A DNA stretch of 41,050 nt, from NCBI GenBank assembly GCA_003614675.1, contig ML002332.1, positions 1 to 41,050 of the forward strand. The letters are read 5' to 3'. Below are positions 1 to 41,050 of this stretch, in pieces. Positions within the stretch are counted from its first letter, which is position 1, and every line of letters begins with the position of its first letter. The stretch comes from Dimargaris cristalligena. Taxonomy: Eukaryota. The notes below the pieces were generated by a model, which searched no databases, had not been told where the DNA came from, and saw only the letters and a list, made by a program, of their open reading frames with translations. Both the position numbers and the translations under genes were made by a program.

Positions 1-3000
1 CGACCATCTGCCGGGGGCTGAAAACCCCCATAATAATACACCATCCCAACCCCGGTCTAGAGGCACGGTGCAGATAACATGCCAAGTGGCCAATCAGCCA
101 TACAACCAAATGCACTAAATATTTAGTACCTTTGCGAAGATACTCCCGTCATTTAGTCGATAATCAACCGTGATTCCAGATGCTTCTTTTGTCTTTTCTT
201 TGCTTTTTTTTTCAAGCTGTACTAAACTACAGTCAAAGATCGCCCCTCTTCAGCTCCGTCCCCCCTGCCACGTAACGTGAGGATTCCCCCTACTCGTCGG
301 TTTGGGTGTCGTCTATTCACCCTCCAGTAGACGGTCAAGGTCAACGACGTATGTTCTGCACATTGGGTTTACTGTCCGCTTTAACTTCCATTGCCGTCCA
401 CAGTCGCCAAAGTGGACATATGAGTGCCGATGGTGGAGATATCAATCCAGATTAGAGATATATATGTGATTCCCTTTCCGCCATTTTGTGTCCTAATTTG
501 GCCAATCGGGTTGTGAACTTGCGCCTACATGGTCTACTGCCGATACGTAGTTTGATTTATATTTTTTATTTGGCATATACCCGGGTCCGATTCCCAAGCC
601 CTTAACCAGTATTATCGGTCCGCTCGCGGCCTCAACCCGCGGTGCGCCTCGTTTCCCAGCCAAACAGCACGCTGCAGCCTCCTCTATTCATGCTGATTTG
701 GTTTTTGGAAAATGATTCATCGTTCGTTCATCGATGCCGATAATAGGCCGGGGCGCCAAATCATTGGCTGTAAGTCCAAAGTGCGCCCCCTTCCCAGTCT
801 GATATATATCTCCAAACGATATTGTTGAATATTAGTTATTTAAAGGCCCCCTTGGTAAGATCGGGACAATAGGTGGAGTTTTTTTTTGGCTGCTGCATAA
901 GGGCACTACCAGTTTAACCCACCCCGCTCATTCCGGCACGTTTCCTCGCAACGATTTACACCAACTTCCAACCGGCCTACTCCCATTCCATATAATTGAA
1001 ATCCCCCATGTACGTATATGTGTTCGGCAGCAGCCGGTATGTTTAACACCAACTGCAGACGAGGAAGTAAAATGTGGCTAGTTGAACTAAACGGAGGTCA
1101 ATATGAAACATAAGCCATCGAATCGAGTGATTGGTACGGCAGTTTATCCATTTCTCGGCAATGGGTTCTGAGGGGGGTAGTTATCCAGCCTATATTGGAA
1201 TAGTCCATTATCCTATACGTCCTCATTTTGTTAAGTACGGCAGGTGAGAACATGTTGATATATCATTAGGAGGAGAAGAGGGAGGGGGTAAATAGATGGA
1301 TCCTGTTTCAAACCGGGCGGCTTAGGACTGTAGTGATGTTGCCACCGAATGAAGACGATCCGGCACCCAACTAGCCTCATCGCCGATAAAAATTGGCTTA
1401 CCGAATTTTGCTGAGCTGGAGGAACTACAGTAAAGCAACCTAGCCCGATATTCATATTCGAGCATTCGAAGGCTAATTGCTGACCAAGTATTGTTTGGTT
1501 GACATGGTCGGCTCCAACGGGTTGTGCTGATGTACGGGTTGGCGGAAGGGGCTTTCCATGGGCATAGTGCGTCAAGGGCTTGGGGGTTTCGTCATTGTAG
1601 GTATGCACTCCCCCTCTCTCCCTCCCCAGCGTCTTCCATTCCAAGAAACAATATTGTTGTTTTCGTCGCTTTTGGTTGGGAGACGCCTTACTGATTTCCA
1701 TTAACCCACACAATCTGTTGGATATTCCAGTATTATCCACAGTAGCGGTCTATCGTCGCACTAGTTGTTTTTTTTTTGAATTCATCAATGACATATCTCT
1801 ATCACTAACTTACCCCCACTGGGGCTAAAGTATGAGTGGGAATAGTCCACTGGGTATCCAAACACGTTGATTGGAGGAGCTGGCTTCGCTTCCGGCTATG
1901 GTCGTCAGGACCGCCCACCTCTCCGCCTAATTCAACGAAATGCGCCATGCCCAAAGATATAAGGGGCAGGAAGTATAGGGGCGGCGACAGTGATATTCAG
2001 TGAGTAGAACTAAATATTTTACGGGATTCAATAACAATATTTAAGAATATCAATGGCCAGGGTCTAATGTCACTGTTAGCATTACCTAATGCCCCCATCC
2101 ACCGCTCTATAGGGAAAGGCACACTATATATTACTTGGTAGAGGGTGATGAAATTCACACTACGCCCCGCTCGCTTTGAATGATTCTGTGGTGCCTTGGT
2201 GAACATTATCCCTGGTCCCTTAGCAGTATTCTTCATCCACCTGAACAGGACCAGGGCCCGGTTGATTGAATTGGCTCCTGATGCGACCCTGGGATTGTCA
2301 GGCCAGCTGGAGTAGGAGGGTCCTATGGGGATCCTCGCCTTGAACCCTAGTCCAATCCGTATTCCCGTCCTCAATCAGGTTAGCAGGGTACGGATCTAGG
2401 CAATATTAAAGTATAGTCGGTGGGATACAATGGTCACTGTTTGACCAGATATAATCTGGTGAGAATGACCACCACTGGGCCAGATTAGTGTTCCGCTGCT
2501 TAAAGGGACTGGAATGTTGACACATGAAGTGGGGCAAATAACGATAATGGCACCAGAGGTTGACCAAAGTGATTGTAGAACCACATTCAAAGGTTCATTC
2601 ATTAAAATAGCATTTAAAATTGTATGCCCCCAGATTCGCAGGGCCAAAGGGTCGCCTCTGCTATTACAGTGTTGATGGGCTGGACTGGTCAACAGAGGGG
2701 CGAACTTGACTATTTTCATTCTCGCGCACTGGTTCAGTGATCGTGTCGCCCACATTCATCCTCACAACGCGACCTTTCCGTGCTCCCTGGCCAGTTCGCT
2801 CTCCTCCCCCCACTACCTTCCATCTCCACTCCTACACCATCGGAAAAGGGTTATTGGACTGGGAAAAAATACTTGATAGATGAAATAATAAATATAAAAA
2901 AAGGCGGGAGAGCGGAAATACCAACTAGTCGAATCGTAAACAATTCAATGAGGGGGTGGTAATTGGTCTCCCATTATTATGGGCAAATGTTTAGGTAGCC

Positions 3001-6000
3001 CACATCTATAGCCAGGGGGTATTGCCTAAATAAAATGTAGACAAGTACACTGGAGAGTGAGAGCCACTCGGCTAAAGGGGGCTTTTTGACATTAGACAGG
3101 CGGTTTATAGCCGCTTCCTGGCTCGCTAAACCACTCTAAAATATATACATGTAGCCACCAACGCGTAAGCAAATCGCCTGGTCCGTTATTCCCCGCCGCC
3201 CCACCTCCACTTCGCGCCTCCCGGCTTTTTGTACAACTCGACGAGTTCTAGGATTCCTTTGGGGATGCTTAATAGCACCTCTATTACCCCCCACCCCGCG
3301 CTTCTTTCTCCGACTACTCCATAGTGACGGCTGAAGGGTGACCAACCGCCTCCGCCCCTTTCCCAGTGGACTGAAGACATATTGAGTGGGTGGGGAAAGG
3401 CCAGTCACGCGGCGGGCGACGACTAAGGTTGCCGAGGGCAATCGGGGTGGTGGACAGGTCGGATATGGTGTTTCAAAGTACAAACCCCCCTCCCCTTCCT
3501 TCCCCCTTCGTCCAGCTGGTGGGCGGACGCGCAGGCTGCCGTGACCTCGGTTGGCAATGTGCCTTCTGCATTAATAATTTTTTAAGTGTTTCCGAATCAA
3601 ATCGTGAGATCTTTTGGATCTGTTTTATATAAATCTACGCAATTTATTCTCTCCCTACCCCCCCTCTGCCAGTTGACCCTGTCATTGGGCCATATTCGCA
3701 TACTCTCTATCCCGGGCCGTTCATTTCAGTTTGCCTGGTTTGATGCATGGCTTAGATAACACCCGATTGTAGTCCACCTACGGCCACGCCCATTCTCCTC
3801 CCTTGGGGTTGCTTAATTCGAACCCGAAACCCGGTGACCAGGAGTGACAGGGCGGGTCGGTAGGCAAAAAAATCAAAAGGTGCGGATACTCTGCATGCCC
3901 CACCTGTAACCATGCAATCGACCTCCCCAAGCAGGCAGCAGGGATGGGTGGGGACGCCTGGCTGTTGTTTTTCTCTTTTATTTTCACGACTACACTAAGC
4001 AAGCGGATGGTCGATACTATGGCGACTACTCCACAGGATACTATGGGCGTAGCGCGGGGGAGGGTGGAGCATAGAGAGGTGACGATAAAAGAGGGAGAAG
4101 GTGGAGGATGAGGAAGGGGTGGGGAGGTGTAGGAGGATATCGCAGGCCCAAGGGCTGGTCACTGCGTGCAACCTAAGCTTCCAAGGGGCTACCGGTATCA
4201 CCTTATAATCAATGTACCGGCGACATACATAGGCGGATAAGAGAGATGGGCGGGGGAGGTGCTTCTTCGGGTAGGCAATACCCGGGCCACCGGGTGTATA
4301 TACCCGCGTACTATGGCATCAGCGTGAATTGGCGGATGTTTCATAACGCCTCCTACAAATTCCCCGCCCCCCTGTTCAACCCACTATTACCCCCGACCCT
4401 TCAGCCCAAAGGACACGTACATTATTACATGCCGATTTTATTTACCCAGAGACACCGCATCGCCATCTACATCAAATCACTGCTATACCCCAAAAGGCCA
4501 AGTTCCTACCCGCCCATTTTGCATTTCAGTATGAAACCGCGAGAATCATGGTTGCCACTCGGGAAAATGCATTTTTTTACATGCCTTCCATTTGGGTTAC
4601 ACGTCCTTGAAAAGCGAGAGAGAAGGGGGGGCAGTTTATCCGTTTAGCATTTCCCTAATTCACCGACGCTCTGCATGTCTTATACACGCTGACTTAGTAC
4701 ATTCGAACAAAATGCAGTATCGAATGCGGCAGCGGGTAAATTCACTGGTATTGTACACAAACCCACACTTAACCCCACACCTAACAATCTTTCTGTGGGA
4801 TTTTTTCCGTTCATCACTACCACCACCACCCCCTCATTCTTATTTTCCAATAGGCGTGGCCCAATTTCCTCCAGTCCGCGATTCTACTTCGCCACTGAGG
4901 ATTTTTTTTAGATGACATTGCCGAAAACATATCCACGAAAGGCCTTTGGATTGGTCCTGGATAAAAGACAAAGGACGAACGATGGCGATTCGGAAGAGAC
5001 AGACTACCCCATCGTATGTCCTTCCCCCAATAATAGTAGTGATTCAGCTTTAACCGGTTGTTGGAGTAGTAGGACTGCCGACAATGACTGAATGGGTATG
5101 ATTCTCAAGCTGAGCCACCGGTCCGGCCGTCTTATCAGCCATCCCATACTATACGGTATTTGACGGGCCTCAATCACCCCAGGCCAGTTAGTCCGGGCGT
5201 TCAGGGTGAATAGGATGTACATCCTCCTTCTGGGTGGGAGGCTATTCTAGGTTTAGGATCCAAGTCTATTCCTGGATGTTCCAGATAAAATTGCCAGGGA
5301 TTCCTGGTAATGTACACCATACGGAGGGGTGGGGTTGGGTTAAATTGGAGGAAGGAGAGGCGGACGGTTTCGGATGGCAAAGTGATTTTTTACCTTGTTA
5401 ATTGGGGCCTTGATTCGACCGTACTGCCTTTTTACTAATACGCTTTCGTGGAAATGAAACGTGATATGGACGCGGGCAGTGCATAGTCATCCGGGGCTCG
5501 AATGGTCACAGACATTTGCATTAATCCCCCCTCCCCAATGCCTTTAGCAGCTGATCTACCCCCCCCCCACCCATCGCCCCACTTTGAGTACCTCAGCTGT
5601 TTAAGGTTATTCTCCTGTTTCCCAATACCCCTGACCAGGAGTCCTAGGCCATTAGGGAAACCATGAGATACGTGAGAAGAGGTTGGTGGGCCAATTAGCA
5701 GTAATTCGATCCACAAAAATAGGAATATTGGCAAAGGTTTAGAGTAGTGACACCGCTTTTACAATGTTTCCTTTTTACTATGACTACACACTCGGAACAC
5801 CCCTCCCCCCTTTTTATTCCTCACCAAAGCGGGACTAGTGGTTGGCAGGATATAATAATCACAGTATTCGTGGAGTGAAAACAAAAGTCACCATCGAAGT
5901 GCCGTTTTATTGTTCGCTTCACCCACAAGACCCCTTCATGGCTCAGTACAATTGCAGCGAATAGCAGCGTTGCGCTCACCTATCTCTCTCTCTCTGTGTG

Positions 6001-6944
6001 TCTACCTTCACCCCACAGTGGCTCATTCGTCCCAGGAAACGCGACTGGGTGGTCGTCTTTCAGGCCAATGTATGTGCATAAGACATGCCCGTTTCTCTGT
6101 TTGAGTGGCTAAGATATAACAACAAGTCGACCATCATTGTTGTTGACACGGCCATTTCATTCCAACTCATCGGCCGTGCCACCAGAACCTAGGTTGATCG
6201 TTTTTGTTGAGGAGAGAGAAGGGGTAGATAAATACATGGAACAGTCTCAGTGGCCAAGGAAGTGAGTCGGTGGCGGTAGTGTACGAAGGAAGGGAGGGTG
6301 TCATTGGTTTATTAAGCATTGGTGCTGCGCGAATGATGGGCAATTGATGGGGTATGCAGCGGTGGCAGAAATGGGAAGGTCAGGGGGAGAGAGAGGAATA
6401 TGGGTCGTTAGGCCCGTTTCCCACCCGGTAGGCTGACTACAGAAATTTCCCCGGGCGATGCGATTAGAGGGCCTCTCGACCGGGTCGACGGCCAAACTGC
6501 TGTCGCGTACATTTTGGCAGTGATTGGTGGGGGAAACGGATACTGGTTTACAAAGTAGGTATATAGTTTAGTATTGGCCGTTTGGTCGGAATGGAGGACG
6601 GGCCAAGTTTACTATTAGTTGGGAAGAGGGTCTGCACCTCCTCTCATCTCCACTGGAGATCAGATACAGGGGAGGGTGAGGGAGTCGATTTAGAGAGTTG
6701 ACTCGTCGTTGGCTATTAGCTGGTGAACTATGCCAATGTATTTACCCCAAATAACCAGGCGGTTAGACCAAATAGCAAGGCGCTAGTATATGTCAAAAAA
6801 TGCATTAATTTCAATTTAGTCCTAAAGCAGGCCCCATACTGTGCTCTACTCCTGTCTGTATGTCTCCCCCGATTGGCTACGCTAATGTTTAAGTAGCTAA
6901 CTATAACACCACTCTCCAAGACGCAGACCGAGAGGGGGAGCAGT

Positions 6945-6977
<33 letters not shown>
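6945..6977. repeat. (GA)n microsatellite (one interruption)
   Basis: Direct sequence. Confidence 0.9.
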
Positions 6978-9900
6978 TGCAGAGGGTATTCAACGAGGGA
7001 TTAGAGGCCCAAGACAGTCCGCGATGCGGAAGCCGGGGTCCTCAGTTAACGCAGCACGCAGCCAATACAAAGAGGCAACGAGGTGTAGTCGCGCAGTGTA
7101 GGTTGGGGGGTGTGGAGAAAGGGGCAGCAAGGAATTGCCGGCCAGCCAACCAACTAGCCAGGCAGCGGATTGGGCCAACCACCACCGCCAGGCTCACTGT
7201 CCGGCCTTAGCTAAACAAAAGCCCGCGCACCGTACCATCTCTCGCACGGCCTCTCCTTCGCATTCGCGCCGTTATGGCTCACGCCTGCCCTTCCTCGCTC
7301 TCTCAACATTTCAACTGTCCCTACCCCTCCCCTCGTCTCTCATATCCACTTCCTTCTCACCCTCTCCTCCTCCACCCTGCCCAAAAAATCAAAATCATTA
7401 ACGCCACTCAAGGTTGGCGGATCCCCGTGAATCTTACACGGACACTGCATGTCGCTGGTCGCATATGGCAACCACAGCTGTGCCCGCGACTGTGCCCGGT
7501 CACAGTAAGATGCGGATTGCCATAAACCACCTCGATTAAACGTCATTACTTAGCCAGACATTTGGGTGGCACCGTGGGTGTATTGTTTAGGATAACCCCC
7601 CTCCTTCTTTTTAACTACCCTCCTCATCCTTCTCGCCCCCTTATTTTCCAAACTTGCCAGTAATTTCAACGAATCAAACATTTATAAATTGCGGTGGCAC
7701 ATCGGGAAAAGACAGAATGAAGAAAAGGGGGTATTGCCTGGCTAAATGTACCCACACATAGGCAGGTTAGTGCGCTATAGCAATATAGACATTTGGGTCC
7801 AAATTGATGCTGACTCAATAAAATAAAAATCAGAACCCGATAGGGATAGGGGAGTGAAATATTAATAGCAGCGGATTAATTCAAGCGGCGTGGGCATTAT
7901 CAAGCATTGTTTTGGGCCATGGCTGTGCGTGTTGCCCGCCCAGTACGGCGGAGTGGGCATTTCTGCCACTTCCGCCACTACTCAACCCCCCTTCCTTGGC
8001 TTGAAATGCTGCACCGTCTGTGGCTCGACGCATGACTACGCCAATGGTAAGATTCGATAGATACAGCCCATGGTATATCCTTGGGGAATGGAGGAAGTAA
8101 GAGAGCGACTTTAAGGCATGGATGTGGGGGGCGGGGGTGAGTTATTATTCGAGTAGGTGCTTCGCGAGAGGGGAAAGCACCTGGCGGCGGCGGCGGGCTC
8201 TACATAACCCCCCCCCCTCTGCCCCACAATTTGGCCCATCTCTCCTGCTCTTGTATTTCCCTCGTCAGCCTTTATCGTACGTTGCCATTTGGTTTCCGGA
8301 CAACCCAGCGTCTTTCTATTAAAGAAATCCCCGGGTCTGATGGTTCATGGAGGAGGTGGGTCTCTTGGCGGGTTCAGTGTATGTGAATGGTATAATAGAC
8401 TCAGACCCCATCTGGTCCAAGCATCCCCCATCGGGCCAAGATATCGAGGAGACCCCCCCCCTTTCCTCTTGGGTCAAGGGCCGATTTCACCCGCAAAATC
8501 GCAATTCCATAAAATGGGATGGGCAGGTGTGTATGGGTTGTGATTGCCGGCCTCGGCCCTTCACTTCACCAATTTAGGAAGAGACCGGGCGTTACGTGGG
8601 TTGGGTGGCTTTTGTGCAGTTTAGGTCAGGACCTTTCCTCTCTTTCCCTCCCCCCTCTCGGCTGACTCTGGGCCCGCCCAGTGAAGTGGGTACCCATGGG
8701 AGGGATGAGACAGACGCACCTGATACAGAGGGGGTGGTGGAGAGAGAGTGAGAGTGAGAAGAGGACCAAGACAAGAAGAATGCGGGAAACGGGGGGTTGA
8801 TAAGGTGGTCATGGTGGGGGTCCGCAACGCACCGGACCGCCGATGAATCAGCCAGTACGGGGTGCCTCGTTTCTCCGTTTAATAGTGGTATTATTATTAT
8901 TGTTGTTGTTTTTCTGCCTCCTATATACGAGCAGAGAGAGAGAGAGTTGCTAAAGAGCAGCAGACCTAGTCCTCTGCCCTCCCCTTCATTAACGAGCGGC
9001 TAGTAGAGTACACTGGATGCCCCGTACGGCACATTCCGTTGGCGGCCCCTTGGTCCACCCCGTCTTATCCCCCCGCGTCATGCTGGTTGGACCGAGCCTT
9101 CCAATTACCATTCCTCAGCCACCCCCTTGACGTCGCGGCTACCATCGGCTCCCCTCGCGCACAATCCCTCCACGACATCATTAGCCTAGGCATTGTTTAG
9201 CCGCACCCGTAGCAGCGGTTGCGGTGGTGGTAATGGAGTGGGCGACTCCTGGACCCACAGTCAGGGTGTGGGACATTAGCAGTGGTAGTACACATGGGGA
9301 AAGGTGGTGGACGAAGGGCGGGGGACGGGGACGGGAGCGAGGGCCACCAGAGGAGGAAGAAAGGGCATTTGATTGATGGGTTAGGTCAACCAGACTCCAG
9401 CATACTTCAATATACGTCTTAATGCAAAAAAATGTAGATGGGCCGCTTCGTTGCCTATAGTCGAAAAGTAGGGCAGCAGCCAACCGATAGGCGGCATAAG
9501 GATTACACAAGGCGGGCGCCTGCACGACCCATTCGGAAGACAGCTGCATAAGGTGAGGGGGGGGGTGGAGTGAAAGCATTGGAAAAAACGATGCTGCAGT
9601 TCTAATGAGGGGGTCGGTTAGGACGGAGCCTCACCCCCGGCCTGCATTACTGGACAACCTCATACACTTACGTCGCATGTAGGTGGGCCGGCCGGGGTTG
9701 TTTTACGTTGAACCCTCTCCTCTTTGTCTACACCCTCCCCGCCTACCCCAGCCTGCCCCAAATGCGAGCATTCGCTACTTGTGGACGGGTGTGTGCAACA
9801 AGAGCGGGGGGCGCTCCGGAGAGAGAGTCTTGGCTACGGAATTATATTAAGCATGGTCGCCCAAAGTAAACGGGGGAAGGGGCAGTAATTCGCACGAGGC

Positions 9901-10443
9901 GGAAGAAAAATCGACGAACCAAAGGGTATTAAAGCCCCCGCCCTTATTAATTTTTACAGATTTATATATAAAACGCAGTAGAGCAAGTGGCAACGAGGGT
10001 TGTACGGTACTTGTTCCCAATCTTGGGCTCACCGGTCACAGGCGTCACCTTCCCCCCAAGGACAGACCGACCTCCAGCCGCCCGTCACCAAGTCGCACAC
10101 CGGATTCTGGAACTAAGCCTAAAGGTTACGCTGTACTCCGTGCAGCATTTTTTGGGCCAATGTCCTCCTCCTAGATTGTATCGGTCCCATCCATGGCTTT
10201 GACGAGGTTACTGCGCTCACTAAACCAGCCTGTTGGCATGAATTGCCCATTCTTCCTCGCCTTCGTCTTTACCCACTTCTCCATACACACACGCGTGTGC
10301 GCGACAGGGTAGAGCAGAGTAGTGAGTAGCTCAGGGCCTAGCTTCAGGGCAGAGTGCCGTATACTTTAATACGCCCTTGGGAGACTATCCATTCATTGCC
10401 ATCGGTCCCCGTCCCTGCCGATACGAAGAAGTCCGTCTCTCTC

Positions 10444-10444
<1 letters not shown>

Positions 10445-10477
<33 letters not shown>
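10445..10477. repeat. Compound (CT)11(CG)5 microsatellite
   Basis: Direct sequence. Confidence 0.9.
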
Positions 10478-11163
10478 TCAAGTGAATGATACAGCGCTTG
10501 CCCGTCAGCAAGCCAACTCAATAGTAAGCTATACAATGGATAGACAGACAGACCCACCGGCCCAAAGCCATTCTCATGGGTCGAATGATTCGAGGGCCCT
10601 GTGTGGTATATCTCTCTCCTTCCCCCTTTTTTCCCTCACCCGTATATTCAGGGCAGCTCCGTTAAAAGGCTAGGTCCACGGTATTCCTTGTGTCGGGTAG
10701 TGCGGTATTCTGTATCCGTGCGTGTGTTAGTCGTACTAGTGGGCACACAAAGCTGTAGTGCCTCTCTCTCTCTCTCTCTCTCTGGCCTTGGGTTTATACG
10801 GTAGCCTTTTCGTGGTGTGGTAGCACCTGGCTTCTTAAATCCCTCCCCCCTCTAAATGTGGTTTGGGGGGGGGAGGGAGGGCAAGGGCGGGGAGGGGGAA
10901 GGGGCGCGCGCAACCCCCTCTCTCTCCTCCTCCATCCCCCCTCCCCTGCGGCCCTACAGCGACCATGTGTATTGTTATTATTATTTTTTCTCCCGCTTTC
11001 TGTGAATGTGTATGGCACAGCCGTCACTGCGAAAAAAACGGGGTGGCCCCATTGGTAGGTTCCCAGCTCTGGGCCCCTTTCATCTCTGGGCGGGCTGTGA
11101 GGTCCCTTATCCATACCCCTGGCCCCGGTCCGCGCGCGCGCAATGCCCGTCCTAGCCCATTCT

Positions 11164-11171
11164 TATAAATA
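11164..11171 (+). promoter_or_regulatory. Candidate TATA box (TATAAATA) of creA
   Basis: Canonical TATAAATA just downstream of a (CG)5 tract (11131-11141) and upstream of a pyrimidine-rich leader about 550 nt before the ATG. Confidence 0.5.
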
Positions 11172-11714
11172 CTCCTTACCCGCCCGCCCCCACCGAAGAC
11201 TAACTGTCACGAATCCATTTAATCTGGCGCCCACCGTGCTTGCTTCTGAGATACCTACTCTCCTTGTTCTTGGTCCACATCTTCTATTCCTATTTTTTTT
11301 TGCCCTTCCCCTTCTTCCCTTCCTCTCGACCCCTCTTACTGTTGATAAATATAAATACATACATATATATATTTATAATTATTATTACGGTTCTATTACT
11401 GTTATGTCTCTTCGATTATCTATTCTTCTAAGTTAGTCACACTCAAGCCAGTCTGACCATTCCTTTTTGCAGCAAAGTATTTCATCAATTGATTTTATTT
11501 CTCCTTCTGTTTTAGCCTTCCACATCCATTTATTTCCCAACGAAATCTTTTTAAATTCCCCGTTTAATTAGCCTTGTCTTTTCGTTAATTGCAACCAAGC
11601 ATTAGGAGCGCCAATCGTTCCCTATTTCGCTCTAAATTTGGCACCACCATACAGCTGCCACTTTTCCGTCAACCCCCGCCATATATATCACCCCACATAC
11701 CAGCAATCGCCACC

Positions 11715-12719
11715 ATGTACACTCTATCAGCCAGCCCCATAGCGCCCCATAAGGAGGGCAAGAAGGACGCCCCCCGGCCCTACCAGTGCCCCATGTGCCC
11801 CAAGGCCTTCTACCGCCTGGAGCACCAGACCCGCCATATCCGCACCCACACCGGCGAAAAGCCCCACGGCTGCAACTTCCCGGGCTGCAACAAGCGGTTC
11901 TCCCGGTCCGACGAGCTGACTCGTCACCGCCGCACCCACACCAACTCCACCCGCCGCGATCGCCGCATGTATCATTCCGGTTCGCTCCTCAGAGGGCCCT
12001 CGCCGCATCACCACCACCACGACCTGCACTCGGCGCCTCTCGGTGGCCCCATGCTACCGTTCTTTAACGGACCCCGTTCCCACACCATGTCGTACCCCGG
12101 CCCCCCTTCGTCGGTGATGATGACCGACAAGCCCTTTTATTCTCCCCCGCGCTCGGCTTGGCGCCATGCCCCTTATCCTGCTATGCCTGTGAACCATTCC
12201 CGCATGCCTCCGACCCCGTCGCCCAACTCGTCCGCGGCTTCGACTCCCGCCGTGTCGGTGCCCCGGCTGCCGTCGCTGAACTCGCAGCTTAACTCGCCCA
12301 CCTCCCCCGGCCTGGCCCTGCCCGCCCTCTACCGTCCCCGCTCGGCCTCGGTGATTACCCTCCCGAGCGTCCAGCACTTGGACAGCTCCATCAGCAACTC
12401 GGCCTACAGCAGCGACGACGAAACCGCCTCGACTCACTCGGCGTCGGGATACCCCGAGGACGTGAACAGCCGCTATCGTGCCTCTTCTACTGCCTCCAGC
12501 GACTCGGCCGACTTCCCCCTGCTCTCTTCTTTGGAGTCGTCCCCCATTCTCCGTCACTCGGACATGTCCTCGCGGACTGATACCCAATCCCAGCCCCGTC
12601 TGAGTATCTTGGAAATTATTGAGTCTCCCCTGCCGCGCCAGTCGCGCGTGCTGCCCACCCCCAATGCCAAATGCGTTTTAGCCACATCTTCCTTTAAGAT
12701 GCAACCCGTCTTCGTATAA
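11715..12719 (+). CDS. creA: CreA/Mig1-family C2H2 zinc-finger carbon catabolite repressor (334 aa, intronless)
   Basis: ATG at 11715 in gccaccATG context; the ORF track starts upstream at a TTG. Diagnostic fingers [56 protein letters not shown], a Ser/Pro-rich middle, and a C-terminal LSILEII...RVLPTP segment resembling the CreA C-terminal conserved region. Strong GC3 codon bias. Confidence 0.95.
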
Positions 12720-13840
12720 TCTAGAGATTTCCCCTATATAGTTTTAGTATGTTTTCTTATACCTATTTATTATTTACGACACCCCCAAAACTATTGTGGC
12801 TGACCTTTTTTTGTCTGACGCTGCTACTGTGCGGCCAGCCTTTCTCCACCACCCCCTTTTTTATTACTTAACTGCCGTTGCTACTGCTTAGCAACCTCTG
12901 TCCCACCCCCCTTATTCTGTGCCACGGTTGTCCCCCTACTCGGCAAGACCACCAAACCGACTAGCCTACTATTATTATACCTTGAATTTCTTGGCCCTGC
13001 TATTATTGTTACCCTCTTTCTGTTCCCTGTATCGATATGTACAAACCCTGTAAATTTCCCTTTCTAAATACCCCCCTCCCTTCCCCTACTTTACTGCAAT
13101 TCTTATGTTGCCGATTCTATTTTTATATATTCCCCTTCTCCTTCACACATATTCAGCTATCCTATTCCATCCTTTTTACCAACCCTAAATGTCATCATTC
13201 TTTTTCTGTTTTTTCCATTCCCGTCATTCTTGAACTTTGAATCGACGTCTCGAACACTCCAAGTCAGCGACCCATCCATACCTGTTTCATCCGACCACCC
13301 CCCTCCTAGTACCTATAGTTATCCAACCTCCCGACCCTTTTTTCAATCACTTGCCTATATATTCATTCCTTTTCACTAATCACCCCATCCCACATCATTC
13401 ACACAGCTATCTGAATAGATTCTTGCCGAGCAAGGTGCCCCCTCCGCTATTACAAAAATCAATAATAAATATTAACCCTCAAATCATTAGATATACATCA
13501 TCCTTGCGGACTAATAGTCGCTCTAATTCTAACCAATGTGAACACACTCGAGAGTCGAACAAACCCCGATGATTTCACCTTTGTCAAGGGCCGTGAATAT
13601 CCCCCTGTACTTTATCGCCTTCGCCGCTCAGTCATTATTTAGAGTCGATGATCTGACTTCATGAAAGGCTGATCCATTGAGCGTATCTTCGTCCAACAAA
13701 CCCGCTTTTCCGGGCCCCATAATCGGTCGTTCTTTGCTTTCCACTAGCCTGCCTCTCAGAGCCATGGTATTCCCTATATACAGCATGAGTTGATTATATT
13801 CCCTTCATTTTTTCCCCTCATAAATCTGGCCAAACCAAGT

Positions 13841-13922
13841 GGCTTTACTGTACTATCCCTAAATTCACGGAATATGGGCTTTACTGTACTATCCCTAAAT
13901 TCACGGAATATGGGCTTTACTG
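13841..13922. repeat. Perfect tandem duplication, 36-bp unit x about 2.3 (ggctttactgtactatccctaaattcacggaatatg)
   Basis: Identical units start at 13841 and 13877; a partial third copy spans 13913-13922. Confidence 0.95.
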
Positions 13923-14418
13923 CTCATCTTTGAGACCTTTCCCCGTTTTCCGTTGTGGAGGAGCTTGCCTCTCACAAGTAAATAGGGTCACCCATATGAG
14001 CTAGTGTAGACAGGGTCTGGTATCCCATTCAACTTGGTATTATTTACATGTACATACCACCGAACCATCCTGCATACGGCTGGGATATTCGCAGGCCAAG
14101 TTCAAGTTCATTCAATGCCCCGTTTTATCTAGAAAACGACCTCACCAAGAAAGAAAGCGTCCCACGTAGTAGTAGTGGTGGTGGTGGTGGTATAGCGCCC
14201 CCAGCTGTTTACAGGGGGATGAGCGAACGGGTATTGGTGCAATTTCGCAAGACTAACCTTTGTTGGATGCACCCGACCTTTTACTGCCATACTCGCCCAG
14301 CCCGAGACATTCAAAGTCTATGCAGTTACCCTCTCATCCTCTTAATTTCTGTTCATTTCACTTGTACAATATATATATATATTGTTATTAATCACTTCTA
14401 TCACTGACACGTTTAACC

Positions 14419-16292
14419 ATGGCTACTAACCCCGCTACTACCCGCCATCGAAAGGAGGATGTTCTGGAGTTTCTGGAGAGTCTTGACCTTACCGATGTCC
14501 CAGACGAGGTGGACCCCATCGAAGCTTCCGCGACCTCACCAACCGAGGGGGATGCGGGGCAGCCGGGCCGGGTTTCACCTGGAACTAAACTGGTGGACCC
14601 CGCCGCCCCTCCGAGTAGCTTGGCGGCTGGTTCCCCCCCAGCCTTAACTCCAAACCCAAACCCAACCCCAACCCCAGCCGCGGCCTCGTCCTCTTTTACT
14701 AAAACTACGGACCACCAGGACATGCTTAAATTCATTGACGACTTGACCGAATCGGCCCAGAATTCTCTCAACGCCAGCCCGACTCCCCCGACCACCTCTC
14801 AGATTCCCCCGCCTACCCCAGCTCGTCCAGCAGCTGCCACCACCACCACCACCTCGAACCCTTCCACGTCCACAACTGTGACCACCCAAGCAGACCCCCC
14901 GGCTGCTGCCGAACCTAGCTGGTCTTGGAACGGACTGTGGAACTCCACCTCCCATATCGTTAAGTCTCAGGTCAACATGGCTTCGAACAATAATTATGTG
15001 CAATCCACTTACTCGGCCGCCAAGGGAACCCTCGACACCGTCCGGGCCAGTGAACATCACCGCCATATCAATCACCACATCGGTGCCTTGAATCTGGGTG
15101 AACGGCTAGGGCGAATCGGTAAGTAAGCAGATGGGCTCACTGATTAGTTCCCACTGGCCTCGTCGAACTCGTATTTTTATTCCTCGGCGTCAATTAGTTA
15201 TTACAAAAAACGGGCTGCCATTGTCTGCGGCGCAGGATTTGTCTAATGCTAGCATTATTCCGAATGAACCTGGCGGTCTGTCGCTTGTCAGGTCTTTGAA
15301 CATCCCCTGTTACAAGCCTGTTAACTCCACCTCCGTATACCTTACCTCGGGCTTCCTTCTTCCCCTTTCCTGCTTGGGTTTTTCCAGGAACAAATCTCCG
15401 AAGCTCCGTTAACTCCGTAATTGACACCATTGCCCCACCTCTTGAGGATAACGGCGTATTCAATGTTGCCTACGCGGCCAACCTGCCCGGTGCAGACAGT
15501 CTCAGCCACCTGATTTACCGCGAATTTGATGCCGTTGTCGAGCGATTCAGCCCAGCGGAAGTACTGGTGAAGCCATCCCAATCTTTCGCCAAGGCTAAAG
15601 AGTTACATGCCGAGGCCGGCCATAAATTTATCGTTCCAAAGGGTATTGAGGCTGGATTTGCAAAGGCCCAGGTAATATAATTTTATTCGAACTGCAATTT
15701 TTGAACGTGCGAATATCTCATATATATATATATATATATAGCACTTCGGCTTCGGGTGGTTATGCCGAGTTTGGTTGTGGGGATACCAAGTCGACTGCCG
15801 CGACTTAAGAACTAATCACTAACCAGTATTGCCTTTTTCTCTAATTCGCCCCTACTTGTACCACAGTCGATTCTCGAAGAAATGATAACAACCGATCGAT
15901 CGGGGCTGTGTCGTGCTGCTGAGAAGCGGAAAGAAGAGATTGAGCGTAACCCCCACCACCCCCTCAAATCGCCCCATTGTGCGGTGTTAATAGTCCTCCA
16001 GCCATGCATGGCTGCTCCGGCCTCGAGTGTTTCAAGCATCTTTATTTGCGGCCTCTTGTTCGACCCCCTGCGGCAGATTGAGGCGCGGACCATATCCCAG
16101 TCCATCACGCTGGATACCTGGGTCGGAAGTGTCAAAGACGCCGACAGTCTGGAGTACGAGATTGTTCAAGACGTGATAGGCCTGACCACCAAGTCACTGG
16201 CCCACGACTTTATGATTGTGTATCCGAAGCACCATCCGACGTCGCCGACCACGGAGCACCCGGCTTCAGAAGAGGCCTCGGCACCGGCCTGA
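14419..16292 (+). CDS. MTC1: Mtc1-like protein (maintenance of telomere capping protein 1 family), 3 exons: 14419-15118, 15388-15671, 15867-16292 (about 469 aa)
   Basis: N-terminal EDVLEFLESLD and DMLKFIDDL acidic helices, SWSWNGLWNSTS motif, and exon 2 VIDTIAPP...LSHLIYREF recall the fungal Mtc1 family. Introns 15119-15387 (GTAAGT..CAG, phase 1) and 15672-15866 (GTAATA..CAG, phase 0) join the three frames without stops. Confidence 0.75.
15721..15740. repeat. (TA)10 microsatellite in intron 2 of the Mtc1-like gene
   Basis: Direct sequence. Confidence 0.95.
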
Positions 16293-17179
16293 TATAGGTA
16301 TACTTATATAAAGGCCCCTACATATACAGCGTTTCCGGTGCATTAAATTACTCGACGGAGTCCAATACTTAAATGAAGTAATTTTATTTAGCGAATATGA
16401 TTAACAGGCGTGGTTATATTGGTCGTTCGAGTGACGGAGGGGGTGGATTACCTGGGAGAAGCGTCCAGCTTCAAAGTCCCGGTGTCTTATTTTGATTTTG
16501 GGGGCGTTGGTGGAGGGTGTAGCGGAGGTACATTTGGGGGTGTTCCTGTTGCCACTCCCTATAGGGAACACCACTGGGGTTTGATTGGAAGTTCAATTTA
16601 TTTCGGGCTAATATGGAACGTAAATGACCGCGGCTTTATTGAGCCAAGGCGGAAATTTCGGGGTTGTATTTTTCCAATCACCAAATGAAATTTGGTAGAT
16701 CCTCCTGGTCTACCATCTTGTTTAAGATGATTTTGCCGTACAGCCAATAATGGTATTGGGTGCCACGGAGGACAAGTTTCCTAGCCTTTGGTGGTGTTTT
16801 TGGAAGAGTTATATACATTGGTCAGGTGTGTATATGCTGCATAGAAGTTATATGCGGGTGACACGAGTATTTCATATTTATGTAGCAGACAGAGCTGGGC
16901 GGACTACCCCTGCCTATAAATTACGGCAGCCCGTGGCCTAATCCTTACTTGCGACTCGCTCTTCTTGATTATTCCCCTCCTCTAACAAAATACTTTCTTC
17001 CAGTTACTTTTTTCCGCCGTGTTATTTAGTTTAGCTCGTATTCATTGCCCCACCTAGCGTGTTCTTTGTTTCCCCATCTGTGTTTTCATTCGTTCGTTTT
17101 TTTTTTGCTTACTCCGTTCATTTCGATTTACTCCGCGTTTCTATTTCCTTCCAGCGTCATCTCTGACCCTTCGCGCAAC

Positions 17180-18185
17180 ATGGCCGGCTCCAACTCCGTC
17201 TCAGGCACCACCACCACTCTTAGTGACCGGTAGGCTAATTCTTCCAAACTGCTTCAATCCACGGCTCCCTGCCTACTTCGTTCCGGGGGGAGGAGGGGGG
17301 GTCAACGTTATTCAGTGTAGTTATAAGCAGATGCCTGTTATAGACTACCTGGCCTGTCTTTTAGTCATTTACTTGATCCGCCTCAGGCCCATGGGGATCC
17401 ACAATGGACAGAGACGGTGCTGACGGTTACCGGCAGGCGCGTAGTGATCAACCCTCTAACCGTGATCGAACGCCTAAACTACAAGCAGAGAATCCTAGAC
17501 GGGTGTCCCTCCCGCCCCCATTCTGCCCCAGTGCACGTCGTATGGAACCACTCTCCGTCGTGCCCTTGCTAACGCCCATAGCCCTTGTCGCGTCTCTTTA
17601 TATTTATAATTATTATTTTTTTACTTCCCTTCTTCTCCAAATCTACCTTCACCCTTGCCTTCGGACCTCAGAATTGCCGCCCTTAACAAGAAGCGCCGGG
17701 ATGAGTACCAGGCCAAGTCCAGCAGCGACCGGTTCAGCCAACAAATGAAGAACCGCCGGGGTGCGGAGCCCACGACCAAGAAAGATAGGCGTACCATCGT
17801 CGAGCAGTCCTTGAACAAGTCTGCGGGCCGCCGTGGACGCCCGGGCCGTACCTCAGGCCAGGCGGATGCCGCCACCACTCCTGGCACCTCCTCTAAAATC
17901 ATTAAGAAGGCTATTCGCAATGTTATCGCCTCCAAATCTCAGTCCGCCGCCAGCCCCCGGCAGTCAATCAAGGCCAAGAAACCGGCCTCTGCCTCAGGTG
18001 CCAAGAAGGCCGGCTCGAGGAGTCGTCGCAGTGGCAAGGGCACCAAGAAGCCCGAAGCCAAGCCGGCCTCGAAGGATAATCTCGATGAAGACCTGGACTC
18101 GTATATGATGCAGGACGAAGGTCACGCCAAAAACAAACTGGACGCTGACTTGGACGACTACATGGGGGATGCCCCTGAGGCCTAA
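17180..18185 (+). CDS. CHTOP/FoP-like mRNA-export adaptor with duplicated C-terminal UAP56-binding (FoP duplication) motifs; exons 17180-17229 and 17672-18185 (about 187 aa)
   Basis: Exon 1 MAGSNSVSGTTTTLSD(R) with GTAGGC donor at 17230 splices in phase 2 to CAG at 17671, giving TLSDRIAAL. Lys/Arg-rich middle; C-terminus KDNLDEDLDSYM...KNKLDADLDDYM is the tandem LDxxLDxYM motif of CHTOP-type proteins. No RRM seen, so not Yra1/ALYREF. Confidence 0.8.
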
Positions 18186-19735
18186 ATTCGTACTGCCGAA
18201 TGGTGAGGGGGGGAGGGTCACTATCGATACCGTCGCCATGGGAGGAGGTAGTGGGGTATTTATCGGATATTTTGCTCCGTCTAGTCCCTCCTGGTTCAAC
18301 TGGGCCAAGTCCATGTCGATGTATTTTGCCAACGCGCTGGTTAATCGATTTAAGTTTTCCGGCTTTTGGCCTCCCAATTACCCGAAGTTCTAATAGCCAC
18401 CGATGTAATAAATAAACTTGATGTGATAATGTACAGAGTGGGCCATGCTCTATGTCCCTTATTTTTAGATAATGTGTATTGGTGTATCAATCGGAACCCT
18501 TGTAGGTTGAGCAGTACTCTTGGCCATGTGGTGATGGTGGCTATATTAATCAGACTCGACTTCCAAACTCATACCTATTTTGACAGCGTGTCCCCCCTAA
18601 AAAAACGAAGACTGTCTCTTTGAGTCTCTTTTCCGGGCACATAATTTTTGCGCCATGCTGTGTCGGGAAATTCCTTCCAAGGAAACTGTCAAGAATACGG
18701 AATTAGCTCAACGAAAAATGTGATTATATTCTTGGGTAATTGGTAAGTGAGGTTGGTTATATCTATTGGCGATGGTACAGTTAGCATCCCTCATTTTGTG
18801 CTGGGTCCATGAATAGAGTATGAAGTCTTTTATCATCTAGCCATAGGTTAAGCCACGTCCCTCCTATTCGGAATACACACGATGCAATATATTAACCGGA
18901 GTTCGAAGGTGGTGGAAGCGGAAACCGCAAATATCCTACACGCTGGGTGATCTTCATTTCTATTCAGCCTTCGTCTTGAGTGGCTATTCTTCCCTTACCC
19001 ACGCTGACTAAGTAAAACGTAGGGTTCTCATAGTCTTCCATCGTCACCGCCTTCACTCTCGTACTTTAGACGCAATATCAAGTCGATGTTCGCTATATCA
19101 GTATAATTGATTCTAGCTCGTTGCCTTTAGCAGGATCTTCCCGATAATGATCATTTAATGGTTCAGTGCCATTTCAAAAAATAATAATAATAATATAAAA
19201 ACATCCAAAGTTAAACAGGCCAATACCCTAAGGTCCTGTAAATTTCATGCCTCGCAATGTCGGGGGCATAGCAATGGGGTCAGACAAATAGGTTAGTTAG
19301 ATCAAATGGATGGGTAGGCTTAAAATCTGAAACTCAGATACAGAAGCCCAACCAGCTCCGGGGGTAAACACCGGCACAGCTGTAAAAATACCTACTAGGA
19401 GTGAAGAGATGTCGCTTATAGACTACTCTTTATCTATAGAGATCCGGCAGCACGGAGGAAGGCTAATCGGTAATATCATGTTAAAATAGACAGTTTCGGG
19501 AAGGTGAACGATCATCAGCAAAGTACGCAAATACATCTAAATGGAGGCTCCTTACATAGGTAGTAGCGTCAATACCGCGGAAAAATCCGGGGTGCGAAGA
19601 TTGATGGGGGCAGTTCCCGATACCAATTAGAAAGCATTATTCATACACCAGAAAGACCTCCAGTATTAACTCCAGGAGCGACACTGCTGATTCCATACCC
19701 TGGCTTGATGTAAGTCCCGTAAAACTCCAATTTTC

Positions 19736-19854
19736 AGTTATGGCCACATGTCAGATTATGCTCCGTATCCCGTTAGATCTGCGAAGATAAGCTCTGATCA
19801 GCCAATTTAGTACTGAGGTGGGTGACCACTTGGGAATAGTTGGTGCTATAACTT
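19736..19854 (+). rRNA. 5S rRNA gene, copy 1
   Basis: 118-nt unit. 5' AGTTATGGC pairs with 3' GCTATAACT (helix I); conserved CCGTATCCCGT..GATCTGCGAAG.TAAG, TTAGTAC (loop E), GTGA tetraloop and TGGGAAT; followed by an oligo-T Pol III terminator. Confidence 0.9.
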
Positions 19855-20439
19855 TTTGTAATTTTTTATTGGTATTATCTATTTCAATGGCCCCATCGGT
19901 AGTTAAATGAAACAGTGTCCCCAAAGGCAATTCGGCTTTCCAGCTCGTGATTCTTAACCGCAATACGGCGACCTTTTAATCAGCTCAGCCATCACTGTTT
20001 GTTGGTGACTGGCAAAGTTCCTTCGGGAACTCACTGCAGGCATGTTCAACGCAGCTACTACAGCGAAAACCGTGGAAGCAAATTCGACATTTGCTGGCTA
20101 CAACCCACCCAATAACTTTAACATTGAGATATAGATGGTTTGGCTAACCTGTATATAGAGTTGGATCGAATACTATTGATATAGTCAAACCTATGTAATT
20201 ACTCTAGACTATTGCACATTACAGAGGTATTAAATTCGAAATCACAGCCAGCAGCTCTTTGCCACTATACTATTATCAACAATATATAAATAATACGACC
20301 CTCCTCTGGGCACATCACTTTTTACTTTATTCTAAGCTCTAGGTGGACTGATTTTATAGCACTTTCAACGGAATACTCTGCATCTTCGGATTGTTAATTT
20401 AGCTACACTAACAATAATCCATTGACGAACTTTATTTTC

Positions 20440-20558
20440 AGTTGTGGCCATATGCGTTTGTTAACACCGTATCCCGTTGGATCTGCGAAGTTAAGTATTC
20501 GACAGCTGATTTAGTACTAAAATGGGAGACCGCTTGGGAATAATCAGTGCCACAGCTT
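20440..20558 (+). rRNA. 5S rRNA gene, copy 2 (divergent variant; possibly partly degenerate)
   Basis: 118-nt unit. 5' AGTTGTGGC pairs with 3' GCCACAGCT; contains GATCTGCGAAGTTAAG, TTAGTAC, GAGA tetraloop, TGGGAAT and a T6 terminator. Two U-U mismatches in helix II and one A-C in helix IV. Confidence 0.85.
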
Positions 20559-22300
20559 TTTTATGTATGATTTTGGTGAAGTCCTGTTTAGATATCATAA
20601 GTCGTGTTCAGTTATATCAATCAAATTGTGGATATACTGGATGTGGTTATTATTTTGTGCAATAGGTAAATTTAGCCCTATAGGCCACAGCCAATGTGAG
20701 TCTTTAAAGGAGGACGGGGGTTGGGCTTGACGTTAGGTAGCTTATGCTACCGTTAATATTTCAGCTACGTGGCCAATCTTTACACCAATGTATACTCTAT
20801 ATGGTGGATTCAGGCAGGATCCTTATTTTTTATAGTCTCGGTGGATCCCGGTTTTTGTAATTGAGCCGGGTTAATGTAGATGGTTTGAGAATATGCATAT
20901 TGGGAAATCCTGGCTATTTTCACTCTGAACTATGCCCAGGTATATTGTCAAGGCCAACCTATAATTAACAGTCACGTCGAACGCTATCCAGTCGTTCTCA
21001 GTCGCCACTTCCGCTAAGTATAACCCATTATGGGGCAATCTTGCGCCTCAGCGAACGTCGTCCCCCTTCCCAACACCGCGGCTTCCCTTATATAATATTA
21101 GGGGCTTTATTGATATCGGAATCCTATCGTTGTTTTATACTAGGACTGTAGTGGCCATTTGCAATAATGTGGCACAGATAGTACTTTAACTACTACAATT
21201 TAGGCCTATAGGCTGCTGTCGGAGACAATACCAGAATTTCTAATGAGACTGCCCTAAACCACAATCCACTTCCTAGAAAAATAGGCAGCTACGCCAGAGG
21301 TGTCTCACCCACCCGCGATGCCATAAATGATAAGATCTAGTTAGGCGAAACGTCTCTAACTACACATAGCCGGATATTATGTTAACCTTGGAAAGGGACG
21401 GTGTATAAACCTGACTACCCTATTAATTAATCGCGCATTAGTGCACGGGATTGGTCATGGCCATGACAGGCCTGGTCTTGCATTTATTCATTTTGGCGGT
21501 GAGCCATACCTTCACCTCTCTCTCTCTCTCTCTCTCCCGGCCGAAGAACATACACTGCTCTACCGGACACCACGTTATATAGTAGATAAATTGGGCCTCA
21601 TTGGAACTCAAATATCTTATACCGTTAAGTATAAAGATAAACGAAGTTAAATTCTCGGAATACCCCGATAAACATACTAATATAAATACATTTTTTATAT
21701 TTAAAAAATAAAACTGAGAAACTATTGGAAGATAGTAAATAGTAAAGTAAAAGGAAAGATAAAATGATATCACGGCCGTTGCAGAGCAAATTCGGGTAAA
21801 TTAAAAATCCCCAGAGTGATTGGGAGGGTGGAAAATAGATGCTACCCACCTGAGGGTCGTATATCCGACCCTTTACCACAGGCCTGTAAGGCCCTGAGAG
21901 GCGTGAGTGTGGGCTCGCTCAATCCCATCAAGGTGCGCCAGGTTGACTGTTTGGGTATAAACGGTGCAACTGTACAAATCGGAACAACCCTCTAGAGTAA
22001 TTAAGGTAGAAGGGTCGGAACATCGACGGAAGGATAAGGTCATGCATGAGAACCGATGGGAATGACCTATTGTCTGCCATTAAGCCATTCAACTTTCCAG
22101 ACACAATCTGACAGTAGATGGCAGATAATACCAATACAGCCCCATTTTGATTTTGATAAGGAAGAGGCGAGGGAAAGTTGGATCATATATCCCGGTGAGG
22201 TCTCGGGTACCGCAGATGACCCCCAAAGTGCAAAGTATGTCTGACCGCCTCCTCCTCCCTCCCTAACCCGTGTAATCTTCTTTGGGTGATGGAGACTATA

Positions 22301-22322
22301 GAGAGAGAGAGAGAGAGAGAGA
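22301..22322. repeat. (GA)11 microsatellite just 3' of the ankyrin gene stop
   Basis: Direct sequence. Confidence 0.9.
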
Positions 22323-22341
22323 AAGAAAGGGTTCCACTAAT

Positions 22342-22809
22342 TTAATATAGGTGCGGGGCCATGACCCGGAGCATCGGATGACCGGCCGTCGATCCCTCCC
22401 GCTTCATTTTTTCCGCCTGGAGGATATGTAAGCTCTGACTGTACTTGTTTTCCCGCGCACGTTGAAAAACCGATTTACCCACCCCATCCAGCACGTTGAT
22501 ATCCACCCCGTCGTCGAACGACAGCAGCTGGAGAAGGCCCCTGGGGTTCCGGATGGCCCAGAAAATGGGGGCCACCCCGTCGATGGTGTAGGTGGGGTCG
22601 GCACCGGCGCCCACGAGCAATTGGGCGCATTCGACGTGGCCGAGGGAAAGGGCCAGCATGAGGGAGTTGAAGCAGCCGTGGTCGTCGCGGATAATGGGGT
22701 TATTGACTAAGGGACGGTGGGCCGGATTGGCGAGGAGTTTCCGGAGGCCCCGGGAGTCGTTGGCCATAATGATGAAGTAGAAGGAAAATAAAATCTGTTC
22801 GGTATCCAT
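22342..22809 (-). CDS. Small ankyrin-repeat protein (155 aa)
   Basis: caccaccATGG start context. Ankyrin-like repeats NSLMLALSLGHVECAQLLVGAGADPT, GVAPIFWAI..LLQLL..GVDINVLD and GKSVFQRA. GC3-rich compared with the flanks. Confidence 0.8.
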   Translation of the reverse strand: MDTEQILFSFYFIIMANDSRGLRKLLANPAHRPLVNNPIIRDDHGCFNSLMLALSLGHVECAQLLVGAGADPTYTIDGVAPIFWAIRNPRGLLQLLSFDDGVDINVLDGVGKSVFQRARENKYSQSLHILQAEKMKREGSTAGHPMLRVMAPHLY

Positions 22810-25800
22810 GGTGGTGGGATAGAGGAGAAACGCTGAGTAATAAGCTGCAACTTGCTTTAGTGGAGGTACTTGGCTCTGTTAGGTCAAAGAATGTGGGGTT
22901 TTAAGTCAGGATATTTTATGGAAAGGGAAGTACTGCCGGTTAGTGACCATATGGTGATAATGACAAGATAATAGGGAAAGAATAACCTGAAAGGGCATAA
23001 TCGTATTTTCCGGACACCGTAGAAAGTATAAATTAGAAAAATTAGAAAGCCGACTATTAAATACAAGGGTGAAAAGGTTCGCCAAGAAAGGGGAGGGGTG
23101 GGATTAAATACTGACTAGTTGGCATCGCACCGTAATACAGCGGTGAATCATTAATGCCAATGGGCCAAGGCTTGGCACCACTGGGGTGAGCTCAACAGGT
23201 ACCAGAACCAAGAAGTGCCCGCTTCCGTGGAATGTTACCAGCCCGGTTTGTCACCACCCGCCCATTTAAAGAATAAGGAGCACTTACGTATTTTTGAATT
23301 AGTAATGGTAATCTAGAACTACAGATAAGAAAATAGTTGGGGGAATATAAAAAGACCTATTAGAATTGTACAATAACAGAACACGGGTGATAATTGGCCA
23401 CCGTGTGGCTAAATGATTTTTTTAATAAAAAAAACGGCGGACGTAGAGATAAAGGGTTAATAAGCCAGTTGGTGGAGGGGGTGTGTCATTTATATACGTG
23501 TGCGGGTGATCATATATTTGTATAACCATGTGGACTACGAGAAATCCTCGAAACCGCAATGTCTAGCCTTTCCCGCGGTTAATAAACGGATGATAACAGG
23601 GGAAGAGGCCGATGCTCGGCTATTGCCGGTGGTGTAGACCCTGAATGGGGACAATCTGGCCGAGAGGAAGCGGGGGATGTGTTCATCTACGTATGGCCAA
23701 CATATTAATATACATGCAGAGACATCCATTTGGTTCCACGGTGAATTATCGTATGTTCCAAACCTTGTCGTTGGGGCCAGTGGCCTCATCGGCAGAGGAG
23801 CATGGGGCGGGAAGAGGAGACGAGGCGGTGGGTGGAAGGCCTAGACGTTTGGCCGGTTATTGTAAAGGGATGGTCATATAAAAATGGCCTGGTACGTACG
23901 GTATGACCCCGGTGACCAGTTGAAGAAATCTAAGGAGAGGAGGGGGGGTGCTTAATGGGGCGGGTTGGAGAATCCGGACCGGGCTCCCGGACCCGTAGAC
24001 CAAGAGGGATGAAAAGTGGGGCCATTTATGCGGAAAAGGCGTACGAAGCACGGCCGGCTCAGCTGACAAATGTATGACAGCGGCCGCTAATACAAGGGGA
24101 AGGTGGAGGGTTGGTGTAATTACTTGGCGAGTATAGGGGCGGGGCAAGGTGGATGCCATAGATGGGTGGCATTATTGCCTTGGGCGCCAATGGTGGCGGG
24201 TGGGGACGGGATAGCCGCATTGTCCGACATTGGCGAAGTTCATTGAGTGCGCTGCTTCGAAGGCTGGCCGTGTTCGGGTGGTTTGGGCGGAAGCTAATAA
24301 TAGCAGGACGGGGCCGGTTCGGAAATGTCGGAAATTAAAAAATAATAATTAAATTAGGAAGTATGATGAGGGGGTGGAATGGCGTGTTTAACCGGTTAGG
24401 GCCCACTGAACGGAATTTGACCATGCCAAATGACCATTCACTATTCGTTTTTTTTAATACCGAGCGGGATGGATGTTGTCCCATAGCCCCAGCCCGGCTG
24501 AAATTCTCGAAAAAATAAAGCGCGTAATATACATGACCGGGCCAAGATAGGACGGACGACCGTACAGTAGGGACTAACTAAGGCAGGCTATGTTCCAAAA
24601 CCACGCACTACAAGCTCCACCAACTAACTAGATGCTGTAGTGTATTTTATTTCTCACTCCAAATTAACCTATACTATTAGGAGTGTAGGGAATGCCAATG
24701 AAGCAGTATGGAGCTCGGCTTTCAATGAATACCAACGGTAAATTTCCCTAGCAGGATAGTGTTAGCCATGGGATGCTCATCCCCCTCCTCTAATAGCATT
24801 TCATGTTTGGCTGATGTGAGAGCGCTTCGACCCATTCTGGAAGGGTATTTTTACGGGCCACTACTATATATGTAAACCCAACCGGATTTCACGGTAAGAA
24901 GCCAAGTCTCTTAGCATGGCTGTCTGCAATGTCTGTCGTGGACAAGAGGCGCTATTATTTGTGCATAGGATTGAAGAGCGGAAATCTCCCAATAGGCCGA
25001 ATCCATGTCCCTTCACCATAAAGACCATTTGGGTATGGTAGGCCGGGTAATTTAATGGGGTATTAATATTGATTTCACGCCAACAACAAAATAGCCTCTA
25101 CATGCAATAGCAGCGGATCACTAATGTTGGATGCAGGAGATTAAATTCGGGGTCAGTGGGCAGTTAAGGAGGAAGCATAAGCGACAGGTAACTTCAGTGA
25201 CCACCCAATCGGCCAACCACATCCCAGTGGGGTCGGGGGATGTGCGGTACCTAGCTAGCCACGCCTGTTCGGACTTTGGAATGGAACGGCGAGTGTACGG
25301 GATCAACCGAAAGTATTCACCGGCCCATGTCTGAGTTTGACAGGGATAACGACAAGGGCTTCTCCCCAGTAGCTTATATAGGACAGTGTGTAGACAATCA
25401 CAAGCCGCCAGGAACCCAGAAGAATGGACCAGCAAGCACCCTTGATTGTCGCTTGGACACGGCCATGGATGCCCTAAGCAGGAAGGACAGCATTCCTTTT
25501 TTCTTCGTTACTAAAGTGGGACAAGTATTACTTGACCATGCAGCGGTTCAACGTGTGTGGCAACGCTTTATTAAGCCTCGTCCCCTGAAAAGGGGGAAAT
25601 GGCGGCGTGACCAGCACATTAACGAGTATCCATCGAAGTTTCGCGGAGGGTCACACGCAGCTGGGCTGGTATACGAGACTAAAACCACCCGCAGGGGTTG
25701 TGAAGTGGTTGGTGATGGTATTGACGGAGGAGGAACCCCCCACACTGAGAGAGAGAGAGAGGGAGAGAGAGTTCAATACCACTACTTACTACATCATCCC

Positions 25801-26117
25801 CTGTCTTCCAACCAATGCCCGTTGCACTGCCCTTTTTTCCCTATCCTTGCCCTTTGTCCTGTTCTTGCTATCCTTATGCCGCCTTATCAACTACCCCACT
25901 TGACGTGCCGCTCATGATCTTCTGTCTTGTATTCCCTGTTTGCTCCACGTATTATTAGCATTCCCTATTTTCATTCTACTTACCCGCCGGCTGTGGTGAA
26001 AGTGTGCATAGCACTTCTTCTACCCTTAGTCTATTTCTCAATCAGCATTGTCTGGCCTAGTAGCTGACCCGTCTGTCTCTCTACCTCTGGTCGATCCCAT
26101 AGTGTAGCCCAAGTACC

Positions 26118-27362
26118 ATGTCCATTACTGACCTACAGGTGGTCCGCTCATTGGCGGCCGTACCCCTCTCTATCGTGATCCTTTCAGCATGTGGTGCAAT
26201 CATTCTATTGGCCATCACCATCCTGGTCTATCGCAAAGTACGCGGTAGCTCGGACCTACCCAAATACTCCACTTCGACTTCAACCTCGTCCGAAAGCCGG
26301 CCTTTGCTGGGGTCGGGGGCGGTAAGTGCTGGTACACTGGCCAATGGTGGATATCGGGCGGCTCCTCACACCCGCGCCCAGGGCCCCCCCGCTCCCGGGT
26401 CACCCTATAACCGCGACCGCCAAACCATTATCCCCAGTAGTATCGACGCCCACATCACCATTAGCCCTCTGGTTGGCGGCGGCTCCCCAGTATCCTCCCC
26501 CCTGGCCGTCCAACCCAGTGAAGAAATTGAGGACCTGTACCTGGCCGATGAACTGACATCGAGCCCCGAACTTGCCTCTACATCATTCATTGAGCACCTG
26601 GATCGTCGCAATTTATCACTTCCAGCCAGTAATAGTAGTAGTAGTAGTGGTGGTGGTGACGCGGCTGATGCCAACCGGATTATTGTTGTTATCAGTGATG
26701 AAAATGGGCATGAATCAGCCCGCTTTACGTCGGATTTGGTAGCGGATTCCACCACGGCCACCTCCACGACCGATAGCCCGACCGTAACCCGGCCCGCGTC
26801 GATTAACACCAATCTCCCTGTATATGATACGCTTGACCAAACCGCAGTTCCCAGCCCCGTATCTGAGGTAGATATCGCTGAGACCCCGTCACATCCAGCC
26901 GGCTCGCCCCTTCCCCCCACCGCCGATCGGAGCCTATCTAATCCGGTAGCCTCGACCCCCACGTCGCCTTCCAATGGACCCACGGCCCCTCCCTCATCCA
27001 CCCCCTCCCCTACTAAGCTGCAGTGCACCGACTTCACCCCGTCGCCCGAAGCACTCCCGTCAATACTGGAACGTGCCCCCAAGGCGTTGGCCCAGCTTAA
27101 CTCCAATGCCCCGGAATTTATCCCCGCTGCTGTCAAATCCACAACCCCCTTCGTTGCTCGATGCTGCCTAGATGGGACCGGCCAGTGTGACTCCGAGGCC
27201 TGCCCCCATGTCCGCCCGATAACCGTGTGTCCCGACTATCCCCAATGTAAGGCGGGAAATGATTGCACCCACCAACACCCTGAAGAAACAACACCGGCCC
27301 CTAAGCCCCGCCGCAAGCAAAAGAGGACCCAGAAGAAGAAGGGTGCTCGGCGAGTCCGCTAA
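26118..27362 (+). CDS. Single-pass membrane protein with dileucine motif, long disordered Ser/Thr/Pro region, PAM2 motif, CCCH zinc finger(s) and basic tail (414 aa)
   Basis: accATG start. Hydrophobic helix aa about 12-38 followed by RKVR; ESRPLL; QLNSNAPEFIP; CPDYPQCKAGNDCTHQHP; C-terminal KPRRKQKRTQKKKGARRVR. Confidence 0.85.
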   Translation: MSITDLQVVRSLAAVPLSIVILSACGAIILLAITILVYRKVRGSSDLPKYSTSTSTSSESRPLLGSGAVSAGTLANGGYRAAPHTRAQGPPAPGSPYNRDRQTIIPSSIDAHITISPLVGGGSPVSSPLAVQPSEEIEDLYLADELTSSPELASTSFIEHLDRRNLSLPASNSSSSSGGGDAADANRIIVVISDENGHESARFTSDLVADSTTATSTTDSPTVTRPASINTNLPVYDTLDQTAVPSPVSEVDIAETPSHPAGSPLPPTADRSLSNPVASTPTSPSNGPTAPPSSTPSPTKLQCTDFTPSPEALPSILERAPKALAQLNSNAPEFIPAAVKSTTPFVARCCLDGTGQCDSEACPHVRPITVCPDYPQCKAGNDCTHQHPEETTPAPKPRRKQKRTQKKKGARRVR

Positions 27363-30300
27363 GTGCCGTTCATTCCCCAGTTCCCCCGAACAACCCAGCA
27401 CACTTGAAGAAGAAAGAAATAATAATAACAACAGTAACACTGACTCAGTTGTGATGATCAACTTACTCACTCATGAGTCACTGGAATGGAAGTGAAAGAT
27501 CCTTTTACATCTTGACGAGAGACATGTGATTTTATATTGAACCCTTTTTATTTGCACCAATGTTGGCAATAGTGATGTTGGCCATGATTGGTGGTGGCTC
27601 TGTGGGTGAATATTGGAGAGGGGGGGTCAGAGAGATCAGGCAGAGGGTATAGTTTGATGGTGCAAGCTGCTGGTTGACGGCAGACTATCCACCCATTCAA
27701 TTCGGATTCGACCAAAGCTCTGATTTAATTAATGTTGCAATATCTCTGGGGTTCATTGTTATTACGATTGGTATATTATCTTCAGGTAGCTTTTTATTAT
27801 TAATATTATTATTTTTATATCGTACTCCACCGTCGGATGACTCATAGTATGAGTATTACTACTATCACTACCATTATGTACTATACGGCCGTCGAATCAC
27901 ATATAGCCCATGTGGCTAACCGAGATCAGATTGTTGTTGGGCACCAACCTACCGCATTGCCTTTCATTATTAGGACAAAATTACCATTAAACAGCTAAAA
28001 TACGTCACTGATCGTGGATTGAATAAAGGGTCTCGATTGGGGATGAATTATCTAAGCTTGTGGGGATTGCCCTATCGAAGCAGTAGGTCGTTTTATAGCA
28101 GGGCCCGTTTAATCCCTATAGGTAGGTGTGGCTTGTATCACACTGGCCAGATCAGCAGAACCGGTTGATTGGATAGAGTGGGTTACAGCCAAGCAACATT
28201 TAAGGTTGCTCGCTACGTATCATTATGGTTATGGTTATGGCTGGGGGAGATATACCTCGCCGCCCAGAGAACGGGGCCGGTGGTGGTTCATTTATTATAA
28301 ATTAGGCCAGGTTATATTGGGATGGGTTGATAACAGTTGTATAGTAGCAGGAGAATATGGTCCACAAGTGTACGTTTGAAGAAGGGGAAGTCCAAAACAG
28401 TGGGGGGAGATCCACTCCAGGATTCGTGTGGGCCCCTCCTCTTTCCTTCCCAAATTCCGGTTAATTTTAGCGACCCCTGAATCATGAGCCCCTTTCGTTG
28501 TTTCGCTTAGTAAGTATTGTCTACAGCAGGAGGGCAACGTGTTGCTGCTGACATGTGTGTGTGTAATTCGGGGAGAATGGTTTTTTATAATTCGACCTCC
28601 CCTGATGAGTGGTGGGGTTCTTATCACCTCCAGGGTACGTACATGTATCCCCCAACGCCAATTGATGTTGACGCTTGGATTTGAAAAGGTATAATAAATT
28701 ACCTCACCCATTAATTATTCCACTGGTATAGCAGCTGATGATGATATGTGAGAGCTGGAGAGGGTGAAGTAGGGGAAGGGATGGACGCGTACAGTGGCCC
28801 CCCTGGCTTCGCTCATTGTCGACCCCACGGGTAAGGAGACGCAGACAATCCTGGGGCTTGGTACTGTATGGGGGACACCCCTCCCCACCATCACGGTGCA
28901 CGCGTCCCACCACCACCCAGTTCCAGTTCCAGTTTTAGTTCGCAGTCGCCTTATCCATCATGTTATTAGTATCTCCCCTGGTTGTGAGAGTGAAAGTGAA
29001 AGTGAGAGAGAGAGAGAGAGGTGTGTTTGGGCCACGGCGATTAGTGGATGGGCGAGTGTGTGGCGGCAGCCAACTACCAACCACACAGTAGGAGGTGGGA
29101 CATTAGTTGGAGGTGAGCCGTGGGATATTCCCCCGCGGACCAGTTAGGAGAGAGTATAGGAGCGAGCGAGTGAGTGAGTGAGGAAGGAGATGATAGCCAG
29201 CCAGTGGCGATCGCTATTATGTCTCTCTCTCACTTTCACTCACATCCGCCGTTTTTTTTCCAGTTGGGAAGGCGGGTATTTGGATATAAGGAAGGCGGGT
29301 ATTTTATGGTGTGGGGTCCCCCTACCCTCCCGTGATCCGTTTCGCGTCTTTCTCTCTCTCTCTCTCTCTTTCTTCACATTTTTCTTTCCCTTCCCCTGCT
29401 TTTTTTATATCTAATTTATTATTTTCTTTTATTTGTCCCGCTTGCCCCATACTCGGTAAGTCGCGTCGTTCTTCTATTCGTCCGTTTCTGCCGTTTCCCC
29501 CATCCATTGTCCCATTTTCTCTTTCCTCCTATCCTATCCTATCCTTAGCTTGGCCTCCTTTTGGGCCGCTGCATAGTAGTATAGCCAGAGTCTCCTTCGC
29601 CTACGTACGGAGAGATTCCCCCCGTTCTTAGGACACCGATCCACACCCCCTCCGCTAAACCAGCCCTGCCTTTACATGCTCGTTTCTCTTTCCCATTCTA
29701 TTTCGGTTTGGACTTTCCCTTTCTTCCTTTCCCTCCTCTAACCCCCCTCTCCCCCATTCTCTCCACACTTTCGCTGGGAATTCCCTCGTCGCTTCGATTC
29801 CACGTCCGACTAGTTCCCTCGTCTTTGTAACGCGAAAGTGTGGTTCGACTCGTTACTAAGCCCGCTTAGTACTACTTGTAGTTTAGCTCCTCATTTCAGG
29901 CTTGTTTACCCTTTCTGCCTAACCGCATAACTGAACCTTCCAGGTATACAGCCCCCCTCCACTCATCCACAGCCTCCCGGTTATCCGTGTATACTTCTCG
30001 GCTGTCCAAAATCATCATTTTTATATATATTATAGAACCATATTGTTCGACCCAGCTACCTAGTGTCGTCGCTTTCAGGTAGGTTATCTATACATAATTG
30101 TGGGAGTAATCCCCGTATGGATTTGGTCTCACCGCAGTAAGTGGGGTAGTGCCGAGCGGGGTTTGCTTAACCACCACCACCCCCCAGTCTCGTAAAGTTC
30201 ATTCATGCATTTATTCATCGTTATTCGTTCGGGCTTACTTCATACCCCACGGTTCTCCGATGTGTGTGTCCCTTTTACCGGGATATGCATACATTCCATT

Positions 30301-30588
30301 ATCGCTGCATATATTCACGATATCGTCCCGTTCTTCTATAAATATCTCCTTTTTCATATGATTCCAACCTTGACCTGTCGCTCTTACCTCTTGATTTTCT
30401 CCTGTTGCCCTAATCCCTATCCCCTCGCGAACCTTCGGCAATCCATATTACTGTCTATAAACTAATATAATGTCCCTCCATACCTTTTCATGTCTATTTG
30501 CTCCCATCTGCCTTCGACCGGGTCATATCCCTGGATCATCCATTAACTACAATCTATACCCAAGGTAGTCCCGAATCCTCAATTACTC

Positions 30589-33092
30589 ATGAACCCGTCG
30601 CATGACCCCGCCTTCTCAGAGCACTCGTAAGTCCACCCCTTTAATATACATATATTCCCATTCTCCCTATCGAATTTCGACGGGAAATCCGGCCCCATTC
30701 CTTCTACTTGAGAGAGAATTACTAATACCCCTCGTTAACAACCCGCCTTTCCACCCCGTGTGCTTCTCGACTCCAATTGATAAATTCTAACCTACCCTTA
30801 CCTGAACCATCTGCGCACATGTCCCTCTTTTCCAGCCCTAATAATGATCATAGTTTAGTTTCCGACCCCATGAGTATTAGCTCCCCAGTCGAACCCCCTA
30901 CCGATTACCACCCGCCTTTTGCCGCCAAGGCCCCGCGATCCGACTATAGCAACGGCCACGGCCTATCCTCTGCACCCACCGACAGTCGTGGATCCAAGCC
31001 CCTGTCTAACCCGCCCTCCCACCCGTCAGACTATGTGCCATCTACCCCATCTAACCGACCATCCAACGGAACCTCATCGCTGGACTCTCAACATAAATCG
31101 TACCCGCCCATGTCGAAAGAACAAACCAAGTACTGTCAGGCCATTGTGCGGTCTATGAAGCGGCACCGGGACGCCGGCCCCTTCTTGGAGCCCGTTGATC
31201 CCGTTAAACTCAATATTCCCGACTATACCTCCATTGTGAAAAACCCCATGGATATAAGTACCGTCGAAAAGAAACTGACCTCTGGTCAATACGCCGACGT
31301 CAGTCGATTTATATCCGACGTGGAATTGATTTTCGCCAACTGTGTTTTATACAACGGGTCCGAATCCGTAATTGCCAAGATGGCCCAAAGTCTTGAACGG
31401 TTGTTTAATAACCAGGTAAAGAAGATCCCCAACTGGCCCCCCGCGGGTGGTCGTGGCGTCGCATCCAAGAAGCCGCCCGCCAAATCCAAGGACCCGTCCA
31501 CTACGACTCACCTTCCCATATCCCGGACTCCGAGCGACCACCGGATTAAGCGGGATAATCCGCCGCCCGGTCGGGATCCTTCCACCCCCATTGATGCCGC
31601 GCTCCAGCGACGTCGCTCTCGCCCCGGCTCCGACCCCCAGCTCAAATTCTGCCACCAAGTGATTCGGGAGTTATTCAAAAAGTCCCACGCCAGCTTCGCT
31701 TATGCCTTTTACGAGCCAGTGGACTACGTGACCCTGAATATTCCTGACTACCCCCACATCGTCAAACAGCCTATGGATCTAACTACCCTCAAGAAGAGAC
31801 TGGAGAGTGGCCAGTACGACAATGCCGATGAATTTGAAGCCGATGCGCGCCTAATTTTCCACAACTGCTATCTTTTTAATCCCCCAGATAACCCCGTTCA
31901 CCAAATGGGGCGCATGCTAGAAGACGTCTTTAACAAGAAGTGGTCCGAGCTACCACCTCCCATGACCCCCGGATCGGCCGCCCTTTCCCCACCACCACAG
32001 CCCCGGGAGCCCGTTCGGACCCACCCACCTACTTCGCAAACCCGGGTGATCCACGACGACGAGCCATCGGACGACCAAATGTCGGAGGTGGAACAGAATG
32101 ACGACATTGCCGAGTTTGAGCGTCACTTGGAAAAGATGGCCCGCCAACTAGAAGTCATGAAGCAAGCTAAGCGCAAGCAGAAGGGGGGTGAGGTCTCGAC
32201 ACCTCCCTCCGTTCATCGGCGTAAGTCGTCCACCAAGCCACCCTCCCACCCGTCCCCACTGGCTGCTCCGCCTCGGGGACGGACAGAGCGTCCTACTGAT
32301 GCCCCCCGTAAGCGATCGCAAAGTTCGGTTGGTGGGTACGGCAGTGGTTCGGACGATGCTCCTAATTTGGGTCTCGCCCCCGCGGGTGGCGTTCGGGAGA
32401 TTACCTATGAACAGAAGCAGGAGCTCAGCGATGGTATAAGCAAGCTCTCCCCCGATCACATGGTCGAAGTCGTTTCGATTATTCGGAGCTCTATGCCCGA
32501 GATTAATGATACGGCCCAGGACGAGATTGAACTGGATATCGATTCCCTGGATCGGAACACCCTCTGGCGACTCTACTCCTTCGTTCGGGAACACACCCAT
32601 CCCCCGCCCAAGAAAGTCCGCCGGGTAAGCCAAACGGTCAATAGCTATACTGCGCCGATGCCCCCACCCCAAGCTGGCCACCCACCTGCTGGGAAGCGTC
32701 AGCGGTTGCAATCGGCGGTTATGGAAATGGATCAAACCCGGCGCATTAGTCAGCTGGAGGAAAAACTGCGGCAGTTTGATTCTGTTGTTCGGGCGTCCCC
32801 TAAACGTAAGTACCTTATTGGGTTGGACTCGAACGATCGTCCTATTTTTTTGTATTCCCGCATTGGTTCACGGGTGGACCCTTGGGCCAACGCCATGCCG
32901 ATTGATTATTGTTTAACCTAATGTATCTGTATGTATATTCATCATATTTTGTCCCGTATATTCTCCCCCTTATTAGACCACGAGAGCGAGATTGACATCG
33001 AGCGTGAAGATGACTACAATAGTAGCAGCGATAGTGGCAGCTCCAGCGACTCCGGATCCGATTCCGATGATTCAGGTAGCCAAAGCGACTAA
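30589..33092 (+). CDS. BDF1: BET-family protein (Bdf1-like: two bromodomains + ET domain + SEED tail), short form; exons 30589-30626, 30836-32805, 32977-33092 (about 707 aa)
   Basis: BD1 (PFLEPVDPVKLNIPDYTSIVKNPMDISTVEKKL..FANCVLYNG), BD2 (FYEPVDYVTLNIPDYPHIVKQPMDLTTLKKRL..FHNCYLFNP), ET domain (ITYEQKQELSDGISKL..EIELDIDSLDRNTLWRLYSFV) and a Ser/Asp-rich last exon. Introns 30627-30835 (GTAAGT..CAG, phase 2) and 32806-32976 (GTAAGT..TAG, phase 1) keep frame. The first exon is less certain; an alternative ATG lies at 30819. Confidence 0.92.
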
Positions 33093-34459
33093 GCTTCCTT
33101 TTTTTGATTACATAGCCATATGTTATTGGCTCTTATCTTGTGTGCAGCTAAGTTCCCCGCTTCTTATTTCCATCTTTCCCAGTCGTACATGCCCCGTACT
33201 CCACGCGTTGGGGATACGAGTCCATTTTAATCCCCCTTTCCTCCCTTAGAGCTGTTTTGTGCTTCGCCGGACGCCTGATTTTAGGCGGCTCCACCTTTCC
33301 TATTATACCCATCACCCGAGCCCTGTGGTCCATATCCCACCCGTACCTCTTTTTCGACCTCTCTATGCTTACTCTTCGATTGCTACGGATTATGCCCCTC
33401 CGACTCCGTTTTTCGGGGGAGTGTGGTCGTTTGTCAGCTCACCTGGTTTGGTTCTTCCCTTTGCACTAGTGTTGGCTTCTGGATTTATTTTTTCCGCGAC
33501 ACCCTGTATGCGTTTTCGGTTCTTCGACGGTGGTTCGAGATGTTGTGAGTGAAAGGTGAGAATACGGGGGAGGAGTGGAGCGGTCGGTCTAATACGAGAT
33601 GGGTCGATTTTTGTGCGGATTGGGAATCTAGGCTTTTAAACCTACGTCTTCTTTATATTTTGAGGTCCAAGTCCATGTCACCCACCATGACTTCGGGGAC
33701 CCCTGTAATTTTTCTTGGGAGGTCAGCCCACCGTTTCCGGAAGAAAGGGGAGTTATTGCGACCCTTTATTTCCCATTCCCATTCCCATCGGTTCAATTAT
33801 TGTTTTCATTGCTGGTCAAGCCGACACGGTCACGGATACATGTGTGGATATGATTGCTGGGTCTGGGTCTTGTGGACTTTTCTCTTTGGCTGTAGGTGTT
33901 TTGTCATTCTACTGCCCGCGGGGTGGAACTCGTTCTTTTATATTTCTCTTTCAGACACTGAGCGTACGCTTGGCTGCTTGTATTTTTGGGGCTGGTGCTC
34001 CACAACCCCCAACCCCCTTTTCTTTCTTATTATCCCCATGTAACTCCTACCTACTCTCGCTGTCGGTATTTTTATCCCCTGTAAAAAGTTTCTCCCTTAA
34101 TGATTGTTATAGCCTGCTACTAGTTTAGATCTGTTCCGCCTATTCATTAGTCCCTTCCGATTCTCCTTCATTTATCCATGACTACGTGTCGCGATATTTA
34201 TTTATTTCCGTCCTCAGTATTTGGTTAGATACTGTTTTTTTTTTCGATATCCATTACGTTCCCCACCCGCACTTCTCACTCCTCCCATTTCATCCTCGAT
34301 CGGACGTTACACTTAGGTTGTTTGTGAAAGGGTGTGTTTCCTTAATATTTGGTGTGGTGGCGGGACAATGGCCGGTCGTACCTACTTTGGGAATCCTAAG
34401 CGACCGTTGCAGTTTTTCTTTTAATTATTATACCTTTCAACTTATCGTACTGGGTGACT

Positions 34460-34465
34460 AATAAA
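34460..34465 (+). terminator. Candidate polyadenylation signal AATAAA for the short BET transcript
   Basis: AATAAA at the end of a long T-rich, 3'UTR-like tract following the stop at 33092. Confidence 0.35.
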
Positions 34466-35452
34466 TCAATCACCCACGGCATCGGCTATTCAAATTAATA
34501 ACTTGACTGCCCCTCTTCCTTACTTTCCCTTCGAACCGTTTCACTCTCCAAACCCGACCCCCCCTCCCCAGCTCTTCCCCTATTTTCCCAATTATAAGCT
34601 CGCTCGTCCTCTCTGCTATTGTGGATTCCGGAAACCATACTTGGGATCAGTATGTCGACTGTTTCTATTAATTAACAGTTGTCGGATATCAGGGTTCTGA
34701 TCTCTATTGGTCTTTTTTCATATTCCTCTTTGAGGCATGGACCTTTAGCGGCTCCCGATTTCCTTTTTCCCCAGATTTTTGATGTGCTTTTTCTCAGGGC
34801 ATTGTGGGTGGTGGGACTTTGGGACTGGTAAGGTTGGATGGTGAAGGTTGGAACGGTGAGGTTTGGACTCTAATGTATCGAAGGAGGTGTGTCTTGGAAG
34901 TGGGGAAATACGCGGTCTGATGGGAATCGACTGTTGAATAGGTGCACTTTGTTGAGTATATTCTGGTCTTGTTACTGCGAATCTTTGATACGTGTTCCCT
35001 TCACCAATTATTAATTGTTAGGAACCTTATATGCGATACTTTGGATTCCAAATATGGGGTTTGTATCCTTGATACTTTTGCTAACCCCTTTTTATTAATT
35101 TCCATGCCAGAAATTGTGTGGCAATGGAATGGTAGAAAGAATTCGTCCTAGAGTATATATATTTCTGCGCTGACTGACTGACCATTATTACTACCCTCTG
35201 TATGTTTATTTATTAATCATTCGTTATTGATACTCGCCGATTGATCTATCATGTCTCTATCGATCAATTTATGGTAAGTTACCCCTGCCTAATCCTTGGT
35301 GCTCGCTCTTTTCTGACTGATTCGGGGGTTCATACCCTATTTCCCCGGACTAGTATAATCGGAACAACTGTGTTCTCAATCATTATCTGTATCATTTGTC
35401 TACCGCATTTTGATTTTCCCTGTTGTAATGACAAATAGTCGGTATGTCTTAG

Positions 35453-37291
35453 ATGCACCGAGACGGGCCACTAAAGGGCCCAAGGTCACTCTCAATGTAG
35501 CCCATAAGCAACCCGGTGTCTATGCTAATAGTATTTCCTTTGACATCGCACCAGCCCCAGTGGCGGGTCGTTCAGACTCTAACTCTCATCCACTGTCGTA
35601 TTCTCCCGGCCCACGGTTCGAACATCAACACGTGGAAAATACACAAGGGATGGTTGAAAGCCCCACTGTCCCTCAGGATCAGGTACGTCCTATAGATAGC
35701 ACTATTTATACCTTGGATATTATTGTAGTCTTCCATAGAGGAAGGCCCTGTGGTAATGTATATGTGTTTTTTTTTTGCATACGCAGCACTAATCACGGCT
35801 TCGCCCCTACTTACCAGTACAAAAAGATACTTGGTCATTCATTGGCTTAGATCACAACATTGAGCCTAACTAACTTTACGTACTCCACTATATTCCTATT
35901 GACCTCGTCGGGCTGGCTCGCCAGATAACATTGACTAATGTTGACCACTGGGCGGCCCTTGTTAGCGAGACGGATGTCCTCGACGGTGAAGACAATGGTT
36001 CCATAAAGTTGCTGTTAGGTACTTCTCCTGAGTCGGTACCAGCACCCGACGTCCAGGTAAGGCATCCGTTTAAATATTCTGATCGTTTTTTTACTTTGGG
36101 GTTCGTCTGCCTTATTTTTGTAGCCACCGGTGCGATTACCCATGTCCGCCCATTTGCAGACAATTGAGATTATATCGTTGTTGATGGATGCACCATTTAT
36201 TTAAGAGGCCTCTCAACTGACCATTGTATTTTTTTGTGTTTCTAATTTCACGTCTCCTGCTTCTACTCTAGGGTCATCAGTCAATCAACAGACCGCCGAC
36301 CGTCGCTGTATCAAGTCCGATTCAAGCCCCAGAACCAGAGCGTAAGATTAAACTGCCCGTTCAACGGCGCCAGAAACTAATCGAAGAGGAGAATGAACGG
36401 CTTCGGTACCAGAAGATGCTGGCCCAACGAGCCGAGCTCCGGCAGCGTCGCCAAGAAGAACGATTGGAGCGGGAACGCCAGGATCGGGCCATTACCGGTA
36501 TTATGGCCGATCGTCGTATTGTCCATGCATTTGAAAAGACCTTGCCTGTTAAGCACGATTGGGACCGGATGGAGCGAGAACGTATTCGGTTAATTGGCTC
36601 GGTGTTGGGCGTCCACCGTCGGTCCCGTGCCACTGGGTCGGGTCCTGTCACTCCGAGCGCCCCTTATGCGGCGACCTCGCCATTGCCGGGTACCCCGCAT
36701 GGGTTCGCCCCCACAAGCCCAATGGATATCATGGGCTCAATACCCACGCGTGATCCCTTCCACCGGCCCGCCACATCACCAACGTCCCCACGGGCGCCAC
36801 CGAGCCACTTGTCACCTGATTTGCGCCCTGATGGCAACGATGACATTAAGGGAAAATACCTCGAGTATGTTGCTCACGAACCAACCTCCGCCCCCCTTTC
36901 TCAACAGCCATCTCCAGCCGACATGGGTCCCAGCCACGTTTCTTCGCCGATTCTAGGCTATGAGGAGGGTCCATCGCGGTCGGCCGCTCATGGTGGTGCC
37001 TTTTCGTTTTCGTCGAACTCTTCCTCCCCCCACATTACCAGTGACCTAGGTATGATGGCGGTGGATGACCCGCCCTCATCCAAGCGGTCATCAGGTGAAC
37101 TGAGTGAGGCATCTACTACGCCACGAACTGATTCTCAGCCTCTCCAATCAACCCTAAAATCGGCTGCCAGTTCTGGTTCGTCCCGCGTGGACTGCTCGGC
37201 CCTGGCTGCCAATATTCCGATTGTAGCATCCGGCCCTATTGAAGATGTCGAAATGGAATACGATACCGAAGAGGGCGAGTTGGTGATGTGA
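35453..37291 (+). CDS. Three coding exons (35453-35682, 35925-36056, 36272-37291): either the C-terminal extension of a long BET isoform or a stand-alone coiled-coil protein (alternative first exon 35251-35273 spliced to 35439)
   Basis: Phase-0 introns 35683-35924 (GTACGT..CTAAC..CAG) and 36057-36271 (GTAAGG..CTAAT..TAG) join open frames. The product has ITLTNVDHWAALV, an Arg/Glu coiled coil ending IVHAFEKTL, a disordered tail and a terminal EEGEL. The 5' connection is ambiguous. Confidence 0.75.
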
Positions 37292-38615
37292 AGGGTACTA
37301 TTTTTCAGAATTTATCCACTGACCGTCATTTCACACTGTCGCGGTTGGGGAGAGAGGGGGGAAGTTATGCCATTTATACAACTGCCTTTTCCCGTCTCTC
37401 TTATATTCTGACAGTATTAATCTTTTTATTCTTCACTCGGACCACAAGTCCAGGTGGCTTTTTAAATATATATATATATACTGTTTTAATCAATTTTCGA
37501 CCAAACATGAATCCTCAATGAATAGTTTGAATGATCCCAAAAAAAGGGGGGGGGGCTAGTAATGAAAGTAGAAGCATGTGAGGTAGTATAGAATGGTCCG
37601 GTCATTATGCATATTTCAGTTTAGTCGTCTGGCGATAAGACCATGCATGTTATTTTGGGTAGTATATCCCATTCGGGCTTGCCATGGTTCGGAAATATGA
37701 AACCCCATGATCATTCCGTTTGGCTATTGTTGGAGCAGCAATTAGCAAGGTTTTGCTGATTGAAAGTATCCATTAAATAAAATTTTGTGCACGTAATTGA
37801 ACCAGTTGGATAAGGGTTACGGGTGGAATACAATGAGCGGAATAGGTGGAGTAGTAAATTTTTTAACGACTAAATCCTGTCTTAAAAACCGGATTTTTCA
37901 CCATGCAGCTGTCTTGAATGTATCCCACATTAAACATTCCAAGTTAATGACACTGAGTTTAGTGCATAGACATCATGCATTAAGGTCAACGGTTAATTTG
38001 GCATGTTGGTAAGGCTGCCATTAGAACTAAAATCAAGTAGTATGTCCATTCTAACGGTGGTCTACGTATAGGTTTTTAGACTAGTATCGAAAAACTGGAT
38101 AGTCAGTGAGGCCAGTCGAAACAGTGCAAATAATATCATGTATACCACCAGGCTATCAAATTAAACCCATCATTTTAGATGTTGACAAGCCCATTTTAAC
38201 TAGCCGAGTTGGTAATGTACAGCAAAATTTACAAGGTGATTTTTTTTAAATTCACAATCCCAGCCTTGTCCATACAGAAACGGGGGAATCGCCATAGTAA
38301 TCGAGAAATTCCAAGTATAATGCCGACTACTACTACTATTACTACCCTTTATCGTAGCTGGCCGTGCAACCAAACTATTAGATGGCTACTACCGATCGGT
38401 ATTTATTCTCCCCAAAAGATTCGATATAAAAAATAGGGGAATATCGCCCTTGTTTGGCCATTGGAAAGGGTAGCCTTCAAAAAGTCAAATCAGGATGAAG
38501 CATAAAAATAGGATAGTAAAGGTCTGGGAGAGGGGCCTTAAAAGCATCAGTTATCGGAAGGGTGGGGTACGAAAGCGTTCGAAAATGGGGGAAGTAGGAC
38601 GTTTTGCTTAACTTG

Positions 38616-38641
38616 ATATATATATATATATATATATATAT
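38616..38641. repeat. (AT)13 microsatellite
   Basis: Direct sequence. Confidence 0.9.
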
Positions 38642-39678
38642 TTGGGACGGGGATATCAGTCACCCCTTTATATTACGTTAGATTGACATTGCTACCATCA
38701 AAGCCTTTAATCTAACCGTACATCGTAGGTCTATTCCATATGCCCATCGGGGGGATAATGGCACATTGGGTTGCCTGTATTCAGGATTGGGTAAGGTATA
38801 GTTAGCAACCACCCACATTCTCTTTGGCGATCATTTAAATAGCGATACGGAAGCTTTCTATTAGAAATACAGTAGTAGGTTAATAACTTGGTCTTTCTTG
38901 GACACAATTTACTGGATATAATATCCAAAGACACTACTTACAGTACCTGATCCTGAAGTAAGGCTATATCCAATGGTCTTACCCGGAAAAGGTTTCATTA
39001 TAATATGGTATTTATGCTAATTATACTGTAAACCACCCTGTGATCATGGGGTCTATTTTCATAGGAGGATAATCATATATGAAATCAATTGCGGGGCCCT
39101 GCCATGGAGCCTGCTAATTGTTCTATTTGGGTAGACAATAATACCCTGCCGGCTGAACCGGTTAAGCCCTACTGGACCAGTTTAACCATCAATCAAGTGA
39201 TCACTGTCTGGACATGGTACATGCAATATTATTTACGACATTTCTAACCGGAATTGCGAAATCTGTGTTGGAAATATTAAAGGGACGTGTCAATAAAGCT
39301 GAGGTAAAGGGAAGAAAGCAGCTAGAGGATGGTAGTAAGTACCTCTATGTGGTTAGTTTTATGGAAAACTAAAATCGACAGGGGGCATTGTAAGTAGTTA
39401 AAATGAATGATCACAGGCTACCTAAATAAGCCAACAGAATTGGTGGAAACTGGATAGAATAAAAGATCAGTCGGGACATTTTATTTTACAATAATAGTAC
39501 CTGTTGATTAATGGTGATAATGGGAATTAAAAAAACCAGTAGTTAAGATCAGATACTAATATGCTAATGAGTAAGTATTAAGTCACGATGGCAAGACTTT
39601 CACCACTTAAAAAAGGCACTTTTAGGGAGAAAAGGGGTCCGGGTTCATTACCGGGGTACTCAAGGGAATACCTCCAAA

Positions 39679-40032
39679 TTACGAACTATGGATTAAAAAA
39701 ATGCCAAATACACCTCCAATTCTACCTCCACTGATAATCATATTCTCAGTTCGGGTGGGTACACGTGATACATGAAAAGATGATTCTCGCTTTCGGAATC
39801 GCTGTTGGATAATAGAACGGGTGTTCCGAGCACGAACCGATCGGGAGGAAAAAGAGCGGTGGCGTCCGGTCAGCAAGGCGCGAGCCTCGGGTGGCGATAT
39901 CGCTCCCCGTTTGGTTACCAGAAGGGCCTGCTCGGCTTCAGCGAGACCCGGAGCGGCTGTCGCCTGGGGAGCTACAAGGAGTAAAGCCACGGCGACGAAA
40001 ATGGCCTTGGTGTATACGCTGGCGACCTTCAT
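39679..40032 (-). CDS. Small secreted protein / putative Kex2-processed peptide precursor (117 aa)
   Basis: Signal peptide MKVASVYTKAIFVAVALLLVAPQATA-AP; dibasic sites KR (aa 41-42) and RKR (aa 80-82); TATAAAA on the minus strand about 110 nt upstream (about 40142-40148). The 3' third is less coding-like. Confidence 0.6.
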   Translation of the reverse strand: MKVASVYTKAIFVAVALLLVAPQATAAPGLAEAEQALLVTKRGAISPPEARALLTGRHRSFSSRSVRARNTRSIIQQRFRKRESSFHVSRVPTRTENMIISGGRIGGVFGIFLIHSS

Positions 40033-41050
40033 GGGGGGAATGCGTTGGTGGGGGAAGGAGGGATTGAAATAGAAATACAGCTATCTTGTAAACCACTAAG
40101 AATACGAAGTTCAAGGCAGGCCGCTGTTAAAATCTGGTCGTATTTTATAAATAGTGGAGGGTTTGTAAAAAAAACCAAAAAAATAAAATGGTATGAGTGG
40201 CAGCTAGACAGGATACAATGGCCTAGGTGGGAGAAGATGGTGCTGGAGGGACCAGGGGGTGCGAAGGCAGGGTTTAAATATTGAAGACCAAAGCTCCTTA
40301 CTCCTCCCCATCCCTCGGCCCAAATCAATTGCACATCTAACTCTTTTATTTTTTTAGGGCCGACTCGAAGGTGCCAGTCAATTTCCCCCACCGAAAAAAC
40401 GGTGTAGTTTTCATAAATGCTGCTAATGTACACAGGGAGTAGCAGCTGGGCAGAGGGGCTAGTCAATGATTAACCATGCGGATCAGCCCGATCGATGCGA
40501 AAACATGTTTAACGCTACACGCTATTCGATAGTCTTCGAATATAGATTGAAGTAAGGTATTAGGCGACGATACATACATTCCACCTTGGTGTTGACGGTG
40601 TAGTGGGCCGAAGAGGACTGATTGACTCAGCAGGCGGAACATTGAGATGGTCCACGAGTTGTCTAGGTCCATCAACAGACACCAAGCCTTGTATATACAG
40701 ATCGGCAAAATGACGCAGCACCGATTACAGAACTGGAAGACTGTGCAATACACGCCCTGCTGGATAAAATATGGGCGGATTGCTTGACTCCATGGCGCCC
40801 ACTATCCACTAAAAAATAAAATCGGTCGGTTTAGATTGCGAGAATCAAAAAGGGTTGCCTTTAGGATTATCGCTGATCGTGATTATTGGCAGGACGATTG
40901 ACTTGACTGTTAAATTAAAGCTACTCCTGCTCAACCCGCAGGGTAGGAAACATATGGGAGAAGTTCATACAGGCTGTATAACGAAAAATCCATTAGATTC
41001 GGCCAATATTACTAGTTAAAAATACATTTCCCATATATTTTCCCATACAC

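Follow-up and report, generated by a model that had tools for sequence, protein, structure and literature searches.

A single-exon gene of Dimargaris cristalligena predicted to join a membrane helix to a PAM2-like peptide and a CCCH finger: a plausible, unproven membrane tether for PABP-bound mRNPs

The genome of the fungus Dimargaris cristalligena contains, on the forward strand of the 41,050-nucleotide stretch of contig ML002332.1 (GCA_003614675.1) that was analysed as a whole (hereafter the window), an open reading frame (ORF) whose product, in agreement with the architecture that the original prediction had put forward, is predicted to have one membrane helix near its N-terminus, from which a disordered linker leads to a PAM2-like peptide followed by a CCCH finger and then a basic tail. 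The reading that we prefer is that of a real protein-coding gene, species-restricted as far as it was searched, encoding a single-pass membrane adaptor that would tether poly(A)-binding protein (PABP)/poly(A) mRNPs. We consider this quite possible, if somewhat short of probable: such a tether is plausible and would be unusual, but it is unproven. All the features that had been listed were found in place, within an intact ORF, and they are given here along with others that the argument requires (positions are those of the window).

26118..27362, forward strand: whole ORF, ATG to TAA, 414 aa plus stop, a single exon in both annotated strains
26151..26231, forward strand: hydrophobic helix, aa 12-38 (L12 to Y38), predicted signal anchor or single transmembrane segment (hydropathy, AlphaFold2)
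26232..26243, forward strand: RKVR, aa 39-42, directly after the helix, in its more positive flank
26292..26309, forward strand: ESRPLL, aa 59-64, a match to [DE]xxxL[LI], 21 residues beyond the helix, in the part predicted to be cytosolic
26322..26381, forward strand: candidate in-frame intron of 60 nt (GTAAGT ... CAG), used by neither annotation, which would remove aa 69-88 only
26673..26738, forward strand: small predicted beta-hairpin (RIIVVISDE...), aa 186-207, strands 186-193 and 199-207, block pLDDT 52-68, low confidence
27090..27125, forward strand: PAM2-like peptide AQLNSNAPEFIP, aa 325-336 (published definition, Pfam PF07145, shuffles)
27162..27209, forward strand: first Cys/His cluster CCLDGTGQCDSEACPH, aa 349-364, a degenerate CCCH whose last spacing is C-x1-H rather than C-x3-H
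27228..27278, forward strand: canonical short-spaced CCCH finger CPDYPQCKAGNDCTHQH, C-x5-C-x5-C-x3-H, aa 371-387 (spacing, PDB matches)
27294..27359, forward strand: polybasic tail PAPKPRRKQKRTQKKKGARRVR, aa 393-414, net charge +12 in 22 residues

In none of 200 Markov-simulated 41-kb sequences did an open frame attain the 419 codons of this one; the longest simulated frames reached 278 codons when the model was trained on the window and 386 when it was trained on the ORF itself. The gene lies between an ankyrin neighbor and a BET-bromodomain neighbor. The coding signal by codon use is weak: the ORF frame obtained the best score of the six frames (+0.023, the others being at -0.297 or lower), whereas the four neighbour genes score between 0.23 and 0.40 (self-trained), and the GC3 of the ORF is not raised. 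The start codon is the sole Met of the 414-aa protein and, consequently, any AUG-started product of the single-exon frame that contains the PAM2-like peptide and the finger also carries the helix. An antisense ORF of 276 aa (26405..27235, reverse strand), which is nested in the sense ORF and has a codon score of -0.288, was rejected as a gene. The stretch is contained in five sequencing runs from two studies, all of them DNA contigs and four of them possibly the source of this same DNA; no RNA run is listed.

The only relative found was a protein annotated in D. cristalligena strain P0002, which is 97% identical and has the same start, the same frame and a single exon. Two indels, of 12 and 15 nt and both in frame, separate the strains, together with three amino-acid changes (V119A, S176G, and L317V) versus one synonymous change, while the flanks show no such difference in 1056 nt; the ORF is thus more variable than its surroundings, and purifying selection is not shown by this comparison. 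Searches of much larger collections recovered the query alone, whether the whole protein was compared with 5.8 billion proteins (word-indexed search, 8000 candidates scored), aa 316-400 were compared with the same collection (word-indexed search, E-value up to 10, 84 candidates), or a full HMMER scan was run over 1.84 billion representatives. When aa 316-400 were searched among shorter proteins by the word-indexed method, there were no candidates, the coverage for this region extending to proteins of up to 725 aa; two metagenome scans gave 124 and 468 pattern matches, none of which was confirmed, and ESM Atlas gave no usable match for the whole protein. As far as these searches reach, the gene appears to be restricted to D. 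cristalligena, "orphan" meaning here that no further relative was found in collections that may or may not include proteomes of other Dimargaritales.

The N-terminal helix is the best defined part of the predicted protein. The best 19-residue Kyte–Doolittle window covers aa 19-37 (mean 2.98), and in the full-length AlphaFold2 model aa 4-42 form a helix, the blocks that cover aa 11-40 having pLDDT values of 71, 93, and 92. This helix is the only confidently folded part and the sole region with pLDDT above 90, the mean pLDDT being 43.8 for the full length and 51 for the C-terminal 100 aa, which corresponds to low confidence outside the helix. A cleaved signal peptide was judged unlikely by inspection, a cut near A24-C25-G26 leaving a 12-residue hydrophobic N-terminus. 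The 15 residues that follow the helix have a net charge of +3, versus 0 before it (+1 with the free amino end); the more positive flank thus follows the helix, in line with the cytosolic C-terminus that had been predicted, and the C-terminus probably lies on the cytosolic side. A C-terminal part facing the cytosol would also suit both the peptide motif, which is of a cytosolic kind, and the putative zinc site, which needs reducing conditions.

Between ESRPLL and the PAM2-like peptide extends a linker of 260 residues, rich in Ser, Thr, Pro, and Ala (18% S, 11% T, and 13% P), in which the AlphaFold2 pLDDT remains below 50 except in the short hairpin. The vacuolar/endosomal address initially proposed for the protein had ESRPLL as its one basis. 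Because approximately 30% of the shuffled proteins (1493 of 5000) contain a [DE]xxxL[LI] motif, which is the chance level, ESRPLL carries little information and this part of the original prediction is left without support. Moreover, no FYVE or other endosomal domain was reported in the Pfam search of the protein, and F-x-Y, given as the core of PAM2-like motifs of the Upa1 type (PMC11572963), is absent from the whole protein sequence. As the putative address, the ER and nuclear envelope are slightly favored: they are the default site of insertion for a signal anchor, and the succession of transmembrane segment (TM), long disordered linker, and basic tail resembles a known import signal. Because of this layout, with its NLS-like tail, the nuclear envelope or inner nuclear membrane would be just as good an address as vacuoles or endosomes.

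According to the definition in PMC2854688, a PAM2 peptide has Leu (or Pro/Phe) at position 3, Asn or Ser at position 4, Ala at position 7, and Phe at position 10, Glu being preferred at position 9 and Pro usual at position 12. The Dimargaris peptide agrees with six of the seven specified positions (L3, N4, A7, E9, F10, and P12). The remaining one, position 5, is Ser329, unlike the Pro, Val, or occasional Thr that fills a small hydrophobic cavity of the MLLE domain, and replacing Pro by Ala at this position of Paip2 is described as causing a 5-fold loss of affinity (PMC2854688). On this basis, Ser at this position would weaken the motif without disqualifying it. At E-values up to 10, Pfam yielded no family other than PF07145 for the whole protein; this one scored 12.8 bits with the whole protein and 14.8 bits (E-value 0.024) with the C-terminal 100 aa, both below the gathering cut-off of 20. 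On the other hand, the strict pattern L-N-x-x-A-x-E-F-x-P occurred in none of 5000 shuffles and the refined PAM2 pattern in only 10, and a six-frame translation of the window (82,096 residues) contains the refined pattern only once. The pLDDT around the peptide is below 50, the kind of disorder typical of short linear motifs, and we infer that it would bind an MLLE domain.

Fingers of the Nab2 type (Pfam PF14608) follow the spacing C-x5-C-x4-6-C-x3-H, and the ligands of the Dimargaris finger (C371, C377, C383, and H387) fit this rule, which was found in one of 5000 shuffles of the protein. Of the eight PDB sequences matched with an E-value no higher than 10, seven belong to CCCH-finger proteins (Nab2, MBNL1, and CPSF4). 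The likeness to Nab2 was sensitive to the basic tail, the E-value passing from 3.3e-4 with the tail in the query to 0.099 without it (0.093 for MBNL1). The protein reached no Pfam CCCH model at an E-value of 0.1, nor was any CCCH family reported for the whole protein at E-values up to 10; a 56-aa piece gave only PF25542 (9.7 bits, E-value 0.92, cut-off 27). In Nab2, adenine is sandwiched by residues that follow Cys1 (basic and aromatic) and Cys3 (aromatic) (PMC6371209). The finger described here lacks these adenine-binding residues, the sequence reading C-P-D-Y from Cys1 and C-T-H-Q from Cys3. The proposed Nab2/ZC3H14 type is therefore retained as regards the spacing but not as regards the adenine-binding basic and aromatic residues, and the finger is, on the evidence of its residues, a generic CCCH. 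In ESM Atlas, the neighbors of the C-terminal part were CCCH clusters with scores of 0.80 or lower, a lead only.

Just upstream of the finger, the first Cys/His cluster, unmentioned in the original prediction, comprises C349, C350, C357, C362, and H364 (C-x6-C-x4-C-x1-H); in alignments it is matched to a CPSF4 finger and to the last part (CPHAHP) of a Nab2 finger, and it lacks the histidine of C-x3-H. Downstream, the polybasic tail could be a nuclear localization signal (NLS) or an RNA-binding or lipid-binding stretch, and the C-terminal module may bind zinc and RNA.

The claim that this architecture is not recognized from any characterized protein agrees with our literature and sequence searches, in which none was found, but several known systems share parts of it. 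Upa1, the endosomal mRNP adaptor of Ustilago maydis, is also membrane-associated and has its PAM2 in a disordered region, the Upa1 peptide binding the MLLE domain of Pab1 (PMC4466420). Beyond this, Upa1 is described as binding lipid through a FYVE domain and as carrying ankyrin repeats, PAM2-like motifs for Rrm4, and a RING domain; the Dimargaris protein has none of these, shows no sequence similarity to Upa1, and has a transmembrane helix as its predicted anchor. PAN3 and makorin (MKRN1, or Mkr1 in U. maydis) both carry CCCH fingers and, like the present protein, associate finger(s) and a PAM2 peptide in one polypeptide. PMC2854688 counts PAN3 as a PAM2 protein, and the PAM2 of Mkr1 binds the MLLE domain of Pab1 (PMC11572963). 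The CCCH fingers of makorin were also seen in the ESM Atlas results. However, unlike the Dimargaris protein, PAN3 and makorin are soluble, possess a pseudokinase or RING domain, and have no membrane helix; neither matched it in any sequence search made. Nab2/ZC3H14 proteins share the short C-x5-C-x5-C-x3-H finger, and the string CPHxxPxxVCxxYPxC...C...HP aligns with the 83-aa Nab2 chain 3zj1_A, but they contain an array of five to seven fingers and a PWI-like domain, whereas a single good finger and no PWI-like domain are present here. Integral ER-membrane RNA-binding proteins of the p180/RRBP1 type have a single N-terminal anchor and a cytosolic basic region that holds mRNA at the membrane, as proposed here, but they are metazoan, have neither PAM2 nor CCCH finger, and are unrelated in sequence to the Dimargaris protein. 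Finally, Heh1/Heh2 and Pom121 also display a TM, a long disordered linker, and a basic cluster, parts that are reported to work in either order in yeast (PMC4569319). This is a resemblance of layout only, because the LEM/MAN1 domain is absent here and the IBB-like NLS character of the tail is putative.

Under the topology and tethering that we infer, the signal-anchor helix (aa 12-38) would put approximately 11 residues on the lumenal or outer side, and the remaining approximately 375 residues would face the cytosol or nucleoplasm. The disordered S/T/P-rich tether would end in a small, three-piece, mRNA-related module, whose pieces would include one canonical short-spaced CCCH finger preceded by a degenerate one, plus the polybasic tail. 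Such a membrane-bound adaptor would capture PABP-coated poly(A) mRNPs via its long flexible leash, and the finger and tail may add a weak direct RNA contact. More tentatively, the protein may be the first integral-membrane PAM2 protein, in which a TM-anchored leash of approximately 350 residues would catch PABP-coated poly(A) tails by means of PAM2, finger, and tail and would keep mRNPs at the surface of an organelle, either the nuclear envelope/ER or the endolysosomal system.

The alternatives concern both the location of the protein and the reality of its motifs. Sorting by AP-3 through ESRPLL would lead it to vacuoles or endosomes, where PABP-bound mRNPs would be docked for hitch-hiking, local translation, or turnover. 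We find this quite improbable: ESRPLL does fit [DE]xxxL[LI], 21 residues past the helix on the predicted cytosolic side, and Upa1 offers an endosomal PAM2 precedent (PMC4466420), but a motif seen in 1493 of 5000 shuffles is uninformative, neither a FYVE or other endosomal domain nor an F-x-Y core accompanies it, and in Upa1 the Pab1 contact itself is described as dispensable (PMC4466420). A location at the nuclear envelope or inner nuclear membrane, with TM, linker, and basic cluster acting as an import signal of the Heh2/Pom121 type and with finger and PAM2 meeting poly(A) RNPs at the nuclear periphery, is unlikely but deserves serious weight. A TM-L-h2NLS-GFP reporter, in which an N-terminal TM is joined by a disordered linker to a C-terminal NLS, accumulates at the inner nuclear membrane of yeast in a Kap95-dependent manner, and this accumulation is lost when the linker is shortened to 53 residues (PMC4569319); in the Dimargaris protein, approximately 350 disordered residues, a length far above 53, separate the helix, which ends at aa 38, from the +12 tail, taken here from aa 396. 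However, only one of five mammalian candidate NLSs is described as having worked (PMC4569319). The tail, with its charge of +12 in 22 residues, is also no more than a putative ligand of importin alpha. In addition, the partners of PAM2 are mainly cytoplasmic PABPs, which counts against a nuclear location.

A different kind of explanation is that the ORF is a young or decaying orphan, in which the PAM2-like and CCCH-like strings are chance products of fast-evolving, low-complexity sequence. That the sole relative found is the 97% identical P0002 protein, that codon bias is weak and GC3 not raised, that three amino-acid changes versus one synonymous change make the ORF more variable than its flanks, and that the Pfam PAM2 score is under the cut-off all speak in this direction. 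Conversely, the length of the ORF lies beyond 200 of 200 simulations, two independent rare motifs sharing one functional theme occur within 60 residues (10 and 1 of 5000 shuffles, respectively), and both strain indels are in frame, and we consider such an origin rather unlikely. It is very improbable that the protein is a membrane-tethered regulator, whose cleavage would free a soluble PAM2-finger-NLS fragment to the nucleus or cytosol on the model of membrane-tethered transcription factors; a finger of nucleic-acid type and an NLS-like tail are indeed situated far from the N-terminal anchor, but no cleavage site, protease partner, or homolog was identified, and the idea is purely conjectural. 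Hardly credible, lastly, is the opposite topology, in which a type II or secreted Ser/Thr-rich surface glycoprotein would expose a disulfide-bonded C-terminal Cys cluster outside the cell. The linker composition (18% S, 11% T, and 13% P) recalls fungal surface mucins, seven Cys are present in 35 residues, and one weak PDB match is the disulfide-rich C5a (E-value 0.42); yet the positive charge is greater on the flank after the helix, 27 uncharged residues in a row are many for a cleaved signal peptide, and the C-x3-H spacing matching CCCH fingers, the PAM2 peptide, and the polybasic tail are intracellular features.

For the preferred reading, that of a membrane tether for PABP/poly(A) mRNPs, the weight is limited by the fact that a single species is concerned and that conservation is not demonstrable. 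To our knowledge, known mRNA-to-membrane adaptors are few and all bind membranes peripherally. If true, an early-diverging mycoparasitic fungus would here have solved de novo a task for which Ustilago employs Upa1, a FYVE protein. A PABP-docking peptide borne directly by a TM-anchored chain would make a minimal, engineerable membrane receptor for polyadenylated mRNA, and the gene would exemplify how a lineage-specific gene can be assembled from short linear motifs.

The open reading frame (ORF) begins with ATG, ends with TAA and is uninterrupted over 414 codons, and all the features assigned to it in the original prediction are present at their coordinates. These features and the neighboring genes are:

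26118..27362, + strand: predicted ORF of 414 codons
aa 12-38 of its predicted product: uncharged hydrophobic stretch (L12 to Y38), followed by RKVR; best 19-residue Kyte-Doolittle window aa 19-37 (mean 2.98)
26673-26738 (aa 186-207): predicted beta-hairpin (pLDDT 52-68), the sole structured island in the linker
27090-27125, + strand: PAM2-like peptide AQLNSNAPEFIP
27228-27278, + strand: CCCH finger CPDYPQCKAGNDCTHQH, spacing C-x5-C-x5-C-x3-H
11589-12719, + strand: two-finger C2H2 protein (Pfam PF00096, E 3.2e-11), an ordinary neighbor
17610-18185, + strand: FoP_duplication frame (Pfam PF13865, E 4.9e-15), Friend-of-PRMT1/CHTOP-like
22342-22878, - strand: ankyrin-repeat frame (Pfam PF12796), an ordinary neighbor
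30726-32921, + strand: BET-family frame with two bromodomain stretches (PF00439, E 5e-51) and a BET/ET domain (PF17035, E 1.3e-23)

No open frame in the window is longer than the BET-family one. The FoP_duplication frame has no sequence relation to the ORF; it is probably a single exon of an mRNA-export-related gene.

From stop to stop, the ORF frame spans 419 codons, ranking second by length in the window. Not one of 200 simulated 41-kb sequences had an open frame as long, whether the first-order model was trained on the window (maximum 278) or on the ORF itself (maximum 386). Scored with a codon table from four nearby genes that have Pfam domains, the annotated frame ranks first of the six (+0.023 vs. 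−0.297 or lower). Two observations count against a gene: this score is well under the 0.23-0.40 of the four genes that supplied the table (self-trained), and GC3 shows no elevation. An antisense frame of 276 aa inside the ORF (26405-27235, - strand) was rejected as a gene, its codon score of −0.288 making it a likely by-product of sense-strand composition. The ORF is a single exon in both annotations; a 60-nt in-frame segment bounded by GTAAGT and CAG (26322-26381), with CTCAC 13 nt before the AG, is used by neither and could be a short intron. A GA-rich simple repeat (25734-25776) lies about 350 nt before the start codon, with a pyrimidine-rich stretch between it and the ATG; these may belong to the promoter or the 5' UTR. 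Because the start codon provides the only methionine, any AUG-initiated product of this frame with the PAM2 and finger module also carries the hydrophobic helix. The initial observation is confirmed, and the ORF, helix, PAM2 peptide and finger are beyond chance.

AlphaFold2, run with no alignment, predicts a helix at aa 4-42 (block pLDDT 71, 93, and 92 over aa 11-40), whereas pLDDT is below 50 nearly throughout the rest of the protein, except in the weak hairpin at aa 186-207. The first hairpin strand, RIIVVISDE, has what we take to be a likeness to the hydrophobic and acidic strings of SUMO-interaction type. Ser, Thr, and Pro make up 18%, 11%, and 13% of the linker (aa 46-315). The more positive flank of a membrane helix faces the cytosol (positive-inside rule); net charge is +3 after the helix and 0 in the 11 residues before it (+1 counting the free amino end), which would put the C-terminal bulk of the protein in the cytosol; a Cys3His zinc site and a peptide motif of cytosolic type fit this orientation. 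The cytosolic C-terminus originally proposed is thus the probable orientation.

PAM2 peptides bind the MLLE domain of poly(A)-binding protein (PABP). As defined in section 6 of PMC2854688, position 3 holds Leu and occasionally Pro or Phe, position 4 Asn or Ser, and position 5 Pro, Val or, less often, Thr; Ala at 7 and Phe at 10 are invariant, Glu is preferred at 9, and 12 is usually Pro. The ORF peptide fits six of these seven positions, the misfit being Ser at position 5. With E up to 10 allowed, the whole protein matches no Pfam family other than PAM2, and this match, at 12.8-14.8 bits, is under the cut-off of 20. Among 5000 shuffled versions of the protein, 10 contain the refined pattern; in the window translated in six frames (82,096 residues), its single occurrence is at 27090-27125. 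Such peptides are rare: an HMM search of the whole Ustilago maydis genome gave only 14 candidates (PMC4466420). We regard aa 325-336 as a putative PAM2, good but unproven.

The short CCCH spacing arises in 1 of 5000 shuffles. Directly upstream of the finger is a second Cys/His cluster (C349, C350, C357, C362, H364), absent from the original prediction and ending in C-x1-H, not C-x3-H. A PDB sequence search with the C-terminal 100 aa gave a single match, the 83-aa Nab2 chain 3zj1_A (E 3.3e-4), aligned with the string CPHxxPxxVCxxYPxC...C...HP. This structure presumably comprises Nab2 fingers 1-2, which are said to contribute little to RNA contact. With a 61-aa query lacking the charged tail, the match drops to E 0.099, which shows that charged low-complexity sequence had contributed to the first score; MBNL1 (E 0.093) and CPSF4 (2.3-6.2) fingers are also matched, and seven of the eight PDB sequences listed for this query are CCCH proteins. 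We class the finger as a generic CCCH of Nab2-like spacing, for which general RNA binding is plausible. According to the review PMC6371209, Nab2 sandwiches adenine with a basic and an aromatic residue that follow the first Cys and with an aromatic one that follows the third. At these places the ORF finger has P-D-Y and T-H-Q, so that the sequence gives no support for specific polyadenosine binding, and the claim of Nab2/ZC3H14-type poly(A) recognition is not sustained. The last 22 residues, with a net charge of +12, could act as a nuclear localization signal (NLS) or bind RNA or lipid.

A second assembly of Dimargaris cristalligena (Kickxellomycota, Dimargaritales) encodes a hypothetical protein of 415 aa (P0002), 97% identical to the ORF product. 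Comparison of contigs from another sequencing run with 25500-27800, in which repeats such as the GA-rich one were skipped, gave three substitutions (V119A, L317V and one in S154 that is synonymous) and two indels that keep the frame, a deletion of 12 nt and an insertion of 15 nt; protein alignment with P0002 added S176G, within a skipped repeat. All these differences fall within the linker, the fastest-changing part of the region between the two strains, and none in 1056 nt of flanks. Three amino-acid changes against one synonymous change give no sign of purifying selection, in numbers too small to decide on selection. Relatives were sought among proteins of up to 725 aa. Word-indexed searches returned the query as sole match for the whole protein and, with E up to 10 allowed, for residues 316-400, and nothing among shorter proteins; HMMER, run in full against 1.84 billion representatives, also found the query only. 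In two metagenome scans, none of the pattern matches (124 and 468) was confirmed, and the ESM Atlas gave nothing usable for the whole protein. Among the collections searched, which may lack sister-species proteomes, the gene is known from one species.

In the simplest mechanism, a signal-anchor helix would fix the protein in a membrane, and a disordered leash of about 350 residues would carry at its far end the PABP-docking peptide together with the RNA-type finger and basic tail. Capture of PABP-coated poly(A) tails at the membrane surface is the reading we tentatively adopt. The vacuolar or endosomal address originally proposed is improbable: its sole basis is ESRPLL (26292-26309, + strand; aa 59-64), a string almost devoid of information since [DE]xxxL[LI] occurs in 1493 of 5000 shuffles. 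At least on a level with it, if itself unlikely, is the nuclear envelope. A yeast reporter made of a transmembrane segment, a disordered linker and a C-terminal NLS depends on Kap95 to gather at the inner nuclear membrane, and loses this accumulation when the linker is cut to 53 residues (PMC4569319); the ORF protein has exactly this layout, but its basic tail is only a candidate NLS. That the ORF is a functionless orphan is likewise unlikely. We give little credence to a cleavable membrane-tethered regulator, and still less to an inverted topology that would make the protein extracellular and mucin-like.

The nearest case by function to such membrane capture is Upa1 of U. maydis, which has FYVE and RING domains, ankyrin repeats and PAM2-like motifs, whereas the ORF protein has none of the four; the Pab1 contact of Upa1 is dispensable (PMC4466420). 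PAN3 and makorin carry PAM2 alongside CCCH fingers; both, however, are soluble, being enzymes or pseudoenzymes, whereas the ORF protein is predicted to be membrane-anchored. In full-text literature mostly outside subscription journals, with relevance judged by titles and the starts of abstracts, no transmembrane PAM2 protein is described, in line with the earlier remark that this architecture is unfamiliar from characterized proteins; nor does any paper in this literature connect D. cristalligena with RNA-binding proteins. The architecture of helix, linker, PAM2-like peptide, CCCH finger and basic tail stands, as does the probable orientation, while the organelle and the poly(A)-specific binding do not. 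The protein is outside the Upa1, Nab2, and PAN3 families and is best filed, on its predicted features, as a PAM2-bearing adaptor; its architecture is unusual, but the predicted gene is known from one species.

Follow-up and report, generated by a model that had tools for sequence, protein, structure and literature searches.

A short BET gene and an adjoining, separately annotated gene related to the C-terminal extension of long BET proteins in Dimargaris cristalligena

The window, a 41,050-nt stretch of Dimargaris cristalligena DNA, contains two neighbouring gene models on the + strand. The upstream one (30589–33092), recognised from its own gene model, Pfam domains and open frame, is a short, Bdf1-like BET gene, in which exons 30589–30626 (exon 1, placed by inference only), 30836–32805 and 32977–33092 give 707 aa without an internal stop. 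In Pfam the main exon (656 aa) contains two bromodomains (171.5 bits) and an ET domain (PF17035, 83.5 bits) at 32400–32588, residues 522–584 of the exon translation. The last exon is Ser/Asp-rich (SEED-like) and ends in ...SDSDDSGSQSD followed by TAA. BET orthologues are found in Tieghemiomyces, D. verticillata and D. xerosporica, and the tail ...SDSDDSGS[QH]SD with its stop is kept in the three Dimargaris species; among 120 BETs from different phyla, 15 have endings of the type S-G-x-x-S-[DEN]. The upstream gene shares its two bromodomains, its ET and its C-terminal Ser/Asp tail with yeast Bdf1/Bdf2 and other short fungal BETs, but in contrast to Bdf1/Bdf2, D. cristalligena has sequence equivalent to the extension of long BETs 2.2 kb downstream.

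This sequence lies in the second gene (35251–37291), annotated as a stand-alone gene of four exons encoding 472 aa (NCBI/JGI model BJ085DRAFT_40608, our P0001), which translation of the four exons reproduced exactly, residue for residue. Exon 1 (35251–35273) is an annotated mini-exon of 23 nt, its ATG having A at −3, and is followed by a consensus GTAAGT donor and a 165-nt intron (35274–35438). Exon 2 (35439–35682), with an in-frame ATG (35428) just 5' of it, carries the motif ISFDIAP (35533–35553), and exon 3 (35925–36056) the W motif I-T-L-T-N-V-D-H-W-A-A-L-V (35925–35963). Exon 4 (36272–37291) encodes a long helix (36359–36541) with the CTM-like end ...R-I-V-H-A-F-E-K-T-L, a second helix W-D-R-M-E-R-E-R-I-R-L (36551–36607), a Pro/Ser-rich disordered part and the acidic end ...V-E-M-E-Y-D-T-E-E-G-E-L-V-M (37226–37288) ahead of the stop (37289–37291); the RQEER...FEKTL stretch singled out in the first-pass annotation is indeed located at 36449–36544. 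Since the four-exon translation is exact, A is found at −3, the first donor is GTAAGT and the introns are ordinary (all five in the two genes are 165–242 nt), the stand-alone model is favoured. The protein is predicted to be mostly disordered around one long helix, as the AlphaFold2 model contains helices at residues 163–223 (pLDDT 87–98, ending at FEKTL) and 227–245, with the rest below 50.

In a search of 1.84 billion representatives only four proteins matched at E ≤ 0.001, all from Dimargaritales, and as a stand-alone protein the family thus appears to be restricted to them. ISFDIAP and NVDHWAALV are invariant in all four members, L-P-V-Q-x-R-Q is invariant in the Dimargaritales proteins, and 164–270 residues follow the helix. 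D. verticillata has its BET and the homologue, which begins with its own Met, as adjoining, separately annotated genes (H4R34_002817 and H4R34_002818) on one 23,812-bp contig; the adjacency to the BET is kept in two Dimargaris species. In Tieghemiomyces the BET is on a 22,324-bp contig and two copies of the homologue are on contigs of 90,134 and 70,697 bp, a separation which favours independence of the genes but may be an assembly break.

Fused long BETs of Umbelopsis, Mortierellomycota and Kickxellales include those of Umbelopsis vinacea (INT44_007108), Haplosporangium (BGZ51_005098), Dissophora (BGZ98_001650), Spiromyces (EV182_000138) and Mycoemilia (H4219_000100), with P0068 as a further example. 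All six have the extension and the bromodomains (five of them also ET) in a single polypeptide, whereas in D. cristalligena the extension has a gene model of its own. Over its whole length the downstream protein is collinear with this C-terminal extension, both having in common ISFDIAP, the W motif, the FExxL helix, E-R-x-R-I-R-x-L-x-G, Y-x-x-x-S-P-L-P and an acidic EEGEL or D-M-D end, while L-P-V-Q-x-R-Q is found in Dimargaritales only and not in the fused forms. The counterpart of ISFDIAP in two Mortierellomycota long BETs is MSFDVAP/MSFDVAA, the downstream W motif aligns with the W motifs of the Umbelopsis and Mortierellomycota BETs, and EEGEL is also terminal in the Spiromyces, Mycoemilia and P0068 BETs. 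The family HMM gave one match at E < 0.01 among 120 BETs, the Umbelopsis protein P0105 (28.1 bits, E 7.2e-9), and hhalign aligned the family with full-length P0105 (96.4%, E 1.2e-9, 181 columns), with Haplosporangium and Dissophora (90.6%, E 1.3e-6) and with Spiromyces and Mycoemilia (35%, E 4e-4, with a collinear second match on the terminal EEGEL), and the family extension with the six fused extensions (96.4%, E 1.3e-9). These profile comparisons bear out the earlier proposal that what the downstream exons encode is related to the C-terminal part of long BETs, and fused orthologues, with the same collinear motif set joined to bromodomains and ET, do exist in other early-diverging fungi. We did not find these long-BET extensions described in the literature searched.

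The C-terminal region of animal BRDT and BRD4 holds the P-TEFb-interacting domain, and profile similarity suggests that the fungal extension is related to this region. As the animal reference we used fish BRDT proteins rather than the human and fly strings given in the first-pass annotation. With hhalign on small hand-assembled alignments (Neff ~2, without the secondary-structure term), the two motifs were the two best collinear matches to the fish BRDT C-termini (scores 31.1 and 28.6), and since 300 column shuffles attained neither value (maxima 26.9 and 16.1), the likeness exceeds that expected from composition. An eight-sequence fungal profile matched the BRDT C-terminus at 95.3% (E 2.4e-8, score 62.6, against a mean of 20.9 and a maximum of 33.6 in 100 block shuffles), four fused forms alone at 90.4% over the W and FxxF region, and the family by itself at only 26–42%; against full-length BRDT the fungal match falls on the last 41 columns (93.3%). 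When the BRDT C-terminal profile was run against 120 single sequences, the four family members ranked 1, 7, 13 and 18, each on its cognate motif. The downstream W motif aligns to BRDT ...L-K-N-A-D-S-W-x-S-L, and the W-to-F spacing is 116–129 aa in seven of the eight fungal proteins, D. cristalligena included, compared with 131 in fish BRDT. HMMER gave only E 0.002–0.02 for the animal link in the 120-sequence set. At E ≤ 10, Pfam BRD4_CDT (PF17105) matched none of the four family members and none of seven bromodomain proteins, fungal or unnamed, of which six are long BETs; BRDT as positive control scored 79.5 bits. Of the P-TEFb-interacting-domain-like C-terminus proposed earlier, what stands is a profile likeness to BRDT in two regions (90–95% with fused forms), which the Pfam model misses.

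The likeness to animal BRD4-L, BRDT-L and Fs(1)h-L C-termini consists of the same succession of a W motif, a coil and a helix ending hydrophobic-hydrophobic-x-x-F-E-x-x-L. A hydrophobic pair and a four-arginine cluster are necessary in BRD4, according to Itzen et al.; this pair aligns with a pair in the downstream protein, but the arginine cluster is not conserved in the downstream family. The helix is terminal in BRD4 but not in the family, and the Dimargaritales proteins show no evident FxxF, a motif present in BRDT and in Mucoromycota and Mortierellomycota. In contrast to animal long BETs, the Dimargaris region is on a separately annotated gene without bromodomains, and its kinase binding is putative. 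Short and long isoforms of animal BRD4 are both experimentally established, whereas for D. cristalligena the annotation, known from sequence alone, gives just the short form and, as a gene of its own, the downstream one.

Between the two genes is a spacer of 2158 nt (33093–35250; T 36%, A 19%), in which none of the ORFs matches Pfam and nothing matches Rfam. The first-pass annotation saw here the intron of a long BET isoform, and the features on which it relied are present: a candidate donor CGATGATTCAG/GTAGCC at 33075/33076, in phase 1 and five codons (G S Q S D) ahead of the TAA at 33090–33092, a candidate acceptor TCTTAG/ATGCACC at 35452/35453, an open frame upon the 33075 to 35453 join that runs to 37291 and measures exactly 1162 aa, and AATAAA at 34460–34465. 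With 20 copies of AATAAA on the + strand across the window, the one at 34460 does not stand out.

The BET and the downstream exons would then be one gene, a possible but rather doubtful reading, in which splicing from a phase-1 donor to the AG at 35452 would remove a 2.4–2.6-kb intron, either from CAG/GTAGCC at 33075/33076 (1162 aa) or from GTAAGT at 32805/32806, skipping the Ser/Asp exon (1129 aa), while the short form arises by read-through to the stop at 33090 and polyadenylation inside the intron. Both joins are open through 37291, but chance in-frame joins are frequent: all four GT dinucleotides of the last BET exon are in phase 1, as is the strong donor at 32805/32806, and five of the 20 donor-acceptor pairs tested were fully open, always via the single AG at 35452, so that the open join is weak evidence. 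This AG is the second one, 14 nt inside exon 2 of the downstream gene, whereas joins to the annotated acceptor (first AG, 35438) run into a stop after four residues, and R9 and D13, upstream of or spanning the acceptor, are shared with Tieghemiomyces. The first-pass annotation had itself cautioned that the intron is long and the donor weak: the intron would be about ten times as long as any of the five in the two genes, and the donor GTAGCC is without the G at +5 which all five known donors have. The T-over-A skew of the spacer (~ −0.32) is intron-like, but the same T skew is found upstream of the BET and is thus not diagnostic. The well-formed ATG mini-exon and the own Met of the D. verticillata homologue also argue against a single gene. 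In favour of it is the covalent presence of the homologous region in the six fused BETs; one of them, P0068, encodes 934 aa on a contig of 3187 bp and so can have few introns, if any. Orthologous Mortierellomycota BETs, interleaved in the tree, are in some cases annotated as short, ending ...SDSDDSGSSS[ND], and in others (P0019, P0020) run on after ...SDSDDS with D..., that is, at the same residue position and with the same following Asp as at the candidate D. cristalligena junction. The human pair is similar in design, BRD4-S differing from BRD4-L only in the last three residues according to PMC3834312; BRD4-S ends three residues past the shared Ser/Asp-Glu region and the Dimargaris BET five codons past the candidate donor. 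Moreover, two of the four family members (Tieghemiomyces, Dispira) are annotated as 5'-partial, without a start codon, and the N-termini ahead of ISFDIAP are poorly conserved, the look expected of internal exons.

It is far less probable that the downstream gene is a lineage-specific orphan, with its BET/BRDT likeness due to chance or to convergence of short helical Arg/Glu-rich motifs, and its adjacency to the BET coincidental. The protein has no Pfam match, no PDB sequence match at E ≤ 10 and no usable ESM Atlas match, an HMM built from fish BRDT only fails to set the family (8.2 and 3.4 bits) apart from decoy BETs (up to 6.1 bits), and the CTM alignment goes largely through an Arg/Glu-rich coil. 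Nevertheless, six collinear motifs are shared with the fused fungal BETs (E 1e-9), composition-preserving shuffles never attained the observed scores (0/300 and 0/100), BRDT is matched in two independent regions with conserved W-to-F spacing, all four family members are in the top 18 of 120, and the BET is adjacent in two species, so we strongly disfavour this reading.

What is the origin of the two genes then? We think, with modest confidence, that they are two adjacent co-oriented genes, a short BET and what was once the C-terminal half of a long ancestor, now detached. In a quick BET tree the D. cristalligena BET groups with the long BETs of Mycoemilia and Spiromyces in a Kickxellomycotina clade, indicating orthology, and this, together with the separate, Met-initiated neighbour gene of D. 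verticillata, we count for fission. We count against it the missing starts and poorly conserved N-termini, as well as the ancestral fusion, co-oriented adjacency and in-frame join, which leave room for a long intron missed by predictors. With fission, the ancestral BET would have been long, with bromodomains, ET, Ser/Asp region and C-terminal extension in one protein, and we infer that it was split in Dimargaritales, the extension now being most likely expressed from its own start. The second gene would keep the full motif set, namely ISFDIAP, the N-x-D-x-W-A-x-L W motif, the ~60-residue FExxL helix, the Pro-rich part and EEGEL. The C-terminal fragment of the BRD4 long isoform can act alone via CDK9/CCNT1, as reported in PMC13373324, which we count for function in trans; by analogy, the downstream protein may act in trans as a kinase-binding/activating adaptor, possibly through Cdk9/cyclin. 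The fused fungal extensions and their profile match to BRDT make it plausible that the long BET design is old.

The exons that the first-pass annotation had claimed as a long-isoform extension of the BET gene encode, by exact translation match, an annotated 472-aa hypothetical protein, BJ085DRAFT_40608 (P0001), with exons at 35251-35273, 35439-35682, 35925-36056 and 36272-37291 on the forward strand. This downstream gene begins with an ATG, with A at -3, within a 23-nt mini-exon, whose GTAAGT donor opens an intron of 165 nt that closes at the first AG past the pyrimidine tract (35438); a further in-frame ATG is found at 35428. The gene is closely followed by a (TA)n run and an A7-G9 homopolymer pair (37470-37560). 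The BET gene itself, on the same strand, has exons at 30589-30626, 30836-32805 and 32977-33092 in our open 707-aa model, with Pfam Bromodomain scoring 171.5 bits in two stretches and then BET/ET 83.5 bits, so that it is a BET member; both the two bromodomains and the ET domain are inside the main exon, and the product ends in a Ser/Asp tail, ...SDSDDSGSQSD, followed by TAA. The public model, P0003, is partial (447 aa), skipping internal segments and missing both ends, and the open 707-aa model agrees better with the orthologues. The window is an entire contig (41,050 bp) of D. cristalligena, to judge by the names on its own proteins (Kickxellomycotina, Dimargaritales), and in a quick BET tree the gene falls together with the long BETs of Mycoemilia and Spiromyces in a Kickxellomycotina clade, the places of P0068, P0103 and Umbelopsis P0105 being unsure in this tree as they sit on long branches. 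Elsewhere on the contig there are ORFs for a C2H2 zinc-finger protein (11589-12716, forward strand), a protein with a FoP_duplication domain (Friend of PRMT1; 17610-18182, forward) and an ankyrin-repeat protein (22345-22878, reverse), and three large ORFs (26103-27359, 25255-25914 and 14392-15123) with no Pfam match.

The elements of the proposed join are all in place: the donor CAG/GTAGCC at 33075/33076, the acceptor TTAG ending at 35452, the open frame of 1162 aa from the join, the RQEER...FEKTL stretch at 36449-36544 and AATAAA at 34460, a signal that occurs 20 times on the forward strand of the window. An in-frame join alone is, however, weak evidence for a long isoform. All four GTs in the last BET exon are in phase 1, as is the strong GTAAGT donor at 32805/32806, and therefore 5 of the 20 enumerated donor-acceptor pairs are fully open, every one via the AG at 35452. 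This AG lies 14 nt beyond the annotated acceptor at 35438, within exon 2 of the downstream gene. The donor was rightly called weak, since GTAGCC is without a G at +5, which both genes have at each of their five known donors (three GTAAGT, one GTACGT and one GTAAGG), and the 2377-nt intron is as unusually long as stated, the known introns being of 165, 171, 209, 215 and 242 nt. The spacer between the two genes (33093-35250, 2158 nt) has no Pfam match for its two ORFs, and the region 33000-35500 has no Rfam match. The window's strongest T-over-A skew on the forward strand (about -0.25 to -0.46) is found in this spacer and in 28800-30588, both upstream of forward-strand genes; such skew occurs also in introns but not in the sequence that flanks the downstream gene on its 3' side. 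We rejected the skew of the spacer as a sign of an intron, as the region upstream of the BET gene is equally skewed.

A search of 1.84 billion representatives with a profile of P0001 and its Tieghemiomyces relative retrieved only four proteins at E ≤ 0.001, from D. cristalligena, D. verticillata, Tieghemiomyces parasiticus and Dispira parvispora, all Dimargaritales. Linkage of these homologues to BET genes, which the first-pass annotation had proposed as a check, was read from locus tags and contig sizes only. The adjacency is shared by two Dimargaris species, because in D. verticillata the BET gene H4R34_002817 and the homologue H4R34_002818, which begins with Met, have consecutive locus tags on one 23,812-bp contig. 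In Tieghemiomyces, by contrast, the two are on different contigs, the BET gene on one of 22,324 bp and two identical copies of the homologue, both 5'-partial, on contigs of 90,134 and 70,697 bp; they look unlinked there, although the assembly may simply be broken within the spacer. The Dispira contigs (3.6 and 6.6 kb) are too small to judge.

Pfam gives no match in the family, but the extension is found fused to bromodomains: among 120 BETs, several long ones from early-diverging fungi bear the family motifs after the ET domain and the Ser/Asp region. Umbelopsis vinacea P0105 (694 aa) has E-I-V-L-Q-N-E-D-K-W-L-A-L, D-P-L-W-Q-K-F-Q and ...K-R-I-M-E-R-F-E-R-E...E-W-R-D-E-M, ending in I-V-D-M-D-M-E. 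The Mortierellomycota pair of Haplosporangium P0019 and Dissophora P0013 (979 and 911 aa) has M-S-F-D-V-A-P, N-M-E-H-W-A-A-F, D-P-A-W-E-Q-F-Q-K and an F-E-x-x helix end. Spiromyces P0018 and Mycoemilia P0008 (758 and 879 aa) carry ...A-F-E-R-E-L...E-R-I-R-x-L-L-G-L-P and end in ...D-L-E-E-G-E-L-[IL]-E, and P0068, a 934-aa protein from a 3187-bp contig, has a W motif and ...R-I-M-S-R-F-E-E-N-M, ending in E-E-G-E-L-I-E. The downstream protein contains ISFDIAP, the W motif (N-x-D-x-W-A-x-L), the FExxL helix, a Pro-rich part and an acidic EEGEL/DMD end, collinear with these extensions as judged on a 10-sequence alignment. The family HMM matched Umbelopsis P0105 at 28.1 bits (E 7.2e-9), the sole match below 0.01 among the 120, and an 8-sequence HMM scored 67.6 bits against Dissophora. 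In hhalign of the full-length family alignment with full-length proteins, the match was 96.4% for Umbelopsis (E 1.2e-9, 181 columns), 90.6% for the Mortierellomycota pair (E 1.3e-6), 35% for the Kickxellales pair (E 4e-4, with a second, collinear match at the terminus) and 20% for P0068; the six fused extensions, compared with that of the family, gave 96.4% (E 1.3e-9). Judged by these shared motifs, by the hhalign and HMM statistics and by the BET tree, the downstream gene corresponds, at the level of sequence, to what long BETs carry as their C-terminal half. Four Glomeromycota BETs of about 1000 aa (P0082, P0064, P0085 and P0097) also have long C-terminal coiled extensions, with weak scores against a profile of the family and Umbelopsis (E 0.006-0.4 at Z=120).

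The end of the short BET form is conserved as well. The short tail followed by a stop is kept in the BETs of three Dimargaris species, and 15 of the 120 BETs have S-G-x-x-S-[DEN] as their last residues, with four residues between the Gly and the stop. As these come from Kickxellomycotina, Mortierellomycota, chytrids, Blastocladiomycota and Basidiomycota, this is a deeply conserved C-terminal tail. The Tieghemiomyces BET model, P0004, appears to run into the intron after ...R-A-S-P-K with no splice to a Ser/Asp exon, and its C-terminus is probably mis-annotated. Mortierellomycota orthologues are annotated either as short (...SDSDDSGSSS[ND], stop) or as long or differently spliced (P0011, P0021, P0020, P0019 and P0013). 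These proteins part exactly after ...SDSDDS, as if the gene models differed, by true alternatives or by inconsistency, in their use of a single splice donor. The divergence point is the position of the proposed D. cristalligena donor, and P0019 and P0020 continue with Asp, which the D. cristalligena join gives as well.

For the relation to the animal C-terminus, fish BRDT proteins carrying the Pfam BRD4_CDT domain served as reference. The claim of a BRD4-like C-terminus was borne out only partly. The Pfam BRD4 C-terminal domain model (PF17105) is blank on all four family members (E ≤ 10) and on exon 4 (E ≤ 1), while the BRDT positive control, P0116, scores 79.5 bits; it also has no match in seven fungal or other bromodomain proteins, six of them long BETs. 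Profile-profile comparison points to the BRDT end, for the family alone with matches that are specific but below threshold. The family alone matches the BRDT C-terminus at 26-42% (P 3e-4 to 7e-4), these being the top collinear matches, and when both are full-length the best local match is to the last 42 BRDT residues (25.9%, P 7.3e-4). With cut segments the C-terminal motif, a helix ending in hydrophobic-hydrophobic-x-x-F-E-x-x-L, and the W motif are the two best matches (31.1 and 28.6), reached by none of 300 column shuffles. Once the fused fungal relatives are added, the BRDT end is matched at 93-95% (E 1e-7 to 2e-8): 94.3% for a 10-sequence fungal profile and 95.3% (E 2.4e-8, score 62.6) for an 8-sequence one, picked without any regular expression resembling the C-terminal motif, for which 100 block shuffles gave a mean of 20.9 and a maximum of 33.6. 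Four fused forms alone match another region of BRDT, the W plus FxxF motifs (90.4%, 60 columns). When the BRDT C-terminal profile was run against the 120 single sequences, the four family members took ranks 1, 7, 13 and 18, Umbelopsis 2, P0068 3, P0103 8, P0019 9 and P0013 11, each on the cognate motif, and the W-to-F spacing is 116-129 aa in seven of eight fungal proteins as against 131 aa in BRDT. The alignments behind this link are small, and HMMER reaches no better than E 0.002-0.02 in the small set (Z=120). We consider it very improbable that the resemblance to BET and BRDT C-termini arose by chance; on the sequence evidence the fungal extension is quite probably truly related to the animal region. 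HMMs built from fish BRDT only (whole C-terminus, W motif or C-terminal motif) proved too restricted to tell the family from decoys. P0103 (957 aa) is a multi-bromodomain protein with five Pfam stretches and no ET domain, whose end, an Arg/Glu coil and ...L-D-L-E-Y-K-H-T-A-L-A-S-Y-I-D-N-L-E..., resembles the BRDT C-terminal motif.

In Itzen 2014, two basic clusters and a C-terminal hydrophobic pair of BRD4 are described as needed for P-TEFb activation. The hydrophobic pair (IV/MI/MV/VL) ahead of x-x-F-E is retained in all four family members, but the four-Arg cluster is not kept, D. cristalligena having R-L-E-R at the aligned positions. Further differences are that in BRD4 the helix forms the very end of a protein with bromodomains, whereas the family helix is trailed by 164-270 residues, as the first-pass annotation had cautioned, and that the annotated downstream protein, unlike BRD4-L, contains no bromodomain. 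AlphaFold2, run on a 4-sequence alignment, predicts a mostly disordered chain (mean pLDDT 48) with a confident helix at 163-223 (pLDDT 87-98) that ends in F-E-K-T-L, a second helix at 227-245 and a short low-confidence helix over the W motif. A sequence search of the PDB with the family profile (E ≤ 10) gave no match, and the ESM Atlas gave no usable feature match, its hits being generic helical proteins of similar shape at TM below 0.5. In the four stand-alone proteins the motif E-P-E-R-K-x-[KR]-L-P-V-Q-x-R-Q (residues 154-170 of P0001) is fully or almost fully conserved; since it is missing from the fused extensions, it may have arisen in the detached form. A candidate ET-binding tether (K-I-K-L-P-V or the N-terminal R-Y-V-L) was rejected, as it does not fit published ET-motif patterns across the family. 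Cdk9/cyclin binding by the downstream protein, and its function generally, we can only infer.

Are these then one gene or two? The fused state is ancestral, and therefore Dimargaris represents either a fission or one gene with an unusually long intron. We somewhat favour a fission of the ancestral long BET, after which the downstream gene would be expressed on its own: the ATG mini-exon is well formed, intron sizes are normal everywhere else, the short tail with its stop is conserved in three Dimargaris BETs, D. verticillata has a separate complete homologue model, and in Tieghemiomyces the two genes are apparently apart. A real spliced long isoform in D. cristalligena would agree with the adjacency of the genes on the same strand, their compatible frames, the 5'-partial state of two orthologues of the downstream gene, and the Mortierellomycota split between short and long annotations at the matching position with Asp next. 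It is nevertheless rather unlikely, given the poor GTAGCC donor, an intron far above the known 165-242 nt, and the stop met after four residues when BET donors are joined to the annotated AG.

The S-G-x-x-S-[DEN] tail across phyla, together with the likeness to human BRD4, where the S form is described in PMC3834312 as differing from the L form in its last three residues only, suggests that a short/long branch point directly after the Ser/Asp region may be old. Taken further, the short/long design would be ancestral to fungi and animals: a phase-1 donor immediately following the Ser/Asp region (in fungi, following ...D-D-S) would compete with read-through to the short tail and stop, and D. cristalligena would still make a BRD4-L-like isoform of ~1130-1160 aa across a 2.4-2.6-kb intron, beside or in place of the stand-alone transcript, with the FExxL helix coupling BET to a Cdk9-type kinase. 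As a whole we regard this as doubtful, and the fission remains the reading that we prefer.

The BRD4 C-terminal motif is regarded, in PMC13373324, as specific to the animal long isoform, with yeast said to be without an equivalent, and a full-text search of a restricted literature collection turned up no paper describing a counterpart in fungi. What is new here is a BRD4-L-like extension in early fungi, overlooked by the curated Pfam model and encoded apart from the bromodomains in Dimargaritales. There is an annotation problem too, as orthologous early-fungal BETs are modelled as short or as long depending on the species, and the fungal extension is unseen by Pfam. If the relationship holds, the extension predates the split of fungi and animals and was later lost in yeasts, and Dimargaritales, where it would have been severed from the bromodomains, would provide a natural experiment on whether a BRD4 C-terminal fragment works alone.
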